Shown here: one piece after another, positions 1 to 64,000 of the stretch
Layout of the letters: the number at the start of each line of letters is the position of its first letter
How positions within the stretch are numbered: position 1 is the stretch's first letter
The notes under the pieces: model-generated
What the model was told of the DNA's origin: nothing
Database searches by the model: none
What the model saw: the letters and a program-made list of their open reading frames with translations, nothing else
Position numbers and translations under genes: made by a program
Source of the DNA: an uncultured Woeseia sp.
GTDB lineage: Bacteria > Pseudomonadota > Gammaproteobacteria > Steroidobacterales > UBA11654
NCBI GenBank assembly: GCA_964454905.1
Contig: CAYVTR010000002.1
Coordinates: 6,803-70,802 of the forward strand
Direction: 5' to 3'
DNA: 64,000 bases

Positions 1-714
1 TTGATCCAGATTAGCAACAATATTGCCATGAGAGAGCATAACGCCTTTAGATAACCCAGTTGTTGCTCCGGTGTATTGTAAAAAAGCTAAATCATCAATT
101 GAAATTGCCGTTTCATTAAAATCAGCGCTCGGCCTTTTGAGCATGGAGGTAAAACGTAAAGTATTAGAGATGTTGTATCTTGGAACTAATCGTTTGACAT
201 ATTTCATGACAAAATTCATAAATCTGCCTTTGATGGCTCCCTGATAGTCACCGATTTTAGTAATAATTACATGTTCAATTGTGACATTGTCTAAAACGGG
301 TTGAAGAACATGAGCAGAATTTTCGAAAATAACAATAGCTTTTGCACCCGAATCTCTTAACTGATGTTCCAGTTCTCTCGGCGTATAGAGTGGATTAACA
401 TTGACAACAATCAAGCCAGCTCTTAAGGCGCCAAATATTGCCACTGGGTATTGAAGAAGGTTAGGCATCATCATCGCAATTCTATCGCCTTTTCTCAAAC
501 CAAGAACATTCTGCAAATAAGCAGCAAAACTTTTGGAATCTTTAGCGACTTGTTCATATTTCATTGAAACGCCAAAATTAACAAATGCTTCATACGAAGC
601 ATAATCAGTCTCTGCTTGATCCAAAAGTTTAACCAGCGTGCCTCTGGGGTCAAACACTAACTCTTCCGAAGCACCTTCCGGATAATTTTCTAACCAAGGT
701 TTCTTTCTATTCAT
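1..714 (-). CDS. fadD: long-chain-fatty-acid--CoA ligase (AMP-forming), N-terminal 238 codons; the rest lies outside the window
   Basis: The ORF is open to the window edge, with its ATG at 714..712. My translation MNRKKPWLENYPEG...MMPNLLQYPVAIFGALRAGLIVVNVNPLYTPRELEHQL...LAFLQYTGATTGLSKGVMLSHGN is collinear with the E. coli FadD N-terminus and includes the AMP-binding motif. It is absent from the ORF track because it has no stop inside the window. Confidence 0.85.
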   Translation of the reverse strand, partial: MNRKKPWLENYPEGASEELVFDPRGTLVKLLDQAETDYASYEAFVNFGVSMKYEQVAKDSKSFAAYLQNVLGLRKGDRIAMMMPNLLQYPVAIFGALRAGLIVVNVNPLYTPRELEHQLRDSGAKAIVIFENSAHVLQPVLDNVTIEHVIITKIGDYQGAIKGRFMNFVMKYVKRLVPRYNISNTLRFTSMLKRPSADFNETAISIDDLAFLQYTGATTGLSKGVMLSHGNIVANLDQ

Positions 715-830
715 AATCTTCAATGAAATTTTATTATCATTAATCTAACTCAGGGCGATCAATTTTTCACGTTATTAGTTGCATCAAGATGATCAAAAGT
801 TCATTATTTGCTCCTTAGTGGTTAAATGAA

Positions 831-3089
831 ATGGATAAATCTAGATTTCCAAATTTTTATCAAATGCCTATCAAAGAACGAATCGAAGCGGTCTTTGAGA
901 GAGGGCTAATTACTGAAGACGATTACCAGGCATTAAAAAATCAGCAGCAGCAACTAGATATAGATACTGCTGATAAAATGATAGAAAATGTCATTGGCGT
1001 TTTAGGGATACCAATTGGTCTGGGCTTAAATTTTTCTATCAATAAGAAAGACTATATTGTCCCCCTTGCTGTAGAAGAACCTTCAATCGTCGCTGCATTA
1101 AGTTCTGCTGCAAAAATAGCAAGAACAGGTGGCGGTTTTCAAGCAACAAGCACCGACCCCATTCTTACAGGACAAATCCAAGTGGTTAATATTCAAAACA
1201 TAGAACAAGCCAGAAACAATTTGTTATCTCGACAAGAAGAAATACTCAATCTTGCTAATAGTTTTCACCCAAGAATGGTTGCCAGAGGTGGGGGAGCAAT
1301 TAGTTTTAATATAAAAACCTACCCTATGGAATCATTTGATGGTGAGATGCTCATTATTGATTTACATGTCAACACCATGGATGCCATGGGTGCAAATCTA
1401 GTGAATAGCATGTGTGAAGGTGTGTCTTCATTAATTGAAACCATTACCGAAGGTGAGGTGTTTCTCAGAATTTTATCAAATTTAACAGATCAGTCACTTG
1501 CTTCTGCATCAGTAAAAATTCCACTTCAATCCTTAGCGATTGATGGCTATCAAGGTGAGCGAGTAAGAGACGGGATTATCATTGCATCTGATTTTGCACA
1601 CGCAGACCCTTACAGAGCATCCACACATAATAAAGGCATAATGAATGGCATTGATGCATTAGCACTCGCCACGGGTAATGATTGGAGAGCAATCGAAGCC
1701 GGCGCGCATGCATACGCAGCCCGATTAGGCCGATACTCAGCCCTATCGAAGTGGTCAATTGATAATGATGGAGATTTAGTTGGGCACATTGAATTACCTA
1801 TAAAAGTAGGCATTGTTGGAGCTCTAATTGAGTCTAATCCTGCGGTTGCTTTAAATTTAAGAATTCTCAATATCGAATCAGCTACTGAATTGTCTAGTGT
1901 AATGGCGGCTGTGGGCTTAGCACAAAATTTTTCCGCCCTAAAAGCATTGGCAACCGATGGCATACAAAAAGGCCATATGACATTGCATGCAAGATCAGTT
2001 GTAAAAGCAGCTAATACCCCTCATGACCTTTTTGATCAAGTGCTGGAAAAAATTATCTTGAGTGGAGAAATTAAAGTATGGAAGGCTAGAGAAATATTAG
2101 AAAAGTTGCAACATGTACCCCCTAAAGTACCTGCAAAGAAATCAGTTAAACAATCAGTATCTGATTCAATAGAAGGCATTGGACATGGGAAAGTGATTCT
2201 TCTAGGCGAACACTCTGTAGTGTATAACCGACATGCAATTGCTGTTCCAGCACCATTGAATATAAGGGTCAAAATTGAAGACATCAAAGATCAAATCCTC
2301 TTACTTATACCCTCTTGGGGAGTGGAGTATCAATTGGATAAAAACCCTGATAAAAGACAGTCGTTCGAGAAACCAGCAGGTCTTATTTTGGATAAACTTG
2401 GCCTAAATGATCGAGGAATGAAGATAGAAGTCTTTGCTGACATCCCAAGAGGTATGGGTCTTGGTGGGTCTGCTGCCATAGCTGTTGCAATTATTAAAGC
2501 ATTAAACAACCATTTTGATTTAAGGCTTAAGAATGAAGAAATTAATCAAATGGCCTTTGAGTCAGAAAAGATTGCCCATGGAAATCCCAGTGGAATCGAT
2601 AACACCATAGCTACCTTTGGCTTTCCCCTTATATACAGAACTGGAGAAAAACCATTGGTTGAACCTTTGAATATCAATGATCCGTTTTCTTTGGTAGTAG
2701 GCTTCTCAAAAAAAGAAGGTTTGACTGCAACAACAGTAAATAAAGTTAGAGGACTTTGGAAGAGAAACACTAATCTTTTTGAAAAGATTTTTGATGAAAT
2801 TGATGCTTTAGTCATTCAATCAATTCAGGCCATTCAAAATAATGATTTTGAGTTACTTGGTCAGTTAATGAATCTTAATCATGGTTTATTAAATACCCTT
2901 CAAGTCTCAACACCAGAGCTTGAACGACTGGTTATGATTGCTAGAGAGTCTGGTGCATTAGGAGCAAAATTAACTGGTGGTGGTGGTGGCGGAGCAATGA
3001 TTGCATTATGCGACAATGTGACCGAAACTCAAGACGCAATAAAATCAGAAGGGCTTGAAACCCTGACATTCGACATCACGAATTCATGA
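831..3089 (+). CDS. bifunctional class II HMG-CoA reductase / mevalonate kinase (single fused ORF)
   Basis: The N-terminal ~430 aa carry class II HMGR motifs (ENVIGVLGIP, EEPSIVAA, DAMGANLVN, HNKGIMNGIDA). The C-terminal ~300 aa carry GHMP mevalonate kinase motifs (GKVILLGEHSVVY, GMGLGGSAAIAVA, KLTGGGGGGAMIAL). A Pro/Lys/Ser-rich linker joins the two halves. Confidence 0.85.
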   Translation: MDKSRFPNFYQMPIKERIEAVFERGLITEDDYQALKNQQQQLDIDTADKMIENVIGVLGIPIGLGLNFSINKKDYIVPLAVEEPSIVAALSSAAKIARTGGGFQATSTDPILTGQIQVVNIQNIEQARNNLLSRQEEILNLANSFHPRMVARGGGAISFNIKTYPMESFDGEMLIIDLHVNTMDAMGANLVNSMCEGVSSLIETITEGEVFLRILSNLTDQSLASASVKIPLQSLAIDGYQGERVRDGIIIASDFAHADPYRASTHNKGIMNGIDALALATGNDWRAIEAGAHAYAARLGRYSALSKWSIDNDGDLVGHIELPIKVGIVGALIESNPAVALNLRILNIESATELSSVMAAVGLAQNFSALKALATDGIQKGHMTLHARSVVKAANTPHDLFDQVLEKIILSGEIKVWKAREILEKLQHVPPKVPAKKSVKQSVSDSIEGIGHGKVILLGEHSVVYNRHAIAVPAPLNIRVKIEDIKDQILLLIPSWGVEYQLDKNPDKRQSFEKPAGLILDKLGLNDRGMKIEVFADIPRGMGLGGSAAIAVAIIKALNNHFDLRLKNEEINQMAFESEKIAHGNPSGIDNTIATFGFPLIYRTGEKPLVEPLNINDPFSLVVGFSKKEGLTATTVNKVRGLWKRNTNLFEKIFDEIDALVIQSIQAIQNNDFELLGQLMNLNHGLLNTLQVSTPELERLVMIARESGALGAKLTGGGGGGAMIALCDNVTETQDAIKSEGLETLTFDITNS

Positions 3090-3664
3090 CCACAGACAAT
3101 CTACCGTCCGACAACCAAGAAGATATGCTAATACTGGTTGATTCGTCTGACAATGAAATAGGGTTTCTTTCTAAATCAGAGTGTCATATGGGTTCAGGAC
3201 GATTACATCGAGCCTTTTCAGTCTTTATTTTTAACAGTTCAGGAGAAGTTCTTATTCAAAAACGGAGTTCTCACAAAGAACTTTGGGGACTTCACTGGTC
3301 CAATAGCTGTTGCAGTCATCCTAGAAAAAACGAAAACATTGAGAGTGCGGTTAACAGACGCTTAGCAGAAGAATTAACGATTCAATGCCCCGTTCACTTT
3401 CTATACAAATTCACCTATCAAGAACATTTTGAGAACGTCGGAAGTGAGAATGAACTTTGTTATGTTTATGTGGGACTTTTCGATGGTGAAATCAAAGAAA
3501 ATCCCAATGAAGTTGCTGAGTATAAATTTATAAGTCCTAAAAAACTTGATCAAGAGATACAGGCTACCCCTGATAACTTCACACCATGGATGAAAATGGA
3601 GTGGAGCACTATCTTGGACAATTATAAGAGTGATATTGAAAATAAAATTGCTTTAAGGCTTTAG
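3086..3664 (+). CDS. idi: isopentenyl-diphosphate delta-isomerase, type 1 (Nudix)
   Basis: LHRAFSVFIFNSSGEVLIQKRSSHKELWGLHWSNSCCSHP aligns with the E. coli Idi core. The start overlaps the upstream stop (ATGA). Confidence 0.85.
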   Translation: MTTDNLPSDNQEDMLILVDSSDNEIGFLSKSECHMGSGRLHRAFSVFIFNSSGEVLIQKRSSHKELWGLHWSNSCCSHPRKNENIESAVNRRLAEELTIQCPVHFLYKFTYQEHFENVGSENELCYVYVGLFDGEIKENPNEVAEYKFISPKKLDQEIQATPDNFTPWMKMEWSTILDNYKSDIENKIALRL

Positions 3665-3668
3665 ATCA

Positions 3669-5426
3669 TCAGAACTGATCTTCTGTTAAAGTCATGGTCG
3701 AGACTGACCCTGACATTAATGATTTCGAATACGCCTCCACAAGCGGTAAAGATTGCTCGATAAAAAAAGTGGATGAAACAAGTTTTGCCTCATAGAATTC
3801 TACATCTTCAGAGTTTTTAAGATTCTTTATAGCCAATGCTGCTGAACGAGTTGCTATCCATCCCCCGATAAAAGTGCCCATCATCATCAAAAAATTATAA
3901 CTTGCTGAACCCGCTAAGAAAGGATCCTTGGGTTGTTCTTGCAAAATATAATTAAGGGACTTTTCAACCACAGCAATTGAATGAGTCATCGATTCTTTAA
4001 TTAACCGAAGACGTTGCTTATTAGAATCTAGAGCGTTAATCTCTGAGGAAATATCAGCAATCAATTCTCTCAATTCTTGGCCTTGATCTCCAATGACCTT
4101 TCGACCAATCAGATCATTAGCTTGAATGCCAGTGGTGCCTTCATAAATTGAGGTAATTCTGGAATCTCTAAAATGTTGTGCAGCACCGGTTTCTTCTATA
4201 TAACCCATGCCTCCATGTATTTGTAATCCAATGGAGGTGATCTCTTGACAAATTTCACTACACCAGCCTTTTGTTATCGGGGTTAACAAATCAGCCCTTT
4301 TAGAATGCTCTTGGTCGGAGACAGCTAAATCAATTTCTAATGTAGTGACATACACAAACACTCGCATGATTTCTATGTGTGATCTCATCTTTAATAACAT
4401 TCGCCTGACATCAGGATGATGAATAATCGTTGTTCGCCCTTTTTGGCCATGAGCTTCACCTTGAACCCTGTCTTTAGCATAAGTGAGCGCTTGCTGATAG
4501 GCTCGTTCTGCAATAGCCACGCTTTCACAAGCCACCCCAAGTCTTGCATCGTTCATCATCGTAAACATACAAGAGAGACCTTGATTCACTTCACCAACCA
4601 AATAACCTGTTGCACCCTCAAAATTCATAACACAGGTTGCACAACCATGAATGCCAAGCTTATGTTCTATAGACACTGCTTCAAGAGAATTTCTTTCGCC
4701 TAAACTTCTGTCCTCATTCACCAAATACTTAGGCACTAAGAACAAGGAAATACCTTTCACCCCTTCAGGTGCATCAGGCAACCGAGCAAGAACCATGTGG
4801 ATTATGTTCTCAGACAAATCATGCTCACCCCAAGTGATAAATATTTTCTGTCCCGTGATCTTGTAATGGTCACCATTTGGAACAGCGCTGGTGTTTAGTG
4901 CTGAGAGATCAGAACCAGCCTGGGGTTCAGTTAAAACCATGGTTCCTGAATACTCTCCTGCTATGAGTTTCTTTAAAAATAGGTCCTTTAACGATGGCTC
5001 AGCATGAGCTCCAACCGCTCGAACCACTGAATTTGTTAGCAACACTAAATGAGCCCATGAAAAATTGGCTGCCATAACCATTTCATTAACTGGCATGGAC
5101 ACTAAACTCGGTAAGCCTTGCCCTCCAAATTCTGGGTTACAACTTAAAGTGGGCCAACCTCCAGAAACATAAGCCTCATAGGCTTCTTTGTAACCTCTAG
5201 GAACACTAACCTGTCCTTTCTCTAATGAAACACCTATTCGATCCCCATCAACATTTGTTGGCGCTATAACTTCAGATGCAATTTCTGCTGCACTATTGTA
5301 TATGGATGCTAGAAATTCCTTGTTAATCTCTTGATCAAACCCTTCTATATTTTTTAACTGCTCAAGACCGATAAACTGATCCAATGCAAATAGCATATCT
5401 TTGATAGGTGGTTCAAAATGGCTCAT
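3669..5426 (-). CDS. dmdC: large (585 aa) acyl-CoA dehydrogenase of the DmdC type; candidate 3-methylmercaptopropionyl-CoA dehydrogenase
   Basis: Family hallmarks are TEPQAGSDLSAL and GQKIFITWGEHDLSENIIHMVLARLPDAPEGVKGISLFLVPK, plus a long C-terminal extension. The gene starts 1 nt after the dmdA stop. The substrate assignment rests on context only. Confidence 0.65.
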   Translation of the reverse strand: MSHFEPPIKDMLFALDQFIGLEQLKNIEGFDQEINKEFLASIYNSAAEIASEVIAPTNVDGDRIGVSLEKGQVSVPRGYKEAYEAYVSGGWPTLSCNPEFGGQGLPSLVSMPVNEMVMAANFSWAHLVLLTNSVVRAVGAHAEPSLKDLFLKKLIAGEYSGTMVLTEPQAGSDLSALNTSAVPNGDHYKITGQKIFITWGEHDLSENIIHMVLARLPDAPEGVKGISLFLVPKYLVNEDRSLGERNSLEAVSIEHKLGIHGCATCVMNFEGATGYLVGEVNQGLSCMFTMMNDARLGVACESVAIAERAYQQALTYAKDRVQGEAHGQKGRTTIIHHPDVRRMLLKMRSHIEIMRVFVYVTTLEIDLAVSDQEHSKRADLLTPITKGWCSEICQEITSIGLQIHGGMGYIEETGAAQHFRDSRITSIYEGTTGIQANDLIGRKVIGDQGQELRELIADISSEINALDSNKQRLRLIKESMTHSIAVVEKSLNYILQEQPKDPFLAGSASYNFLMMMGTFIGGWIATRSAALAIKNLKNSEDVEFYEAKLVSSTFFIEQSLPLVEAYSKSLMSGSVSTMTLTEDQF

Positions 5427-5427
5427 T

Positions 5428-6552
5428 TTAAGCTCTTTGAAACCATGGAAGATCCACTACAGTGGCTGTTAATTCTTGTTCAGGAGAAGAGATAATTATT
5501 TCACTGCCACTCCTAGCATGTGCAATATCAACAATTATGTAACATATGTTCTTATTTAGTCTTGGTGAATATACTAATGCATGCATAGAGCCAACTTTTT
5601 TATTATCAATTAAAACAGGCCAATGCTCATCGTTAAAAACTGTGATAGGTTTACCTTCTATTTCTGCCCCTATTAGTTTCTTTGCTGGTCCTCGAAGATG
5701 AATCTCCCTAAGTGCCTCTTTGCCAATAAAATCATCTCTTTGATCAAGATCAACCGTCCAGTCTAAGCCAACTTCATAGGGGTTATTTGTTCTGTCCATA
5801 TCTGCCAAATAACTGAGTATTCCGGCTTCAAGCCTGAGTATTATATTTGGTGTGCCTGCACTAATATTTAAATCTTGTCCTGCTTGCCAAAGTATTTCCC
5901 ATAATTCATCACCTTTAGAATGATCTCTAAGAAAGATTTCATAGCACCTTTCCCTACTGTAGCCCATTCTAGCAATAACCATTGGGATGCCTTCATAAGT
6001 TAGTTCCCTGAATTTATAAAAACTCAATTCGCTAACCCAATCACCAAAAACTTCAGACATTAATTTTGTCGAATTGGGTCCTTGAACTTGTAACGGTGAC
6101 ACATCAGGCTCAGTAATTTCGACGTCATAATTATATCCTGCTGCAATACCCTGGGTCCATAATAGAGAATCTCCATCAGCTAAAGAAAACCAATAATGAT
6201 CTTCATCAATTTTTAACATAACCGGGTCGTTAATAAATCCTCCCCTGAAATCTAGAAAAGGAGCATACATCGCCTGGCCTTTAGAACATTTCTTGATGTC
6301 CCTAGGTGTTAAAAATTGGGACAGCGACTCAGCATCAGGACCCTTAATTTCAACTTGACGCTCACAAGCTACATCCCAAAGCTGAACCCCATTAACTAAG
6401 TTGTTGTAATCCTCCAATGTCCCCTTAAAACTGATGGGCATATACATGTGGTTGTAAACCGAAAAAGCGTCCGCACCATATTTCATGGTTGAATCAAAAT
6501 ACGGTGATTTCCTTACTCGAGGACTAAAAACTATTTTCGATGTTTTGTACAT
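5428..6552 (-). CDS. dmdA: GcvT-family aminomethyltransferase; dimethylsulfoniopropionate (DMSP) demethylase-like
   Basis: SPRVRKSPYF...SVYNHMYMP...EDYNNLVNGVQLWDVACERQVEIKGPDA...TPRD...YAPFLDFRGGFINDPVMLK...EPDVSPLQVQGP matches the DmdA pattern as I recall it. I chose the start at Met20 of the track ORF (MYKTSK), which gives 374 aa. Confidence 0.7.
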   Translation of the reverse strand: MYKTSKIVFSPRVRKSPYFDSTMKYGADAFSVYNHMYMPISFKGTLEDYNNLVNGVQLWDVACERQVEIKGPDAESLSQFLTPRDIKKCSKGQAMYAPFLDFRGGFINDPVMLKIDEDHYWFSLADGDSLLWTQGIAAGYNYDVEITEPDVSPLQVQGPNSTKLMSEVFGDWVSELSFYKFRELTYEGIPMVIARMGYSRERCYEIFLRDHSKGDELWEILWQAGQDLNISAGTPNIILRLEAGILSYLADMDRTNNPYEVGLDWTVDLDQRDDFIGKEALREIHLRGPAKKLIGAEIEGKPITVFNDEHWPVLIDNKKVGSMHALVYSPRLNKNICYIIVDIAHARSGSEIIISSPEQELTATVVDLPWFQRA

Positions 6553-6721
6553 AATAAAGTGCAGATAATAATACTGAATAATACATAAGATTTCGAATCT
6601 GATCGGCAATAAATAGGGCTGGACTATTGATCTCCTTTTTATCTAGACTGTAGATGCTTTAAAATCATTAGGAAAAAAAGTTCTAAAAAATAAAGACAAT
6701 ATCGACTGGACAAATTTTATA

Positions 6722-8230
6722 TTGACTGTGCTGGTAACCCTTTCAATATTAATACCTATGTTTGTTGCGCCCATGGCGACGAATCAATTACTCAATCAGG
6801 CCTATGAAATTGTTGCAAGCAATTTAGGTGCGGTCTATTTAGGAATGGGACTGTTGACACTACTGTTTCTGTTAACCCTAGCAATGAGTCGTTTCGGTAA
6901 TATCAAATTGGGTAAAAAAGATGAAGCACCTGAGTACGGAATCTTTGGTTGGTCCTCGATGTTGTTTTGTTGTGGTATAGGTGCTTCTTTGGTTTTATAT
7001 GGGACCACTGAATGGGTGGACTACTATCTAAAACCTCCCTTTGGAGCTGAACCAAAATCTAGTGAAGCGATCGCTTGGGCATCAACCTATGGAATGTTTC
7101 ATTGGGGCATTATTGGTTGGTCTATATATTGTCTTCCAGCGGTAGCCATTGGCTATAGTTATCACACCAGAAACTCAGGTAGTTTAAAAACGAGCACGGG
7201 TTGTGAAGCAATCTTAGGGAATCAAGGAAGCGGCAACCTAGCTAGATTAATAGATCTCGTTTACATGGTTGCACTTGTGGGAGTCTTGGGAGCCGGACTA
7301 GGTCTTACCTCTCCAGTAGTCAGTGCGACTATAACTGAATTCTTTTCAATCGAGCAAAATCTAATCATCACTGTTTCATGCCTCTTGGTTTGTATAGTTA
7401 TCTATTCAATCAGCCTTTATTTTGGTTTGGAAGAAGGCATTCAACGGCTCAGTAAATTCTGTGCCTATATGGCCTTTTTTGTATTGATATACATCTTAAT
7501 ATTTGGACCCACTCTCTTCTTAATAAAAAACTCTTATGAGAGTTTAGTTTTTATGGCCAAAAATTTTATCAGTATGAGTCTTGGTCCGCCACCAATAGGC
7601 AAGTCTGAGTTCTCAAAAGCATGGACAATATTTATGTGGGCATGGTTCTTTGGGTTGGGGCCATTTGTTGGCATCTTTATCGCAAGAATCTCTAGAGGCA
7701 GAACCATTCGTACAATGATACTTGGAACTCTAGGGTACGGAACAATGGGATGCTCATTATTTTTTATGATCATGGGCAATAATGCTATTTATCTTGAAAC
7801 CAATGGAATCATGCCTATCGTCGAGATTTGGAGCAATGAAAGTCCAGCCGTTATGGTCTCTCAAAGTATTTCTGGAATGGTCTTGGGTAAATGGATACTT
7901 CCTTTTGTGGGTGTTTTTTGTCTTGTCTTTATGGCCACAACTTTTGACTCAGGGGCTTATACACTAGCTTCATCGATCACTAAAAAAATGAGAGCTGGAG
8001 AAAATCCAGAAATCTGGAATAGAATATTCTGGGCATTCTTCATTGCCCTACTGCCACTAGCGCTACTAATAGGAGCTGCCGACTCTCCTGAATTACAAGG
8101 AATTGATAAATTAAGACCCTTTCAAACAATTGTGCTTTTAATCTCACCACCGCTGCTGATTGTGTATATAATCATGGCGATTGGATTAATGAAAAGTATT
8201 TTTGAAGACACAAAAACAGAGGATTTATGA
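6722..8230 (+). CDS. BCCT-family (betaine/carnitine/choline) transporter; candidate DMSP/betaine importer
   Basis: It has about 12 hydrophobic segments and the BCCT signature WTIFMWAWFFGLGPFVGIFIARISRGRTIR, plus RFGNIKLG. The start is TTG as given in the track and is uncertain. Confidence 0.85.
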   Translation: MTVLVTLSILIPMFVAPMATNQLLNQAYEIVASNLGAVYLGMGLLTLLFLLTLAMSRFGNIKLGKKDEAPEYGIFGWSSMLFCCGIGASLVLYGTTEWVDYYLKPPFGAEPKSSEAIAWASTYGMFHWGIIGWSIYCLPAVAIGYSYHTRNSGSLKTSTGCEAILGNQGSGNLARLIDLVYMVALVGVLGAGLGLTSPVVSATITEFFSIEQNLIITVSCLLVCIVIYSISLYFGLEEGIQRLSKFCAYMAFFVLIYILIFGPTLFLIKNSYESLVFMAKNFISMSLGPPPIGKSEFSKAWTIFMWAWFFGLGPFVGIFIARISRGRTIRTMILGTLGYGTMGCSLFFMIMGNNAIYLETNGIMPIVEIWSNESPAVMVSQSISGMVLGKWILPFVGVFCLVFMATTFDSGAYTLASSITKKMRAGENPEIWNRIFWAFFIALLPLALLIGAADSPELQGIDKLRPFQTIVLLISPPLLIVYIIMAIGLMKSIFEDTKTEDL

Positions 8231-9135
8231 TTACTAACATAAAAACCCTAGAACAAACTTTACAAGCTAATGAGTTTGCTATTACTGCAGAAATCCCGGC
8301 ACCCATTAGTGCCTCAGCTGCAGAGATGGAAGAAAAAATTGATTTATTAGCAGGTCATGTTCATGCCATCAATGTCACTGATAACCCTGGCGCAACTGCG
8401 CATATGTCAAGCCTTGCTGGTTGCAGCATTGTACGAAATAAAGGGATTGATCCTATTTTTCAGGTGACCTGTAGAGATCGAAACAGGTTAGCTATACAAA
8501 GTGATCTCATGGGAGCATCAGCTCTTGGTGTCAACAATGTTTTAACGTTGGCAGGTGATCCAGTAAAAAATGGGGATCACCCAGATGCAAAGGCTGTTTT
8601 TGATATCAACTCTAAAAAGATTTTATCAATAATGCAGTCAATGAATGATCTTGGCGAAACCATGTCAGGACGAGAACTACAAACCAAATCAAATTTTTTT
8701 CCAGGCGGTGCAGCCATTATCCATGAACCAGAAAATAATTGGAATCCAGTAACTCTCAAAGACAAAGTCGATCATGGGGCTAAATTTATACAAACTCAGT
8801 TTTGTTATGACGTTGATTTACTCAGAGAGTATATGAAACATATTGTTGATTCAGGTTTATCAGAAAAACTTTTCTTTATTATAGGCATCGGGCCTTTGAG
8901 AAGTGATAAATCAGCAAAATGGATGAGAGATAGGCTATTTGGAACCGTCATACCAGAAAGCATTGTTCAAAGGATGGAGCAGTCAGAAAATCAAATTGAG
9001 GAAGGCGTTGCTATTTGTGCTGAACTTATTAATCAATTTGAAGAAATTGATGGAGTCCATGGTGCCCACCTCATGGCCCCTAGAAATCTTTCTGCAATTG
9101 CACCAACTGTCAAACAGGCAGGGATAAAGATATAA
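8227..9135 (+). CDS. methylenetetrahydrofolate reductase, non-canonical (acetogen/actinobacterial-like MetF, COG0685)
   Basis: NVTDNPGATAHMSSLAGCSIV...FQVTCRDRNRLAIQSDLMGASALGVNNVLTLAGDPVKNGDHPDAKAVFDI is typical of this MetF subtype. The ATG overlaps the BCCT stop (ATGA). Confidence 0.75.
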   Translation: MITNIKTLEQTLQANEFAITAEIPAPISASAAEMEEKIDLLAGHVHAINVTDNPGATAHMSSLAGCSIVRNKGIDPIFQVTCRDRNRLAIQSDLMGASALGVNNVLTLAGDPVKNGDHPDAKAVFDINSKKILSIMQSMNDLGETMSGRELQTKSNFFPGGAAIIHEPENNWNPVTLKDKVDHGAKFIQTQFCYDVDLLREYMKHIVDSGLSEKLFFIIGIGPLRSDKSAKWMRDRLFGTVIPESIVQRMEQSENQIEEGVAICAELINQFEEIDGVHGAHLMAPRNLSAIAPTVKQAGIKI

Positions 9136-9142
9136 TTAGATT

Positions 9143-10435
9143 TTAAGATTTACTGTCCAAGAAATCTTTTAACCTATAAAACAGCATTCCTAATGACATT
9201 GCTGGACCAGAAAACCATTTACCGCCTGGTAATTGAATATGTTTCACACGAGACAATGTATCAATCATATCCCATTCATTACTTATCGCTGAAGCAATAA
9301 TCTTGGCTGCCATATGAGTGGGCCCTACTCCATGACCAGAATAGCCTTGAGAGTAAAAAATGTTCTCGGTTAGCCGCCCTAATTGGGGAATCCGATGAAT
9401 GGTAACGGCAACATTGCCAGCCCAAGCATAATCTATCCTTACATCATTAAGATCAGGAAATACATTTAACATCCGCTTTCTCAAATTTTGATCAATATTT
9501 TTAGGCTCAGCACCAGAATAATTCCATCGTCCCCCAAAAAGAAGCCTGTGATCGGGCGAAAGCCGATAGTAGTCCAAGATAGTATTTAAATCACAAACGG
9601 CCATATCACCAGAGATAAGTTGCTTTGCCCTCTCATTGCCTAAAGGTTCTGTGGCAATAATGCAGCTGTTTGCTGGCATAATCATCCGTCTTAGTTTTGG
9701 GTTTAATGTTCCAATATAGGCATTACCAGCTAACACTAGATGCTCAGTCTTTATAGACCCGTGTTCAGTTTCTATTAAAACCTCACTCCCTGGATTAATC
9801 TTTAATGCTTTTGTTTGCTCATAAATCGATACCCCAAGATCAGCTGCTGCCTTGGCTTCGCCCAAACATAGATTTAAAGGATGGAGATGACCACTTCCTG
9901 AATCAATCATACCTCCAATATAATTTGAAGAACCAACATAATTTTTTATTTGATTCTTGTCTACAAGAGTTAAATTATGCTGATAACCTCTTCGCTCCCA
10001 CTCCTCTTTTCTTATAATTAACTCATCCATTTGGGAATTATTTAGGGCTACCTCTATGAAGCCTTCCTTCAAATCGCATTGTATTCCAAATTCTTCTATG
10101 GTCTGCCTAACCAGATCAGTGCAATCTGCCCCCAGTTTCCAAACAGATTGAGCAATGTCGTCACCCCAACTTTCAAATTTATCACTAAAAGTAAAGCCAG
10201 AAATTAATTGTCCTCCATTCCGTCCACTTGCACCCCAACCTATTCTTGCAGCATCAATCAAAACCACCTCATATCCTTTTTTTGCAAGATTTATTGCTGT
10301 ATTCACTCCTGTAAACCCACCGCCGACAATACAAACTTCAGAGGAAATATTTTCTTTTAGTTCAGGGTAATTTTTAGAGTTATTTATAGTAGCTGCATAG
10401 TAAGAAGGAACATGCTCTATTTTTATGTTTTCCAT
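9143..10435 (-). CDS. FAD-dependent oxidoreductase, gamma-glutamylputrescine oxidase (PuuB)-like
   Basis: The N-terminus SYYAATINN...VCIVGGGFTGVNTAINLAKKGYEVVLIDAARIGWGASGRNGGQL resembles E. coli PuuB and shows a DAO-family dinucleotide fold. Confidence 0.75.
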   Translation of the reverse strand: MENIKIEHVPSYYAATINNSKNYPELKENISSEVCIVGGGFTGVNTAINLAKKGYEVVLIDAARIGWGASGRNGGQLISGFTFSDKFESWGDDIAQSVWKLGADCTDLVRQTIEEFGIQCDLKEGFIEVALNNSQMDELIIRKEEWERRGYQHNLTLVDKNQIKNYVGSSNYIGGMIDSGSGHLHPLNLCLGEAKAAADLGVSIYEQTKALKINPGSEVLIETEHGSIKTEHLVLAGNAYIGTLNPKLRRMIMPANSCIIATEPLGNERAKQLISGDMAVCDLNTILDYYRLSPDHRLLFGGRWNYSGAEPKNIDQNLRKRMLNVFPDLNDVRIDYAWAGNVAVTIHRIPQLGRLTENIFYSQGYSGHGVGPTHMAAKIIASAISNEWDMIDTLSRVKHIQLPGGKWFSGPAMSLGMLFYRLKDFLDSKS

Positions 10436-10519
10436 TTGTTATATTTTTTTAAATGATAATTTTTTTGCTTTAATAAACAGTGTAATATTGATTTATTGAT
10501 CAATTAAGGATTGTACATA

Positions 10520-12064
10520 ATGGCCAGAAGAAGAACCAGAAGAAGTCAACAGACCCCTATTGACAATGAAGTCATTAAACCTGTTGTAGAAAAAGGAATG
10601 ATTGGTGGAAAGTTTAAGCCATTATCCGATCATGATATAGAACAAATTCATCAAACAACTTTGGATGTTTTAGAAAACATTGGGATGTCAAACCCCCTGC
10701 CCCAATTAAAGGAAATAGCACTTAAAAATGGGTGTACGTTTACGGACCAAGGTCGCCTTCTCTTTCCAAGATCATTGGTAGAGGACGTTATTGCTAGAGC
10801 AGGCAGAGATTTTGTTATGTATGGGAGAGACCCAAAAGATGATATAGACATGTCTGATCAAAAAGTTCATCTCTATGGTGGAGGAGAAGCGGTCACCATG
10901 CTTGACTTAGGCGCAAAAAAATACAGATCATCAACAATCAATGATGTGTACGACATTGCTAGATTGGTTGATTATCTTGAGCATGTTCATAGTTATTCCA
11001 GAGTGGTTGTGGCAACTGAGTTTAGCGACCTATTAAAAACAGATATCAACACGGCCTATGCAAGTGTTGTAGGGACAACGAAACACACTGCTTTGACTTT
11101 TGCTAGTGGGGAACACGTGAAACCAACAATTGAAATGCTGGACATGATTGCAGGTGGTGAAGGTAGGTTCTTAAAACGACCCTTCTGTCATGGCGGGGGA
11201 TGTACGGTAGTGTCCCCTCTTCGCTATGGAACAGATAATTGCGAAGTAGCTGTAGCCTCAATCGATTTCAATGCACCAATATGGGTTGTAATTGCGCCTC
11301 AATCTGGAGCAACTGCTCCGGCAGCATTAGCGGGCTCTCTAGTGCAGGTTCTAGCAGAAACATTGGCGAGCTTATTATTGATTGATCTTATAAAACCAGG
11401 TCATCCTGTAATTTTTGGTCCATGGCCTTTTGTCACAGACCTTAGAACCGGGTCCTTTTCAGGAGGCAGCGGTGAAGAAGCTTTGATGAGTGCAGCAGCT
11501 GCCCAGATTACCAATCATTATGGTCTGGCTAGCTCTGTCGGTGCTGGCATGACAGATTCAAAAAGTCCTGATGCACAAGCAGGTTATGAAAAAGGTATAA
11601 CTGTTGTAATGGCTGCGTTAGCTGGGTGTAACAATGTTTCTGAATCTTCTGGGATGATGGCAAGCCTTATGGGTTATTCATTTGAATCTCTGGTGATTGA
11701 TAATGAAATGCTCGGGATGGTTATGAGAACAGTTAGAGGTATTGAGGTCAATGAAGAAACTCTGTCCTATAGAGCAATAAAAGACACGGTAGAGGGAGAA
11801 GGTCATTTTCTAAGGGATCCTCAAACACTTTCATTAATGAAAACTGAATATCTATATCCAACTCTCGCTGACCGCAGTACCCAAGAAGAATGGGAAGCTG
11901 AAGGTTCGCCAGATATACGACAAAGAGCTGAAAAAAGAGCTAGAGAAATCTTGAATTCACACTATCCTGTCTACATTGATGATGCCACTGACAAAAAAGT
12001 AAGGGACACATTCCCTATCGAAATTTCTAGAGACGTTATTAAGCCTACCAAAGATCGATTCTAG
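10520..12064 (+). CDS. MttB-superfamily (trimethylamine methyltransferase family) methyltransferase, non-pyrrolysine, paralog 1
   Basis: The uninterrupted ORF has no in-frame TAG. Family-typical blocks are LDVLENIGM, FPRSLVED, GGC..VSPLR, APQSGATAPAALAGSLVQ, TDSK..DAQAGYEK and HFL..PQT. I moved the start to the ATG at 10520 (MARRRTRR). Confidence 0.85.
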   Translation: MARRRTRRSQQTPIDNEVIKPVVEKGMIGGKFKPLSDHDIEQIHQTTLDVLENIGMSNPLPQLKEIALKNGCTFTDQGRLLFPRSLVEDVIARAGRDFVMYGRDPKDDIDMSDQKVHLYGGGEAVTMLDLGAKKYRSSTINDVYDIARLVDYLEHVHSYSRVVVATEFSDLLKTDINTAYASVVGTTKHTALTFASGEHVKPTIEMLDMIAGGEGRFLKRPFCHGGGCTVVSPLRYGTDNCEVAVASIDFNAPIWVVIAPQSGATAPAALAGSLVQVLAETLASLLLIDLIKPGHPVIFGPWPFVTDLRTGSFSGGSGEEALMSAAAAQITNHYGLASSVGAGMTDSKSPDAQAGYEKGITVVMAALAGCNNVSESSGMMASLMGYSFESLVIDNEMLGMVMRTVRGIEVNEETLSYRAIKDTVEGEGHFLRDPQTLSLMKTEYLYPTLADRSTQEEWEAEGSPDIRQRAEKRAREILNSHYPVYIDDATDKKVRDTFPIEISRDVIKPTKDRF

Positions 12065-12069
12065 AGTTC

Positions 12070-13629
12070 ATGTCAGCTCAAAAGCGAAGAAGTGGTGGCA
12101 GCAAAGCTAGAAGGGCAATTCGCCAAGGTAAAGCAAAGAAAGCGGTTGTTCACCCTGGGCTTGAAACCGGTAACTACAAACCATTGAGTGAGCATGATAT
12201 TAAAAAAATACATGCTACGGCACTAGACGTTCTAGAAAATATTGGCATTAGTGATCCTATACCAGGAATTCTTAATCACACACTTGATAAAGGATGCATC
12301 CTAGGTGATGACAACCGACTAAAATTTCCTAGATCTTTAGTTGAAGATCTTTTAGATATTGCTCCTAAAGACCATCTTATGTATGCCATAAACCCCAAAT
12401 ATGATTATATGGTGTCTGGAAACAAAACTTACTTATCCACATCCGGTGAGCCAATTTCCATATTTGAATATGAATCTCAATCATTTCGTCCTACAACATT
12501 GGTGGATATTTATGATGCTGCAAGGCTTTGCGATCAATTAGAACATATTCATCAGTATGGACAACCCTTTGCAATAACAGAATATAGCCAAGACAAATTT
12601 ACTCATGATATTAATGCTGCTTATGCTGCTTTAGCTGGAACACAGAAAGGGATAGGGCTTGCTGTGGATAATGTTGAACATATTGATCCTCTAATTAATC
12701 TCTTCGACACTTTTCTTGGAGGAGAAGGAGAATATATAAAACGACCTTTCGCTGAAATTGGGGGATGCCCAATAGTTTCTCCTCTAAGGTTTGGAAAAGA
12801 TAATGCTGAAGTCATGGTTAAGTTGGCTGAGATGGGCCTTTACATTGGTGTCTGTACAGCTCCTCAGACCGGTACTACAGCGCCTGCTTCTTTGGCAGGG
12901 AGTCTCGTTCAATCATTTGCCGAAACCCTTGCCTGTCTTTGTGTGGTCAACCTCATTAAACCAGGGTCATATTGTGATTTTGAAATGTGGCCATTTATAT
13001 CTGATCTTAGAACAGGCGCGTTCACCGGTGGTAGTGGTGAGCAAGCCTTAATCATGGCAGCAACAGCTCAAATGTGTAATTTTTATGGGCTAGTTTCTAG
13101 CGTTGCATGCGGGATGACGGACTCAAAAACAATGGATGCACAAGCCGGCTACGAAAAAGCAATAACAACCACAGCCGCAATGCTTGCTGGAGGAAACATT
13201 GTTTCATCATATGCTGGAGCAGTTGGAAGCATAATGGGATGGTCATTTGAGGGAGCGATTATTGACAATGATATGTCTGGAAATATACAAAGGTTAGTGA
13301 AAGGCATTGAGGTTAATGATGAAACATTATCCTATGATGTTATCAATGACGTTGTCTATGGAGATGGACACTATCTCAAACATCCTCAAACAATTAACCT
13401 AATGGAGTCTGAATTTTTATACCCTAATTTAGCAAATAGACAAACCACACAAGAATGGGAAGAATCTGGAAAGCAAACCATTTATGACGCTGCACATCTA
13501 AGGTTAAAACAAATGATGAAGAATTATTATCCAGAATATATAAATAAAAAAATTGATGACAAAATAAGATCTGAATTTCCAATTCGACTAGAAAAAGAAA
13601 GGATGAAACCAAATCTTGACTGGAAATAG
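12070..13629 (+). CDS. MttB-superfamily methyltransferase, non-pyrrolysine, paralog 2
   Basis: It shares the same conserved blocks as paralog 1 and is about half identical to it by eye. It starts 5 nt after paralog 1 ends. Confidence 0.85.
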   Translation: MSAQKRRSGGSKARRAIRQGKAKKAVVHPGLETGNYKPLSEHDIKKIHATALDVLENIGISDPIPGILNHTLDKGCILGDDNRLKFPRSLVEDLLDIAPKDHLMYAINPKYDYMVSGNKTYLSTSGEPISIFEYESQSFRPTTLVDIYDAARLCDQLEHIHQYGQPFAITEYSQDKFTHDINAAYAALAGTQKGIGLAVDNVEHIDPLINLFDTFLGGEGEYIKRPFAEIGGCPIVSPLRFGKDNAEVMVKLAEMGLYIGVCTAPQTGTTAPASLAGSLVQSFAETLACLCVVNLIKPGSYCDFEMWPFISDLRTGAFTGGSGEQALIMAATAQMCNFYGLVSSVACGMTDSKTMDAQAGYEKAITTTAAMLAGGNIVSSYAGAVGSIMGWSFEGAIIDNDMSGNIQRLVKGIEVNDETLSYDVINDVVYGDGHYLKHPQTINLMESEFLYPNLANRQTTQEWEESGKQTIYDAAHLRLKQMMKNYYPEYINKKIDDKIRSEFPIRLEKERMKPNLDWK

Positions 13630-13724
13630 GTCTTTAATAAGATTATCATTCTACACAACACTGATTTGAACCAGATTGCAGGTGCCTAAATATTGCTAAA
13701 GCGGGGTTAAAATAAGATTTCGAT

Positions 13725-13760
13725 AAAACCTGTTTAGCAAAAGCTATCAGGTTTTTTTTT
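13725..13760 (+). terminator. intrinsic terminator or attenuator hairpin between mttB paralog 2 and metF
   Basis: AAAACCTG-TT-TAGC-AAAA-GCTA-T-CAGGTTTT forms an extended hairpin that runs into a T9 tract. The hairpin ends 14 nt before the metF ATG. Confidence 0.55.
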
Positions 13761-13773
13761 GGAAAAAGATTTT

Positions 13774-14619
13774 ATGATTAAGGACATTTCATTTGAGTTC
13801 TTTCCTCCAAGAACAGAGAAAATGGAGCAGAACCTAAAGCAAAACATAGGAAAGTTAATGGAACTATCTCCTAAATTTGTATCTATTACCTATGGTGCAG
13901 GAGGGACCACTCGAGATAAAACTCATAAAATCATCTCTAAGTTAATAAGTGAAACCGATCTCAATGTTGCTGCCCATTTAACCTGTGTCAATTCAAGTAT
14001 AAATGAAATTGATGAGGTTATAGAAAGCTACACCTCCATAGGGGTTAAACACATTGTTGCTCTTAGAGGTGATATGAAAGATTTAGGTCCATTTACCCCT
14101 CATCCTAAAGGTTTAAATAGTTCAATTGAGCTAGTCAGACATATTAAAGGCAAAAGCAACATAAAAGTTTCTATTAGCGGTTATCCTGAGCCACATCCAG
14201 AATCCCAAGGAATTTCGACAGATATTAACTTTATTAAATCTAAAATTGATGCTGGGGCTGATCAAATAATTACTCAATTTTCCTTTCAAGCTGAAAATTA
14301 TATTAAATATAGAGATACATTAGTTAACCAAGGCATTAATATACCGATTATTCCTGGGATTATGCTTATTAAGAGCTTTAAAGGAATAAAGAATATGAGT
14401 AATAAAGTTGGCATAAATGTACCAAATTGGGTTGATAAAACCATTGAAAGAGAAACAGAAGAAACTCAAAAAGTAATAGCTGAGGATTTTGCTAGAACCC
14501 AATCATCTGTATTAGAAAGCAATGGATTTGAGCAACTTCACTTTTATACCTTAAATGAATCTAAGATTATGAAAAACATTGCTAAACACCTAGGCTTTTA
14601 TAAAAAAAGTACTATATAA
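13774..14619 (+). CDS. metF: 5,10-methylenetetrahydrofolate reductase, canonical E. coli-type
   Basis: SFEFFPPRTEKMEQNL, SITYGAGGTTRDKTH, AAHLTCV, ALRGD and ITQF are classic MetF blocks. I chose the ATG at 13774 rather than the TTG at 13759. Confidence 0.85.
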   Translation: MIKDISFEFFPPRTEKMEQNLKQNIGKLMELSPKFVSITYGAGGTTRDKTHKIISKLISETDLNVAAHLTCVNSSINEIDEVIESYTSIGVKHIVALRGDMKDLGPFTPHPKGLNSSIELVRHIKGKSNIKVSISGYPEPHPESQGISTDINFIKSKIDAGADQIITQFSFQAENYIKYRDTLVNQGINIPIIPGIMLIKSFKGIKNMSNKVGINVPNWVDKTIERETEETQKVIAEDFARTQSSVLESNGFEQLHFYTLNESKIMKNIAKHLGFYKKSTI

Positions 14620-14635
14620 ATAAAAAAGAATAATC

Positions 14636-15679
14636 ATGATAACAATCGAATCTCAGATAAAAGAAAAAGGTTATCTACTAGCAGATGGTGCTACTGGAAC
14701 AAACTTATTTGACATGGGATTAGAGTCAGGTTATTCCCCGGAATTTTGGAATCTAGAATTCCCTGAGCGTGTAAAAGCTAACCATGAAAATTTTATACGT
14801 GCTGGATCAGACATTATCTTAACCAACTCGTTTGGAGCAAATAAATATAGACTGGCCCTTCATGATGCTGAAAACAAAGTAGAAGATTTAAATTTTGAGG
14901 CAGCGAGACTTGCAAAAGAATCAACTGATACATTTGAAAAACCTGTTTTTATCGCAGGCTCAATAGGCCCAACTGGTGAAATATTAGAACCATTAGGCAC
15001 ATTAACTAAAAAAGATGCTCAAGCAGCTTTTAAAAAACAGGCGTCAGCATTGAAAGACGGTGGTGCTGACCTACTATGGATTGAAACCATGTCCTCAGAA
15101 GAAGAAATGGAAGCCGCTTTATTAGGAGCCAAAGAGTCGTCATTACCCATCATTTGTTCTTATAGTTTTGATACTCATGGTAAATCCATGATGGGTCTAG
15201 AACCCTCACAGCTTGCAGAGCTTGCCAGAAAGTACTGTCCAGATGTTATTGGTTATGGAGCAAACTGTGGTATAGGGGCTTCTGAGTTAATTGGTTCTTT
15301 AATTTGCTTTAAAACCTCTAACAAGAATGAAGATCTGTTGCTTGTGGCTAAGGGTAATTGTGGTGTTCCTGAATTTAAGGGAGATGCCATAGTCTATAAT
15401 GGAACCCCGGAAATGATGGCAAAGTATGCTCGACACGCTAGAGATATGGGTGCATCTATTATAGGCGGATGCTGTGGCACCACCCATGTTCACATAAAGG
15501 AAATGTCAGAGGCATTACAATCGTATAAACCCTTAATAGAAAAAATAGATCTAGATTCTATTATTGAAGATTTGGGACCCATGACCGTTGGAAATAAGGA
15601 AATGATAAATAATTATCTCAACCCAGGCTCAACACAAACAAAAGCAACAAGAGAAAGAAAAAGAAAAAGAAGAAGATGA
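14636..15679 (+). CDS. homocysteine S-methyltransferase domain protein (stand-alone MetH Hcy-binding module; BHMT-like alternative)
   Basis: Supporting motifs are LLADGATGTNLF, ILTNSFGAN, GANCG and the GGCCGTTHVH zinc-ligand cysteines. The C-terminus is polybasic: TRERKRKRRR. Confidence 0.8.
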   Translation: MITIESQIKEKGYLLADGATGTNLFDMGLESGYSPEFWNLEFPERVKANHENFIRAGSDIILTNSFGANKYRLALHDAENKVEDLNFEAARLAKESTDTFEKPVFIAGSIGPTGEILEPLGTLTKKDAQAAFKKQASALKDGGADLLWIETMSSEEEMEAALLGAKESSLPIICSYSFDTHGKSMMGLEPSQLAELARKYCPDVIGYGANCGIGASELIGSLICFKTSNKNEDLLLVAKGNCGVPEFKGDAIVYNGTPEMMAKYARHARDMGASIIGGCCGTTHVHIKEMSEALQSYKPLIEKIDLDSIIEDLGPMTVGNKEMINNYLNPGSTQTKATRERKRKRRR

Positions 15680-15743
15680 ATGACTTTTGTAGCTAAAACG
15701 CTTGACCTGAAGTACTATATATTCGAAAAATTGGAGTTAGATA

Positions 15744-16430
15744 ATGCCAGAAGAATTTGATGATATTATACTTTCAGAACTCGATGATCAAGAACTCACA
15801 GAGCAGATGCATGAAGACCTCTATGATGGTTTAGCTGAAGAAATTGCTGAAGGAACGCAAATCTTATTAGATAGAGGATGGGAAGCAACTGAAGTATTAG
15901 ATAAAGCTCTAGTTGAGGGTATGGTCGTTGTGGGTGATGATTTCCGTGATGGAATTTTATTTGTCCCAGAGGTTTTATTGGCAGCCAATGCAATGAAAGC
16001 AGGCATGGCTTTATTGGAACCGATTCTGTCAGAATCTGGAGTAGAACCAATTGCCACAATGGTGATCGGAACTGTCAAGGGTGATATCCATGACATTGGC
16101 CAAAAACTGGTAGGAATGATGATGGAAGGCGCTGGCGTTGAAGTCTTCAATCTTGGCGTTAACACCGACGTCGATGAATACATTAATGCTCTTGAAGAAC
16201 ATAATGCAACAATTCTTGGAATGTCAGCATTGCTCACCACAACCATGCCCTATATGAAAGTAGTGGTTGATGAATTAAAAGCAAGAGGAATCAGAGACAA
16301 ATACATCATTATGGTTGGTGGCGCACCTTTGAACGATGAATTTGCTGAACACGTTGGAGCAGATGCTTATTGCATGGATGCTGGTAGCGCTGTAGAGACT
16401 ATGAAAAAGTTAGTTGCTGCTAACAATTAA
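15744..16430 (+). CDS. corrinoid (cobalamin-binding) protein with B12-binding cap and Rossmann domains
   Basis: Supporting motifs are DxHxxG (GDIHDIGQKLV), SALLTTTM and MVGGAPL. The N-terminal 37 aa are strongly acidic (15 D/E, no K/R). Confidence 0.85.
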   Translation: MPEEFDDIILSELDDQELTEQMHEDLYDGLAEEIAEGTQILLDRGWEATEVLDKALVEGMVVVGDDFRDGILFVPEVLLAANAMKAGMALLEPILSESGVEPIATMVIGTVKGDIHDIGQKLVGMMMEGAGVEVFNLGVNTDVDEYINALEEHNATILGMSALLTTTMPYMKVVVDELKARGIRDKYIIMVGGAPLNDEFAEHVGADAYCMDAGSAVETMKKLVAANN

Positions 16431-16432
16431 TA

Positions 16433-17023
16433 ATGACCGAAAAATTACTTATTATTGCTTGTGGGGCACTGGCATTCGAACTAAATCAACTAAAAAAACT
16501 CAACTCTTGGAATCATGTGAGTATCAAGTGTCTTGATGCAGAACTTCATAATACTCCTAAATTAATACCCGAGAAAGTCAGAGAAAAATATCTGACTTTG
16601 AAAGATGATTTCTCAAAGGTTTTTATCGCCTATGCTGATTGTGGTACAGGCGGATTACTAGATAATGTTCTAAAAGAATATGGTCTTGAAAGACTAGAGG
16701 GTGCCCATTGTTATGAGTTTTATTCAGGGCAAAGAAATTTTACTCATTTTACTGAACAAGAACTTGGCACATTTTACTTAACCGATTTTCTGGTCAAACA
16801 TTTCGAAAGATTGGTAATAGAAGGATTGGGTATGGATCAACATCCAGAATTAAAAAATGATTATTTCAAACATTATAAGAAAGTTATCTATTTAGCTCAG
16901 TCTAGATCAAAATCATTACAGCAAGATGCTAAAAAATATGCAGATTTTCTAGACTTAGATTACTCTTTTTATTACACAGGTTTAGATAATCTAGAATCGC
17001 AATTAAATCAGTCGGTTAACTAA
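16433..17023 (+). CDS. DUF1638-like protein (accessory protein of split corrinoid methyltransferase systems)
   Basis: LLIIACGALAFEL...AYADCGTGG fits DUF1638 as I recall it. The gene sits between the corrinoid protein and the pterin-binding gene. Confidence 0.6.
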   Translation: MTEKLLIIACGALAFELNQLKKLNSWNHVSIKCLDAELHNTPKLIPEKVREKYLTLKDDFSKVFIAYADCGTGGLLDNVLKEYGLERLEGAHCYEFYSGQRNFTHFTEQELGTFYLTDFLVKHFERLVIEGLGMDQHPELKNDYFKHYKKVIYLAQSRSKSLQQDAKKYADFLDLDYSFYYTGLDNLESQLNQSVN

Positions 17024-17322
17024 TGGGTAAAATGATTACAATTTATTGGAGAGATATTCCTTCACACGTGATCTATAAGCTCGGCAGAGAAAAATATAAA
17101 AAACAGCTTAACCCTAAATTCGAGACCGCTATTGATAGAGCCGCAATGAGAGCGGGTAAAGGCTCGAGTGATGCCTATATGTCAGAATGGCGGAGAGAAA
17201 CAGTTGCCATGCAAGGAAACCCTCAAGAGTTGGTAGATAACCTAGTGAATGAATTAGAAAATCAATTTACTGATGAGGTTCTTGAAAAAACGATTAAGGC
17301 CAAAGGAATAAAACCAAAATAG
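17023..17322 (+). CDS. small conserved protein (99 aa), possibly of the 'virulence factor' domain family seen beside split-MetH genes
   Basis: It is coupled to DUF1638 through a TAATG overlap. The family assignment is from memory only. Confidence 0.4.
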   Translation: MGKMITIYWRDIPSHVIYKLGREKYKKQLNPKFETAIDRAAMRAGKGSSDAYMSEWRRETVAMQGNPQELVDNLVNELENQFTDEVLEKTIKAKGIKPK

Positions 17323-17331
17323 GATTACATT

Positions 17332-18210
17332 ATGCCGCGAACAATTATAAGCTCCAATACAAAAGAAATCATTATTGATCCAGATCAACCATTCGTGATC
17401 ATTGGCGAGAGAATCAATCCAACAAATAGAAAATTGCTCGCAGCAGAAATGAAAGTAGGCAATCTTGAAAGAGTTGAACAAGATGCTATGAGCCAAATCA
17501 ATGCAGGCGCACAAATATTGGATGTTAATGCGGGAGTTCCATTAGCTGATGAACCAAAAATTTTGGCAGACTCAATTAAATTAATTCAGAGTATATCTGA
17601 TGTCCCACTGTGCATCGATTCTTCAATAGTCGAGGCCTTGAAGTGTGGTCTTGAAGCTTATCAAGGTAAAGCACTGTTGAACTCAGTAACTGGTGAAGAG
17701 GAACGATTAGAAACTGTTCTACCTTTAGTGAAACAATTTGGATGTGCTGTTATTGGAATATCTAACGATGATTCAGGTATATCTGAGGATATCAACGTTC
17801 GTTTTGAAGTTGCAAAAAAGATAGTTGAACGAGCCATGGATCATGGGATCCCCAAAGAAGATGTCATAATTGATCCTTTGGTTATGCCGATAGGTGCTAT
17901 CAATGATGCCGGAAAACAGGTTCTAGAGTTGATAAAGAAATTACAGAATGAATTACAAGTCAATACCACCTGTGGTGCTTCTAATTTAAGCTTTGGTCTC
18001 CCAAATCGACATGGATTAAACACAGCTTTTATTGCCATGGCAATAGCCAATGGTATGCCCTGTGCAATCACCAATCCATTAGAAAAAGAGATAATGCAAT
18101 CCATTAGAGGGGCAAATGTCGTTATGGGGCATGATCCTGAATGTTCTGATTGGATTATGCATTACCGAGAACCCAGAGAGAAAAGAAGCAGAAGAAAAAG
18201 AAGATCTTAG
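17332..18210 (+). CDS. pterin-binding domain protein; methyltetrahydrofolate:corrinoid methyltransferase (MetH pterin module / AcsE-MtrH-like)
   Basis: Supporting motifs are IIGERINPTNRK, LDVNAG, CIDSS, NSV and a DHPS-like TIM barrel pattern. The C-terminus is polybasic: REPREKRSRRKRRS. Confidence 0.8.
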   Translation: MPRTIISSNTKEIIIDPDQPFVIIGERINPTNRKLLAAEMKVGNLERVEQDAMSQINAGAQILDVNAGVPLADEPKILADSIKLIQSISDVPLCIDSSIVEALKCGLEAYQGKALLNSVTGEEERLETVLPLVKQFGCAVIGISNDDSGISEDINVRFEVAKKIVERAMDHGIPKEDVIIDPLVMPIGAINDAGKQVLELIKKLQNELQVNTTCGASNLSFGLPNRHGLNTAFIAMAIANGMPCAITNPLEKEIMQSIRGANVVMGHDPECSDWIMHYREPREKRSRRKRRS

Positions 18211-18221
18211 CTTCATATCCT

Positions 18222-20225
18222 ATGGCTCAGATGAATAAAAAAGAGTACAAAATTGCATTCATGCCATCAGGAAAGAGAGGCTCCTTTCCAGAGGGAACAA
18301 CTATTCTAGATGCCTCTAGAGCACTTGGTGTTGATTTAGATTCTGTTTGTGGGGGCAGAGCAATTTGTGGGCGTTGCCAGATAGAATTAACCGAAGGTAA
18401 ATTTGCAAAACATGGTATTGAATCCAAAGCAGATCATTTATCTGGGGTAACAAAGGCAGAAAAAAAATACGAAAAAAGAAAATCATTGGATAAAAAGCGA
18501 AGATTAGGCTGTCAATCAAAACTTCTTGGAAACGTGGTCATTGATATTCCTCCGGAAAGTCAGCTGCATCAACAAATAGTTCGTAAAGATTTTGAAGCCA
18601 CTGATATTTTCATCAATCCAATAACAAGACTCTACTATATTGACTCCAAAATCAATGCAGCCACAAATCTTGAAGAAGCAGTAAAAGAAAGACTGAGAAA
18701 TGACTGGTCTTTGAACATAGAGTCTATAAATTGTGCCTCAAAAACTCTTAGTGATGCCATCAAAGATTCTTCCCAGGGGTTTACGGTTGCGGTTAGAGAT
18801 CAGAAAAATTTGGTAGGGGTTTGGCCAGGGTTAATTGAAACCATTTACGGTACTGCAATTGACATTGGATCAACCACAATAGCAGTGAATTTATGTGACT
18901 TAAAAAATGGAAAAGTGCTCTCCAGTCAAGGATCGATGAATCCTCAGATAAGGTTCGGGGAAGATCTCATGAGCAGAGTTTCTTATTGCATGCAGAATCC
19001 TGGGTCTCAAACTGAACTGACAAAGGTGGTGCGTGAAGCGGTTAATGACCTTATAGCAAAAGCTTGTTCTGAGGCAAATATTGAAACTAGTTTGGTGATG
19101 GAGACTACAGTTGTTGGCAATCCAGTAATGCATCATCTGTTTCTTGGGTTTGATCCGGTCCCACTAGGTGTCGCACCTTTTAAGCTTGAAACTAGTGACG
19201 CGCTGACTCTTAAGGCTTCTGATTATGGGATGGATATTCATCCCCAAGCTGAAATTTATGTTCTGCCATGCCTAGCAGGGCATGTTGGAGCAGATGCTGC
19301 TGCTGTGATTCTCACCGAAAAACCCTATGATCAAAAGACAATGAATCTCATTGTGGATGTGGGAACCAATGCAGAAATAATTGTTGGCAATCAGGATCAA
19401 ATTTTAGCTGCCTCAAGTCCGACTGGCCCAGCTTTTGAGGGAGCTCAAATTAATTCGGGACAACGAGCCGCTCCGGGTGCAATAGAGAGAGTTAGAATTG
19501 ATCCATTAACCCTAGAAGCCCGTTTCAAAGTGATAGGTTCAGATTTATGGTCTGATGATCCTGATTTTAGTGAAAACATTGAATCAATTGGTATAACAGG
19601 GATCTGTGGATCTGGGATTATTGAAGCTGTGGCCGAAATGTACTTGTCCGGAATTATTTCTTCAGATGGATTAATGAATGAAGAAATGGCCAAAGAGAAT
19701 CAATATCTTTTTAAAAATGGCAGAACTTATTCCTACGTGCTCTATGAGGGTGAGCAGAAAATAATCGTTACACAAAATGATATCCGAGCAATACAACTAG
19801 CTAAAGCAGCATTGTATGCTGGTGCAAAATTGTTAATGGATAAATTAGCAATCAAGAAAATAGACAAAATCAGATTTGCTGGTGCTTTTGGAAGCCATAT
19901 TGATGTGAAATATGCGATGGTTTTAGGTCTTATACCTGATTGTGACCTAGATGAAGTAAGTTCAGCAGGGAATGCAGCGAGCACAGGTGCAAGAATGGCA
20001 CTTCTGGATACAAAAAGTAGAAATGAAATAGAAAAACAGGTGAAAAAGATAGAAAAAATAGAAACTGCCATAGAACCTCTATTTCAAGAATATTTTGTTG
20101 GCGCTATGTCGGTACCTCATAACACTGATCCTTTTAATGAGTTGAGTAAAATCATAAAATTGCCTGAAAAGAAAAAAGCAAAGACCAATAGAAAGAGAAG
20201 AAAAAAAAGAACATCTGATCTATAA
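18222..20225 (+). CDS. RACo-type reductive activator of corrinoid proteins (2Fe-2S ferredoxin domain + ASKHA ATPase, DUF4445/COG3894)
   Basis: The N-terminus has plant-type ferredoxin cysteines (CGGRAICGRCQIEL). ASKHA motifs are IDIGSTTIAV, VDVGTNAEI and GICGSGIIEA. I chose the ATG at 18222 to avoid overlapping the upstream gene. The C-terminus is polybasic: KKKAKTNRKRRKKRTSDL. Confidence 0.8.
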   Translation: MAQMNKKEYKIAFMPSGKRGSFPEGTTILDASRALGVDLDSVCGGRAICGRCQIELTEGKFAKHGIESKADHLSGVTKAEKKYEKRKSLDKKRRLGCQSKLLGNVVIDIPPESQLHQQIVRKDFEATDIFINPITRLYYIDSKINAATNLEEAVKERLRNDWSLNIESINCASKTLSDAIKDSSQGFTVAVRDQKNLVGVWPGLIETIYGTAIDIGSTTIAVNLCDLKNGKVLSSQGSMNPQIRFGEDLMSRVSYCMQNPGSQTELTKVVREAVNDLIAKACSEANIETSLVMETTVVGNPVMHHLFLGFDPVPLGVAPFKLETSDALTLKASDYGMDIHPQAEIYVLPCLAGHVGADAAAVILTEKPYDQKTMNLIVDVGTNAEIIVGNQDQILAASSPTGPAFEGAQINSGQRAAPGAIERVRIDPLTLEARFKVIGSDLWSDDPDFSENIESIGITGICGSGIIEAVAEMYLSGIISSDGLMNEEMAKENQYLFKNGRTYSYVLYEGEQKIIVTQNDIRAIQLAKAALYAGAKLLMDKLAIKKIDKIRFAGAFGSHIDVKYAMVLGLIPDCDLDEVSSAGNAASTGARMALLDTKSRNEIEKQVKKIEKIETAIEPLFQEYFVGAMSVPHNTDPFNELSKIIKLPEKKKAKTNRKRRKKRTSDL

Positions 20226-20305
20226 ATTACCTTGAATAAAATCTCTGCAGAATAAATAATTTTGTGATAAATTTCTGCCATCACTACCCTAAACTTTCTT
20301 CTATT

Positions 20306-21511
20306 ATGGAAAAACTAGAACAACTAATTAATAACCAGGTCAAAGACTGGTCTCTAGATCAAGAATTTTATAAAGACAAAGAAATTTATGATCTAGAGAT
20401 TGAGAAAATCTACATGAATTCTTGGCTATTGGCTGGACATGAATCTCAAATTCCAAACACAGGTGATTATTTTCTTTTCAATCTGTTATCAGAATCAGTA
20501 ATTATCATCAGAGGTAAAGATGGTGTGATCAGGGCCTTTATGAATGTTTGCAGGCACCGTGGCTCTCACATTTGCTTAGAAAGTCAAGGCAATGTGAAAC
20601 GATTGACATGCCCCTATCATGCATGGACTTATAACTTGGAAGGCGCTCTAGTGGCTGCTCAGAATTTGAGCAATAAAATAGATAAAGAAAATCTTAGTCT
20701 GCATAACTGCTCAATAGATGTTATTGAAGGGCTGATACTGATTAATTTTGCAGATAATCCTTCATCACTTGCGATGATGAAACAAGAATTATCAGAACCA
20801 ATGCAAATGTTCGGAATGAAAGATCTGAAAATAGCTGCGCATAGAAATTATTCTATTGAAGCCAACTGGAAACTCACAGTCGAAAATTACAATGAATGCT
20901 ATCATTGTGCTCCAGCTCATCCAGAATATGCAAAATCGCACAGCCTAAAATATGATGAATCGAGTAACGAATATCAATCAGCTCAAAAAGCAATGATGGA
21001 AACACTTGCTGCATGTGGTATGAAAGATTACGAGATTAACGCAGATTATGTCGATCGAATTGCATCACAAGAGCAATATGCCTATGGCCGCTATGCATTG
21101 TATGGTGGATACATTACTGGCAGTGAAGATGGCAAAGCCCTCGCTCCTCTGATAGGTGAAATCACTGAATATAATCCGGGTGCTTCTGACTTCTGTCTTG
21201 GTCCTGTTAGTTTCTTACTGGCCTACAGCGATCACGTGGTTGCCTATGTCTTTACTCCAGTTACTCATCAAACTAGTCAGTGTGACGTTTATTGGATGGT
21301 TGATAAAGACGCCAAAAAAGACAAAGACTATGATCTTGAACGTCTAATCTGGTTATGGGATGTCACCACTAAAGCAGATGAGAGAATCATTGAGAATAAT
21401 CAAAAGGGCGTTAACTCTAGAAAATATACTTCAGGGCCTTTTTCTGAGAAGGAATCAACAGAAAAACGATTTATCAGCTGGTATCTTGATCAGCTAAGAG
21501 AAACTTTATAG
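20306..21511 (+). CDS. Rieske [2Fe-2S] non-heme-iron oxygenase alpha subunit (GbcA/CntA/Stc2-like N-demethylase candidate)
   Basis: The Rieske motif is CRHRGSHIC...CPYHAWTY and the mononuclear iron motif is ENYNECYHCAPAHPEY. I chose the start at MEKLEQL. Confidence 0.8.
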   Translation: MEKLEQLINNQVKDWSLDQEFYKDKEIYDLEIEKIYMNSWLLAGHESQIPNTGDYFLFNLLSESVIIIRGKDGVIRAFMNVCRHRGSHICLESQGNVKRLTCPYHAWTYNLEGALVAAQNLSNKIDKENLSLHNCSIDVIEGLILINFADNPSSLAMMKQELSEPMQMFGMKDLKIAAHRNYSIEANWKLTVENYNECYHCAPAHPEYAKSHSLKYDESSNEYQSAQKAMMETLAACGMKDYEINADYVDRIASQEQYAYGRYALYGGYITGSEDGKALAPLIGEITEYNPGASDFCLGPVSFLLAYSDHVVAYVFTPVTHQTSQCDVYWMVDKDAKKDKDYDLERLIWLWDVTTKADERIIENNQKGVNSRKYTSGPFSEKESTEKRFISWYLDQLRETL

Positions 21512-22333
21512 CCTTTCATCATGCCATCTGAGATGGTCTTCAATAAAGCTGGCAATAAAAAAATAACTATGATCATAACCCTCATGTTCCCTTAACTGAA
21601 TAGGAATGCCTTTCTGTGTGCAAGCATCAGCAAGGAGTTCAGGCTTAAGGTATTGATCAAGAAACTCATCATCCAAGCCTTGATCCACTAAGATATCTGA
21701 ATGCCAACCTCTATCTAATATTAACTCTGTGGAATCATACTGGAACCAATCCAACATTTGCTCACCTAAATAAGCAGCAAATGCATTTTCCCCCCAACCT
21801 ACTTTTGTTGGCGAACAAATGGGTGCAAATGCTGAAACTGATTTAAACAATCTAGGATTTTTGATAGCTATCGTTAACGCGCCATGACCGCCCATAGAAT
21901 GACCGAATATTCCTGTTTTATTTGTATCAATGGGGAAATTACTGCCTATTGTTTCCATGAGGTCCTTAGTGATGTATGAATACATATTAAAATGCTTTTT
22001 CCATGGAGACTCGGTTGCATCTAGATAGAATCCTGCACCTTGTCCTAGAGCATAATTTTCATCGTCGGGAACACCCTCACCTCTTGGACTTGTGTCCGGC
22101 GAGACAATAATCATTTTCAATTCAGAGGCAATGCGTTGAACACCTGATTTAATTCTAAAATTCTCTTCTGTACAAGTTAAACCAGATAACCATATTAAGG
22201 TTTTAAGTTTTTCAGATGGATGCTCTTCTGGAACAAAAACAGAGAAGGTCATGTCGCATTGAGTTGAATCAGAATAATGTGAACAAACTTGGTGATTACC
22301 GTTGAAAATCTTATTGCTTTGAACAATCTCCAT
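21506..22333 (-). CDS. fghA: S-formylglutathione hydrolase (esterase D)
   Basis: MEIVQSNKIFNGNHQVCSHYSDSTQCDMTFSVFVP aligns with the E. coli FrmB N-terminus, and the nucleophile elbow is GHSMGGHGAL. Starting at 22333 removes the overlap with the upstream gene. Confidence 0.85.
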   Translation of the reverse strand: MEIVQSNKIFNGNHQVCSHYSDSTQCDMTFSVFVPEEHPSEKLKTLIWLSGLTCTEENFRIKSGVQRIASELKMIIVSPDTSPRGEGVPDDENYALGQGAGFYLDATESPWKKHFNMYSYITKDLMETIGSNFPIDTNKTGIFGHSMGGHGALTIAIKNPRLFKSVSAFAPICSPTKVGWGENAFAAYLGEQMLDWFQYDSTELILDRGWHSDILVDQGLDDEFLDQYLKPELLADACTQKGIPIQLREHEGYDHSYFFIASFIEDHLRWHDERL

Positions 22334-22338
22334 TGGAA

Positions 22339-24216
22339 TTAATTGACTCTTTTCCCAAACAGAAAAATCACTATCCAAACCAAAAGAATACCCACAGGAA
22401 TCATTATCATTGGTGGCCACCCGTATCCTGTTGGAATGGTTCCTATTAACAAGGCAATTGATGCAACTACTATTGCATAAGGAAACTGCGTCGCAACATG
22501 ATCGATATGGTTACATCCAGAAGCCATAGAAGACATGATGGTGGTGTCAGAAATTGGTGAACAATGATCTCCCCAAACTGCTCCACACAAAACACAAGCC
22601 ACTGAGGAATAGATAATATACATGTGTTCAATATCTGCCATTCCATTTAAAAAGAGTACTTGCCATGCCAAAGGAATAACAATGGGGTAAAAAATACCCA
22701 TTGTGCCCCAACTGGTTCCTGTGGCAAAAGCTGTGGCTGCAGCTAAAATAAAAATTATGGTTGGAACTAAAGGCACAGGAAGAAACTCGCCTAAGATGGA
22801 GACAAGGTATTGGGCTGTCTGCAGTATTTCTGTGGTTTGACCTAAAGACCATGCCATGATTAAAACAATAATGGCAAAAATCATAAATTTCACCCCTTCA
22901 TACCAAGACTGAACTGTTTCTTCCAAGCTTAATAAGCCTTGAGATATGGTTAAAACAAAAGCTGTCATCACCCCTATTAATGAACCCCATAAGAGAGCTT
23001 GGTACGCATCCGCTGATCCGATAATATCCTGAATTGAATCACCTTCTCCGGTTGCATATAACCCACTAATGACACTGATAATAAAGATCAAAATTGGAAA
23101 AAAGGCATTAATTGCTCTTGCTCTTGAAGGATCTTTAGGTTTTAGCTGTTTTGATTCTGCCTCATTCGTGTATCCCATTGAAGCTCCTTGAACCGATTTA
23201 TCATTGCCTTGCCTAGCAGCAATCTCGTACTGATACATTGCTGAAAAATCTCTACCTGACCCAGCAATTGTAAAAACAAACGCCAACATAAATATTGGGT
23301 AAAAACTGTACACTATTGAATTCAGATAAATTGAGTAAGCTGACTGATCGATGGCATCAATCTGTCCTACTGAGACATCGATCATTCCTATTTGATAACC
23401 CACCCATGTTGTGATTAAGGCTATGCATGCAACTGGTGCAGCAGTGGCATCAACAAGAAACGCTAACTTTGCTCTAGAGATCTTCAGCTTATCAGTCACT
23501 TTCCTCATGGTATTACCAACAACCAATGTGTTTGCATAATCATCAAAAAAGATAGCCAGACCAAGGGATGAAGTAATTAACTGGCCTCTTTTAGCTGAAG
23601 TGGTAAAACCTGTCAGAGAATTGACAATGCCTTGCATGCCACCATTTTTTGAAATAATTCCCACTAATCCACCAATCATAAGACTAAAAATTATTACTGC
23701 AGCATGGTCAGGATCAGCTAAAGCTTGTTTGACATACTTTGAAACAACCTCCAAGAAACTTTGCCATAAAACACCTAACTCAAGTCCTAAGATTGCAAAA
23801 GAGCCGACCCACACTCCTAAAAAAAGAGCAGGAATCACACTTCTAAAAAAAAGTGCAACCAAAATTGAAACCAAAGGAGGCAATATTGATAGCCAACCCC
23901 ACAGAACATTAATCTTTTCTGAAGCTATTCTTTTTTGGTCTAAGAGTAATTCTAAATTGTTATCGGATGTTCCTTCTATTAGAAGATATTCAAAATTCAG
24001 TTCATTACTATTACATACTGTGGGTTCAAAAAAGAAATCATTAATTTTTAATTGATGTCCACATGCTTGCTGCTGATCAAAGCCACTAACAGAGACTTCA
24101 AAAGGCACGCTTGTAAGAACGACCTCAGGAACTTCAATTGTTGGCGCACTTTCAACCTGAGTTACAAAAAAACTACTTAGACAGAAGATTAAAGTGGCTA
24201 TTTTTTTTATATTCAT
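22339..24216 (-). CDS. NhaC-family Na+/H+ antiporter-like transporter with a signal peptide and a ~100-aa N-terminal extracytoplasmic extension
   Basis: It is a polytopic membrane protein of 625 aa whose NhaC-like core is my recollection of the family. A signal-like N-terminus (MNIKKIATLIFCLSSFFVTQVESA) is followed by a soluble segment before the first TM. Confidence 0.6.
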   Translation of the reverse strand: MNIKKIATLIFCLSSFFVTQVESAPTIEVPEVVLTSVPFEVSVSGFDQQQACGHQLKINDFFFEPTVCNSNELNFEYLLIEGTSDNNLELLLDQKRIASEKINVLWGWLSILPPLVSILVALFFRSVIPALFLGVWVGSFAILGLELGVLWQSFLEVVSKYVKQALADPDHAAVIIFSLMIGGLVGIISKNGGMQGIVNSLTGFTTSAKRGQLITSSLGLAIFFDDYANTLVVGNTMRKVTDKLKISRAKLAFLVDATAAPVACIALITTWVGYQIGMIDVSVGQIDAIDQSAYSIYLNSIVYSFYPIFMLAFVFTIAGSGRDFSAMYQYEIAARQGNDKSVQGASMGYTNEAESKQLKPKDPSRARAINAFFPILIFIISVISGLYATGEGDSIQDIIGSADAYQALLWGSLIGVMTAFVLTISQGLLSLEETVQSWYEGVKFMIFAIIVLIMAWSLGQTTEILQTAQYLVSILGEFLPVPLVPTIIFILAAATAFATGTSWGTMGIFYPIVIPLAWQVLFLNGMADIEHMYIIYSSVACVLCGAVWGDHCSPISDTTIMSSMASGCNHIDHVATQFPYAIVVASIALLIGTIPTGYGWPPMIMIPVGILLVWIVIFLFGKRVN

Positions 24217-24219
24217 ACA

Positions 24220-25521
24220 CTAGTTATATTTATATAACTTGCCTCCCTTGATCACTACATTGATATTTTCTAAAGCCTGAATATTTAGCAATGGATTATC
24301 TCTTACTGCCACTAAATCTGCAAAAAATCCTTCCTTTATTTGTCCAACCTGTTTGTTCATGCCAATTACTTCTGCGGCATGGAGTGTCGCGGATTGTATG
24401 GCTTCTATATTATTCATGCCGTACTTAACCATATATTTAAATTGCTTAGCATTATCTCCGTGTGGATAAACCCCAGCATCTGTACCGTAGACTATGATTA
24501 CTCCAGATTCATGAGCTTTAGTAAAATTTTTTCTTTGCAGACCTGTGGTTTCTCTATTTTTCCTCAAAAATTCTTCTGGCCAATTTTCAGCTACTCCCAC
24601 GGTATTAATATAATCTCCATTATAAATATCCATGGATAAAGCAACACCCTTTGTTTTTGCTAGATTTATACCTTCATTATCAATAAGAGATGCATGTTCG
24701 ATGCTGTCAACACCAGCCAATATTGCCTGTTTAATTGATAAAGCTCCATGAGCATGTGCTATTACCTTTATATTTGCTTTCTTAGCTTGATCGACAACAG
24801 CAACAATTTCCTCTGGATTCATTTCTGGGCTACCTGGAAGGCTGTCATAAGCTAGAACTGCTCCTGAAGCGATGATTTTGATTTGATCAGCACCCCCATC
24901 GATGGCTTGTTGGGCTCTTGCTCTAAAATTATCAGTGCCTTTTGTGACACCTCTTTGGATTTGATCAGGGATATCTCCCTGATACCCAGGGACAGCAACA
25001 TCACCACCACCTCCAGGGATGGTCAAATAATAACCGGAAACTCTCATTCTAGGACCCGTTGTTCTTCCAGTATTAATTTCATCTCTGAGTTTTTTATCCG
25101 TCCAAGCAACATAAACACCTAGATCTCTGACCGTGGTAAAACCAGCGAGCAATGTTTTATTTGCATTGACCCTGCCTATCATTAATTGCTCTTCTTGAGA
25201 TCTGTCATAAAACTCAATCAGATCCCCTACTAAGTTCTCTGAGATATGGGTATGCATATCGATTAATCCAGGTAAACAATAATGCTTTGATAAATTCAAC
25301 ATATCTTTATTTTGATCTCGATTTACTTTGGCCTCAGGAATAATTTGGATAATTTTTTCAGAACTAGGATCCATATGAATCAGAGCACTTTCGATCCATT
25401 GTCCAGTTTTTGTATCGAGTAATTTTCCACAGTAAACCTGAGTAAGATCTGTGGCTTTTATAAACGATGAAAAAGACATAAGACAGATAAACAAGATCTT
25501 TTGAGCCTTATAATATTTCAT
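24220..25521 (-). CDS. exported metal-dependent amidohydrolase
   Basis: It has a signal peptide, the LPGLIDMHTHI metal-binding motif and later HAHG / IEH blocks. Confidence 0.75.
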   Translation of the reverse strand: MKYYKAQKILFICLMSFSSFIKATDLTQVYCGKLLDTKTGQWIESALIHMDPSSEKIIQIIPEAKVNRDQNKDMLNLSKHYCLPGLIDMHTHISENLVGDLIEFYDRSQEEQLMIGRVNANKTLLAGFTTVRDLGVYVAWTDKKLRDEINTGRTTGPRMRVSGYYLTIPGGGGDVAVPGYQGDIPDQIQRGVTKGTDNFRARAQQAIDGGADQIKIIASGAVLAYDSLPGSPEMNPEEIVAVVDQAKKANIKVIAHAHGALSIKQAILAGVDSIEHASLIDNEGINLAKTKGVALSMDIYNGDYINTVGVAENWPEEFLRKNRETTGLQRKNFTKAHESGVIIVYGTDAGVYPHGDNAKQFKYMVKYGMNNIEAIQSATLHAAEVIGMNKQVGQIKEGFFADLVAVRDNPLLNIQALENINVVIKGGKLYKYN

Positions 25522-25587
25522 TAGCGCCTCATATCATTGAATCAATTATTTGTTATTCAGAAGATACATATAGATTACAATATCTAG

Positions 25588-26535
25588 ATGCAATCATTAC
25601 CAACTATCATAGCAACTTCTGTAGTAAGAGGAAGCCAACAGGGCGAAAGTCACGGTGGCATCTATCTTGCTGATTTTGAAAATCAGGTTGCCAATATTAT
25701 GGTTGATTGGGATGATTCTGGAATTGATTTTACTGGACGTGGTTGGGATCGAGGTTTGCGTGGTATTGAATTCAGTGGGGATGAAATTTTTGTAGCGGCC
25801 AGCGATGAACTCTTTGTTTATGATCAAGAATTTAATATTAAGCGTTCTTATAAAAATGATTTTTTAAGGCATGCCCATGAAATTAATAAATTTGAAAATC
25901 TTTTATTTGTTACCTCGACGGGCTATGACAGCTTATTGGTCTTTGATCTTAATCGCGATGAATTTACAAGAGGGATTCATTTAAGAAAAGGCATTAATGG
26001 ATGGAAATCTCAGCTCTTTGATCCTTTGTCTAACGATGGTCCTGAGATGGCAAACAATCTTCATCTAAATAATGTTCGATGTTCTAAAAAAGGTTTATTT
26101 GTAAGCGGTCTCAGAACTGATGCACTTATCTACATGGACAGCGATCTTAATGCCAAAGAATATTGCTCTCTGCCTAAAGGCACGCACAACGCAAGACCCT
26201 TCAAACAAGGAGTTCTTTTTAATGACACAAACAGTGATAGTGTCAGAGCTGTGGGTCGAGATGGAGAAGAAACCAATTTTCAAATTCCTACTTATGATGA
26301 AGCTGAGCTAACACACACAAATTTAGATGATAGTCGTATTGCCCGCCAAGGTTTTGCAAGGGGCTTATGCCTAGTTGATCAAGAGCTAATCGCAGTAGGC
26401 TCTTCGCCGTCCACCATCAGCTTATTTCACTTGGAGGAAAAAAAGAGAATTGCGAGTGTAAATTTAAGCATGGACATCAGAAATGCAATACATGGATTAG
26501 AGGTATGGCCTTATGAAAGGTTATTGGATCGTTAG
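25588..26535 (+). CDS. hypothetical protein, possibly a beta-propeller fold
   Basis: This is a long ORF with repetitive beta-strand-like segments. I recognise no motif with confidence. Confidence 0.5.
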   Translation: MQSLPTIIATSVVRGSQQGESHGGIYLADFENQVANIMVDWDDSGIDFTGRGWDRGLRGIEFSGDEIFVAASDELFVYDQEFNIKRSYKNDFLRHAHEINKFENLLFVTSTGYDSLLVFDLNRDEFTRGIHLRKGINGWKSQLFDPLSNDGPEMANNLHLNNVRCSKKGLFVSGLRTDALIYMDSDLNAKEYCSLPKGTHNARPFKQGVLFNDTNSDSVRAVGRDGEETNFQIPTYDEAELTHTNLDDSRIARQGFARGLCLVDQELIAVGSSPSTISLFHLEEKKRIASVNLSMDIRNAIHGLEVWPYERLLDR

Positions 26536-26797
26536 ATGCGAATATCATAATCAGGAAGCTTTTGAGCTATATGCGAAAGCAGCGACCTCGATTGTTACAA
26601 AGCATGGTGGTAAATTCTTAGTCCGTGGCGGAAATCACATCAAAAAGGAGAATGCAAAACTTGAAAGGACTGTTTTGGTGGAATTTCCTAGTTATGAAAT
26701 TGCACAATCGGTATATGATGGAGATGAATATCAGAATGCTATTAAGCATATCAAGAATTGCTCATTGAGAGATTTTGTTATTTCGGAGGGCTCATGA
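26513..26797 (+). CDS. DUF1330 domain protein
   Basis: MKGYWIVRCEYHNQEAFELY...VLVEFPSYEIAQSVYDGDEYQ fits DUF1330 (dimeric alpha-beta barrel). It overlaps the upstream ORF by 23 nt. Confidence 0.65.
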   Translation: MKGYWIVRCEYHNQEAFELYAKAATSIVTKHGGKFLVRGGNHIKKENAKLERTVLVEFPSYEIAQSVYDGDEYQNAIKHIKNCSLRDFVISEGS

Positions 26798-28194
26798 ATT
26801 ATAAAAAATTGACAGTTATCTTGAGTCTTATTCTATCCATTGAAATAGTCGCTCATCCAAGTCTTATTATTGAGAATATCACCCTCATTGACGCAGAAAA
26901 TCCTGTTCGATTTAACCAAACAGTACTCATTGAAGATGGAAAAATACAATCGATTATTAATCCTAATGAAAGAAGAAAAGAGCAGAATAACCATACAATA
27001 ATTGACGGGAGTGGAAAGTTTCTTATACCCGGTTTATGGGATGCCCATGTGCATCTGACCTTTATTCCTGAAATAGATCATGAAACCTATTTCAATTTAT
27101 TTCTAAAAAATGGAATCACCAGTATTAGAGACACAGGAGCTGTTATCGAAAAACTCCAACCATCACTGAATTACATCAAAGAAAACCCCAATAAAACACC
27201 CAGGTTGTTTTATGCGGGTCCGCTGATTGATGGTAGAGATCGTGTTTATAAAGGAAAGGAACCTGGATTCCCTGAACTTTCTATTGGTATTGATGAGAGC
27301 TCAAATATTGAAAATGTCGTCAATGGTCTCTTGGACAATGGTGTCACTTTTCTAAAATCGTATGAAATGCTCTCAAAAGAGACCTATCTGGAGCTATTGC
27401 AAATTGCCAAAAAAAATAACCTTAGAGTCACTGGACATATACCTCTTAGTATTGATCTTGAGGAAGCCATTGAGGCTGGTCTTGGTGGTATGCAACATGT
27501 CAGAAATATGGATCTTGCCTGCTCACTCGATGCCCCAGAATTGCTGACTAAAAGAAGAGCGCAACTTGAAAATGCAGATGTCATTGCAGGCTCTGCTCTG
27601 AGAACACAAATACATTCAGCTCAAAGATACTATTCAATTGGCAATCATGACCCTAAGAGATGTTTAAAGATCATTAAAAAATTATCAGCTTTTGGGGTTT
27701 TTCAAACACCAACCCTCACCATCAATACTCTTGATTCAAGAAGATTTTATGCTGACCCAGAGTGGAGAGAGACCTACCAGTACCTTCCTGAAAAAGCGAG
27801 AAACAACTGGGATGAAGGTTCAATAGAATCTACCAATCTAGCAGTTACTGACAATGCCTTAATATTTGATAAGTGGAGCTTAGATCTGGTCAATATAATG
27901 AACCAAGAGGGAGTAAAAATCATAGCGGGAACAGATACTCCGATTGGCTATCTCACACCTGGCTTTAGTCTACACAAAGAACTTGAATTGCTCTTCGAAG
28001 CTGGAATGACGGCACGGGAAGTACTGCGTTCAGCAACCATCACTCCTGCCGAATTTCTTAACATGGAAAATCAGATGGGAACTATAGTTGAAGGTAAGTT
28101 AGCAGACCTAGTTATACTAAATAGTAATCCTTTGGAATCCATCAGCAATACTCAAGATATTCACATGGTTATTTCCAAAGGAATAATTCAATGA
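26794..28194 (+). CDS. exported amidohydrolase-family protein
   Basis: It has a signal peptide (MNYKKLTVILSLILSIEIVA) and IPGLWDAHVHL. I chose the ATGA-coupled start at 26794. Confidence 0.75.
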   Translation: MNYKKLTVILSLILSIEIVAHPSLIIENITLIDAENPVRFNQTVLIEDGKIQSIINPNERRKEQNNHTIIDGSGKFLIPGLWDAHVHLTFIPEIDHETYFNLFLKNGITSIRDTGAVIEKLQPSLNYIKENPNKTPRLFYAGPLIDGRDRVYKGKEPGFPELSIGIDESSNIENVVNGLLDNGVTFLKSYEMLSKETYLELLQIAKKNNLRVTGHIPLSIDLEEAIEAGLGGMQHVRNMDLACSLDAPELLTKRRAQLENADVIAGSALRTQIHSAQRYYSIGNHDPKRCLKIIKKLSAFGVFQTPTLTINTLDSRRFYADPEWRETYQYLPEKARNNWDEGSIESTNLAVTDNALIFDKWSLDLVNIMNQEGVKIIAGTDTPIGYLTPGFSLHKELELLFEAGMTAREVLRSATITPAEFLNMENQMGTIVEGKLADLVILNSNPLESISNTQDIHMVISKGIIQ

Positions 28195-28301
28195 AAAAAA
28201 TAACTGAGAGTCAAAAAGCCCGTAATGATTCTTTCATACTATTAATTATTTTACTGATCGTTTCATATTTTATATTTAATATAAGTTAAGAGGAAAACTA
28301 G

Positions 28302-28901
28302 ATGAAAAATATTATTAAAATGGATGAGTTCGTGCACCAAAGTATCTGGTACAAAAATTTGTTAGAAAATCCAACTGAAATCGCAGCCTTGTTTCCTTGT
28401 AGCACTGAAACAGGCAAGCTCATGACAGCGCATCTTGAAGGAATGGATGAAGGTTATATTTTGGAGCTAGGCTCGGGTATGGGGGCTATCACCGAATGTA
28501 TCCTGCAAAGGCAAGTTCCAGAAGATAAGCTAATATTGATTGAAAAGAATAAAAACTTTGCCGACTATCTTAGTCATAAATACAGAAAGGCCAATGTCTT
28601 TGCAAAAGATGCTGCAAATGCAAAGACATTACTTGAAGCCCAAGGAATCTGTGAAGTGAGACACATTGTTTGTAGCCTGCCATTTGTGATTATGCAACAA
28701 GAACAACAGTTGTCTATTTTAGATGTAATTTTTAAACTACTGCATCCACAAGGTTGCGTCTCCATGGTTACCTATTTTATTCGTTGCCCAATATCAAAAA
28801 AGGTTTTGGACCAATATAATAAAAGCTCCGAGCTATTTGGATTTACTATGAAAAATATACCTCCAGCATACGTTTATCAAATAAAGAATGGCCATAGATA
28901 A
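28302..28901 (+). CDS. class I SAM-dependent methyltransferase (phospholipid N-methyltransferase/COG3963-like)
   Basis: The SAM motif I is ILELGSGMGAIT. An AGGAAA RBS lies 6 nt upstream of the ATG. Confidence 0.65.
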   Translation: MKNIIKMDEFVHQSIWYKNLLENPTEIAALFPCSTETGKLMTAHLEGMDEGYILELGSGMGAITECILQRQVPEDKLILIEKNKNFADYLSHKYRKANVFAKDAANAKTLLEAQGICEVRHIVCSLPFVIMQQEQQLSILDVIFKLLHPQGCVSMVTYFIRCPISKKVLDQYNKSSELFGFTMKNIPPAYVYQIKNGHR

Positions 28902-28902
28902 T

Positions 28903-29367
28903 ATGAAAAAAATAATACTAATATCAGCATTACTGTTCAGCTTTAATGGTTGGTCACTCTCCGAATATCGACCCTATGATGAGACGGCTGATGCTCATCA
29001 GAATATCGCTGAAGCAGTCAAGCTAGCAAAAAAATCAGATAAACATATTTTGCTTGAAATGGGTGGCAATTGGTGTCCAGATTGTAGAACTCTTGGAGCA
29101 TATCTTGCCAGGGAAGATATCAAAGCATGGCTAGATGATCGTTTCATTTTGGTTCCCGTTGATGTGGGTGAATGGGATAAAAATATAGATATTGCTGAAC
29201 GCTATGGAAATCCTATCAGCGAAGGAATTCCTGCTCTTGTTGTGCTGGATAAAAATGAAAATGTAGTCTTTGCCACACTTGCAGGTGAGTTGGCCTCGGC
29301 TAGAAATATGAGCGGAGATGACTTGATTGAGTGGTTGAAAATCAAGATAGAACCCTTTTTGAATTAA
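28903..29367 (+). CDS. exported thioredoxin-fold protein
   Basis: It has a signal peptide (MKKIILISALLFSFNGWS) and a WCPDC CxxC motif. Confidence 0.7.
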   Translation: MKKIILISALLFSFNGWSLSEYRPYDETADAHQNIAEAVKLAKKSDKHILLEMGGNWCPDCRTLGAYLAREDIKAWLDDRFILVPVDVGEWDKNIDIAERYGNPISEGIPALVVLDKNENVVFATLAGELASARNMSGDDLIEWLKIKIEPFLN

Positions 29368-30161
29368 TGGATCATATCAAAAAACTAAAAATAGTTATCA
29401 CTGCTGGCGCATCGGGTATCGGTGCTGAAATTGCAAAAACTCTTTCTGAGGCTGGCGGTCAAGTGATCATTTGTGATAAAGATCAATCCAGACTAGATGC
29501 ATTCACTCAAAATAATCCTAATGTAATTGCCGTGAAGGCTGATGTATCAGATGAAGAAGAGGTCTTATCTCTTTTTGCTACAGTCAAAGAGCATTTCGGA
29601 GAAATCAATGTATTAATCAATAACGCCGGCATTGCAGGACCTTCAGCTAAGCTTGAAGATACCGATTTTAAAGACTGGCAACAGACAATCAATATCAATT
29701 TAAATGGAGCATTCCTTTGTAGTAGGTCTGCAATTCCTCTACTGAAACTCTCTGGTGGTGGATCAATTATTAATATTGGCTCCACTTCATCATTCATGGG
29801 AACACCTCTCCGCTCCTCATATGCAGCCTCAAAATGGGGATTAATTGGTTTGACAAAAACTTGGGCTATGGAATACGGAGTAGATAATGTTCGGATCAAC
29901 ACGATCTGTCCAAGCTCGGTTAATGGAGAGAGAATTGAGCGTGTTATAGAACGAGAAGCAAACTATCGAAATACTTCACCAGAGGAAATCAAAGACACTT
30001 ATCTTCGTCAAACTTCGCTTAAAACTTTTATTGATGCCGAAGAGATTGCGGGAATGATAGTATATCTGCTGTCACCACTGGCAAAAAAAATCACGGGTCA
30101 AATGCTGGTCATTGATGGGCACACAGAAAGCTTATCAATGATTGAAATGGAAGGAGAATAG
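29367..30161 (+). CDS. short-chain dehydrogenase/reductase (SDR)
   Basis: Supporting motifs are TAGASGIG, NNAG and YAASKWG (YxxxK). It is TAATG-coupled to the upstream gene. Confidence 0.85.
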   Translation: MDHIKKLKIVITAGASGIGAEIAKTLSEAGGQVIICDKDQSRLDAFTQNNPNVIAVKADVSDEEEVLSLFATVKEHFGEINVLINNAGIAGPSAKLEDTDFKDWQQTININLNGAFLCSRSAIPLLKLSGGGSIINIGSTSSFMGTPLRSSYAASKWGLIGLTKTWAMEYGVDNVRINTICPSSVNGERIERVIEREANYRNTSPEEIKDTYLRQTSLKTFIDAEEIAGMIVYLLSPLAKKITGQMLVIDGHTESLSMIEMEGE

Positions 30162-30164
30162 ACA

Positions 30165-31145
30165 ATGCAAGCAGCATGGTATGCAGCAATTGGTTCAGCT
30201 GAAGAAGTGCTTCATGTTGGAGAAGTAGATGATCCTTCTCCACTGGCAGGCGAAGTCCTTGTTGAAATTAAAACATCGGGTGTCAATCCTTCTGATGTAA
30301 AAACCAGAGCTGGGGCAAGAGGAGAATTACAATTTCCTCGAATCATTCCTCATTCGGATGGTGGTGGAATTATTATTAAGGTCGGTGAAGGAGTCAGTGA
30401 AGATCGGGTTGGCGAACGAGTATGGATATGGAACGGGGCTTTTGGAAGAGCTCAAGGAACCTGTGCCGAGCAGATGGCACTCCCCTCGTCTCAAGCGATT
30501 GCTATGTCTGAGAATGTTTCATTTGAAACTGCAGCTTGCTTAGGAATTCCAGCCGCAACCGCTTATTACGGCGTTTTCTCTGATGGTTCAGTAGAAGATC
30601 AAACTATATTAATTACTGGAGGTGCAGGAGCTGTAGGTAATCTAGGCATTCAACTGGCAAAATGGTCAGGGGCAGATGTTATCTCAACAGTCAGTAGTGA
30701 TGATAAAGCAACTGTCGCTAAAGCCGCTGGAGCAGATCTTGTGGTGAACTATAAAACCGGTAATGTCATCGAGGCCGTCAATGATTTCACAAAAGGTCAA
30801 GGGGTTGACAGAATACTTGAGGTTGAATTTGGTGGAAATCTATCCGTCAGTGAACAGGTAATAAAAAATAATGGCGTCATTGCAGCTTATGGTTCTGTTG
30901 CTGAAGCCAATCCTTCTCTGCCGTTTTATAATTTAATGTTCAAAGGCGTCAAGTTAAATACTTATCTCATCTATATTGTTTCAGAAAAAGATCGAGATGA
31001 TATTAATAAAGGAATTACTTCCGCTCTCAGTGACAGCGCACTCACGCCCATCATCGCTGAATCCTTTAACTTGTCTGAAATTATTAATGCGCATCAATCA
31101 CTTGAAGAAGGCTCTGTCATCGGCAATGTTGTGATTAACATTTGA
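30165..31145 (+). CDS. zinc-independent MDR-family NADPH:quinone oxidoreductase-like protein
   Basis: Supporting blocks are GEVLVEIKTSGVNPSD, ITGGAGAVGNLGIQLAK and a 326-aa MDR layout. Confidence 0.75.
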   Translation: MQAAWYAAIGSAEEVLHVGEVDDPSPLAGEVLVEIKTSGVNPSDVKTRAGARGELQFPRIIPHSDGGGIIIKVGEGVSEDRVGERVWIWNGAFGRAQGTCAEQMALPSSQAIAMSENVSFETAACLGIPAATAYYGVFSDGSVEDQTILITGGAGAVGNLGIQLAKWSGADVISTVSSDDKATVAKAAGADLVVNYKTGNVIEAVNDFTKGQGVDRILEVEFGGNLSVSEQVIKNNGVIAAYGSVAEANPSLPFYNLMFKGVKLNTYLIYIVSEKDRDDINKGITSALSDSALTPIIAESFNLSEIINAHQSLEEGSVIGNVVINI

Positions 31146-31152
31146 GTAAATA

Positions 31153-32703
31153 ATGAGACAAATAGTTCAGCACCTTATCACTCTGATGCTCTTTCTTAGC
31201 CCTGTAAAAGCAACACTTGCAGAGGTGGGGGTATCAATTAACCTGCACAATTCACAAATTAAAGGAGTCTTTGACAGTGACAATGAACTGTTTATCTTCA
31301 GAGGCATCCCTTATGCCGTACCCCCGATTGGAGATTTACGATGGACATCACCTGTTCCTTTATCACCAGACCCAGAAGTTATCAATGCTCAAACCTTTAA
31401 ACCGGCCTGTATGCAAGATGAATACACCACCGAATGGTACCAAGATGTTGCCGAGTTGTTTGGCAACCCTCGCTCTGTTTTTCAACACGTTGATGAAGTC
31501 AGTGAAGATTGTCTCTATCTCAATATATGGACAAATTCCCTTGACCCAACCAGTAAAAAGCCCGTCATGGTTTGGGTGCATGGGGGAGCAGACACAGCGG
31601 GGTGGTCTTACGAACCAAATTACTTAGGACATCATCTTGCCCGTAAAGATGTGGTGGTGGTCTCTATTAATTACAGATTAAATATTTTTGGCTTCTTCAC
31701 ACACCCAGATATGCCCAACCAGACTGGGAACTTTGGTCTTGAAGATGAAATTATGGCATTGCAGTGGGTCAAGGATCATATTTCATCTTATGGGGGTGAT
31801 TCTGAAAATATTACCTATTTTGGCGAATCAGCAGGTGGGGCTCATGTTTCCTATTTAATTGCCTCCCCAAAAGGTAGAGATTTGTTTAAAAGAGGAATCA
31901 TCCAAAGCGGTGCCTATAATTTATTCAACTGGATATCAAAAGATAAGGCACAAGAGTTGGGAGTGAGAACGCAAACTACTTTAAATGCACCTGACTTACA
32001 GGCTATGAAAAGGTTAACTGCAGAAAGTCTTTTGTCTGCTTCTATCAGTCTTAACTATCCCTTCAGACCAAACATCGATGGTGAATTGATACCGAATAAT
32101 TTGACTCAATTACTTGATCAGGGATCATTCAATAATGTTGATCTCATGATCGGTAGCAATAAAAATGAAGATTATATGTACATCAATGAAGCAGTCACAG
32201 AAAACAATATTAATCGGCTAATTGAGAATTACTATCCAGAGCATCAAGACAAATTACTATCATTGTTGGACTTAGAAGACCCGAGACTTGCCATGGATCA
32301 CCTGACAACTAATCAAAGAACGCTTTGTCCCTCAGTTTTTATTGCCAGATCTCTTGCGAAGAATGGAAATAATGTCTATCAATACCATTTTACTCGAATG
32401 CGAGAAGGCAGTGAAAGGATATTGTCTTATCATGGCGCTGAAATCCCCTATGTATTTAATACCCATGATGAATGGCTGCCAACCAATGAAGATGATGATC
32501 AGCTGACAGAGGTGATGATGGAATACTGGGTCGAATTTGCAAAAAAAGGAACACCTAATTCAATCAATAATCCAACATGGAAAGAATTTGGTACTGAAGA
32601 AAATTACTTGATATTGGACCTACCTATAGAGAATTCATCAAAACTAGAAAATGAGTTTTGCGAAATAATGATTGATGAATTAATTAAAAGATCATCAAGC
32701 TAA
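31153..32703 (+). CDS. exported type B carboxylesterase/lipase
   Basis: It has a signal peptide, YLNIWT, VMVWVHGGA and the nucleophile elbow FGESAGGAH. Confidence 0.8.
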   Translation: MRQIVQHLITLMLFLSPVKATLAEVGVSINLHNSQIKGVFDSDNELFIFRGIPYAVPPIGDLRWTSPVPLSPDPEVINAQTFKPACMQDEYTTEWYQDVAELFGNPRSVFQHVDEVSEDCLYLNIWTNSLDPTSKKPVMVWVHGGADTAGWSYEPNYLGHHLARKDVVVVSINYRLNIFGFFTHPDMPNQTGNFGLEDEIMALQWVKDHISSYGGDSENITYFGESAGGAHVSYLIASPKGRDLFKRGIIQSGAYNLFNWISKDKAQELGVRTQTTLNAPDLQAMKRLTAESLLSASISLNYPFRPNIDGELIPNNLTQLLDQGSFNNVDLMIGSNKNEDYMYINEAVTENNINRLIENYYPEHQDKLLSLLDLEDPRLAMDHLTTNQRTLCPSVFIARSLAKNGNNVYQYHFTRMREGSERILSYHGAEIPYVFNTHDEWLPTNEDDDQLTEVMMEYWVEFAKKGTPNSINNPTWKEFGTEENYLILDLPIENSSKLENEFCEIMIDELIKRSSS

Positions 32704-32705
32704 AA

Positions 32706-33401
32706 ATGTCCTTAAGGGTTATTGGTGCTGGATTTGGAAGAACTGGAACGCTTTCATTAAAAGTTGCACTTGAAAAGCTTGGCTTTGGACCGTGTCATCA
32801 CATGAAGGAAGTGATGAAAAATCAAGACCAAACAGAATGGTTCCACAGAGCATCAAAAGGTAAGAAAGTTGATTGGCATAAGGTGTTTGAGAAATATCAA
32901 TCTGCTGTGGATTGGCCTGCTGCTGCTTATTATCAGGAATTAGCTAATGAATTTCCTGATGCAAAAATAGTGTTGGGTGTCAGAGATGTTGATGCTTGGT
33001 ATCAGAGCGTTAGCGAAACAATTTATACAGTGGTACCTAACTTCCCGAAATGGCTAAGATTGATTTTACCGAGAGCTAATAAAGTAATGGATATGATTGA
33101 TAGAACAATTTGGATCGGTGAATTTTCAGGACGTTTTGAAGATAAAGAGTTTGCTGTTGATGTTTTCAATAAACACATTGAATTAGTGAAGACAGTTTTT
33201 CCTGAGGAAAGGCTGCTGATTCATTCAGCCAAGGATGGATGGCAACCATTGTGTGATTTTCTAGGAGTACCAGTTCCAGATGAACCGTATCCATGGCTTA
33301 ATGAATCTATTAGTTTTAAACGAAATTTGAGAATCATCAAAGCTGTAAAATGGATGCCTGTAGTTCTAGTGATCATCTTATTACTATGGCTTCTCTACTG
33401 A
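32706..33401 (+). CDS. sulfotransferase-family protein (Sulfotransfer_4-like) with a C-terminal membrane anchor
   Basis: The N-terminal P-loop-like segment is VIGAGFGRTGTLSLKVALEKLGFGPCHHMKEV. The C-terminal hydrophobic tail is WMPVVLVIILLLWLLY. Confidence 0.6.
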   Translation: MSLRVIGAGFGRTGTLSLKVALEKLGFGPCHHMKEVMKNQDQTEWFHRASKGKKVDWHKVFEKYQSAVDWPAAAYYQELANEFPDAKIVLGVRDVDAWYQSVSETIYTVVPNFPKWLRLILPRANKVMDMIDRTIWIGEFSGRFEDKEFAVDVFNKHIELVKTVFPEERLLIHSAKDGWQPLCDFLGVPVPDEPYPWLNESISFKRNLRIIKAVKWMPVVLVIILLLWLLY

Positions 33402-33542
33402 CCTAAAGTTATTTTCAAGTCGTAAATAACCCTACTAAAAGCAAACCTATCATTCCTAACATCATTGCTAACCCTAGAAGTATGACTTTCTTCATTTAGT
33501 TTTCCTGTTTAAGTTTGCAGTTATCATGAATGTATTAAGTAA

Positions 33543-34145
33543 TTAGGGTTTTCTATGAAAATAAATTGATAGCTTATAGAGAATTGGGGTCATCAACAAC
33601 CAGGGTATTTGACTTTGCAGACTTATGGTTCTGTCATTAAAATAGAATAAGACTGGATTGAACCATGGCCCTGTTGGGGCGAAAGGTGCCCATGAGAGAT
33701 TTTTTCCTACAGCCAGTTGATCGTAATACAGAAACATCTCAACAAAAATATTCTGACCTATACACAAAATTAACAGGATCAAGAACGCCTGCCAACTCCA
33801 GCTATCAAGTATTGACTGCTCTTTGGCCAATAATTTAGATGTAATGAAGAGCCCCCCGAGACAAACTGTGCCTGCATCACCTAAGGAGTTCATTAACCAG
33901 TTGATATTTTTTGGAATAAAATGATTCAGTATTTCAGATCTTCGTATATCAACAGGATCGCCCGAGACCCAACCATAGGTAAACCATAACTCCCATCCCA
34001 ATGCACAGATCAGGAAAGAATAGATATAAATTTTTAGTATTGATGTCGGTAGTTCATTTCTTCTTTTCAGAGTCAGAAGTACGATAATAGGAATAAGAAC
34101 ACTCAAATAAACCACAACAATAATTCTTAATTCAGCAAAAGTCAT
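33543..34145 (-). CDS. hypothetical integral membrane protein (~5-6 TM)
   Basis: Support comes from the hydrophobicity pattern only. Confidence 0.5.
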   Translation of the reverse strand: MTFAELRIIVVVYLSVLIPIIVLLTLKRRNELPTSILKIYIYSFLICALGWELWFTYGWVSGDPVDIRRSEILNHFIPKNINWLMNSLGDAGTVCLGGLFITSKLLAKEQSILDSWSWQAFLILLILCIGQNIFVEMFLYYDQLAVGKNLSWAPFAPTGPWFNPVLFYFNDRTISLQSQIPWLLMTPILYKLSIYFHRKP

Positions 34146-34217
34146 ATGAGCAAAATATTTTTAGAAATAGGGATCAAGGCGAAATCCTCGAATTGATTAC
34201 CCAACTTATTCATGCAA

Positions 34218-35588
34218 TTAAATAGATCTCAAATACCACTCGAAGTCTTTATTGCTGATTTGCGAGGCAAAGCGATCCAATTCACAACGCCTTGATCTTA
34301 AGAACAGATCACTGTATCCATTACTCAGATATTCATTTAAGACGCTGGCATTTTCAAAAGCATCCAATGCCTTATCCCATTTAACAGGCAATGTAATCTC
34401 AGGGTCTATGACTTCTCCTTCAGCGATCATTTTTGGAGGAGTAATCTGATTTTTTAATCCGTAATGTATTCCTGCAAGAACGCAAGCCATCACTAAATAA
34501 GGGTTAGCATCAGCGCCTGCGGCACGATGTTCAATTCTCACATTATCACTATCGGATAAAGGGATACGAATTGAGAGGTTTCGATGATTTGGACCCCAGT
34601 TTGGAGTTATGGGAGCAAAAAACCCAGGCTGAAATCGTCGGTATGAATTAGCATTTGGACAAAATATAGCCATCCCCTCTTCCATCGTTTGAGCTAGACC
34701 ACCAACAGCGTGTTCAATATTCTGATTAAAGTTTGTTTCTTGCTTAGAATCTGTTTGAAATAGAAGATCTCCTTTTTCATTTTTTAAGCTGATATGAATA
34801 TGCATCCCTGAACCTGCAGTCTTCATGAATGGTTTAGCCATAAAAGTAGCGCCCAAGCCAAATGATTTAGCAGTCTCACGAACTGCTCGTCTCAAAAGTA
34901 TGGCATGATCAGATGCCAATAACGGGTCATCGACATGATGTAGGTTGGTTTCAAATTGACCTCTTGAAAATTCTGATATTATCGTACCCGTGGGGATATT
35001 CTGTATTTCACAGGCTTTTTTTAATTGATTAAAAAATGGATCTAACTCTCTTAAATCTTCCATGGAATAGACTTGTGGTCCTTCGTCTTGAAGAATTGTG
35101 CCAGGTAAGGGTCCGTGTCTTGGATTAATGCTCAATGCATCTTTGTCTTGAATTAAATAAAACTCTAATTCAACCGCTACTGTTGCTCGAAAACCATCTG
35201 CTTCAAACTTTTCGATAACATCTCGAAGAATATTGCGACTCTCATTGGAGTAATGTTTCCCATTTCGATCAAACATGGTGATCATGGCTTGAGCTGCAGG
35301 TTTTTCCAACCAAGGAATAGAGCTCAGTGAATTGGCAACAGGTTTTGCAGTAACATCAGGGTCACCATCATCAGTTCCCAGAATTAGACCATCGATAACA
35401 TCACCGCTCGAATCAAGCAGATGTGTTGCCGCTGGAAAATTAATACCTTTACTAAACAGAGTCTTTGCTTCTGAAACATCCAAGCGTTTCCCTCGAATGA
35501 TTCCGTTCATGTCTGGAACCAGAAGCTCTAATATTTCCAGATCAGGATGAGATTCTAGAAAAAGATTTAATTCATCAAGACCGGACAT
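34218..35588 (-). CDS. glutamine synthetase-family ligase (PuuA/PauA gamma-glutamyl-polyamine synthetase-like; GmaS is an alternative)
   Basis: It is 456 aa with GS catalytic-domain blocks (GSGMHIHISL, NSYRR, RIEHRAAGADANPYL). Confidence 0.75.
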   Translation of the reverse strand: MSGLDELNLFLESHPDLEILELLVPDMNGIIRGKRLDVSEAKTLFSKGINFPAATHLLDSSGDVIDGLILGTDDGDPDVTAKPVANSLSSIPWLEKPAAQAMITMFDRNGKHYSNESRNILRDVIEKFEADGFRATVAVELEFYLIQDKDALSINPRHGPLPGTILQDEGPQVYSMEDLRELDPFFNQLKKACEIQNIPTGTIISEFSRGQFETNLHHVDDPLLASDHAILLRRAVRETAKSFGLGATFMAKPFMKTAGSGMHIHISLKNEKGDLLFQTDSKQETNFNQNIEHAVGGLAQTMEEGMAIFCPNANSYRRFQPGFFAPITPNWGPNHRNLSIRIPLSDSDNVRIEHRAAGADANPYLVMACVLAGIHYGLKNQITPPKMIAEGEVIDPEITLPVKWDKALDAFENASVLNEYLSNGYSDLFLRSRRCELDRFASQISNKDFEWYLRSI

Positions 35589-35589
35589 A

Positions 35590-36405
35590 TTATGAGCTTG
35601 TTTTATTGATAAATTCTTTTCGCCATTCCTTAGCAGCTTTCAGCCCTTTGTCTTTAAGGACTTTATAAAATGCTTTGGCTTCATCATTATCTGCTGTTTC
35701 ATATAAAACATCTGCTTCCAAGGCGTCCAATAAAGCTTCACGCATGCCTCCTATCTCTAATGTTCTATTAATCGCTCGCTTTGTGATTTCTACACAGAGA
35801 CGATCATTTGATGCTATGGTTTCAGCCATCTCCAAGCCGGCCTTATCAAGTTCTGATTCTTTGACAACTTGATTAATTAAACCCATCTCATAGATCCGCT
35901 GAGACGGTATGTTGATTCTTCCTGTCAAAAGTAATTCTTTTGCCAATTTAGGGCCTGTTAACCAAGGCAGTAACATAGCTACAATGCCACTTGCAATTGA
36001 AACCTCAGGCTCTCCAAACATCGCATTTTCTGCAGCTATAGTGACATCACAGGCTAGGGCCATCTCCATAGCGCCCCCAACACAATGCCCTTGAACGACA
36101 GCAATAGTTGGTTTTGTGGAATCCCAGAAACGCATGATGGTGTTAAAATCATCCTCTAGGGCTGCGCGCATCTCACTGTCCTCTTCCGTATCCCAAACCT
36201 CGTCATTAAGATCAAACCCAGCAGAAAATGATTTCCCTGCTCCCTTCAACACAATGGCACGAACATTGAAGTTATCCTCTGCTTCGTCCATAGCCTTGTT
36301 AATTGCTTCAAGCATGCTTGTGTTAATCGCATTTAATTTATCGGGTCTATTCAGTGTCAGCACTGCAATAGGTCCGTCGACCTCATAAATTAAGGTGTCA
36401 TTCAT
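35590..36405 (-). CDS. enoyl-CoA hydratase/isomerase (crotonase) family protein
   Basis: Supporting blocks are LTLNRPDKLNA, GAGKSFSAGFDL and GHCVGGAMEMALACD. Confidence 0.85.
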   Translation of the reverse strand: MNDTLIYEVDGPIAVLTLNRPDKLNAINTSMLEAINKAMDEAEDNFNVRAIVLKGAGKSFSAGFDLNDEVWDTEEDSEMRAALEDDFNTIMRFWDSTKPTIAVVQGHCVGGAMEMALACDVTIAAENAMFGEPEVSIASGIVAMLLPWLTGPKLAKELLLTGRINIPSQRIYEMGLINQVVKESELDKAGLEMAETIASNDRLCVEITKRAINRTLEIGGMREALLDALEADVLYETADNDEAKAFYKVLKDKGLKAAKEWRKEFINKTSS

Positions 36406-36411
36406 TAGCGC

Positions 36412-37932
36412 TTATCCCAAGTTATACCAAATGGATTTACTTTGCGTATACCCGAGCACGGATTCAAAACATGAATCTTTGGTGTTCCCAGATTGTTTGT
36501 ACCCGCCAAACTCAAAGGTCATATCACCTACGTCATAACAGTTGATATAAACCATTCCTGATTCAATAGCTCTGGCCATGTTATGAGCTCTGCTTACATT
36601 ACTTGTCCACACAGAAGCACACAGTCCATAGATGGTGTCATTAGCCATGCTTATGACTTCATCTTCAGTATCGAACGGTATAATTGAAGCCACAGGTCCG
36701 AAGATTTCCTCTCTCCCGATGGTCATGTCATTGCTAACATCTGAAAACAGAGTTGGTTCGACAAAGCATCCTGCTTCAAGGCCATCCGGTACACCGCCAC
36801 CAAATTTCAATGTGGCGCCTTCAGATTTTCCTGATTCAATAAAACCGAGCACTCTTTTTTGAGCTTGCGCGGTAACCAATGGACCCATGTTAGTCTCAGG
36901 ATCGAGTGGATCACCCGGAGTGTATGCTCCTTGTCCTTTCGCAATAAATTGATCAACAAAATCAGCATAGAGAGCGCGTTCAACATAGATCCGAGATCCA
37001 GCATTACAGACCTCGCCCATGTTCGCATAAATAGAGTCATAGGCTGTGTCAATGGCTTGATCCATATTAGGCAAGTCAGCAAAAAAGATCATGGGTGACT
37101 TACCGCCAGTTTCCAAGCTGACCTTTTTCATATTAGATTGGCCTGCATACTCAAGAAGTAATTTTCCAACCTCGGTTGATCCAGTAAAACCAATTTTTGA
37201 AACATCCGGGTGAAGCGCTAAGGCTTTACCTGCAACTTCTCCAAGACCGCTGACCACATTAAGAACCCCTGGAGGTCCGCCTGCTTCAACAAACAGTTCT
37301 GCTATCTTTATACAGGAATGTGGGGAATGCTCATCAGGTTTCAGAACCACAGAGTTTCCCGCTGCTAAAGCCGGAGCTATCTTCCATACTCCCATCAGCA
37401 GAGGATAATTCCATGGTGAAATACAACCCACCACACCGAATGGTTCTCGCACTGAAAGGTTTAATGCGCTGTCATGCGTGTTGGCAACTTTTCCATACAT
37501 TTTATCAATACACTCAGCCATGAACTTAATATTGACTGCCGAAGCCGGCACATCAACATTCAAACAATCGCTAATGGGTTTGCCCATGTTCAGGGTCTCC
37601 AAAAGTGCTAGTTCTGCAGCATTTTGATTAACAAGATCTGCAAACTTCATCATGATTCCCATGCGTTTTCTTGGGGCCATTTTCAACCAAGATCGAGCTT
37701 TATAACTTTCTTTAGCTGCGGCTACGGCCTTGTCTATATCTTTTTCTGTGCCTGCAGCAACAGTTGCACAAACTTCATTGGTTGCTGGGTTAATAACTTC
37801 GAACTTTCCACCGTCAGAGGCGTCCACATATTCACCATTAATAAAGAGTCTGCCTTCAATTTTATTTTCAGCCTCACTGGCTAGTTTGCTCCAATCCTCT
37901 TTGGAATATTTTCTTGCGCTTCTTGCGTCCAT
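36412..37932 (-). CDS. NAD(P)-dependent aldehyde dehydrogenase, PuuC/PauC-like
   Basis: The N-terminus LFINGEYVDASDGGKFEVINPATNE resembles PuuC. The catalytic blocks are ETGGKSP and EVCNAGSR. Confidence 0.8.
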   Translation of the reverse strand: MDARSARKYSKEDWSKLASEAENKIEGRLFINGEYVDASDGGKFEVINPATNEVCATVAAGTEKDIDKAVAAAKESYKARSWLKMAPRKRMGIMMKFADLVNQNAAELALLETLNMGKPISDCLNVDVPASAVNIKFMAECIDKMYGKVANTHDSALNLSVREPFGVVGCISPWNYPLLMGVWKIAPALAAGNSVVLKPDEHSPHSCIKIAELFVEAGGPPGVLNVVSGLGEVAGKALALHPDVSKIGFTGSTEVGKLLLEYAGQSNMKKVSLETGGKSPMIFFADLPNMDQAIDTAYDSIYANMGEVCNAGSRIYVERALYADFVDQFIAKGQGAYTPGDPLDPETNMGPLVTAQAQKRVLGFIESGKSEGATLKFGGGVPDGLEAGCFVEPTLFSDVSNDMTIGREEIFGPVASIIPFDTEDEVISMANDTIYGLCASVWTSNVSRAHNMARAIESGMVYINCYDVGDMTFEFGGYKQSGNTKDSCFESVLGYTQSKSIWYNLG

Positions 37933-37951
37933 TTTTAGTTCTCCTTCAATT

Positions 37952-40039
37952 TTAATTATTCCGCTGATGCAACGATATCAATGCATCAACCGCTATACAA
38001 TTATCTTTCCCCAATATTACGGGATTTATATCAATTTCACATATCTGCTCTTGGAGCTCAACTGCTATTAGTGAAAACTTTGAAGCCATCTGGGCAAATG
38101 CATCAATGTCAACTGGATCTGATCCACGATAACCTTCAAGCAGTGTTTTCATTTTCAATGATTCTATTGCTTGTTTTGCTTTATTATTAGAAAAAGGCGG
38201 CATCAGTGTCACTGCATCGTTCAATGCTTCAGCATAGTACCCTCCAAACCCAATGGTCACCATGGGTCCAAGTTGCTTATCTGTGGTCATACCTAAGATC
38301 ATTTCAACTCCATCTGATTCTATCATTGGAGCTAACAACGCATCGCCAGGTAATTTCTGCTGGAGCTTATTATAAGATTCTAGAAGCTGCTCCTCTGAGT
38401 TAATAGCGAGAAATACGCCGTCAAGCTCTGACTTATGTAAGGCCTCTTCTAGTGCTGTCTTTAAGACTAATGGAAATTGCATTGATCTTGATTGATCTAT
38501 CAACTGATCTCTATCTCCAACAATATGGCTCTCGTTGGAATTAATGCCAAGCTCAGCAAACATTTTCAATGCCTCACTCTCTCCGATATAACTTCTTTCG
38601 CTGAGATCTTGTTTATACTTTTCTAAAATTGACCGGGGTAGCTCTTCATTAATAGTACCTTTGGTTGACAAAAAGTCTCTGAAGTTATGCATGCATCGCA
38701 CTCCTGCTAAGAAAGAGTAGACGCCATCAATTATAGGCATTCCTGCATGAGTTGACTCAGCTACTAATGGATCAGAACCAGTCCCCTGACGATTGGAAAC
38801 AAGAAAAATAGGCTTACCAGATTGTTCATTAGCCTGTTTCATAAAATCAATATATTCTGGGTAGATCCTACTAATGGGTCCGCGATCCATAGCGATTGCC
38901 CCCATTGAAGCATCCGGATCCATTAACATGGCTATAATTGAATCAATCATAATCTGATCAGAATCTCCCAATCCTCTACCCCAAGCATCCAGTGGGTTAA
39001 CTGCAGGTAATCCAGGATCCAATATATCTGCCAGATTTTCGACAGTATCTTGGCTTAACTCAGCAAACTCTACGCCCTGTTGATCAGCTAAATCAATGAT
39101 CAATTGTCGTTCTCCACCTGAATCATGAATGGATACCAATCCTCCGTTTGTTAATTGATAGGGTTGTGCAAACATTATTAAAGTTGTTGCAAGTTCGTCC
39201 ATATCATTAACTCGCTGAATTCCGTATTTATTAAACAAAGCGTTATAACAATCATCTTCGCCAGACAGACCTCCAGAATGTGAAACGGTCAACTCAGCTG
39301 AGCGAGCTGTTTTACCTGTTTTTAAAATAACAATGGGAATCCTTTTTTCTATGGCTAACTCAAAAGCTTTAATCATAACCTTGGGTTTTCTAATAGTTTC
39401 CAAGAACAACCCTACGACTCTGGTGCTCGGCTGATGCAAAGCGTATTCGAGATAATCTTCAGCGCCGGTCGTTAATTCTTGGCCGGATGAAACCCCTAGA
39501 TTCAAATTGATACGCTCGTCACAATCAATAATTCCCGCAAGACCAGAGCCAGATTGACTAATTAAACAAATACCACCGGATTGATGATTAGGCCGGGTGT
39601 CAAAACCATTAGCCCAAACACTCTTTTCAATATTAAAAAAGCCCGTACCGTTTGCACCGCATAAAAGGACATTTGCGTCCTTTAATCTTGCTTCTAGTCG
39701 ATCTTTTAAAACGGGCGTGGAATCATCGTCAATTACCAACATAGATAATATAGTCATAGCCTGAACACCTGCCTTGATTGCCGCATCGACCAGCCCTTCA
39801 AGTCTTTGATCAGAAACTGCGAAAATAGCGTGCTCAACTGGTTCAGGTAAAGATTGGAAATCTGGAAAACATGGGACATCCAATACTTGGTCGTATTTTG
39901 GATTGATGCCATACAAATTACCCTCGTATCCTCCATGGAGAAGATTTTTTAATAATCTACTACCGACCCCCGCTGAGGTTGACGCGCCGACAACGGCGAT
40001 GCTTGCTGGGTTTAACAGAGGGTTTAAACGATGTGACAT
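37952..40039 (-). CDS. ADP-forming acyl-CoA synthetase (fused CoA-binding + ATP-grasp domains; acetate--CoA ligase family)
   Basis: Supporting features are LNPASIAVVGAS, a succinyl-CoA-ligase-like flavodoxin domain, a C-terminal ATP-grasp domain and a length of 695 aa. Confidence 0.75.
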   Translation of the reverse strand: MSHRLNPLLNPASIAVVGASTSAGVGSRLLKNLLHGGYEGNLYGINPKYDQVLDVPCFPDFQSLPEPVEHAIFAVSDQRLEGLVDAAIKAGVQAMTILSMLVIDDDSTPVLKDRLEARLKDANVLLCGANGTGFFNIEKSVWANGFDTRPNHQSGGICLISQSGSGLAGIIDCDERINLNLGVSSGQELTTGAEDYLEYALHQPSTRVVGLFLETIRKPKVMIKAFELAIEKRIPIVILKTGKTARSAELTVSHSGGLSGEDDCYNALFNKYGIQRVNDMDELATTLIMFAQPYQLTNGGLVSIHDSGGERQLIIDLADQQGVEFAELSQDTVENLADILDPGLPAVNPLDAWGRGLGDSDQIMIDSIIAMLMDPDASMGAIAMDRGPISRIYPEYIDFMKQANEQSGKPIFLVSNRQGTGSDPLVAESTHAGMPIIDGVYSFLAGVRCMHNFRDFLSTKGTINEELPRSILEKYKQDLSERSYIGESEALKMFAELGINSNESHIVGDRDQLIDQSRSMQFPLVLKTALEEALHKSELDGVFLAINSEEQLLESYNKLQQKLPGDALLAPMIESDGVEMILGMTTDKQLGPMVTIGFGGYYAEALNDAVTLMPPFSNNKAKQAIESLKMKTLLEGYRGSDPVDIDAFAQMASKFSLIAVELQEQICEIDINPVILGKDNCIAVDALISLHQRNN

Positions 40040-40047
40040 AAATTAGT

Positions 40048-41238
40048 CTAGTATAGTTCTGCAGGTGTTGTTCTTTTCCTGTCAGGGTCAAAGAATGGTT
40101 TAGTAACAATTGTTGCCTCTTCCATGACTTTATTCCACTCCAAGTCTTTCTGATAGTAGATCTCAGCAACAATTTTATCCTTTCCTTTTTTCCAAGGATC
40201 ATGAAGTGTAGCAAAAGCAATATTTGCTTTGGCACTGGGAGAAAACATAGCAGAAGTGACATTGCCTATTTTCTTTCCTGATTGATTATACAGATAGGAG
40301 CCTTCTGCAGGTTTGTTGCCATTAACATTAAGTTTTACAAAAGTGTATCGAGAACCCCTTTTCTTTTCTTCTAACAAGGCCTGTCTTCCATTAAAAACTG
40401 GCTTCGATAAATCCACCAACCAAGATAAACCTAATTCGAAAGGTGACCTGGTTGAGCCAGGCCTAATAGCATCCTCAGCTACCATAAAATCTTGGCCTGG
40501 GACTAGTAAGCCAGCCTCGATTCTAACTAAATCTAAGGCATCTAAACCGAATGGATGTATACCATATATTTCACCTTTATCGAATAAAACATCCCAGAAA
40601 TCTAAAGCCACTTCATTAACCATGCAAACCTCATAGCCGAGATCGCCACTGAATCCAGTTCTTGAAATCATAATCTCTTGACCCTGAAAATCATAATGTT
40701 TGATATCAAACGGTTTTAAGTGCTCAATTCCCTCAAAACCCATAGCTTTTAAAATGCTACAAGATGTTGGACCTTGAACTCCTAAACAAGCGATATCATC
40801 AGTAATTTCCTCAATCTTTACATCAAACCCAATCGCAGCTATTCCAAGATTATCAAGCTGTCTTTCTACGCATAGAAGCCAATATTCGTTCTCCCTAATA
40901 TGAAAAACAGTTCCATCATCTAGAACTTGGCCTTGCTCATCACACCAAACGACATAACCAACACGTCCAATAGCAATTTTATCCATATCTCTGGTGAAGA
41001 AACGATTCACAAACTCAGCAGCATCAGGTCCGGTTATTTTTTGCTTCACCATTGGTGTGTAATCTATAACCCCTGTCGTGTTTCTTACGGCAAAATACTC
41101 GAGATCCGTTCTAAAGTAATTTGTTGAAACTGTATAATCTTTCCATCGTGTCCATTCATTAAGGATATTCAATTCAGAGGTTCTTTCATGGAATGGGGTT
41201 TTGTAAACCGATTTCTTGTAATGATCTTGTTGCAACAT
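40048..41238 (-). CDS. GcvT-family aminomethyltransferase-like, folate-binding protein
   Basis: It shows GcvT-fold blocks (GVIDYTPM, ITGPDAAEFVNR, GVQGP, ISRTGFSGDLGYE, RIEAGL). I chose the start at MLQQDH, 1 nt after the upstream stop. Confidence 0.75.
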   Translation of the reverse strand: MLQQDHYKKSVYKTPFHERTSELNILNEWTRWKDYTVSTNYFRTDLEYFAVRNTTGVIDYTPMVKQKITGPDAAEFVNRFFTRDMDKIAIGRVGYVVWCDEQGQVLDDGTVFHIRENEYWLLCVERQLDNLGIAAIGFDVKIEEITDDIACLGVQGPTSCSILKAMGFEGIEHLKPFDIKHYDFQGQEIMISRTGFSGDLGYEVCMVNEVALDFWDVLFDKGEIYGIHPFGLDALDLVRIEAGLLVPGQDFMVAEDAIRPGSTRSPFELGLSWLVDLSKPVFNGRQALLEEKKRGSRYTFVKLNVNGNKPAEGSYLYNQSGKKIGNVTSAMFSPSAKANIAFATLHDPWKKGKDKIVAEIYYQKDLEWNKVMEEATIVTKPFFDPDRKRTTPAELY

Positions 41239-41239
41239 C

Positions 41240-42808
41240 TTATGACTCCCTACTGATGATTTCATTTGCTGCATTTCTCCCAGCAAGCCCCATCAATCCC
41301 CCACCAGGATGACAGCCAGCTCCACAAAGATATAGGGACTCAATGGGTGCCGTATATTGTGCCATCCCAGGAATAGGTCTTAACATCAAGAATTGGTCAA
41401 AAGTTAATTCTCCATGATGCCAATGACCGCCAGTTATTCCGTATTCTTTCTCAAAATCTACAGGTGACAATAACTCAGCATGCACAATTAACTTCTTGAT
41501 ACCCGGCGCCATGTTTTCTAATTGATTAAGGCAATTTTCTAGGATCTTTGGTTTTGAATCATCCCAGCCGTCTTTCAAGTGATAAGCTGTGTTATTTACG
41601 ATTGCAGATAATACATGACGACCTTTTGGTGCCAAAGTATCATCATGAATCGATGGAATAATAATCTCCATGGGTAACTCATCTGAGTATTGACCATATT
41701 TTGTAAAATCATGGGCTAATTCTAAATATTTCATACTCGGTGCATTAATGATTCTATGGCCTAGATCTTCAGGCTCAACTCCTTTAAAAACAGGCAAACC
41801 TGATAAAGCTAAATGCAGCTTAGAGGTATTACCTCGCATTCTAATATTGCTGATTTTATGGACCACAGCAGGCTCTAAATGCTTCGGTCCAACTAAACAC
41901 ATGAATGTGCTCCGTGGGTCAACTCCAGACACCACAATATCAGCTTGGGCTTTATCACCATTCTCTAAGATAAGACCTTTCACTTTATTGTCACTATCCA
42001 GATCAATTTGTTTAATTGGAGTATTCAAATGGAGAGTAACACCTGCACTCTCAGCAGCTTTTTGAAGTGCTTGCGAGTAAGCACTCATTCCACCTTTCGG
42101 AATAGCATAACTGCCTTGGACTCCATTAAGGTCACCGGTTAGTTGATGCATATAAGTAATTACACTGTTATTTGTTCTTGGCCCCATTCGATTGCCTAAC
42201 AAAGCATCAAGTGCAATGGAGCCTTTAATATGGTCATGTTCGAAATATTCATTGAGAACGTCATAAATATTAATCGCAATAAACTTCAGCATATTACTCA
42301 TAGAATCCTTGCCCATAGTTCTCAGGTTCCACCCAAGTTTCATCAGAGTTTTCAGATCTTTTCTATCCTCTGAGCCTAATCTTGGTGGTGTCGATTGATA
42401 AGTTTTTTTGAAAAATCCAGAAAGCTTTTTCATGCTGCTTCTGAATTCTTTATATTGATCTTGCTCTCTTAAAGTAATATCGTCTCCGCTGACCTTATCG
42501 TCATCAAAAATCAAGGCATTACCCTTAGGATTTATCGACACAGTTTTTAGCCCGCTGGCCGCATATGAAAGACCATGTTTCTTAAGTTGTAGAAACTTCT
42601 GAATTCCAGAATCATTTTGATGCAATAAATGGGCACCGCCTGGAACTGTATATCCGTCTGTTATTTCTCTAGTTGAAGCCATACCACCGATTTCGGAACG
42701 TGACTCATAAAGATCCACTTTAAAGCCCGCCTTAGCTAGATATGAACCACAAATTAAGCCGTTATGACCTCCTCCTATAATCGCTATATTTTTATTTTTC
42801 CTAGTCAT
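41240..42808 (-). CDS. phytoene desaturase (CrtI)-family NAD(P)/FAD-dependent oxidoreductase, paralog B
   Basis: The dinucleotide-binding N-terminus is IAIIGGGHNGLICGSYLAKAG and the C-terminus is CGAGCHPGGGLMG. The start is taken at MTRKNK. Confidence 0.75.
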   Translation of the reverse strand: MTRKNKNIAIIGGGHNGLICGSYLAKAGFKVDLYESRSEIGGMASTREITDGYTVPGGAHLLHQNDSGIQKFLQLKKHGLSYAASGLKTVSINPKGNALIFDDDKVSGDDITLREQDQYKEFRSSMKKLSGFFKKTYQSTPPRLGSEDRKDLKTLMKLGWNLRTMGKDSMSNMLKFIAINIYDVLNEYFEHDHIKGSIALDALLGNRMGPRTNNSVITYMHQLTGDLNGVQGSYAIPKGGMSAYSQALQKAAESAGVTLHLNTPIKQIDLDSDNKVKGLILENGDKAQADIVVSGVDPRSTFMCLVGPKHLEPAVVHKISNIRMRGNTSKLHLALSGLPVFKGVEPEDLGHRIINAPSMKYLELAHDFTKYGQYSDELPMEIIIPSIHDDTLAPKGRHVLSAIVNNTAYHLKDGWDDSKPKILENCLNQLENMAPGIKKLIVHAELLSPVDFEKEYGITGGHWHHGELTFDQFLMLRPIPGMAQYTAPIESLYLCGAGCHPGGGLMGLAGRNAANEIISRES

Positions 42809-44417
42809 CGTTTTCCGCTTCTGGAACAATATTCTTTCGCCTTAAATCAAACAACATCTCTCTAGCTGCATTGGCTCCAGGGGCAGCCATAACTCCGCCC
42901 CCAGGATGGGTACTAGATCCACACATGTAAAAGCCTTTTACTGGACCTCGAAATTGTGCATAACCAGGGAATGGTCTATTGAAGAACATTTGATCCATGG
43001 TTAATTCGCCTTGGAAAATATTACCTTCTGTTAAGCCAACCTCATCCTCAATGTCTTGAGGTGTTCTTATTTCTGCATGAACAATCAGGTCTTTAAAATT
43101 TGGACTGTAGGCACCTATTTGATCAATAACAGTTTTACCAAAACCTTCTCGATCTTGATCAGTCCACTCACCGGTTGCTAGTTTTGGTGGTGCGTACTGG
43201 ACAAACACTGACATATAGTGCTTACCAGGAGGTGCCATTGTTGGATCTGTCATAGTTGGAATAAGGGTGTCACAATAAGGATCTTGTGACCAACGACCAT
43301 TCTTCCAATCATCATAAGCTCTCTCGATTCTTTCCAATGAATCAATAAAATGCATATCCGCATATATAAGCGGGTTATTTTTTCCCAGAGCTGGAAACTC
43401 AGGGAGACCGTCTAGAGCAATATTTAACTTACCTGAGGACCCATTGAATTTATAATTATCAACTTGTTTGAGTAATTTTTCACTGAGATCTTGAGGGTCG
43501 AACAGATCTTGATAGGTGCGTCTAGCATCTAAATTAGATACAACATTCTTAGCATAATATTCATCGCCATTAGCTAAAACAACGCCAGTGGTTTTGCCAT
43601 TCTTAACTTGAACTTGAGTGACTTCTGCATTGGTTAGAATTTCACCTTGATGCTCCTGGAGAGCGCCTGCAAGTGCTTTGGAAACTGAGCCCATGCCGCC
43701 TCTTGCAAATCCCCAAGAACCAATACTGCCATCAACTTCTCCCATGTAATGATGCAACAAGACATAGGCAGTTCCTGGAGAATATGGACCGAGAGCGGAG
43801 CCAATAATCCCACTGCCTGATAGAGCAGCTTTAACAATATCTGACTCGAAATACTCTTCCAAGTATTCAGCCGCACTCATGGTATAAAAACGTATTGTGT
43901 CGTAAATAGTTTGTTCACCTAGCCCGTATAATCGCTTGAATAAATACATTAATTCTCCAAGGTCTTTAGGTTTGAAAGAAGTGGGATCGGGAGGTGTTCT
44001 CAGTAGCAGGGGTTTAATAAATCGACACTGTTTGGACACATCTCTACCGAATCTAACGTAAGCATCAGCATCCTTTTTAGAAAAGCGTCCGATCTCTCTT
44101 CTTTGTAAGTCATGATCGGAATAACCACCAAAAATATTTCCATCTTCCATGAAGGTCACACTACCTCCATAGGCAATAACCTGTAACCCGTGTTTTTGTA
44201 AATTTAGATCTCGATATATTTCAGGTCTTAATAAACTACAAACATAAGAACAATTTGAATAGGTCCAACCATCATGCAACTCTCGGCTCACAGCAGCACC
44301 ACCGATGTAATCATTTTTCTCTAAGACAAGCACCTTCAGACCTGACTTAGCTAAATAAGCAGCATTGGTCAAACCATTATGGCCTGCTCCGATAACTATA
44401 GCGTCATACTTATTCAA
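42801..44417 (-). CDS. phytoene desaturase (CrtI)-family NAD(P)/FAD-dependent oxidoreductase, paralog A
   Basis: The N-terminus is DAIVIGAGHNGLTNAAYLAKSG and the C-terminus is CGSSTHPGGGVM. It is paralogous to the downstream gene. Confidence 0.75.
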   Translation of the reverse strand: MNKYDAIVIGAGHNGLTNAAYLAKSGLKVLVLEKNDYIGGAAVSRELHDGWTYSNCSYVCSLLRPEIYRDLNLQKHGLQVIAYGGSVTFMEDGNIFGGYSDHDLQRREIGRFSKKDADAYVRFGRDVSKQCRFIKPLLLRTPPDPTSFKPKDLGELMYLFKRLYGLGEQTIYDTIRFYTMSAAEYLEEYFESDIVKAALSGSGIIGSALGPYSPGTAYVLLHHYMGEVDGSIGSWGFARGGMGSVSKALAGALQEHQGEILTNAEVTQVQVKNGKTTGVVLANGDEYYAKNVVSNLDARRTYQDLFDPQDLSEKLLKQVDNYKFNGSSGKLNIALDGLPEFPALGKNNPLIYADMHFIDSLERIERAYDDWKNGRWSQDPYCDTLIPTMTDPTMAPPGKHYMSVFVQYAPPKLATGEWTDQDREGFGKTVIDQIGAYSPNFKDLIVHAEIRTPQDIEDEVGLTEGNIFQGELTMDQMFFNRPFPGYAQFRGPVKGFYMCGSSTHPGGGVMAAPGANAAREMLFDLRRKNIVPEAENDD

Positions 44418-44418
44418 T

Positions 44419-45732
44419 TCATTCCCCTTCTAGTGATCTCTCAAGAGCGGCTTCAAAAGCAGTCAAAGTAGGCTGCAGTGCATCCTTAGCATGAGCTTCG
44501 CATATAAACCACGGCTCTCTCGGATCGAACTCGCATAATACCCCATCTTCGAGCAATTCTTCAGCAAGTTTTTCATAAAACGGGTAGTTCGAACCCTTGA
44601 AATCTCGTGCGTTTGTCGGTGCAGATTCAGATAAAAATAAACCGGACATTGATGGGTGACCTGTAAAGCAATGTGCAACATTGTGGTTTGACAAAATTTT
44701 ACTGAGTCCGTCTCTCAAATCAGTGCCGTATTGATTAACTGTTTCTAGAGCATTAGTGTTCTGCAGAATATCTAAGGTTTTATTGGCTGCTGAAATAGCA
44801 ACGGAATGTGCAGTAAACGTTCCCCCATGAAGAACTCCTCCATATTTAATTGAACGCATTAGTTCTTCTTTGCCACAAACGGCGGCTATTGGATAACCGT
44901 TTGCAATGGATTTAGCAAATGTGCATAAATCAGCCTCGACTCCATAAAGTTCCTGAACACCCCCTTTAGCTACTCTAAACCCGGTTTTAACTTCATCAAT
45001 TATTAAGACAACATTGTATTGATCACACAGCGAACGTACTGCATTTATATATTCTTGTGTTGCCCCAATAGAGCAACAATTTCCCAAGATGGGCTCAATA
45101 AGCAAAGCGCCTATATCGTTATGCTTTTCTTTTAGTAAATCTTCCAAACGAGAGGCGTCATTCATCGGAACAAGGTGCAAAAGCTCTCCATTATGCTTTG
45201 GTATCCCTTGGCTTGAAGAAGCCAGAACTGGAGAACCTGCAGTGGGGTCCCATTCATCCAAATCAATATCCCAAAGAACTGCATCTGAAACACCATGATA
45301 ACCACCTTCAATCATAATAAATTCATCTCTTTTAGAGTAAGCTCTTGCAACTCTTAAAGCGGCCATAACAGCTTCTGTACCTGAATTGGAATAACGAACT
45401 AATTCTGCTGAAGGAACCATGGCTGATATCTTATTCGCCACTTCATATTCCAGTTCAGTAGCAAGAGCAAAGACTCCACCAATCTCTATACCTTCTCTTG
45501 CTGCTTGATCAACTCTGGGGTCTGCGTAACCAAGGATATAAGGTCCATAGGCCAATCGATAATCGATATATTCATTATCATCTAAATCCCACAACCTGCA
45601 TCCTGATGCATGGTCTATGTATATTGTTTCATCATCTCCCCAATATCTGAAATTGGAAGTTACTCCCAACGGGAGCTTATTGATGGCTTTTTTAAAATGT
45701 TTGTTACTTTTTTCTAACGATCTTTTACTCAT
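44419..45732 (-). CDS. class III PLP-dependent aminotransferase (glutamate-1-semialdehyde aminomutase-like)
   Basis: Supporting blocks are NSGTEAVMAALRVARAY, LIIDEVKTGFRV and AKSIANG (PLP lysine region). I chose the start at MSKRSLEK. Confidence 0.8.
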   Translation of the reverse strand: MSKRSLEKSNKHFKKAINKLPLGVTSNFRYWGDDETIYIDHASGCRLWDLDDNEYIDYRLAYGPYILGYADPRVDQAAREGIEIGGVFALATELEYEVANKISAMVPSAELVRYSNSGTEAVMAALRVARAYSKRDEFIMIEGGYHGVSDAVLWDIDLDEWDPTAGSPVLASSSQGIPKHNGELLHLVPMNDASRLEDLLKEKHNDIGALLIEPILGNCCSIGATQEYINAVRSLCDQYNVVLIIDEVKTGFRVAKGGVQELYGVEADLCTFAKSIANGYPIAAVCGKEELMRSIKYGGVLHGGTFTAHSVAISAANKTLDILQNTNALETVNQYGTDLRDGLSKILSNHNVAHCFTGHPSMSGLFLSESAPTNARDFKGSNYPFYEKLAEELLEDGVLCEFDPREPWFICEAHAKDALQPTLTAFEAALERSLEGE

Positions 45733-45918
45733 ATATCTTCTCTGTTTCTGTCCTGCATTCAGGAATAATTGAACTTTTATGGACACGTGCCGCGTCTAAG
45801 GAATACAGATTAGTTTCTTGTATAAATGATATTGAAACGAGAATTTAGTAGATACATCATATGATGATATGGTATCCAAAAGAAAATCAGTTGAAAAGGA
45901 AAATCGTGTGGATCAATA

Positions 45919-46836
45919 ATGCGAAAAACATCAGACATAATTAAAGCGGTTGATACGATCTCAGTTGAGGCCAATGGGATTGAATTTGAAGTCGACACCC
46001 AGGGCGAGGGTGAGAGACTGGTGCTTTGCCTGCATGGCTGGCCCGAACATAGCATCACCTGGAGGTTTCAAATGCCCTACCTAGCGAGTTTGGGCTACCG
46101 AGTCTGGGCACCAAATCTACGAGGCTACGGAAATACCAATGCGCCCAAAGGAATGAAACATTATCAGTTAGAGATACTCATGGAGGATGTGGCAGCGCTC
46201 ATAAAGGCTTCGAATGCAAAAGAGGTAATAGTTCTAGCCCATGATTGGGGTGCTTTGATAGCATGGCATTTCGCCATGCGATATCCCGACGCCATCAATC
46301 GCCTAGTAATCTGTAATGTGCCTCATCCCGCTCCTTTTCTTAAGGCAATGACGAAGGGCTTTGAGCAACTGTTTCGATCCTGGTATGTTCTCTTCTTCCA
46401 GTTGCCTTGGTTGCCAGAAATGATATCGAGAAACATCTCGGCTGGAAGACTAATCAGAGGTGGCGCTGCTACTCGCAGGAATTATCCAGATGAAGTTGTG
46501 GCATTGTTCGATGAAAATGCATCCCGCCCTCAAAACCGAACTGCAATGATTAATTATTATCGTGCCTTACTACGCGGTGGCGGTCTTTACAGACAGTGGA
46601 AGCTTGGCTTCCCAAAGATCGAAGTGCCAACACTGATGCTTTGGGGTGAAAAGGATATTGCACTGTCGATGACTAGCACATTGGGCACAGAGGAGCATGT
46701 GGAAGATTTCAACATCCGTTATTTTAGGGGGATTTCGCACCATGTTCAGCAAGATGCTCCCGAAGAAGTTAATGCAATGCTTAATGCTTTTCTGGCAAAT
46801 GAAACAGTGCCAGAATACTTAGATATTAAGATCTAA
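45919..46836 (+). CDS. alpha/beta hydrolase, epoxide hydrolase/haloalkane dehalogenase-like
   Basis: Supporting motifs are LCLHGWPEHSITWR and the nucleophile elbow AHDWGALIAW. Confidence 0.75.
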   Translation: MRKTSDIIKAVDTISVEANGIEFEVDTQGEGERLVLCLHGWPEHSITWRFQMPYLASLGYRVWAPNLRGYGNTNAPKGMKHYQLEILMEDVAALIKASNAKEVIVLAHDWGALIAWHFAMRYPDAINRLVICNVPHPAPFLKAMTKGFEQLFRSWYVLFFQLPWLPEMISRNISAGRLIRGGAATRRNYPDEVVALFDENASRPQNRTAMINYYRALLRGGGLYRQWKLGFPKIEVPTLMLWGEKDIALSMTSTLGTEEHVEDFNIRYFRGISHHVQQDAPEEVNAMLNAFLANETVPEYLDIKI

Positions 46837-46909
46837 TTTACAATTTTTTAATAACATCTGATTTTTAATCAGAGTAATATTAGTTTTCATCAATGTTGTG
46901 GAGAAAGAC

Positions 46910-48073
46910 ATGCATATAAATTTGCCAGAAAATACTAAGCATTGGATAGCAATAGCTGAGAAGTTTCTGGAAACAACTCAACCCTGGGAGGTTGAAGCAG
47001 AGATGAATGAAGGAAAAGTTCCGGATGAAGTCGATCAAAAACACCGTCAAATGGCAATTGATTTGGGTCTATCCAGTATGGATATACCAAAAGATATTGG
47101 TGGACAACAATTAAGCAATTTAGAACAAGTGGCTGTATGGGAAGTTCTAGGAAGAAGTACTAATGCACTCACATGGTGCTTTTCAGAACCTCAAGCTTGG
47201 ATGTTGGAGGCGTGTAATCAACAGCAAATTGATAAGTACATTCTTCCTCTCATGGATGGAAGAAAACATGAGTGTTATGCGATCACAGAACCTGAATCAG
47301 GATCAGAATTGGATGTGGGCGCTACTGCAAAAAAAGTTGAAGGCGGATATATAGTCAATGGGGAAAAATGGTTTGTTACAGGTGCAAATCATGCAGACTT
47401 CTTTTTCATCCAGGCAGTTATTCAAGATGGGGAGGATAATATTGGCGATGCATTTTTCTTCTTGGACATGGATCAAGAAGGAATTGAGCATGTGAGAACA
47501 CCTCTTTTTTCTCATACTTTTGATAGTCATCATCCAATTTATAAATTCAATAATGTATTTATTCCAGAGGAGAACCTGATTGGCAATGAAGGAGATGGAA
47601 TGACCTTCTCATTAGCCTGGTTTAGAAGAGAGAGGTTAATGATTGCTGCAAGGTGCTGTGGAGCCGCAGCAAGATTAATCGAGGAAGCTACTGAATTTAG
47701 TAAAGATCGTAAAGTTAAGGGTGGCATGTTGGCTGAGCAACAGGCAATTCAATTTATGCTGGCAGACAGTGTGACAGAACTTTGGGCATCCAGATTGATG
47801 CTTTATGAAACTGCCAAAGCTCATGATCGTGGCGATGATATTAAAGCTCTACATTATCGATGTTCAGCGGTCAAATTATTCGCCTCTGAAATGGCCAATA
47901 AAGTGGCAGATCGAGTGGTACAAATTTTTGGCGGTAGAGGTTATATGAGAGAATTTACAGCTGAACGCTTCTATAGGGAACTAAGAGTTGACCGAATATG
48001 GGAAGGGACTTCTGAGATACAACGACTTATCATTGCCAGAGGTTTAATAAATAAGGGCCTGAAAAAGTTATAA
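46910..48073 (+). CDS. acyl-CoA dehydrogenase (~387 aa)
   Basis: Supporting blocks are YAITEPESGSE, GEKWFVTGA and the C-terminal GGRGYMREFTAERFYRELRVDRIWEGTSEIQ. A GGAG RBS lies 7 nt before the ATG at 46910. Confidence 0.85.
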   Translation: MHINLPENTKHWIAIAEKFLETTQPWEVEAEMNEGKVPDEVDQKHRQMAIDLGLSSMDIPKDIGGQQLSNLEQVAVWEVLGRSTNALTWCFSEPQAWMLEACNQQQIDKYILPLMDGRKHECYAITEPESGSELDVGATAKKVEGGYIVNGEKWFVTGANHADFFFIQAVIQDGEDNIGDAFFFLDMDQEGIEHVRTPLFSHTFDSHHPIYKFNNVFIPEENLIGNEGDGMTFSLAWFRRERLMIAARCCGAAARLIEEATEFSKDRKVKGGMLAEQQAIQFMLADSVTELWASRLMLYETAKAHDRGDDIKALHYRCSAVKLFASEMANKVADRVVQIFGGRGYMREFTAERFYRELRVDRIWEGTSEIQRLIIARGLINKGLKKL

Positions 48074-48102
48074 TTTAACCCTCTTTATCAGGAGTTAAAG
48101 TT

Positions 48103-49005
48103 TTGGATCAAAAACCATCTATTTTGGACTGGATTTATATTCTTGGACTATCGGCTGTTTGGGGAAGTGCCTTTGTTTTTATAAGAATCGCAGCTCCTGA
48201 ATTAGGCGCTGTTGGCTTGGTCTTCTTGAGGTTAATTATTGCTTCATTCCTTTTAGGTATTATTTTTCTTAAAAAGCATCATTGGTTTATTTTTAAGAAA
48301 AACTTATTGCCCATCATAGTTATTGGTGCAACTAATGTTGCTCTCCCTTTTTATTGTTTTTCTTATGCAGCGTTGCATATTAACGCAAGCTCTATGGCAG
48401 TCATTAATGGTAGCACTCCATTATTTGCTTTCCTCTTTTCAATGCTTATTTTAGGGTTCAAATTTAGAATCATACAATTTAGTGGGATAGTGATAGGCTT
48501 GGCTGGCTTAGTTATCTTTGTTGGGTTCGAATCACTAGATTTTAATCTATTGCCTATATTAGCTGCAACAATGGGCGCTGCTTTTTATGGCATCTCAATG
48601 GTTTATATCTATAAACTCAATATAGTTGATACAAAAGCAATGGCAGCTATCACGATGATCATAGCAACGGTTTTAATTAGCCCCTTTTTATACTTTGAGC
48701 CGCTTAACCTAGTGGGATTAAATACAAAAGCTCTCTTCAGTATTCTCTTTTTAGGGGTTTTTTGTACTGGTTTAGCTTATGTCCCCTACTTTATTTTAAT
48801 CAAGAATATTGGTCCTATTAGCACCTCAATTATCGCCATGTTAGTCCCACTCTTTGGTATGCTTTGGGCTTATCTTTTGCTAAAAGAAACAATAACATTG
48901 ACAATGCTGGGTGGTTGTTTGTTGATTATTATGGGCGTGCTTCTGACTAATTTAAGTGGGAATGAAAGCTCAAAAAATCTTAATAAGAATTTAGATAATC
49001 TATAA
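48103..49005 (+). CDS. DMT-superfamily (EamA-like) transporter
   Basis: It has ten hydrophobic segments in a two-EamA-repeat layout. The TTG start is preceded by an AGGAG RBS. Confidence 0.7.
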   Translation: MDQKPSILDWIYILGLSAVWGSAFVFIRIAAPELGAVGLVFLRLIIASFLLGIIFLKKHHWFIFKKNLLPIIVIGATNVALPFYCFSYAALHINASSMAVINGSTPLFAFLFSMLILGFKFRIIQFSGIVIGLAGLVIFVGFESLDFNLLPILAATMGAAFYGISMVYIYKLNIVDTKAMAAITMIIATVLISPFLYFEPLNLVGLNTKALFSILFLGVFCTGLAYVPYFILIKNIGPISTSIIAMLVPLFGMLWAYLLLKETITLTMLGGCLLIIMGVLLTNLSGNESSKNLNKNLDNL

Positions 49006-49019
49006 TCTTTATTCTAATA

Positions 49020-50114
49020 ATGATGAAAATTTTTAAACTAACATTTTTAATACTTCTGATTGCTCAGGCATCGCATTCTGAGGGGGTTGTTAGTTTCTAT
49101 AATTGGGCCGATTATATTGGCGAGAATACGATTGAAAACTTTGAAGAAGAATATGGAATTAAGGTCAATTATGATACTTATGACTCCTCTGAAATTGTCG
49201 AAGCAAAGCTTTTAAGCGGTAATTCTGGATATGATCTCGTTATGCATTCAGCCATGTACTCCAAAAGATTAATGCCAGTTGGAATTTTTCATAAGATAGA
49301 TAAATCAAAAATAAAAAATTTCGAATTAATCAACCCTGAGCTCTTGAAAATGCTGAGTGTGTTCGATCCTGACAACAAAATGATGATTCCTTACAGCTAC
49401 GGATCCACAGGTATTAGCTATAATGAGGATATGATTCTTGAAAGATACCCCGATGCTCCTATCGGTAGTGGGGCCATGCTGTTTGATCCTGAAGTAGTCT
49501 CTAAATTTGCAGACTGTGGAATTAGTGTTCTAGACTCGCCAACCGATGTGGTGCCAACGGCTCTTATGTACTTAGGTTATCCCGATGATTCAAGAGATCC
49601 AACAGCACTCAGAGAAGCAGAAGATTTATTACTAGGAATCAGACCCTATATTAAAAAATTTACCTCGTCGACAATGCTTAATGATTTGCCAAACGGAGAC
49701 TTATGTATGGCCCAAAGTTGGGCGGGAGACTATGCCACAGCTAAAATGAGATCTGAGGAAGCTGGAAAAGAAATTAACCTTAAATACTTCGTGCCCTCAG
49801 AAGGCAGTCTAATGTGGTTGGACATCATGGTCATCCCCAATGATGCACCAAACCTAGAAAATGCCTATTTATTAATGGATTACTTGACGAGACCAGAAGT
49901 TAGTGCGGATTTTGTCAATCTAACACACTATGCCAGTCCTCTTCCATCTGCTGATAAATTCCTTAAAGATGGTGTCAGGGAAGATCCTGCAATATATCCG
50001 ACGCCTGAGATCATGAACCGTTTATCACTTACCCCAGTAGATCCACCAAATTACAATAGAATGAAAACCAGAATATTTACCAGATTCAAAACCAATCAAA
50101 AAAGAAAGCAATAA
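49020..50114 (+). CDS. periplasmic polyamine (spermidine/putrescine) ABC substrate-binding protein, PotD/PotF family
   Basis: It has a signal peptide, FYNWADYIGENTIENFEEEYGIKVNYDTY and typical PotF-family blocks. Confidence 0.8.
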   Translation: MMKIFKLTFLILLIAQASHSEGVVSFYNWADYIGENTIENFEEEYGIKVNYDTYDSSEIVEAKLLSGNSGYDLVMHSAMYSKRLMPVGIFHKIDKSKIKNFELINPELLKMLSVFDPDNKMMIPYSYGSTGISYNEDMILERYPDAPIGSGAMLFDPEVVSKFADCGISVLDSPTDVVPTALMYLGYPDDSRDPTALREAEDLLLGIRPYIKKFTSSTMLNDLPNGDLCMAQSWAGDYATAKMRSEEAGKEINLKYFVPSEGSLMWLDIMVIPNDAPNLENAYLLMDYLTRPEVSADFVNLTHYASPLPSADKFLKDGVREDPAIYPTPEIMNRLSLTPVDPPNYNRMKTRIFTRFKTNQKRKQ

Positions 50115-50126
50115 ACGAGAAAAAAT

Positions 50127-51227
50127 ATGAGTGAAAATCCACAGGCATTTATTCAAATAAGGGAAATTAGTAAGCATTTTGGTGATGTCATTGCTGTCAA
50201 CAAAGTAGATCTCGACATTAAGAAAGGAGAGCTCTTCTCAATTCTTGGTGCCTCTGGTTCCGGTAAAACCACATTATTAAGAATGATGGCAGGACTCGAA
50301 ATCCCAACTGAGGGTAAAATTTTTATTGACGGAATCGACATGACCAATGTCCCACCCTATAAACGTCCTGTGAATATAATGTTTCAAAGCTATGCTCTGT
50401 TTCCTCACATGACAGTTTTTGACAATATAGCCTACGGACTAAGAAAAGAGGGTATAACCAAGGTAAAGATTGATGACAAAGTCAGGAAAATGCTCGCCCT
50501 GGTAAAACTCTCTGATTATGGGAAAAGAAAACCTAATCAATTATCAGGGGGTCAATCTCAACGAGTGGCGCTTGCAAGATCACTAATTAAGGAACCAAAG
50601 GTACTGCTTCTTGATGAACCCCTAGCTGCTTTGGATAAAAAATTGAGACAAAGCACTCAATTTGAACTTATGGACATACAAGAAGAACTCGGCGTCACTT
50701 TTGTGATCGTCACCCATGATCAAGAAGAAGCCATGACTCTCTCAGACCGAATAGCAGTAATGGAGGAAGGTGAATTCGTACAGATTGGAACGCCAAATTC
50801 AATCTACGAGCATCCTAACAGTAAATTTGTTGCGGACTTTATCGGAAACATCAACATGTTTGATGCCAAGGTTATCAGTTCTGGTGAGCAAGGATTGAAT
50901 ATAACCTGTAAAGCACTGGGCGGTAATATTGTCATAAAAAATTCCAGTCAAACTATTCATGCAACAGATCTTTCAGTTGCGCTAAGACCTGAGAAGGTAA
51001 TCATTGAAAAGCAACAACCAAGTAATGAAAATATAGATTATGTGTCTGGGGTTGTCGAAGATTTTGGATATTTTGGAAATCTTTCAATCTTTCGAGTGAG
51101 GACCACCAACGGAGACATCATCCAAGTCAGTAAACAAAACAGAGTCAGGATAGAGGATACAATCACATGGGAAGATCAGGTCTATCTATCTTGGGAGCCA
51201 GAAAGTCTAATTGTATTGGATAAATAG
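50127..51227 (+). CDS. polyamine ABC transporter ATP-binding protein, PotA/PotG family
   Basis: It has Walker A (GASGSGKTT), LSGGQSQR, Walker B (LLLDEPL) and a C-terminal TOBE-like domain. Confidence 0.85.
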   Translation: MSENPQAFIQIREISKHFGDVIAVNKVDLDIKKGELFSILGASGSGKTTLLRMMAGLEIPTEGKIFIDGIDMTNVPPYKRPVNIMFQSYALFPHMTVFDNIAYGLRKEGITKVKIDDKVRKMLALVKLSDYGKRKPNQLSGGQSQRVALARSLIKEPKVLLLDEPLAALDKKLRQSTQFELMDIQEELGVTFVIVTHDQEEAMTLSDRIAVMEEGEFVQIGTPNSIYEHPNSKFVADFIGNINMFDAKVISSGEQGLNITCKALGGNIVIKNSSQTIHATDLSVALRPEKVIIEKQQPSNENIDYVSGVVEDFGYFGNLSIFRVRTTNGDIIQVSKQNRVRIEDTITWEDQVYLSWEPESLIVLDK

Positions 51228-52150
51228 TGTCTGGATTACTGATAAATGTAGATAATTCATTCAGAGAAAGGCTCTGGAAAAATCTTATTATTGCCATACC
51301 GTATTTTTGGCTTCTGTTGTTCTTCTTGGCGCCCTTCCTTATTGTTCTAAAAATTAGCCTAGCTGACCCAATCGTTGCACAACCGCCATTTACTCCTTTG
51401 CTTCAGGAGAGTGATGACGGGGTTATGTCGATCTACGCCACCTTCAATAATTACAAGTACCTCTTTCAAGACTCTCTCTATTTTGTGACTTATCTTAGTT
51501 CAGTCAAATTAGCGTTTATTTCTACTGTTCTTGCACTACTGATTGGTTACCCGATTGCATATGGCATTGCCAGATCACCACAACCCACTAGAAATGTCCT
51601 ACTCTTACTAGTGGTTATCCCTTTTTGGATTTCATTTCTTCTCAGAGTTTATGCCTGGATGGGTATATTGAAAACAAAAGGGTTACTGAACGGATTTTTA
51701 CTCTGGACAGGGATCATTAATGAACCCTTGGAACTTCTCTACACAGATACGGCTGTCTACATTGGTATGATTTATTCATATTTGCCATTCATGATTCTTC
51801 CACTTTATGCAAACCTTGAAAAATTGGATATAAGATTGCTTGAAGCAGCATCAGATTTGGGAGCCAAAAGATGGGAGGTATTCAAAGATGTCACGCTTCC
51901 TCTTTCAATGCCTGGAATCATTGCAGGATGCTGTTTGATGTTCATACCCGCCATTGGTGAATATGTTATTCCAGCCTTGTTAGGTGGTGCTGATACATTA
52001 ATGATTGGTAGAGTGTTGTTTGATGAGTTCTTCTTAAACAGAGACTGGCCGGTAGCTTCAGCTGTGGCAATTGTTCTGGTGCTTTTGTTGGTGTTACCAA
52101 TAGTCTATTTTCAAAAAAGACAAAATCAGGAACTTTTGAGCGAATCATGA
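51227..52150 (+). CDS. polyamine ABC transporter permease, PotB/PotH family
   Basis: It has a six-TM layout and the EAA loop LEAASDLGAKRWEVFKDVTLP. The GTG start abuts the upstream stop. Confidence 0.8.
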   Translation: MSGLLINVDNSFRERLWKNLIIAIPYFWLLLFFLAPFLIVLKISLADPIVAQPPFTPLLQESDDGVMSIYATFNNYKYLFQDSLYFVTYLSSVKLAFISTVLALLIGYPIAYGIARSPQPTRNVLLLLVVIPFWISFLLRVYAWMGILKTKGLLNGFLLWTGIINEPLELLYTDTAVYIGMIYSYLPFMILPLYANLEKLDIRLLEAASDLGAKRWEVFKDVTLPLSMPGIIAGCCLMFIPAIGEYVIPALLGGADTLMIGRVLFDEFFLNRDWPVASAVAIVLVLLLVLPIVYFQKRQNQELLSES

Positions 52151-52959
52151 ACCAAAGATCCACATTCATATTCTCCATGCTATGTTTTGGCTTTGCGTTC
52201 CTCTATATTCCAATTGTTTTAGTCATCATCTACTCATTTAATGATTCAAAACTAGTTACTGTTTGGGGTGGCTGGTCGATGAAGTGGTATATGGAATTGT
52301 TTAATAATGAAAATATTCTTAACGCTGCCCTATTAAGCTTTAAAATCGCAGCAATCACAGCAACCTGTGCAACTATTTTTGGGACAATGGCGGGCTTGGT
52401 ATTAGCAAGATTAAGGCAATTTAGAGGACGCATGCTCTTCACTGGAATGATTGCTTCTCCGTTGGTGATGCCAGAAGTAATAACCGGTTTGTGCTTATTG
52501 CTTCTTTTTGTCAATCTTCAAAATCTTATTGGCTGGCCTAGTCAAAGAGGCATGAACACAATCACGATTGCACACATTACCTTCTCCATGGCTTATGTCG
52601 CCGTGATTATCCAGTCTCGATTAACAGAAATTAATGAATCACTAGAAGAAGCTGCAATGGATCTTGGAGCAAGGCCAGCTAGAGTAATATGGGATATTAC
52701 CCTACCGATTATCTTCCCCGCTATGGTTTCAGGATGGTTGCTCGCATTTACTCTTTCTCTTGATGACTTAGTGATCTCAAGCTTTGTATCTGGACCCGGA
52801 GCCACGACCTTGCCGATGCTCATTTTTTCTAAAGTTAGATTAGGAGTCTCGCCCGATATCAATGCATTAGCTACTATATTAATCCTCGTGGTTGCTTTAG
52901 GGGTTAGTGTTGCTGGATGGATAATTCATCGTCAAAAACAATCTAAACCTATATCCTAA
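52147..52959 (+). CDS. polyamine ABC transporter permease, PotC/PotI family
   Basis: The EAA loop is EEAAMDLGARPARVIWDITLP. It is ATGA-coupled to the upstream gene. Confidence 0.8.
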   Translation: MNQRSTFIFSMLCFGFAFLYIPIVLVIIYSFNDSKLVTVWGGWSMKWYMELFNNENILNAALLSFKIAAITATCATIFGTMAGLVLARLRQFRGRMLFTGMIASPLVMPEVITGLCLLLLFVNLQNLIGWPSQRGMNTITIAHITFSMAYVAVIIQSRLTEINESLEEAAMDLGARPARVIWDITLPIIFPAMVSGWLLAFTLSLDDLVISSFVSGPGATTLPMLIFSKVRLGVSPDINALATILILVVALGVSVAGWIIHRQKQSKPIS

Positions 52960-52981
52960 GCGCTCTTAATTTAATTTTATT

Positions 52982-54991
52982 ATGGCTAAAGACGATATTT
53001 CAGCATTAAAAGCCTCCTTTGAGAGAGCTAAAGCATTTCTCAATGCAGGTGATGCCAAAATGGCTGAAAAAATTTGTCGATCTTCATTGAATGAAATTTC
53101 AAGTGGTGACCCAAACCTGCAAGTGTTACTTTGTGTTTCCCTTATCCGTCAAGGGCGTTCCGGGTCAGCAGTGAAAAGATTAAAACATGCCCTAAGAATG
53201 TTCCCAGATTTTCCACAAGCACACGAGGAACTCGGCAATGCTTTATTAGCCCAGAATAAACCAGAAAAGGCTATTGACTCTTTTAGAAAAGCCATAGAAT
53301 TAAATCCAGAAAACCCAAATGCCCTTATAAAGTTAGGAAAAATATACTCAGCTCTTGGCAGAAAAGAAGAAGCTGAAGAATCCTATAAATCAGCTTTGGC
53401 TCTAGATCCAATTCAGGAACAACTGGCCACTGCCACTCAATTGTTTTCCAGAGGTGAAGTTGAGAAAGCAGAACAACTATGTAGAGAGGCATTGAAGAAA
53501 AAACCTGACGATGTTAACGGACTTCGTCTACTTGCATCAATTGCTTCAAAGATGGAACAAAAAGAAGATGCAATTGTTCTTCTTGAAAGAGCTGTGGAAC
53601 TAAAACCCAAATTTGCAGGGGCTTGGGCTGATTTAGCTGAATCATATTCTGAAATAGAGAACTATGGAAAAGCATTAGATGCCGTTCAACGAGTTATTCA
53701 ATTACAACCAGAGTTGCCGTTTGGCTTTATGATTCGAGGAAGCATTCTAGGGAAAATGAGTGATCATGATGGAGCTTTGCAATCATACAAAGATGCTTTG
53801 GATATTGAACCAGATCATATGGGCAGTAACATGGGTCTTGGTAATGTATTAAAAACTGTTGGTAGATATGATGAGTCTGTCACTGCGTATAAAAAATGTA
53901 TTGAAATCCAACCCTTATTTGCAGAAGCCTACTGGAGCTTAGCTAACCTTAAAACATATAACTTTGATGATTCTGAAATTCTAGAAATGGAAAAGTATGT
54001 AACAAATGACGTGATGCCAATCAGCAATAAAGCCTTTTTCCATATTGCTCTTGCTAATGCTAAAGAAAAACAAAAAAAGTATGAAGAAGCATGGGAGCAT
54101 TTTGAAACAGGGAATAACTTTAGAAGGCAAGAAGAAGTTTATGATTCTGTGCAAACTCAAGTAACACATGATCAACTGATTGAAGTATTTAATGAAGAGC
54201 TTGTTCAGTCTACAAAAGGTAAAGGATGTCAAAGTGATTCGCCAATTTTGATTGTTGGACTTCCCAGGTCTGGCTCTACATTGATTGAACAAATTTTGGC
54301 AAGCCACTCGAAAGTTGAAGGAACAAAAGAATTGCCTGATCTATCTTTACTTGCTAGAAAATTAACTCAATCAAGACCTCAAGGTGTCAAATATCCTTAT
54401 GCAGTCAAGGACATGTCAGATAATGAGTTAAGTGAATTTGGTGAGGATTATTTAACCACTACTAAGAGATACAGAACCAACAAACCATATTTCATTGATA
54501 AAATGCCAAATAATTTTGCAAACATCGGCTTTCTAAAGATGATATTACCTAATGCTAAAGTTATTAATGCTCAACGTAACCCTCTGGATAGTTGCATCAG
54601 CTCCTATAAACAACTCTTCTATAAGGGTCAATCATGGAGCTATGATCTTTTTGAGATTGCAGAATATTATCTTGAATACCAAAGAATTATGGATCATTGG
54701 CATACTATATTTCCTGGAGAGATTCTTGATTTAAAATATGAAGCTCTAATTAATGATCAGAAATCAGAAACAGAGAGACTACTAAAATATTGTGGATTAG
54801 ATTGGGAAGAAGCATGTTTGAAATTCTATGAAACCAAACGATCCATCAATACAGCAAGCTCAGAACAAGTCAGGAAGCCTCTTTATAAAGGAGCAATGTA
54901 TGCTTGGAAAAATTATGAAAGCCATATTGGAACTTTAATATCTACACTTCAACCCATAATTGACGGATTAGATAAAGAAAATCAGAACTAA
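52982..54991 (+). CDS. TPR-repeat protein fused to a C-terminal sulfotransferase domain
   Basis: The N-terminal ~330 aa are TPR-like repeats. The C-terminal domain has the PAPS-binding P-loop (LIVGLPRSGSTLIEQILASH) and a downstream RNPLDS block. Confidence 0.75.
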   Translation: MAKDDISALKASFERAKAFLNAGDAKMAEKICRSSLNEISSGDPNLQVLLCVSLIRQGRSGSAVKRLKHALRMFPDFPQAHEELGNALLAQNKPEKAIDSFRKAIELNPENPNALIKLGKIYSALGRKEEAEESYKSALALDPIQEQLATATQLFSRGEVEKAEQLCREALKKKPDDVNGLRLLASIASKMEQKEDAIVLLERAVELKPKFAGAWADLAESYSEIENYGKALDAVQRVIQLQPELPFGFMIRGSILGKMSDHDGALQSYKDALDIEPDHMGSNMGLGNVLKTVGRYDESVTAYKKCIEIQPLFAEAYWSLANLKTYNFDDSEILEMEKYVTNDVMPISNKAFFHIALANAKEKQKKYEEAWEHFETGNNFRRQEEVYDSVQTQVTHDQLIEVFNEELVQSTKGKGCQSDSPILIVGLPRSGSTLIEQILASHSKVEGTKELPDLSLLARKLTQSRPQGVKYPYAVKDMSDNELSEFGEDYLTTTKRYRTNKPYFIDKMPNNFANIGFLKMILPNAKVINAQRNPLDSCISSYKQLFYKGQSWSYDLFEIAEYYLEYQRIMDHWHTIFPGEILDLKYEALINDQKSETERLLKYCGLDWEEACLKFYETKRSINTASSEQVRKPLYKGAMYAWKNYESHIGTLISTLQPIIDGLDKENQN

Positions 54992-54993
54992 CT

Positions 54994-55560
54994 TTAACTC
55001 AATGATTTTGCTTTAGCTTTTATAGCTGGAGGCATGTAGTCGAAAATAAAAGTAATTCTATCCTCATCGCCTCGATTCATAACACTGTGGGTGGACTGGT
55101 TGTTAACTTCATAAGCCTTACCAACCTTTAGATGAAATGGTCGACCAGCTATTGTAAATCTGACATGATCATTAGTTGTTATTGGAATATGTATACGGTG
55201 TGCAACATGAAAGGAAGGATGTTTATCTGTGTGTGGAGTAATCCTCTCACCAGCAAATAACTTGGCAGCCATAGCTCGAATAATCATGCCTCCTGGCTTA
55301 TAATGTTTATTAATAATCTGATCCATTAGTGGCACAGCAATATCTGCAAGATAATCCCAAGCGACCTCTTTTGAAACAGTCATCTCAGGCCAACCATCGC
55401 AAAAAACCAGCACCAAAGAACTGGTTTTTTTATGCACATCAAACATCTCCTGACGACTTATGTTTTCATTCCAAGTCTTATCATCAAGAGATAAGATTCT
55501 ATCTCTTAAAGGCATATAATCTATATCACCAAGTTCCTTTAATGGTTCATCTATGTTCAC
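54994..55560 (-). CDS. aspartyl/asparaginyl beta-hydroxylase-family (cupin) Fe(II)/2-oxoglutarate oxygenase
   Basis: ITPHTDKHPSFHVAHRIHIPITTN...NNQSTHSVMNRG is typical of the Asp_Arg_Hydrox family. Confidence 0.7.
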   Translation of the reverse strand: MNIDEPLKELGDIDYMPLRDRILSLDDKTWNENISRQEMFDVHKKTSSLVLVFCDGWPEMTVSKEVAWDYLADIAVPLMDQIINKHYKPGGMIIRAMAAKLFAGERITPHTDKHPSFHVAHRIHIPITTNDHVRFTIAGRPFHLKVGKAYEVNNQSTHSVMNRGDEDRITFIFDYMPPAIKAKAKSLS

Positions 55561-55887
55561 AATTCACACCTAAAGCAATTATTTATAAGAAGTTTACTTA
55601 AAGATTTAACCTCTGTAAAAAAGAAACATTTATTTATTGCAACATTAATCAGAATAAAACCAATATTTATTAGCCATTAGTAACAACTTAAACAACTACC
55701 AGATCTCAATATGTTGTTATATTGCAACAAAGAATACATTTGAGCTTAGAAATAACAAAAAAAGACTGTGGATTAATGCTTGTATTATGCTTATTATCAT
55801 ATAGTATCTTTATGGAATATGCCTTTGGCTATGGCTATGGGCGCGCCATATTTAATATAGAAATTTTTTAAACTAGGGAAAAAAATT

Positions 55888-58284
55888 ATGTCAACACTAA
55901 CTAGGACTCAAAAAGTTACATCAGTAGCAGCTGCGGTCTCTGCAGCATTAGCTGGCTACACGACAACACAGGCACAGCTAGAAGAAATTGTAGTAACAGC
56001 TACAAAGAAAGCTGAAAGCCTTCAAGATATTGCCGGTAATGTTCAAGCAATCACTGAAGATCAACTTAAAAAAGCTCAAGTCGTCAATATGGAGGATTAT
56101 GCAAAACTAATCCCAAGTATGAGTTATGTTAATTACACTCCTGGAACCGGTAAAGTTTACTTCCGTGGTATTGCAGACGATAACGGCACCTTTATATCTG
56201 AGGAATCAACAGCCCTATACATCGATGAACAGCCAGTTACACAATCTGGTATGGCGGTTGATGTAAGAATGGTTGATATAGCTCGTATTGAGGCACTTTC
56301 AGGCCCGCAAGGAAGTCTATATGGGTCAAGCGCACAATCGGGAACCATTAGAATTATTACCAATAAACCAGACCCTAGCGGATTCTCAGCCAGTGCTGAT
56401 ATGACCCTAAGAGCGTCAGCAACATCCCCTAGAAATGAAGACAGCTGGGACATACAAGGTATGGTTAATATTCCAATATCTGATAATTTCGCTATCCGTG
56501 CTGTTGGCTTTACAGCTGAAGATGGCGGTTATGTTGATGTTGTAGAGGGTACTAGTGCTAGATTTGGTCTTAATAAAAATACAGATTTTAACCCTTTAGC
56601 TGTTCGAGAAGATGTTAACACCTTCAAATCATCTGGTGGAAGAATCTTTGGTAGATGGGATACTGGGGGTGGTTATGTTCAGGCTGGACTCTCAGCGCAA
56701 AATAACAGTGCAGATGGTTACAACTATTTTGACCAAAGCGTGGGCGATCTTCAAAGAATTTCATTCTATGATGAACCAAGAGATGATGATTGGACTCAAC
56801 TGTCGTTGACGGTAGAGCATGATCTTGGCTTTGCTAAGTTAATATCCGCGACATCTTATTTCGATAGAGACGTTTATTACGTAAATGACAGATCTGTCTA
56901 CTCAATGTACTTTGGTACTTTCTGTTATTACTACAATGGAGCGCCAGCAGGTTGGAGTAAGTACTGCTTCCAACCAGTAGGAACCGCGTATTGGTATAAT
57001 GACGTTCCTGGGTTTAATGAGTTGTATCAATGGAACTCGTCAAAAACTCAAGAGTTTAGATTATCTAACCAAACTGATGATCTTGACTGGGTGGTAGGTC
57101 TTTTCTACCAAGAACGAGAAGAAGGATGGGACTTCTTCACTCAAACAGTTGACTACAGAAATTCAGTGGGTTTTCAAAATCGCTTGAATTATATCACTTA
57201 CTATTTACCTGATAGACTTCCGCTTGCACCAACTGATGTTTGGTGGGCATCTTACGATAGAACGGAATGGGAAACTATGGCAGTGTTTGGTGAAATCAAC
57301 TATCGGTTTGATGAGAATTGGGAATTAACAGTTGGTGGGAGATATTTTGATCGTTCAGCTGATAAAACTTATTGGGTAGAAAACCCAAAAGGTGCATTAA
57401 CTGCTGATGGAATTCTACCTAAGAATAAGAGAGATAATCCAAGTAATACAGACTTCGTGCCTAAAGTAAGCATTAAATATAATGTCAATGATGACACTAT
57501 GGTGTATGCCCTTTATTCAGAAGGCTACCGACCAGGTGGCGTAAATAGAGGAAGATCTTCTGCTCCTATTTATCCTGATTCATATGAAGCTGACTTCTTA
57601 GATAACATGGAAATCGGTGTTAAATCCACACTTATGGACGGCCGACTAAGATTAAATGCTACTTATTTCACAATGGATTGGGATAATTATCAAATAGAGT
57701 TAGTTGATCCAAGTAATTTGCCTTGTGGATCCGCGGGGGCTTACCCTGCACCACAGTGCGGACAGCCTTGGCAGAAAGTTGTAGCTAACCTTGGTTACGC
57801 TGGGTCTGATGGACTCATGCTAGAGGTTCTAGCTGCTATTGGAGACAATACTGAGTTAGGTTGGAACTCTCAATGGGTAGACGCAAAAACTGTCACAGCA
57901 TTAGCTGATGGAAGCGCTCCAGCTGGCTCTAGAATGCCACAAGTTCCAGAGTTTAAAACTAATCTTTGGGTTGAGAAATCAATAAATATCAGTGCATTTG
58001 GAGGGACTGAAGGGTTTGTAAGAGCCTCAGTGAGTCATACAGGTGATACCGTTAGTGCCGTACAACCTGCTTATCAATTCATTCAAAAATCATACACCGT
58101 TGCGGATGCTAAAATGGGCATTCTAGGTGATGATTGGGAACTCAATTTCTTCATCAATAATATAACTGATGAAAGAGCAGAAATTGCAGTTAATGATTGG
58201 TTTTTTGACTTCTTCTTTGGTCGTGCTAGACAATACACTAACCGACCAAGAGAAATGGGAATTAGATACACCAAACGTTGGTAA
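55888..58284 (+). CDS. TonB-dependent outer-membrane receptor
   Basis: It has a signal peptide, a plug domain (EEIVVTATKKAESLQDIAGNVQAI...FRGIA), a long beta-barrel and a terminal aromatic residue (...RYTKRW). Confidence 0.85.
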   Translation: MSTLTRTQKVTSVAAAVSAALAGYTTTQAQLEEIVVTATKKAESLQDIAGNVQAITEDQLKKAQVVNMEDYAKLIPSMSYVNYTPGTGKVYFRGIADDNGTFISEESTALYIDEQPVTQSGMAVDVRMVDIARIEALSGPQGSLYGSSAQSGTIRIITNKPDPSGFSASADMTLRASATSPRNEDSWDIQGMVNIPISDNFAIRAVGFTAEDGGYVDVVEGTSARFGLNKNTDFNPLAVREDVNTFKSSGGRIFGRWDTGGGYVQAGLSAQNNSADGYNYFDQSVGDLQRISFYDEPRDDDWTQLSLTVEHDLGFAKLISATSYFDRDVYYVNDRSVYSMYFGTFCYYYNGAPAGWSKYCFQPVGTAYWYNDVPGFNELYQWNSSKTQEFRLSNQTDDLDWVVGLFYQEREEGWDFFTQTVDYRNSVGFQNRLNYITYYLPDRLPLAPTDVWWASYDRTEWETMAVFGEINYRFDENWELTVGGRYFDRSADKTYWVENPKGALTADGILPKNKRDNPSNTDFVPKVSIKYNVNDDTMVYALYSEGYRPGGVNRGRSSAPIYPDSYEADFLDNMEIGVKSTLMDGRLRLNATYFTMDWDNYQIELVDPSNLPCGSAGAYPAPQCGQPWQKVVANLGYAGSDGLMLEVLAAIGDNTELGWNSQWVDAKTVTALADGSAPAGSRMPQVPEFKTNLWVEKSINISAFGGTEGFVRASVSHTGDTVSAVQPAYQFIQKSYTVADAKMGILGDDWELNFFINNITDERAEIAVNDWFFDFFFGRARQYTNRPREMGIRYTKRW

Positions 58285-58302
58285 TATTTTTCAGTAAATA
58301 AT

Positions 58303-58337
58303 AAAAAAGCCCCTGCAAAGGGGCTTTTTTATTTTCT
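58303..58337 (+). terminator. rho-independent terminator after the TonB-dependent receptor gene
   Basis: AAAAAGCCCCT-GCAA-AGGGGCTTTTTTATTTT forms a perfect GC-rich stem with a tetraloop and a T-tract. Confidence 0.85.
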
Positions 58338-58384
58338 AAAGCAATATACAATGTTTTGAAATGTTTTTTATTTAAGGCAATACA

Positions 58385-59836
58385 ATGATTGGAACAGGAC
58401 CATACGATTCACTAAGAGATTTTATGGAAGCAATTGAGGCACACGGACATGTCATTCGAATAGAGGCTATTGACCAAGATGCTTATGAGCTAACTGGTTT
58501 TATGTACAAACTCATTGATAAATATGGATGGCTTGGTGCTCCATCGGTGATAGTAGAGAAAGTAAAGATCTCAGGTGAATGGGTTGATGGACCAATCATC
58601 ATTAATCAATATGGCATGGGCGCTCATGAAGCAATGGCTGTAGGCGTACCTCTTGATGAAATTGAAGACGGAGAACACATTCTTAATTACAAGAAAGCAC
58701 TGAGCAAGATGATTGAGGTAGGAGATATTACTCCTATTGAAACAACAGAAATTGATAAAAAAGATGCCCCAAGTAAAGAAGTTATCCTTAAAGAAGATGA
58801 AATTAATATTTTAGATTTTCCATTTATTCAAACCAATCCTGGTGATAATGGCAGATTCATCAACACTGGTAATCTTGTAACTATTGACCCAGAAATGGGT
58901 AGAAATGTTGGCACCTATCGAATGCAAATTAAGGGGCCAAAAAAAATTGGTATCAGTCCAGAGAAGAATCAAGATGGTTGGAAATCCTTGATGAACACTG
59001 AAGGAGATGTTGCACAAGCAGTTGTTGTATTGGGTACTGACCCAATTGTTTTTGCCATGAGCAGTTCTAAAACTGCTAGAACTGAGCAAGATGAACTTGA
59101 AATTGCTGGAGGATTTAAAGGTAAGCCAATTGAAGTCGTCAAATGCGAGAACAGTGATATCCTGGTACCGGCTAATGTGGAAATGATTATTGAAGGTGAA
59201 ATCCCACTCAATGACTTTGAACCAGAAGGTCCTTTTGGAGAAATGTATGGCTACATGGGAAAGCCACATGAAGAAACGTTCTATATGAACATCAAAACAA
59301 TTACACATCGGCTTAACCCAATGGTTGTTAATCAATTCACTGGAATTACTAGGGGTTTTGTTACCTCTCCCGGAGAAGCAGCTTCAATAAGAGGATTTTC
59401 TAAATTCATGCCTGAATTAAGAGGTTTTCATATCCCAATAGATCATGTGGGTTTTCTGTTTCTTAGTATTGAAAAAACCAGGCCTCATCAGGGAATAGAG
59501 CTTGCTGAGAAATTCAATTTCTTGCCTATAGGAAAAATTGTTATTGTCGTCGATGAAGATGTTGATATACATAACTCCAAAGAAGTTTTTCAAACTGTTG
59601 GTGCAAGATGGCAACCGTATCCGAGCGCTAAAATAATTGAGGATACTGCTGGTTTCTTTTTAGATCCCAGTGCTGTGGTAAGAGGCAGATCATCTAGAAT
59701 TCTCATTGATGCAACAAGGCAACTACCAGAAGAAAACGGTCCATCCCCATATCCAAAATTAAATAGAGAACTTCTAGTTGAACATACTCCAGAAATCTTT
59801 GATTTAGTAAAAGAAAAATGGGGACACTTAATATAA
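58385..59836 (+). CDS. UbiD-family (prenylated-FMN-dependent) decarboxylase
   Basis: It is 483 aa with UbiD-like blocks (GTYRMQI, EGPFGEMYGYMG) and the overall family layout. Confidence 0.75.
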   Translation: MIGTGPYDSLRDFMEAIEAHGHVIRIEAIDQDAYELTGFMYKLIDKYGWLGAPSVIVEKVKISGEWVDGPIIINQYGMGAHEAMAVGVPLDEIEDGEHILNYKKALSKMIEVGDITPIETTEIDKKDAPSKEVILKEDEINILDFPFIQTNPGDNGRFINTGNLVTIDPEMGRNVGTYRMQIKGPKKIGISPEKNQDGWKSLMNTEGDVAQAVVVLGTDPIVFAMSSSKTARTEQDELEIAGGFKGKPIEVVKCENSDILVPANVEMIIEGEIPLNDFEPEGPFGEMYGYMGKPHEETFYMNIKTITHRLNPMVVNQFTGITRGFVTSPGEAASIRGFSKFMPELRGFHIPIDHVGFLFLSIEKTRPHQGIELAEKFNFLPIGKIVIVVDEDVDIHNSKEVFQTVGARWQPYPSAKIIEDTAGFFLDPSAVVRGRSSRILIDATRQLPEENGPSPYPKLNRELLVEHTPEIFDLVKEKWGHLI

Positions 59837-59849
59837 AAAGGAGATTAAT

Positions 59850-60809
59850 ATGTCCAATGAATCTGATTTAAAAGCTTTTGAGAGTGGAGATATTCTTGTT
59901 GGTGCAACTATACTAAATAATGCTGATGATGACCATGCAGGTGACGGACGAATTATCCAATATGATAATAATCTTAACTTAAAGGGAACACTTTGGACTC
60001 AGAACACCACTCACTTAGTGGGCGGTCTCAAGTTTGACAAGGACAACCATCTTTGGGCTTTTGATAGTCAAAACTACTCGGTTTTAAAGGTAGCTCCTAC
60101 AGGTGAACAAATTGACCGCATAGACTTTGGGGCTCGGTCGTTTTCTAATGCCTGCTTTAGTAACAGTGGCGATGTTTTTCTGGGAGAACATCTTGTTGGT
60201 GATGAATCAAATAATAAGGCACTTGAAGGACCAAGAAAACTGGGTACAGTTCTGCCCTTTATGCCTGATACTAATAGATATGGTGATGGTAATTTGTATA
60301 AATTCTCATCAGATGGTGATCTCAAAGAAACTTTTGAAACAGAAACACATGGCGGCATGCCAGGATTTTTAGGGGTTACCTCATCTGCCATTGATCCAGA
60401 TGAATCAAAAATCGTTTATATCTCTGAATTGGGTAACCGAATCTTTCAATACGATATTGTTAATAATCAACAAATGGATGATTTAATCACTTTTGAGCCT
60501 GACAGTGGCAATCTTGTTATTGCTATAAGTTATGCACCGAATGGTGGTTTTTATTCCATTAAAGCCAACTTTAGAGAAGGTTTTGCTCTCTGCCAACATG
60601 ACCCACACTCTGGCGGAATTATTAAAGAAACAATATTACCAGGGCCTGGATGGGCAACACTTTGTCTTTCCAATGATAATGAAACAGCTGTTATTGGTAA
60701 TTTCTTCAACGGGCAAATTGGAAAATTTATTATTGATACCGGAGAAATAACTGCTTCAGCAGAAACTAATGTGGAACGGTCATTAGCAGGAATAGCCGAG
60801 TTTAATTAA
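59850..60809 (+). CDS. hypothetical protein, probably a beta-propeller fold
   Basis: It is a long ORF 13 nt after ubiD-like with repeated strand-turn segments. It has no diagnostic motif. Confidence 0.5.
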   Translation: MSNESDLKAFESGDILVGATILNNADDDHAGDGRIIQYDNNLNLKGTLWTQNTTHLVGGLKFDKDNHLWAFDSQNYSVLKVAPTGEQIDRIDFGARSFSNACFSNSGDVFLGEHLVGDESNNKALEGPRKLGTVLPFMPDTNRYGDGNLYKFSSDGDLKETFETETHGGMPGFLGVTSSAIDPDESKIVYISELGNRIFQYDIVNNQQMDDLITFEPDSGNLVIAISYAPNGGFYSIKANFREGFALCQHDPHSGGIIKETILPGPGWATLCLSNDNETAVIGNFFNGQIGKFIIDTGEITASAETNVERSLAGIAEFN

Positions 60810-60816
60810 TGCGAAG

Positions 60817-61626
60817 CTACCATGGAATAGTTTTGCCATTATAATTGACATAAGCAGCGGTGTTATCCACAGTTATATTTTCAATATTACGAATCATATC
60901 AGCTACAGCAACTTCCGGTGGTCGCATAGGAAAAGGAAGGCCGGTCATAAAGTCAGTGTCGGTAGCCCCTGGATTTACCATTCCTACAGCTATGCCTCTG
61001 CTCTTAAGCTGAAGAGCAAGATTAACCATTAACATATTTAACGCTGTCTTGCTTGATCGGTAAAAAAATAAACGGGCTCCACGTTTGAAAGCCTTGTCTA
61101 TTGATCCTTCGCTACTAGACACCGTAATAATTTTTTTCAGTTGACTATCCTTAACATGAGGGTAAAAAGCCTCTGCCATTTTCATAGGTCCTATTGTGTT
61201 AACTGCTAACACATCTTCATAAACCTTGTAATCCATTGTGCCAAAAATTTGGTTACTTGATCCTCCAGAGATCCCTGCATTATTGAGTAGTACATCTATT
61301 GGAGTACCGCTAAGCTGAAGCGCCAGTTCATCAATTCTATTATGATCAACAACATCCAATTGCATAATAATTAAGTGATCTGGGTAATTCTTCTTTAGAT
61401 TATTTAATTCATCTGCTCTATCTGGGTTACGGCAAGTCGCAATAACTTTCCAACCTTTCTGTAAATATTGTTTTGTAAATTCTAGTCCAATCCCACGGTT
61501 TGCACCTGTAATCAAAGTGGTGGGAGCATATTCCGTTTCTTCTGATCTGAGTTGATCATTGAATGTTAGCCCTACAAATAGAGTAACGGTGAGAAAGACC
61601 GTAAGTAATTTTGATAGATTATTCAT
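60817..61626 (-). CDS. SDR-family oxidoreductase with an N-terminal signal/anchor
   Basis: Supporting motifs are ITGANRGIG, NNAG and YRSSKTA (YxxxK). The hydrophobic N-terminus is LLTVFLTVTLFVGL. Confidence 0.8.
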   Translation of the reverse strand: MNNLSKLLTVFLTVTLFVGLTFNDQLRSEETEYAPTTLITGANRGIGLEFTKQYLQKGWKVIATCRNPDRADELNNLKKNYPDHLIIMQLDVVDHNRIDELALQLSGTPIDVLLNNAGISGGSSNQIFGTMDYKVYEDVLAVNTIGPMKMAEAFYPHVKDSQLKKIITVSSSEGSIDKAFKRGARLFFYRSSKTALNMLMVNLALQLKSRGIAVGMVNPGATDTDFMTGLPFPMRPPEVAVADMIRNIENITVDNTAAYVNYNGKTIPW

Positions 61627-61661
61627 GTTTTTTTATTGCTTCATTTTAAATGTATAAACAT

Positions 61662-62774
61662 TTAACTCAATGGAATTTTATCAAGTACCCAACCTTTTTG
61701 TTTTTTTCGCTCTGGTGAAGGAATGGCAAATGCTTTTTTGCCGGTGTCTTGCTTGACAGCTTCGGTGTTAATTTTCCATCCCTTTTTCTGCCATCCTGAA
61801 AGAAGTTTTCTGTATTTAATGCAAGGTTCATCTGCTGGCACTAGAAATTCTTTGATATTAGAGCTTGGGGTTAACACCGGTTCTAATTGCTCAAGTACAG
61901 TAATATCCTGTTCTGCAATGACCATACAACGATCTGCTATTGGTTTATCCATATTCGGGTCAAGCATCATTTTTCTCATATTGACTAAAAAGATTTTTAC
62001 ATGGTCTTCTTCGATTGGACACTCAAACATGTATTGTCTAAATTCTGAATTCTCATTAAAAACAATATAGGTCCACATTTGATTAGGACCAACAATACCA
62101 GAACCTGCCATTCTTTTATCGCTAGCCTCTTTTATCTGTGGCCCTTCTTTCTTTGAAGCTGGGGATTTAAAAGCATGCCAAAAACCAAAGCCCCATTTTT
62201 TTGGTCCGAACATATTGTCGACAAATTTAAGTTCGTTGACCTGATAATCCTCATCTTCGCCTTCATGGCCATGGGTTGGATGAACAAATTCGTTATGTGC
62301 AGCATCTAATCCGTTTTCAATTGACCGTTCAAAATTAATTTTTGCCTCATAAGTTAATAGATTAGCTCGCCAATTTTTTTCGTCTTCAAGTTCAGCAATC
62401 GGCATAATAGGAGGTCTTTTGCCCTGTTCTAGATCACCCAAGAACGCAAAAACAATACCGTATTTTTCCTCTGTAGGATAAGCATCTATTCTTGTCCTTT
62501 TCGGAATTTTTGCGTCCTTGCCTAAAGAAGGTATACGTTTACATGCACCATCACCATCAAATCTCCATCCATGATATGGGCATTGAATACAATCATCTCT
62601 TACAACCCCACCAGATAAAGATCCGCCTCTATGAATACAAGTGTCACTTAAAGTATGTGGAACCCCTTTAGAATCTCTGAAGGCAACAAAATTCTGACCA
62701 AGCATTCGGACTCTCTTGGGCTCATCTTTCAACTCTTCACTGAGACTTACCGGATACCAAAAATTGATATACAC
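61662..62774 (-). CDS. Rieske [2Fe-2S] non-heme-iron oxygenase (VanA/KshA-like monooxygenase component)
   Basis: The Rieske motif is CIHRGGSL...CPYHGWRF and the iron motif is DAAHNEFVHPTH. Confidence 0.8.
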   Translation of the reverse strand: MYINFWYPVSLSEELKDEPKRVRMLGQNFVAFRDSKGVPHTLSDTCIHRGGSLSGGVVRDDCIQCPYHGWRFDGDGACKRIPSLGKDAKIPKRTRIDAYPTEEKYGIVFAFLGDLEQGKRPPIMPIAELEDEKNWRANLLTYEAKINFERSIENGLDAAHNEFVHPTHGHEGEDEDYQVNELKFVDNMFGPKKWGFGFWHAFKSPASKKEGPQIKEASDKRMAGSGIVGPNQMWTYIVFNENSEFRQYMFECPIEEDHVKIFLVNMRKMMLDPNMDKPIADRCMVIAEQDITVLEQLEPVLTPSSNIKEFLVPADEPCIKYRKLLSGWQKKGWKINTEAVKQDTGKKAFAIPSPERKKQKGWVLDKIPLS

Positions 62775-62922
62775 ACACTACTCCTTTCAAACTACATAAA
62801 TTTACAACAGACTCATATTTTAATCCAATTTCTTTATTAGTAGAATACGAAATATAAAGCAAAAAGGATTTTTACTGATATATTGTTTTATATCAATTTA
62901 AGTGACAAGAAGAGGTAGTAAT

Positions 62923-63534
62923 ATGGCAATGATGCAAGGAAACAATAAACCAAAAAATCAAGGCAAACCAACTGGCAGGCCTCCATTAGAGGCTATGACA
63001 GCTGACAATCTAGCTCCACCCACTGGCATGGAAGGCAGAGAAGAAGATTTAGCCACAGCCATGCAGATTTTAGTTAAAACAATGAAAATTCAAATACCTT
63101 ATCCTCATGACACTAATGATGCTTTACTCAAAGCACATTTGAATGCGATTCAATTTGCGAAGAACAATAATTTACTGGAAGCATATGTTGAACATGACCT
63201 TAATACCATGAAACCTTTGCTTGAGCGCACAAAAGCTATGATAGAAGCCTCTGGCGATAAAGAGTTAGCACTGGTGATGAATTTCGAAAGAACTGGATGT
63301 TTTTTTCAAATGTTTCTTGACCCACATGCTGAGCCAGGGAAAAGAACGTTTACCTTCCCGTTTAGAAAAGTTCTGAATGCTGCAAAAGGTTTAGGACAGT
63401 TTGATCTAACTGAAGAAGAGATACTTGATAAATGGTGGCGACCCAGATATTTGGGTTACGGAAAAGCAGTCGGAGTGGAACTAAAGATCTCAGACATGGA
63501 TGAAGATGGAAAAATAACTGTTGAGTTAGCATAA
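62923..63534 (+). CDS. hypothetical protein
   Basis: The ORF has an AAGAGG RBS before the ATG at 62923. I recognise no domain. Confidence 0.45.
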   Translation: MAMMQGNNKPKNQGKPTGRPPLEAMTADNLAPPTGMEGREEDLATAMQILVKTMKIQIPYPHDTNDALLKAHLNAIQFAKNNNLLEAYVEHDLNTMKPLLERTKAMIEASGDKELALVMNFERTGCFFQMFLDPHAEPGKRTFTFPFRKVLNAAKGLGQFDLTEEEILDKWWRPRYLGYGKAVGVELKISDMDEDGKITVELA

Positions 63535-63539
63535 TTCTT

Positions 63540-64000
63540 ATGAAGCCAGCGCCCAAAACCTCAAAACCAAGCTATATTCCGACAAGAGAAGAGATCATAA
63601 AAGCTGCTGCAGACCTAATACCTAAATTAAGAGACAGAGCTGAAGAAGCTGAAGATCTTCGTATGATGCCTGATGAAAATGTCAAAGACATGAAAAAGGC
63701 TGGGATACATAAAATATTTACTCCAAAGCGCTATGGTGGTTTTGAAATGGATTGGGGCACTCAAGTAGATGTTGCCAGAGAACTGGGTAAAGGGTGTGCA
63801 TCAACATCATGGATGTCTTCAGTGGTTATGTCGCATTCATGGAACTTAGGGCGATTCCCTGCTGAAGCACAAGAAGAATTCTGGCCATCATGTCCTGACG
63901 CAATTATCGCCACTGCTTTTGCTGGAGGCGGCGAAATGAAAGAGACAGAAGGCGGATACATTCTTAATGGACTATGGAGATTTGCTAGCGGGGTAGATCA
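63540..64000 (+). CDS. acyl-CoA dehydrogenase-fold flavin-dependent monooxygenase (two-component, group D-like), N-terminal part; continues past the window
   Basis: My translation is MKPAPKTSKPSYIPTREEIIKAAADLIPKLRDRAEEAEDLRMMPDENVKDMKKAGIHKIFTPKRYGGFEMDW...GGYILNGLWRFASG. The pattern is typical of HpaB/DszC-like oxygenase N-termini. The ORF is open to the window end, so it is absent from the track. Confidence 0.6.
   Translation, partial: MKPAPKTSKPSYIPTREEIIKAAADLIPKLRDRAEEAEDLRMMPDENVKDMKKAGIHKIFTPKRYGGFEMDWGTQVDVARELGKGCASTSWMSSVVMSHSWNLGRFPAEAQEEFWPSCPDAIIATAFAGGGEMKETEGGYILNGLWRFASGVD

Follow-up and report, generated by a model that had tools for sequence, protein, structure and literature searches.

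Two adjacent MttB-superfamily genes that probably encode different methyltransferases feeding one corrinoid core in an uncultured Woeseia

Two neighboring genes of an uncultured Woeseia, ORF A (10520..12064, + strand) and ORF B (12070..13629, + strand), probably encode two different methyl-donor:corrinoid methyltransferases (MT1) of the MttB superfamily that feed a single cobalamin methyl-transfer core encoded downstream. The core, judged by its component set, is the aerobic MtgBCDE system, which is already known. By their sequences, A and B are additional members of the known MttB-superfamily MT1 kind; they are termed here A-type and B-type, and the B-type protein is predicted to be a further MT1 whose pocket differs from that of A. 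We infer, as the best-supported reading, that they are substrate-specific enzymes with different substrates. All positions refer to the window, the whole stretch of 64,000 nucleotides that was analyzed.

Family assignment and fold

The two genes, which encode 514 (A) and 519 (B) amino acids and each end in a TAG stop, are separated by 5 nt and lie in different reading frames. Both match the MTTB profile PF06253 (cut-off 25 bits) almost end to end, with 347.4 bits for A (E = 1e-103, profile positions 5-490 of 500) and 306.4 bits for B (E = 3e-91, positions 1-491 of 500), and tblastn across the 64-kb window found no MttB-family gene beyond them. An earlier, sequence-only reading of this DNA had recognized two full-length MttB-family ORFs with this spacing, about half identical, and our results agree: the two proteins share 50% identity and 66% similarity over 512 residues, and the shared blocks that it listed (LDVLENIG, FPRSLVED, APQ(S/T)G(A/T)TAPA and TDSK..DAQAGYEK) were all found. 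The start of ORF A is the ATG at 10520, which is kept in relatives and is preceded by a Shine-Dalgarno sequence, AAGGA (10506-10510, + strand), also supported by the relatives; an in-frame TTG is present at 10511.

Neither ORF has an internal stop, and hence neither contains an in-frame TAG. The codon at the position of Pyl334 in M. barkeri MttB is ATG in both genes (Met344 in A, Met349 in B), and this methionine is invariant among 160 A-type and 131 B-type homologs. The site aligned with the catalytic Tyr364 of MttB, which assists pyrrolysine, is occupied by serine in both proteins. Scores against the pyrrolysine-MttB model TIGR02369 (395.6 bits for A, 344.8 for B) are below its curated equivalog cut-off of 525. 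The conserved block around the Pyl site resembles that of MttB closely enough for the DNA to exceed the Rfam PYLIS_3 threshold. A and B have the family and fold of M. barkeri MttB (PDB 7XCL), a pyrrolysine-dependent trimethylamine methyltransferase, at 30-33% identity. A pyrrolysine-dependent MttB identity was rejected for both on the missing UAG, the Tyr364 to Ser change and the TIGR02369 scores, as the earlier non-pyrrolysine assignment had held.

The AlphaFold2 model of A (pLDDT 84, pTM 0.85) was compared with solved members of the superfamily, and gave TM scores of 0.82-0.89 over about 475-490 columns with 7xcl, 2qne, 9yce and 4yyc. A is thus modeled as a TIM barrel with N- and C-terminal extensions, superposable on these structures. 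The fold search used the A model; the model of B (pLDDT 82, pTM 0.84) has its secondary-structure elements in the same order.

The downstream corrinoid cluster

ORF B is followed on the same strand by metF, mtgE, mtgC, a DUF1638 gene, a PF13769 gene, mtgD and a RACo/RamA gene, a cluster that the earlier reading had not taken into account. A hairpin, AAAACCTG-N15-CAGGTTTT, followed by a T-run is read from the sequence between ORF B and metF (13725..13760, + strand). It may act as a weak terminator or attenuator, and was not called by the terminator scanner. The metF gene (13759..14619, + strand; likely start ATG 13774) encodes a 'MetF2'-like methylenetetrahydrofolate reductase (PF02219, 277 bits; TIGR00676, 290 bits against a cut-off of 294); for MetF2, oxidation of methyl-THF to methylene-THF has been proposed (PMC12478193). 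The mtgE-like gene (14636..15679, + strand) encodes a homocysteine S-methyltransferase module of the 'bmt' type (PF02574, 220 bits; NF005718, 423 bits, above the cut-off of 338).

The mtgC-like gene (15744..16430, + strand; PF02310 and PF02607) encodes a corrinoid (B12-binding) protein, the predicted shared methyl carrier. Its product shares 67.6% identity with the cobalamin-binding protein encoded in the mtg cluster of S. meliloti, and 62-69% with corrinoid proteins from mtg clusters of Sinorhizobium, Aminobacter and Paracoccus. The MtgC models of anaerobes give it scores under their cut-offs, which agrees with the distinct MtgC lineage stated in PMC12478193. Two accessory genes recurrent in mtg clusters and assigned by Pfam come next, encoding a DUF1638 protein (16433-17023, + strand) and a PF13769 'virulence factor' protein (17023-17322, + strand); this pair also adjoins mtgC in Woeseiaceae and S. 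meliloti loci. The mtgD-like gene (17332..18210, + strand) encodes a pterin-binding methyl-corrinoid:THF methyltransferase (MT2; PF00809; NF005719, 354 bits, above the cut-off of 259). The last gene (18150..20225, + strand) encodes a RACo/RamA-type reductive activase with Fer2, RACo middle and ASKHA regions (PF14574, PF17651, PF00111); its best NCBIfam match, AcsV (352 bits), is below cut-off, and translation probably begins at a codon 3' of the TTG at 18150. The partners that mark an MT1 of this superfamily (corrinoid protein, acceptor methyltransferases and reductive activase) are therefore all encoded on the + strand, and the mtgC neighborhoods of S. meliloti and of a Woeseiaceae contig contain the same gene set.

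MtgBCDE is a cobalamin-dependent glycine-betaine demethylase and split methionine synthase of aerobic marine bacteria, whose MtgC and MtgD have been genetically validated in Ruegeria pomeroyi DSS-3 (Mausz et al., PNAS 2025, PMC12478193). The present locus has the same components (pfam06253 methyltransferases, MtgC, MtgD, MtgE, MetF2, a RamA-type activase and DUF1638) in a host that is likewise an aerobic marine member of the Pseudomonadota, and clustering of these genes has been reported in pelagic Alpha-, Gamma- and Deltaproteobacteria (PMC12478193). It differs in that mtgE lies inside the cluster, whereas in pelagic taxa this gene is usually away from mtgBCD (PMC12478193), and in that two MT1 genes side by side head the locus. 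A single genome may carry as many as seven pfam06253 paralogs (PMC12478193). The 'Woeseia'-labeled pelagic MAG lineage was not found in the available portion of the supplementary files of that study.

Upstream region and neighboring genes

A region 5' of ORF A (10481..10510, + strand) is conserved in an alignment with seven related MAG loci. Besides the Shine-Dalgarno sequence, it contains a predicted extended -10-like element, TGTAATAT (10481-10488, + strand), and a 10-bp palindrome, ATTGATCAAT (10495-10504, + strand), a predicted possible operator; both were identified from the sequence and the intergenic alignment, and the -10-like site is absent from the output of the promoter scanner. Further upstream are genes for a BCCT-family transporter (6722-8230, + strand; PF02028, 411 bits) and, overlapping it, an MTHFR-like protein (8227-9135, + strand; PF02219, 120 bits), whose synteny is kept in seven related loci. 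The transporter may take up an osmolyte of the quaternary amine or sulfonium kind, and an osmolyte-type methyl donor, as proposed in the earlier reading from this same neighbor, fits its presence.

The gene nearest to ORF A on this side (9143..10435, - strand) is transcribed divergently from it and encodes an FAD-dependent amine oxidoreductase of the DAO family (PF01266, 229 bits; best NCBIfam matches below cut-off). Its adjacency to A is kept in loci L001-L006 and L015, and it is predicted possibly to oxidize the demethylated amine product. Oxidative enzymes encoded nearby comprise this protein, two GcvT-family proteins and a Rieske oxygenase.

Two separately supported clades

Homologs at 59% identity or more define an A clade (n = 160) and a B clade (n = 131), with neighbor-joining bootstrap support of 92% and 100%, respectively. 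The sequence-only reading had proposed a phylogeny with characterized members. In our superfamily tree, which is neighbor-joining only and leaves out MtpB, MtcB, MtyB and MthB, the A and B clades are sisters (80% bootstrap) within a separate 39-member clade (82%), apart from the group formed by characterized MtgB and 4yyc (100%). 

The pair had been described earlier as tandem, diverged paralogs. Recent local duplication followed by divergence would be in keeping with their adjacency on one strand and with the sister relationship of the clades. However, many homologs of each protein in other lineages are 60-98% identical to it, well above the identity between A and B, and the two clades, with more than 130 homologs each, are supported separately. 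In addition, L006, a close relative whose A protein is 86% identical, lacks B, and gene content downstream of B differs among related loci; both observations fit an old paralog that was juxtaposed, or gained and lost. We regard a recent tandem origin as very improbable. On these comparisons, A and B belong to two old, separate MttB-family clades and did not arise by recent tandem duplication.

A-type genes without a nearby B-type gene also occur in SAR116 and Rhodobacterales loci and on contigs of P0044 and P0079, and a Woeseiaceae contig carries a lone B-type gene directly upstream of mtgC. These occurrences, together with L006, argue against A and B being two obligate subunits of a single methyltransferase, an arrangement to which we assign hardly any weight, even though the 5-nt spacing suggests similar production levels and members of the family dimerize through a C-terminal loop (MtgB is a dimer and MttB a trimer of dimers; PMC9842639, PMC13080624). 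A-type and B-type genes elsewhere occur independently of each other, in unrelated neighborhoods. Both A and B are under strong purifying selection, with dN/dS of 0.03-0.04 and 0.05-0.06, respectively. All source-labeled homologs of either type are from MAGs or metagenomes, and in the data examined the proteins occur only in uncultured marine bacteria.

Comparison with glycine-betaine MtgB

D. hafniense MtgB (PDB 2QNE, 9YCE; PMC13080624) and its S. meliloti relative (PDB 4YYC) belong to the same superfamily and fold as A and B, also lack pyrrolysine, and have the same kinds of partner (corrinoid protein, MT2 and activase). They differ in clade, and their identity to A and B is only 28-30%. The tetrad that binds glycine betaine, Y97/R312/H348/F356, is replaced by G/S/E/L in A (G122, S339, E375, L383) and by G/S/S/I in B in a 300-sequence alignment, which is uncertain by about one residue around Y97. 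No aromatic residue is found at or adjacent to the Y97 position in B, and A has only Y119, three residues upstream. The H348 position is an invariant glutamate in A-type proteins, and the H348E substitution in MtgB abolishes activity (PMC13080624). The Arg312/His348 carboxylate clamp, reported to be common to characterized enzymes acting on acidic quaternary amines, is absent from both A and B.

The identity of A and B as canonical glycine-betaine MtgB was rejected, as both are outside the MtgB clade and do not keep the tetrad. Their substrate-binding mode is predicted to be unlike that of the characterized MtgB. The same two observations mean that candidate substrates are not rankable by homology, which also applies to the unranked list of osmolytes given in the earlier reading. 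The 4YYC protein, whose gene adjoins mtgC in S. meliloti, keeps three of the four residues (equivalents of Y97, R312 and H348). With A and B lacking the motif and this protein retaining most of it, a blanket glycine-betaine annotation of mtgC-adjacent pfam06253 genes is unsafe.

Clade-specific residues and the question of substrates

The A clade is distinguished by R161, H224, W255 and E375, of which R161 and E375 are invariant, as is S339 (n = 160), while H224 is found in 157 and W255 in 159 of the 160 sequences. The B clade has Q165, T229, D260 and Y381 instead; Q165 and Y381 are invariant, T229 is kept in 114 and D260 in 115 of 131, and S344 in 126 of 131. Of the 16 positions that discriminate between the clades, 7 fall where the barrel strands end on their C-terminal side, a class that holds 56 of all 514 residues (odds ratio 7.1, p = 7e-4, for a catalytic-face definition picked post hoc with the model already seen). 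When only pocket positions known from published work are counted, no significant enrichment is seen (3/16, p = 0.11). Under that post hoc definition, the model suggests that residues separating the clades cluster at the catalytic side of the TIM barrel. R161, H224, E375 and Y381 are putative pocket residues, placed by their position in the secondary structure. The earlier suggestion that A and B differ around the substrate pocket is in line with these clade-specific residues.

It is unlikely, though by no means negligibly so, that A and B are isozymes that demethylate one substrate, glycine betaine or another osmolyte, and differ in affinity, regulation or stability. The locus has a single BCCT transporter and a single corrinoid core, and the clades are each other's closest. 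Moreover, in R. pomeroyi the two pfam06253 proteins MtgB1 (SPO2108) and MtgB2 (SPO2134) are both induced by glycine betaine, choline and carnitine (PMC12478193), so that paralogy need not mean different substrates. In contrast, the chemistry of the catalytic face differs (Arg/His/Glu in A, Gln/Thr/Tyr in B), the MtgB tetrad is missing from both proteins, and the two types occur independently in unrelated neighborhoods.

Sequential demethylation, with one enzyme acting on a quaternary amine (e.g. glycine betaine to dimethylglycine) and the other on the tertiary or secondary product, appears improbable. The genes, given their 5-nt gap, are probably co-transcribed and possibly translationally coupled, and the invariant Glu375 of A-type proteins could, speculatively, act in amine protonation. 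However, known corrinoid-dependent demethylation of tertiary and secondary methylamines relies on pyrrolysine for substrate activation (PMC9842639), where A and B have methionine; each type is found without the other; and the DAO-family, GcvT-family and Rieske proteins encoded nearby could process such products.

A precedent for substrate-specific enzymes on a shared core is Eubacterium limosum, in which MtpB, MtcB, MtyB and MthB are served by one MtqC, MtqA and RamQ (PMC8604678). The present locus would follow the same logic, with more than one MttB-family MT1 enzyme matched to one corrinoid protein, MT2 and activase. E. limosum differs in being an anaerobic acetogen, compared here by description only. 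Its characterized members reportedly retain R312, an arginine that A and B lack, and accept acidic quaternary amines. By analogy with these paralogs, A and B most likely recognize different methylated compounds. The earlier proposal of two substrates gains from the clade-specific residues, the independent occurrence and the purifying selection, and its assignment of different substrates is one that we infer.

Proposed function and significance

A substrate taken up from seawater, with the BCCT protein as candidate importer, would bind in the TIM-barrel pocket of A or B, where cob(I)alamin on MtgC would attack its N- (or S-) methyl group. The methyl group of methyl-MtgC would then be transferred either by MtgD to tetrahydrofolate, with MetF oxidizing methyl-THF for energy or C1 supply, or by MtgE to homocysteine, giving methionine. 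Inactive cob(II)alamin would be re-reduced by RACo/RamA with the DUF1638 protein.

A wider reading, which we hold only tentatively and consider somewhat doubtful, is that A-type proteins, B-type proteins or both are functionally new branches that demethylate a class of compounds not yet linked to corrinoid methyltransferases in oxic seawater. Such compounds may be non-acidic or zwitterion-atypical osmolytes, for example choline, TMAO, betaines of the hydroxyproline or proline type, sulfonium compounds or creatine-like N-methyl compounds. The binding architecture may combine the shared Trp302, Phe304, Glu123 and Gln261 with Arg161, His224 and Glu375 in A, or with Tyr381 and Asp260 in B. If A and B instead prove to be ordinary glycine betaine enzymes, they would represent a second, convergent binding mode for this substrate.

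Cobalamin-dependent osmolyte demethylation has only recently been recognized as a major route in oxic seawater, and as one that is highly expressed, and genetic validation of MtgBCDE covers only the core proteins MtgC and MtgD. The present locus, from an abundant, uncultured, pelagic lineage, is a compact and complete test system: it combines a pair of different MT1 genes with one corrinoid protein, two acceptor modules and an activase. More kinds of methylated compound than is currently assumed may draw on vitamin B12 in the ocean.

Sequence features of ORF A and ORF B

ORF A (10520–12064, plus strand; 514 residues) and ORF B (12070–13629, plus strand; 519 residues) are both intact and are separated by a gap of 5 nt. 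The Pfam MTTB profile PF06253 matches each protein end to end (347 bits for A and 306 bits for B), and the two proteins share 50% identity and 66% similarity, in agreement with the sequence-only reading of two adjacent, full-length MttB-family ORFs that are about half identical. Every conserved block quoted in that reading is found in the sequence. Its start for ORF A, ATG 10520, is also right: seven related loci keep this codon together with a Shine-Dalgarno sequence (AAGGA) 10 nt before it, in contrast to TTG 10511, the start in a mechanical ORF list. No third MttB-family gene is present within the window.

Neither ORF contains an in-frame TAG, as had been claimed: internal stops are absent, and the codon aligned to pyrrolysine-334 of Methanosarcina barkeri MttB is ATG in both. 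The scores against the pyrrolysine-MttB model (396 bits for A, 345 bits for B) fall below the curated cut-off of 525 bits. The Rfam model PYLIS_3 matches ORF A at 11549–11648 (55.5 bits, gathering score 38) and ORF B at 13114–13222 (35.5 bits). These matches were ruled out as evidence for pyrrolysine, since the UAG of the model aligns to AUG and the score reflects conserved coding sequence. They track the coding block GMTDSK..DAQAGYEK and contain few base pairs, of which several are non-canonical. The PYLIS_3 match is a false positive arising from coding homology, and serves as a warning for automated pyrrolysine annotation. Translation through the TAG stop of ORF A into an A–B fusion was ruled out as well, as ORF B lies in another frame.

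The intergenic region between ORF A and a divergently transcribed upstream gene for a DAO-family flavoprotein is kept across related MAGs, and its stretch 10481–10510 includes an extended −10-like element, TGTAATAT. A perfect 10-bp palindrome, ATTGATCAAT, is located between this element and the ribosome-binding site (AAGGA, followed by ATG 10520), and is a possible operator. At the other end of the pair, a hairpin with a T-run, AAAACCTG-N15-CAGGTTTT, lies within 13725–13776, between ORF B and metF. This hairpin is absent from the output of the terminator scanner; judged from its sequence, it could make A and B a partly separate transcription unit. The metF gene probably starts at ATG 13774 rather than TTG 13759.

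Genomic neighborhood

The BCCT transporter cited in the sequence-only reading is indeed found upstream of ORF A, where it overlaps an MTHFR-like gene, but the corrinoid cluster downstream of ORF B had escaped notice. This cluster is encoded on the plus strand and begins with metF (13759–14619, identified by Pfam/NCBIfam profile) and a 'bmt'-type homocysteine S-methyltransferase module (14636–15679), which exceeds its NCBIfam cut-off. These are followed by a two-domain B12-binding corrinoid protein (15744–16430), a DUF1638 protein (16433–17023), a PF13769 protein (17023–17322), a pterin-binding methyl-THF:corrinoid methyltransferase that also exceeds its cut-off (17332–18210), and a RACo/RamA-type reductive activase (18150–20225). 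The mtg cluster ends with a distant GbcA-like Rieske oxygenase (20264–21511, plus strand; 320 bits vs. a cut-off of 670). A second Rieske-type oxygenase, of the VanA_C type, is located at 61662–62774, and both are possible oxidative N- or O-demethylases operating beside the corrinoid route.

By gene content, the set around A and B corresponds to the MtgBCDE system of Ruegeria pomeroyi. In that system, the MttB-family protein MtgB methylates the corrinoid protein MtgC, MtgD moves the methyl group to THF (and also catalyzes the reverse), MtgE makes methionine, MetF2 oxidises methyl-THF, and RamA and DUF1638 reactivate cobalamin (Mausz et al. 2025, PMC12478193). Further upstream of ORF A, the region 3669–6609 encodes a DmdA-like GcvT protein (404.5 bits vs. 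the DmdA cut-off of 410) and an acyl-CoA dehydrogenase of 585 residues that resembles DmdC in size and domain composition. The corrinoid cluster thus appears to be bordered by a module for DMSP demethylation. The presence of two MTHFR-family genes (8227–9135 and 13759–14619) may be explained by the DMSP and corrinoid routes both yielding methyl-THF.

Genes of C1 and amine metabolism are abundant across the window. A minus-strand block at 34218–45786 encodes a Gln-synt_C-only protein, an enoyl-CoA hydratase, an aldehyde dehydrogenase, an ADP-forming acyl-CoA synthetase-like protein, a second GcvT-family protein, two flavin amine oxidases and a class-III aminotransferase; these assignments suggest an island for the catabolism of amines or polyamines (or methylamines). 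A single ORF of 752 residues at 831–3089 combines an HMG-CoA reductase domain with GHMP-kinase domains and has a NUDIX gene after it. This mevalonate-pathway fusion bears no relation to A and B, and is atypical in a gammaproteobacterium.

In a scan of a genome collection, the locus was recovered from MAGs that carry the label 'uncultured Woeseia sp.' or Gammaproteobacteria, with A proteins 85–97% identical to that of the window (GC 34–44%). The host is a pelagic, uncultured gammaproteobacterium. Synteny with the related MAG loci is kept from the acyl-CoA dehydrogenase to the RACo gene. The A–B pair is present in loci L001–L005, L014 and L015; in L006, A (86% identity) is followed directly by metF and B is absent. 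The gene order 3′ of B varies: in the window B is followed by metF-mtgE-mtgC, in L004 and L015 by mtgE-mtgC, and in L005 by mtgC directly. The contigs of L001–L004 and L014 end ∼0.3–1 kb past ORF B. The junction after ORF B seems to be a site of frequent strain-level variation at which assemblies break.

Sequence clustering and phylogeny

Homologs with 60–98% identity form a separate large set for each of the two proteins in marine metagenomes. When the R. pomeroyi paralogs MtgB1 and MtgB2 were sought by a homolog search seeded with a Rhodobacteraceae A-type protein, among cluster members and by tblastn against plasmids, all matches were either proteins from MAGs or metagenomes or paralogs of greater distance. 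Of 300 aligned sequences, 160 cluster with A (identity ≥59%) and 131 with B (≥60%). Searching 1.84 billion proteins with a profile gave 9,711 family matches at E≤1e-3, and representatives of the 50%-identity clusters were included in a neighbor-joining tree of 137 sequences. In this tree, bootstrap support is 92% for the A clade, 100% for the B clade, 80% for their sister relationship and 82% for a 39-member clade that contains both. With PDB-derived MtgB, MttB and 4yyc as the only reference sequences, the two clades appear distinct, uncultured-only and outside the canonical MtgB clade.

The phylogeny indicates that A and B represent two old clades and not a local duplicate. That a recent tandem duplication gave rise to the pair is highly improbable in light of this clade structure and of the A-only relative, L006. 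Each type is also found alone elsewhere. SAR116, Rhodobacterales and further contigs carry A-type genes 76–81% identical to A but no B, within unrelated neighborhoods, and a Woeseiaceae contig carries a lone B-type gene directly 5′ of mtgC. These solitary genes argue against A and B forming an obligate heteromer, an arrangement to which we give very little credence. Compared to the closest relatives, dN/dS is 0.027–0.041 for A and 0.051–0.058 for B. Strong purifying selection acts on both proteins, with B evolving about twice as fast as A at the protein level.

Comparison with characterised enzymes

Sequence and fold searches relate A and B, at ∼28–33% identity, to M. barkeri MttB (7XCL), Desulfitobacterium hafniense MtgB (2QNE, 9YCE) and a Sinorhizobium meliloti protein (4YYC). 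The AlphaFold2 models have pLDDT values of 84 (A) and 82 (B), and the A model superimposes on all three structures with TM scores of 0.82–0.89. In MtgB, mutagenesis and a ligand-bound crystal structure show that Y97 and F356 make cation-π contacts to glycine betaine, while R312 and H348 clamp its carboxylate (2026; PMC13080624). R312 is common to MtcB, MtpB, MthB and MtyB, and the H348E mutation abolishes MtgB activity (PMC13080624). The large alignment places G122 of A and G126 of B at the position of Y97 (uncertain by about one residue here), S339 and S344 at R312, E375 and S380 at H348, and L383 and I388 at F356. Serine at the R312 position is found in all A-clade sequences and in 126/131 of the B clade. 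Thus, the glycine betaine tetrad is missing from A and B, whereas 4YYC retains Y, R and H, three of the four residues.

The 4YYC protein, a structural-genomics entry titled 'trimethylamine methyltransferase ... unknown ligand', falls together with MtgB (bootstrap 100%). In S. meliloti, the MttB-family gene that divergently adjoins mtgC (9894–11468 of locus L036, CP090106.1) encodes an identical protein, and the three retained residues make it a strong candidate for the rhizobial glycine betaine methyltransferase. The record CP090106.1 is labelled 'plasmid pSymB'; its size of 3.7 Mb suggests that it is the chromosome. The same gene set surrounds mtgC in this record and in the Woeseiaceae contig. 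Since 4YYC belongs to the MtgB clade and its gene adjoins mtgC, a canonical MtgB-clade enzyme partners such a corrinoid core in Proteobacteria. In contrast, A and B of the window lie outside that clade.

Positions that are at least 90% conserved inside each clade and differ between A and B number 16. Active sites of TIM barrels are located at the C-terminal strand-end face. In the AlphaFold2 model, 7 of the 16 positions fall between −2 and +4 relative to the C-terminal end of one of the eight barrel strands, a face that accounts for 56 of the 514 residues (odds ratio 7.1, p = 7e-4, under a definition chosen after the model was seen). Enrichment at the pocket positions named in the literature is not significant (3/16, p = 0.11). 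The model thus suggests that the A/B differences concentrate at the catalytic face. Residues specific to the A-type are R161 (160/160), H224 (157/160), W255 (159/160), and P301, P350 and E375 (each 160/160). Those specific to the B-type are Q165 (131/131), T229 (114/131), D260 (115/131), M306 (130/131), M355 (127/131) and Y381 (131/131).

Other residues are common to both clades: E123, Q261 and W302 never vary, and position 304 is Phe in all but one sequence. These four residues are absent from MtgB, MttB and 4yyc, except that 4yyc has Phe in place of W302. Methionine at the pyrrolysine position is invariant in both clades, compared to Leu in MtgB and 4yyc. It is plausible that W302 and F304 provide aromatic contacts to a cationic head group in both enzymes. 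A relocated polar site of Arg and His (and possibly Glu) in the A-type, and a Tyr/Asp site in the B-type, are likewise plausible.

Functional implications

A and B very probably act as methyl-donor:corrinoid methyltransferases (MT1). As two substrate-specific MT1 enzymes, they would methylate Co(I)-MtgC, from which MtgD would pass the methyl group to THF for oxidation of the resulting methyl-THF by MetF; alternatively, the methyl group would leave via MtgE to homocysteine. The RACo/RamA protein and DUF1638 would repair oxidised cofactor. The proposed logic is the same as in Eubacterium limosum, where several MttB paralogs surround a single corrinoid core. A genome can hold as many as seven pfam06253 ORFs, which may act on other methylated compounds (PMC12478193).

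We lean towards A and B taking different substrates. Isozymes acting on one substrate seem unlikely, even though R. pomeroyi induces two paralogs together. Sequential demethylation of one compound by A and B is less likely still, as the pyrrolysine that would activate tertiary amines is absent and oxidative demethylases are encoded nearby.

Any single substrate identity for A or B could be proposed only tentatively. Glycine betaine is a candidate for one of them, based on the BCCT transporter and the 2025 model, and would require a binding mode other than that of MtgB. Choline is a substrate of MthB only once phosphorylated (PMC12155760). Chloromethane (CdmB), considered as a possible new class of MttB substrate, was set aside.

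The homolog neighborhoods are heterogeneous and give no consistent substrate clue. One lone A-type gene lies among housekeeping genes. Those of SAR116 and Rhodobacterales adjoin a split TPP enzyme and have genes for succinate dehydrogenase or hydantoinase downstream; one B-type gene neighbors a hydantoinase subunit and lies ∼5 kb from a creatinase-like gene. A Leisingera caerulea plasmid (NZ_CP081067.1, 5628–11769; L037) carries an MttB-family gene with 46–47% identity to both A and B. The genes flanking it encode a Rieske oxygenase and its NAD(P)-binding partner, an HpbD-like MR_MLE protein, a GMC oxidoreductase and an ABC transporter, an arrangement reminiscent of gene clusters for the catabolism of hydroxyproline betaine and proline betaine. 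One A-type gene also adjoins an MR_MLE gene; no MR_MLE gene is present within the window. The plasmid locus and this A-type gene are weak hints of proline- or hydroxyproline-betaine-type substrates in the wider clade.

The corrinoid system itself, and multiple MttB paralogs around such systems, are already on record. What appears new here is the placement of A and B in distinct uncultured-only clades, the absence of the glycine betaine tetrad, and the predicted location of their differences at the catalytic face. Without answering which substrates A and B use, these three points make the question sharp and testable.

What the first reader, a model, noticed from the sequence alone, without database searches (positions are those of the whole stretch)
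34218..45732. Tightly coupled 8-gene operon combining Puu-like gamma-glutamylation enzymes with two CrtI-like flavoproteins, a GcvT-like folate protein and an ADP-forming CoA ligase: no known pathway
The minus-strand order is class III aminotransferase, CrtI-like A, CrtI-like B, GcvT-like, ADP-forming acyl-CoA synthetase, PuuC-like ALDH, crotonase, then PuuA-like ligase. Intergenic distances are 1, -8, 1, 8, 19, 6 and 1 nt, and a membrane protein lies 72 nt further on. PuuA/PuuC homologues plus the adjacent PotFGHI-type importer indicate an amine or polyamine substrate, but the rest does not fit the Puu or Pau pathways. There is no PuuD-type gamma-glutamyl hydrolase, and the PuuB-like oxidase is 25 kb away. 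In dimethylglycine oxidase and sarcosine oxidase-type enzymes, a flavin amine-oxidase domain works with a GcvT-like folate domain to pass an N-linked C1 unit to THF. Here the same logic appears split into separate genes, with two paralogous flavoproteins (possibly a heterodimer) plus the GcvT-like protein. The CoA ligase, crotonase and the divergent acyl-CoA dehydrogenase would then process the carbon skeleton as a CoA thioester. My inference is a previously undescribed catabolic route for an N-alkylated amine, polyamine or betaine-type osmolyte that feeds C1 into the same folate pool as the upstream island.
Basis: partly seen in the sequence, partly recalled or inferred. Interest (0 to 1): 0.7.

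Follow-up and report, generated by a model that had tools for sequence, protein, structure and literature searches.

The report
Uncharacterised methylated-polyamine catabolic operon
This is a tightly packed gene set, conserved in many marine and soil bacteria, that most likely imports and dismantles N-methylated polyamine-type compounds using an undescribed three-protein demethylase that passes methyl carbon to folate; it has never been tested in the laboratory.

Summary
Eight minus-strand genes (34218-45732) have exactly the reported spacings and domain content. A divergent unit encodes an acyl-CoA dehydrogenase and a PotFGHI-type importer.

The cluster is not an accident of this genome. The trio of flavoprotein 1, flavoprotein 2 and the GcvT-like protein sits in register in 62 of 63 related loci with enough downstream sequence. 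These span Gamma- and Alphaproteobacteria, and start/stop overlaps recur in the loci whose gene boundaries were read. About 25-40 loci also carry the aminotransferase, acyl-CoA dehydrogenase, CoA ligase, aldehyde dehydrogenase, GS-like ligase and importer.

Relatives add a BetI-type repressor, a GbcA-like Rieske oxygenase, PuuB/PuuD-like enzymes and TMADH-type flavoproteins. The CoA ligase is closest to the ATP-dependent DMSP lyase DddX and keeps its phospho-histidine and cation-pi tryptophan. One alphaproteobacterial version carries a cupin DMSP-lyase-family gene instead.

Best reading (about 0.5): catabolism of N-methylated di- or polyamines. Steps would be folate-linked N-demethylation, transamination, aldehyde oxidation, then CoA-dependent removal of a C3/C4 unit, with gamma-glutamylation of an amine.

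The substrate is inferred, not shown. No description was found in the literature searched.

The parts
44419..45732 (-). Class III aminotransferase of the HemL/GntE-like branch, first gene of the operon (alternative GTG start at 45786)
   Evidence: Pfam Aminotran_3 218 bits. NCBIfam best hit is GntE transaminase, 463 bits against a 525 cut-off. Best PDB match is glutamate-1-semialdehyde aminomutase, 238 bits. Orthologues at median 62% identity in 43 related loci, and 56% in Fuscovulum directly upstream of flavoprotein 1.
42801..44417 (-). Flavoprotein 1 (538 aa): CrtI-family / flavin amine-oxidase-superfamily protein. It is the most conserved gene of the cluster.
   Evidence: Pfam Amino_oxidase, DAO and NAD_binding_8. 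CrtO 296 bits vs 1000 and crtI_fam 135 vs 238. Best PDB match is CrtI 4dgk at only 83 bits. 65-95% identity across 80 genomes.
41240..42808 (-). Flavoprotein 2 (522 aa): a paralogue of flavoprotein 1 whose start overlaps that gene's end by 8 nt. It is much less conserved.
   Evidence: Pfam Amino_oxidase 83 bits and NAD_binding_8. Median 44% identity in 75 loci. It has the N-terminal GGGHNG dinucleotide motif and the C-terminal HPGGG motif (read directly).
40048..41238 (-). Stand-alone GcvT-family folate-binding protein, 1 nt after flavoprotein 2
   Evidence: Pfam GCV_T 180 bits (positions 12-254 of 255) plus GCV_T_C. NCBIfam best hit is the C-terminal domain of TMAO demethylase, 236 bits; DmdA scores only 148 vs 410. 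PDB matches are T-protein 151 bits, Tdm 129 bits, and DMGDH and sarcosine oxidase alpha. It follows flavoprotein 2 in 62 of 63 loci.
37952..40039 (-). ADP-forming acyl-CoA synthetase (ACD superfamily), DddX-like
   Evidence: Pfam CoA_binding_2, Succ_CoA_lig and ATP-grasp_5. Best PDB match is DddX DMSP lyase 7cm9, 252 bits, full length, 28% identity. His254 and Trp353 (DddX His292 and Trp391) are invariant in 27 orthologues, and position 399 (DddX Phe435) is always aromatic.
36412..37932 (-). Aminoaldehyde-type aldehyde dehydrogenase (PuuC/BADH-like)
   Evidence: Pfam Aldedh 539 bits. PuuC 547 vs 850 and BADH 481 vs 593. Orthologues at median 60% identity in 27 loci.
35590..36405 (-). Crotonase / enoyl-CoA hydratase with both catalytic glutamates
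   Evidence: Pfam ECH_1 151 bits. The motifs GGAMEMAL and GEPE are present (read directly). Orthologues in 18 loci.
34218..35588 (-). GS-like gamma-glutamyl-amine ligase (PuuA/GlnT-like, its own clade)
   Evidence: Pfam Gln-synt_C 286 bits. Gamma-glutamylputrescine synthetase 195 vs 650 and type III GS 190 vs 470. It lies directly after the trio in OM182, Halieaceae, Elongatibacter and other loci.
33543..34145 (-). 200-aa membrane protein, 72 nt downstream; membership doubtful
   Evidence: No Pfam or NCBIfam hit. A homologue was found only in the closest relative, L008.
45919..46836 (+). Alpha/beta hydrolase, first gene of the divergent unit. It is lineage-specific and occupies the position held by a BetI-type TetR in 31 other loci.
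   Evidence: Pfam Abhydrolase_1 97 bits. Present in only 2 related loci. TetR family identified.
46898..48073 (+). Acyl-CoA dehydrogenase with the catalytic-glutamate motif IWEGTSEIQ
   Evidence: Pfam Acyl-CoA_dh_1, _M and _N. Best NCBIfam hits are acryloyl-CoA reductase AcrC 183 bits and CaiA 165 bits, both well below cut-off. Motif read. Orthologues at median 60% identity in 38 loci.
48103..49005 (+). EamA-family transporter, lineage-specific
   Evidence: Pfam EamA 131 bits. Present in only 2 related loci.
49020..52959 (+). PotFGHI-type polyamine ABC importer (SBP 49020-50114, ATPase 50127-51227, permeases 51227-52150 and 52147-52959)
   Evidence: Pfam. SBP scores 317 bits to the PotF model and 311 bits to SpuD 3ttm. 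Orthologues in 29-36 loci and in Fuscovulum at 43-58% identity.
20264..21511 (+). GbcA-like Rieske oxygenase, a dispersed member of the same gene set
   Evidence: Rieske plus Ring_hydroxyl_A. GbcA 320 bits vs 670, far above any other model. About 50% identical to the Rieske gene next to the importer or the trio in 32 related loci.
9143..10435 (-). DAO-family (PuuB-like) flavoprotein, probably a dispersed member
   Evidence: Pfam DAO 229 bits. 44-52% identical to the DAO gene inside the cluster in 6 related loci, for example OM182 L070 in the order GS, Rieske, DAO, GATase, AT.

Best explanation
This is a catabolic gene set for N-methylated di- or polyamines, or closely similar cationic alkylamines. 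Proposed steps, all inferred unless marked: (1) The PotF/SpuD-type ABC system imports the amine. (2) Methyl groups on nitrogen are removed. The GbcA-like Rieske oxygenase (dispersed in this genome) would act on quaternary or tertiary nitrogen. The two CrtI-family flavoproteins would act as a heteromeric amine dehydrogenase or oxidase that forms an iminium. The stand-alone GcvT-like protein would trap that iminium on tetrahydrofolate as 5,10-methylene-THF. This is a split counterpart of sarcosine oxidase, dimethylglycine dehydrogenase and TMAO demethylase. (3) The freed primary amine is transaminated by the translationally coupled HemL/GntE-like aminotransferase, and the aldehyde is oxidised by the PuuC/BADH-like ALDH. 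The product is an amino acid that still carries a cationic nitrogen. (4) The DddX-like ADP-forming ligase makes its CoA thioester. The C3 or C4 unit is then released in one of two ways. One is beta-elimination to acryloyl-CoA (DddX logic). The other is dehydrogenation followed by hydration (DmdC/DmdD logic, using the ACAD and the crotonase). Either way a shorter amine is released that can re-enter the pathway. (5) The GS-like ligase gamma-glutamylates a free amino group, as PuuA does, either to protect it or to capture the released amine. What is shown: gene content, operon-like spacing, wide synteny, family assignments, and conserved residues in the ligase, ACAD and crotonase. What is inferred: the substrate, the order of steps and the existence of a flavoprotein-GcvT complex.
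For: Operon-like packing: spacings of 1, -8, 1, 8, 19, 6 and 1 nt. Trio conservation: flavoprotein 1, flavoprotein 2 and GcvT are in register in 62 of 63 informative loci. The same start/stop overlaps occur in PGAP-annotated Alphaproteobacteria: Rhizobium 14 and 4 nt; Fuscovulum AT/FP1 8 nt, FP1/FP2 14 nt, FP2/GcvT 4 nt. Unequal conservation (flavoprotein 1 median 68%, flavoprotein 2 44%) fits a catalytic subunit plus an auxiliary one. The GcvT-like protein is a full-length GCV_T domain closest to the folate domains of Tdm, T-protein, DMGDH and sarcosine oxidase alpha. It is not the DmdA of this genome, which lies at 5428-6609 (404 bits). N-methyl theme in relatives: GbcA-like Rieske in 32 loci, BetI-type TetR in 31 loci, TMADH-type OYE flavoproteins in Shinella, Parasedimentitalea and L016, and a DDAH-like gene in OM182. 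Polyamine theme: the SBP scores 311 bits to SpuD and 293 to PotF, and most putrescine-contact residues map as conserved (plus remembered literature). PGAP names the Fuscovulum orthologue a 'polyamine ABC transporter substrate-binding protein'. OM182 has GS, DAO, class I GATase and AT next to the trio plus two ALDHs, which is a complete Puu-like set. Rhizobium has a Peptidase_C26 (PuuD-type) protein plus DAO. Cationic-acid and beta-elimination theme: the ligase's best solved relative is DddX (252 bits). DddX's phospho-His and cation-pi Trp are invariant in 27 orthologues and its Phe435 position is always aromatic. Three other solved ACD enzymes have Ile, Val or Gly at the Trp position. In Fuscovulum the orthologous AT, FP1, FP2, GcvT, Rieske and PotFGHI operon has no ACD ligase in the 29.6 kb examined but carries a cupin DMSP_lyase-family gene (PF16867, 66 bits). 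The ACAD and crotonase keep their catalytic residues. N-methyl-terminated polyamines with aminopropyl or aminobutyl repeats exist in algal biosilica and sediments (PMC12206195).
Against: There is no biochemical or genetic evidence of any kind. The importer's putrescine-contact residues are largely those of PotF, so unmethylated polyamines are not excluded. The DddX catalytic Glu432 position is Glu in the window protein but variable (E/S/D/N/G/A) among orthologues, so the elimination step is not secured. The ACAD has no specific assignment, with a best hit of 183 bits against a 640 cut-off. This genome has no PuuD-like hydrolase and no BetI-type TetR, and no Rieske reductase partner was recognised among the ORFs annotated. 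No fusion of a CrtI-like domain to a GcvT domain was found among the best 150 cluster representatives. The only structure model was unusable at pLDDT 55.8. CrtI-family enzymes characterised so far act on C-C bonds, not C-N bonds (general knowledge). N-methylated polyamines are not known to be major free solutes in seawater or soil.
Confidence: 0.5

Rival explanations
1. Catabolism of an onium carboxylate osmolyte, either a betaine or a sulfonium. Candidates are beta-alanine betaine, gamma-butyrobetaine or DMSP-like compounds. The ligase would activate the imported zwitterion directly. Elimination or Cai/Dmd-like processing would follow, and the Rieske oxygenase plus the flavoprotein-GcvT trio would demethylate the released or residual methylamine groups.
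For: The ligase is DddX-like with a conserved cation-pi Trp and aromatic residue. BetI-type repressors and a GbcA-like Rieske oxygenase occur in relatives. Fuscovulum carries a cupin DMSP_lyase-family gene. The ACAD has weak CaiA and AcrC similarity. The window is rich in osmolyte demethylation genes: DmdA-like, BCCT and MtgBCD-like.
Against: The conserved importer is PotF/SpuD-type, not ProX/OpuA/BCCT-type. A betaine needs neither the coupled aminotransferase nor the aminoaldehyde dehydrogenase nor the GS-like ligase, and a primary amine is required for all three. Puu-like DAO, GATase and AT genes accompany the trio in OM182 and Rhizobium.
Confidence: 0.15
2. A variant Puu/Pau pathway for ordinary polyamines (putrescine, spermidine, norspermidine). 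The two CrtI-like flavoproteins would replace PuuB or a polyamine oxidase, and the GcvT-like protein would have a structural or non-C1 role.
For: PuuA-, PuuC- and PotF-like genes are present. The SBP keeps most putrescine-contact residues. Both flavoproteins hit the Pfam Amino_oxidase family, which includes polyamine oxidases. A paralogous single CrtI-like gene sits in an AT, PuuC, CoA-ligase operon beside an acetylpolyamine amidohydrolase and has no GcvT partner.
Against: The GcvT-like gene is coupled to the flavoproteins in 62 of 63 loci and is a full-length folate-binding domain. OM182 and Rhizobium carry a PuuB-like DAO as well as the trio. The recurrent GbcA-like Rieske, TMADH-type and BetI-type genes have no role with unmethylated polyamines.
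Confidence: 0.12
3. A short-cut for methylamine assimilation. The GS-like enzyme would make gamma-glutamylmethylamide (as GmaS does). The trio would oxidise its N-methyl group to methylene-THF, leaving glutamine. The remaining genes would only supply methylamine from larger molecules.
For: The smallest recurrent gene set is trio plus GS-like plus Rieske in OM182, Halieaceae, Elongatibacter, L045, L052, L061, L075 and L078. The GS-like protein belongs to neither the PuuA nor the GlnT equivalog.
Against: Alphaproteobacterial versions have the trio with AT, Rieske and a PotF-type importer but no GS-like gene in the stretches examined. The aminotransferase, not the GS-like gene, is the one translationally coupled to flavoprotein 1. 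A polyamine-type importer is not needed for methylamine.
Confidence: 0.08
4. A mosaic of neighbouring but functionally independent units (a Puu-like unit, a demethylase unit and a CoA unit) with no common substrate.
For: The modules recombine. Lentisalinibacter has AT, ACD, ALDH and GS upstream of the trio. Many loci carry only the trio with Rieske and TetR. Several members are dispersed in this window.
Against: Gaps of 1 to 19 nt and one overlap tie all eight genes together. The same partners re-associate in different orders across two proteobacterial classes, which is the signature of functional coupling.
Confidence: 0.05
5. The two flavoproteins are carotenoid desaturases or ketolases.
For: CrtI (4dgk) is the best solved relative, and CrtO is the best NCBIfam model.
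Against: Scores are far below the curated cut-offs (296 vs 1000; 135 vs 238). No phytoene synthase, cyclase or GGPP synthase was seen among the annotated ORFs of the window or among the conserved neighbours. The invariable partners are a folate protein and amine-metabolism genes.
Confidence: 0.01

Closest known systems
Puu pathway of E. coli (PuuP/A/B/C/D/E) and Pau/Spu pathways of Pseudomonas
   Same: It has a GS-like gamma-glutamyl-amine ligase, an aminoaldehyde dehydrogenase, a class III aminotransferase and a PotF/SpuD-type importer. Relatives also carry PuuB-like DAO and PuuD-like amidotransferase genes.
   Different: The GS-like and ALDH proteins score below the PuuA and PuuC equivalog cut-offs (195 vs 650; 547 vs 850). 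This genome has no PuuD, and its PuuB-like gene lies 24 kb away. It adds a folate-linked flavoprotein trio, a Rieske oxygenase and a CoA branch, none of which Puu or Pau has.
Folate-coupled oxidative N-demethylases: heterotetrameric sarcosine oxidase (SoxBDAG), dimethylglycine dehydrogenase/oxidase, and TMAO demethylase Tdm
   Same: A redox or cleavage module is paired with a GcvT-type folate domain that captures the C1 unit. The window protein's best matches are exactly these folate domains. Two Rossmann-type subunits plus a folate domain parallel the SoxB, SoxA-N and SoxA-C arrangement (general knowledge).
   Different: The flavoproteins belong to the CrtI/COG1233 branch, not the DAO family. 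The folate protein is a separate polypeptide. No fusion was found. Complex formation and activity are untested.
DddX, the ATP-dependent DMSP lyase of the ACD superfamily (PDB 7cm9; eLife 2021, PMC8163506)
   Same: It has the same three-domain architecture over its full length and is the best solved relative (252 bits). His292, Trp391 and the aromatic at Phe435 are conserved.
   Different: Identity is only 28%. The Glu432 position is not conserved among orthologues. DddX clusters with BCCT/dddB/dddC genes, whereas this gene sits in an amine operon with a polyamine importer.
DMSP demethylation pathway DmdA-B-C-D
   Same: The logic is the same: a GcvT-family demethylase, a CoA ligase, an acyl-CoA dehydrogenase and a crotonase that releases the heteroatom group.
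   Different: The ligase is ADP-forming rather than AMP-forming. The GcvT-like protein scores 148 against the 410 DmdA cut-off, and a near-threshold DmdA (404 bits) with a DmdC-like ACAD lies elsewhere in the window. The aminotransferase, GS-like ligase and flavoproteins have no Dmd counterpart.
Glycine betaine catabolism GbcAB / DgcAB / Sox with BetI-type control
   Same: A GbcA-like Rieske oxygenase (320 bits), BetI-type TetR repressors and TMADH/DgcA-type flavoproteins accompany the trio in relatives.
   Different: The Rieske protein is far below the GbcA cut-off of 670. The importer is polyamine-type. The aminotransferase, ALDH and CoA chemistry are foreign to betaine catabolism.
CrtI/CrtO carotenoid desaturase/ketolase family
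   Same: It shares the FAD-binding fold, overall length and the N- and C-terminal flavin motifs.
   Different: Scores fall below every curated cut-off, there is no carotenoid context, and the proteins are always paired with each other and with a folate protein.

Membership tests
Puu gamma-glutamylation pathway | PuuA equivalog (gamma-glutamylputrescine synthetase) | tested here: not met
   NF045547 scores 195 bits against a 650 cut-off. It is a GS-like protein of a separate clade.
Puu gamma-glutamylation pathway | PuuD-type gamma-glutamyl hydrolase (class I amidotransferase / Peptidase_C26) in the gene set | tested here: not met
   tblastn with the OM182 GATase and the Rhizobium C26 protein gave no hit in the window. 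The gene is present in relatives.
Puu gamma-glutamylation pathway | PuuB-type DAO oxidase and PuuC-type ALDH | tested here: inconclusive
   The DAO lies 24 kb away, with homologues inside the cluster in 6 relatives. The ALDH scores 547 bits against an 850 cut-off.
Folate-coupled N-demethylase (sarcosine oxidase / DMGDH / Tdm type) | Complete GcvT folate-binding domain | tested here: met
   GCV_T 180 bits covering 12-254 of 255 positions, plus GCV_T_C. Best matches are Tdm, T-protein, DMGDH and SoxA.
Folate-coupled N-demethylase (sarcosine oxidase / DMGDH / Tdm type) | DAO-family flavoprotein fused to or complexed with the folate domain | tested here: not met
   The partners are CrtI-family proteins, not DAO-family. 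No fusion was found among the best 150 representatives.
Folate-coupled N-demethylase (sarcosine oxidase / DMGDH / Tdm type) | THF-dependent formation of 5,10-methylene-THF from an N-methyl substrate | not testable with these tools
   This needs an enzyme assay.
DddX (ACD-type DMSP lyase) | CoA-binding, flavodoxin-like and ATP-grasp architecture with a phospho-histidine | tested here: met
   Pfam domains. His254 aligns with His292 and is invariant in 27 orthologues.
DddX (ACD-type DMSP lyase) | Cation-pi residues Trp391 and Phe435 | tested here: met
   Trp353 is invariant and position 399 is always Tyr or Phe. Other solved ACDs have Ile, Val or Gly at the Trp position.
DddX (ACD-type DMSP lyase) | Catalytic base Glu432 | tested here: inconclusive
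   It is Glu395 in the window protein but E/S/D/N/G/A among orthologues, in a poorly aligned stretch. A functional DddX-like enzyme also lacks this Glu (PMC13543886).
DddX (ACD-type DMSP lyase) | DMSP cleavage to DMS plus acryloyl-CoA | not testable with these tools
   This needs an assay. Identity is only 28%.
DmdA (DMSP demethylase) | Score above the curated equivalog cut-off | tested here: not met
   148 bits against 410. The paralogue at 5428-6609 scores 404.
CrtI / CrtO carotenoid enzymes | Score above the family or equivalog cut-off | tested here: not met
   TIGR02734 scores 135 and 135 against 238. CrtO scores 296 and 214 against 1000.
CrtI / CrtO carotenoid enzymes | Carotenoid biosynthesis neighbours (phytoene synthase, GGPP synthase, cyclase) | tested here: not met
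   None were seen among the annotated window ORFs or the conserved neighbour families that were scanned.
PotF/SpuD polyamine-binding proteins | Homology and ligand-contact residues | tested here: inconclusive
   311 bits to SpuD and 293 to PotF, but below the PotF equivalog cut-off (317 vs 636). Of ten putrescine contacts recalled from the literature, seven map as identical, E185 becomes D, S38 becomes A and F276 becomes W.
GbcA glycine betaine monooxygenase | Score above the equivalog cut-off | tested here: not met
   320 bits against 670, though far above any other Rieske model at 128 bits.

The most novel reading that the evidence does not exclude
The cluster encodes an iterative, 'beta-oxidation-like' chain-shortening pathway for algal long-chain N-methylated polyamines, the silica-associated LCPAs of diatoms and chrysophytes. 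Each cycle would run as follows. A terminal N-methyl group is removed by a new class of heteromeric CrtI-type flavoprotein coupled to a free-standing GcvT folate protein. The exposed primary amine is transaminated and oxidised to an N-substituted beta-alanine or GABA. The DddX-like ligase thioesterifies it. Elimination, or ACAD plus crotonase, clips off the C3 or C4 unit as an acyl-CoA. The remaining polyamine is one unit shorter and ready for the next round. The TonB-dependent receptor kept beside the importer in many relatives would take the large polycation across the outer membrane.
Probability: 0.12. Interest if true: 0.85.

Novelty: new variant of a known kind. Interest (0 to 1): 0.68.

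Why it matters
If the model holds, three things follow. First, it would define a new architecture for folate-coupled oxidative N-demethylation, built from two CrtI-family flavoproteins and a separate GcvT protein. It would also give the first amine-related role to a branch of the 'phytoene dehydrogenase-like' (COG1233) proteins. Ocean surveys currently count these as carotenoid genes (for example PMC4373125).

Second, it would reveal a CoA-dependent route for polyamine carbon. That route would link polyamine nitrogen cycling to the folate C1 pool and to acryloyl-CoA chemistry so far known only from DMSP. It would also extend the DddX enzyme type beyond sulfur.

Third, the cluster is common. 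More than 8000 homologues of flavoprotein 1 were scored, and the exact window protein is indexed in 124 blocks of the public collection. It occurs in Woeseiaceae, Steroidobacteraceae, OM182 and Halieaceae, and in Rhizobiaceae and Paracoccaceae. A defined substrate would therefore annotate a sizeable piece of unexplained marine and soil nitrogen metabolism. Cultured carriers exist, so the question can be tested directly.

Tried and rejected
(1) Carotenoid function is rejected on curated cut-offs and context.

(2) The GcvT-like protein as DmdA is rejected. It scores 148 against 410, and a near-threshold DmdA lies at 5428-6609.

(3) A Rosetta-stone fusion of a CrtI-like and a GcvT domain was sought with an exhaustive phmmer search. 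The long hits were tandem GcvT duplications, a Tdm-like DUF1989-GcvT protein and an IclR-GcvT protein. None was a fusion of interest.

(4) AlphaFold2 of flavoprotein 1 with a 12-sequence alignment gave pLDDT 55.8. That is too poor for a fold search, so none was run.

(5) Promoter and terminator consensus scans gave no more hits than shuffled sequence.

(6) Rfam found no riboswitch or leader near the operon. The only hit was PYLIS_3 inside mttB.

(7) Ten full-text literature searches combined the family names with polyamine, betaine, Rieske, DddX or long-chain polyamine. None found a description of this cluster.

(8) The DMSP ABC importer DmpXWV was considered as a relative of the importer and rejected. 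The paper groups DmpX with the TMAO-binding protein TmoX and never mentions polyamines or PotD.

(9) The alpha/beta hydrolase, EamA and the 200-aa membrane protein were tested as core members and rejected. They occur in only 1-2 close relatives.

(10) A PuuD-like gene, a BetI-type TetR, a cupin lyase, an FMN_bind_2 protein and a TMADH-type flavoprotein were each sought in the window by tblastn. None was found.

Full report
NAMING. In my scripts these were labelled 'CrtB' and 'CrtA' respectively.

The ORF table shows eight consecutive minus-strand genes:
- aminotransferase, 44419-45732 (the longest ORF runs to 45786; public gene calls use the 437-aa form)
- FP1, 42801-44417
- FP2, 41240-42808
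- GcvT-like, 40048-41238
- ADP-forming CoA ligase, 37952-40039
- aldehyde dehydrogenase, 36412-37932
- crotonase, 35590-36405
- GS-like ligase, 34218-35588

With these starts the spacings are 1, -8, 1, 8, 19, 6 and 1 nt. A 200-aa membrane ORF follows after 72 nt. Pfam confirms every domain call.

The divergent unit encodes an alpha/beta hydrolase, an acyl-CoA dehydrogenase, an EamA transporter and a PotFGHI-type ABC importer. A DAO-family oxidase lies at 9143-10435. No PuuD-type amidotransferase can be found in the window. The same 21-kb arrangement, at 98-100% protein identity, occurs on six independently assembled ocean metagenome contigs.

2. NONE OF THE EIGHT PROTEINS IS AN EQUIVALOG OF A NAMED ENZYME.
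| Protein | Closest curated model | Score vs cut-off (bits) |
|---|---|---|
| GS-like | gamma-glutamylputrescine synthetase | 195 vs 650 |
| GS-like | type III GS | 190 vs 470 |
| ALDH | PuuC | 547 vs 850 |
| ALDH | BADH | 481 vs 593 |
| FP1 | CrtO | 296 vs 1000 |
| FP2 | CrtO | 214 vs 1000 |
| FP1 and FP2 | CrtI family | 135 vs 238 |
| GcvT-like | TMAO demethylase C-terminal domain | 236 vs 1100 |
| GcvT-like | GcvT subfamily | 212 vs 300 |
| GcvT-like | DmdA | 148 vs 410 |
| Aminotransferase | GntE (guanitoxin pathway) | 463 vs 525 |
| Aminotransferase | HemL | 360 vs 398 |

The carotenoid label can be dropped. Scores are far below cut-off, and no carotenoid genes were seen in the window or among conserved neighbours.

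3. SYNTENY IS BROAD AND DEEP.
A pattern scan of 185,579 species genomes with an FP1 alignment returned 80 loci. tblastn with all window proteins gave the following.
- FP2 and GcvT follow FP1 in register in 62 of the 63 loci that have at least 3 kb downstream.
- Median identities are FP1 68%, FP2 44% and GcvT 52%.
- The HemL-like aminotransferase occurs in 43 loci, ACAD in 38, CoA ligase in 37, PotF in 36, PotG in 33, PotH in 31, PotI in 29, GS-like in 29, ALDH in 27 and crotonase in 18.
- The usual order is the window's own: PotIHGF and ACAD on one strand, then AT, FP1, FP2, GcvT, ligase, ALDH, crotonase and GS on the other.
- Carriers are labelled Woeseiaceae, Steroidobacteraceae, Halieaceae, OM182, Pseudomonadales and Lysobacterales. 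They include the cultured Lentisalinibacter and Elongatibacter.

A protein search of plasmids found orthologues at about 60% identity in Rhizobium sp. SL42, Ensifer, Shinella, Parasedimentitalea marina and Fuscovulum ytuae. In Fuscovulum the annotated order is TetR, then divergently AT, FP1, FP2, GcvT, Rieske, Rieske, 'polyamine ABC transporter SBP', ATPase and two permeases. Overlaps there are 8, 14 and 4 nt. AT, FP1 and PotFGHI are orthologous to the window's at 43-59% identity.

The alpha/beta hydrolase, EamA and the membrane protein occur only in the one or two closest relatives. They are not core members.

4. WHAT TRAVELS WITH THE TRIO ELSEWHERE.
Clustering all ORFs of the related loci and annotating the recurrent families gave these results.
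- A BetI-type TetR regulator occurs in 31 loci. It sits where the window has the hydrolase.
- A Rieske oxygenase occurs in 32 loci. Its window homologue (20264-21511, about 50% identity) is GbcA-like: 320 bits against a 670 cut-off, with the next model at 128 bits.
- A DAO-family oxidase occurs in 6 loci and is homologous to window 9143-10435.
- OM182 has the order GS-like, Rieske, DAO, class I glutamine amidotransferase, aminotransferase, with two ALDHs, an APC permease and a DDAH-like gene nearby.
- Rhizobium has a DAO next to a Peptidase_C26 (PuuD-type) / RidA protein.
- Shinella, Parasedimentitalea and locus L016 have TMADH/DgcA-type Oxidored_FMN + Pyr_redox_2 flavoproteins.
- TonB-dependent receptors, TPR-sulfotransferases and AspH-like hydroxylases flank the importer in many loci, as they do in the window (52982-58284).

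The trio therefore keeps company with two themes. One is Puu-like gamma-glutamylation of amines. The other is stepwise N-demethylation of quaternary, tertiary and secondary amines.

5. THE IMPORTER IS A GENUINE POLYAMINE TYPE.
The SBP matches P. aeruginosa SpuD/SpuE at 305-311 bits and E. coli PotF at 293 bits over its full length. I mapped the PotF putrescine contacts as I recall them from the 1998 PotF structure paper (this list is from memory). They are W37, S38, Y40, S85, E185, W244, D247, F276, D278 and Y314. On the alignment, seven are identical, E185 becomes Asp, S38 becomes Ala and F276 becomes Trp. This favours a diamine or polyamine-shaped ligand over a zwitterionic betaine. The two changes could make room for a methylated nitrogen, but that is speculation.

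6. THE CoA LIGASE IS DddX-LIKE.
Its best solved relative is the ATP-dependent DMSP lyase DddX (7cm9): 252 bits, residues 12-690 against 49-726, 28% identity. The DddX paper names four residues (PMC8163506): His292 as the phosphorylated histidine, Trp391 and Phe435 as cation-pi partners of the sulfonium, and Glu432 as the likely base for beta-elimination. In the window protein these align with His254, Trp353, Phe399 and Glu395.

Among 27 orthologues, the His and Trp are invariant and position 399 is always Tyr or Phe. Position 395 varies. Three other solved ACD enzymes have Ile, Val or Gly in place of the Trp. A recently characterised DddX-like enzyme cleaves DMSP without the Glu (PMC13543886).

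The safe conclusion is that the ligase binds a carboxylate bearing a cationic group. Whether it also performs the elimination is open.

The Fuscovulum operon shows no ACD ligase in the 29.6 kb examined and carries a cupin DMSP_lyase-family gene (PF16867, 66 bits). Two unrelated 'DMSP-lyase' enzyme types attached to the same core hint at a beta-onium-propionate intermediate. This rests on a single genome.

The crotonase has both catalytic glutamates. The ACAD has the IWEGTSEIQ catalytic-Glu motif. Both therefore look like working CoA-ester enzymes.

7. MOST LIKELY MECHANISM (confidence about 0.5; every step is inferred from family, context and conserved residues).
- Import of an N-methylated di- or polyamine by PotFGHI.
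- Demethylation. The Rieske oxygenase acts on quaternary or tertiary nitrogen. FP1 and FP2 oxidise the N-methyl C-N bond, and the GcvT-like protein transfers the methylene to THF. This mirrors SoxB, SoxA-N and SoxA-C in heterotetrameric sarcosine oxidase, but is built from CrtI-family parts. The strong conservation of FP1 against FP2 suggests a catalytic subunit and an auxiliary one.
- The coupled aminotransferase and the ALDH convert the exposed primary amine to a carboxylate.
- The DddX-like ligase makes the CoA ester.
- The C3 or C4 unit leaves by beta-elimination (acryloyl-CoA, then hydration by the crotonase) or by a DmdC/DmdD-like dehydrogenation and hydration. A shorter amine is released.
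- The GS-like enzyme gamma-glutamylates a free amino group, as in Puu.

N-methyl-terminated polyamines built of aminopropyl or aminobutyl units do exist, in diatom and chrysophyte biosilica and in sediments (PMC12206195). A terminal N-methyl group would block transamination. That would explain why a demethylase is welded to the aminotransferase gene. This leads to the bolder reading of an iterative LCPA-shortening cycle, to which I give about 0.12.

8. RIVALS.
- An onium-carboxylate osmolyte pathway (0.15). It fits the ligase and regulators but not the importer, aminotransferase, ALDH or GS-like gene.
- A Puu variant for ordinary polyamines (0.12). It fits the importer but leaves the invariably coupled folate protein and the Rieske, TMADH and BetI genes without a role.
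- A methylamine short-cut via gamma-glutamylmethylamide (0.08). It fits the minimal trio-plus-GS loci but not the alphaproteobacterial versions, where no GS-like gene was seen in the stretches examined.
- A functionless mosaic (0.05).
- Carotenoid enzymes (0.01).

9. NOVELTY.
Ten full-text searches found no description of the cluster or of a CrtI-like/GcvT pairing. The library is incomplete, so this is absence of evidence only.

The component families are all known, and so are the functions proposed for them: polyamine catabolism, folate-coupled demethylation and CoA-dependent elimination. The combination and the enzyme architecture would be new. I therefore rate it a new variant of a known kind, with interest 0.68.

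10. LIMITS.
- There are no experiments.
- The only structure model was unusable (pLDDT 55.8).
- No domain fusion supports a complex.
- The substrate is inferred from context.
- The PotF residue list is from memory.
- High-GC relatives give spurious antisense ORFs in my crude ORF caller, so the synteny figures cited above come from tblastn, while the counts of co-occurring families (TetR, Rieske, DAO) come from clustering those ORF calls.

Noticed in passing
window 10511-20225: A cobalamin-dependent methyltransferase island: two MttB-family genes, MTHFR, a homocysteine S-methyltransferase domain protein, a B12-binding protein, DUF1638, a pterin-binding protein and a RACo activase. It resembles the aerobic MtgBCD glycine-betaine demethylation / split methionine synthase system described in 2025 (PMC12478193).
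   Followed up: partly
window 11549-11648: Rfam PYLIS_3 (pyrrolysine insertion sequence of mttB) matches at 55.5 bits against a gathering score of 38, inside the first MttB gene. That ORF is uninterrupted at 517 aa with no in-frame stop. It is probably conserved mttB sequence rather than a working recoding element.
   Followed up: no
window 3669-8230: A DMSP demethylation module. It comprises a GcvT paralogue just under the DmdA cut-off (404 vs 410 bits), an adjacent 585-aa ACAD with the Acyl-CoA_dh_C domain (DmdC-like) and a divergent BCCT transporter.
   Followed up: partly
window 831-3664: A 752-aa fusion of HMG-CoA reductase with a GHMP (mevalonate-kinase-like) kinase, followed by a NUDIX protein. 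These are mevalonate-pathway genes in what appears to be a gammaproteobacterium.
   Followed up: no
window 52982-58284: A TPR-sulfotransferase (669 aa), an AspH-like hydroxylase (188 aa) and a TonB-dependent receptor lie directly after the importer. Homologues flank the cluster in 9, 6 and 7 related loci respectively, including OM182 and Halieaceae; the AspH-like protein is about 60% identical. This may be an outer-membrane uptake module for the same substrate.
   Followed up: partly
window 24220-26535: An amidohydrolase (Xaa-Pro dipeptidase-like, 454 vs 500 bits) and a divergent 315-aa protein with no family hit. Homologues of each sit beside the trio or ligase in 5 and 2 related loci.
   Followed up: partly
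L091 (Paracoccaceae bacterium La 6 plasmid pLA6_002) 4281-11383: A paralogous single CrtI-like gene (38% identity to FP1) lies in an operon of aminotransferase, PuuC-like ALDH, AMP-forming CoA ligase, CrtI-like protein and TIM-barrel hydrolase, next to an acetylpolyamine amidohydrolase. It has no GcvT partner. This suggests a wider, unexplored role of this flavoprotein branch in polyamine-derived acyl-CoA metabolism.
   Followed up: no
window 31153-33401: A cholinesterase-type carboxylesterase (PF00135, 350 bits) and a Sulfotransfer_4 protein lie just upstream of the operon's end, on the other strand. Any relation to the cluster is unknown.
   Followed up: no
window 61662-62774: A second Rieske oxygenase of the vanillate-O-demethylase (VanA_C) type.
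   Followed up: no
L070 (OM182 MED-G28) 6813-9035: A DDAH/arginine-deiminase-fold protein and an APC-family permease sit between the AspH-like gene and the TetR/trio. This hints that methylated guanidino compounds may feed the same demethylation machinery in OM182.
   Followed up: no
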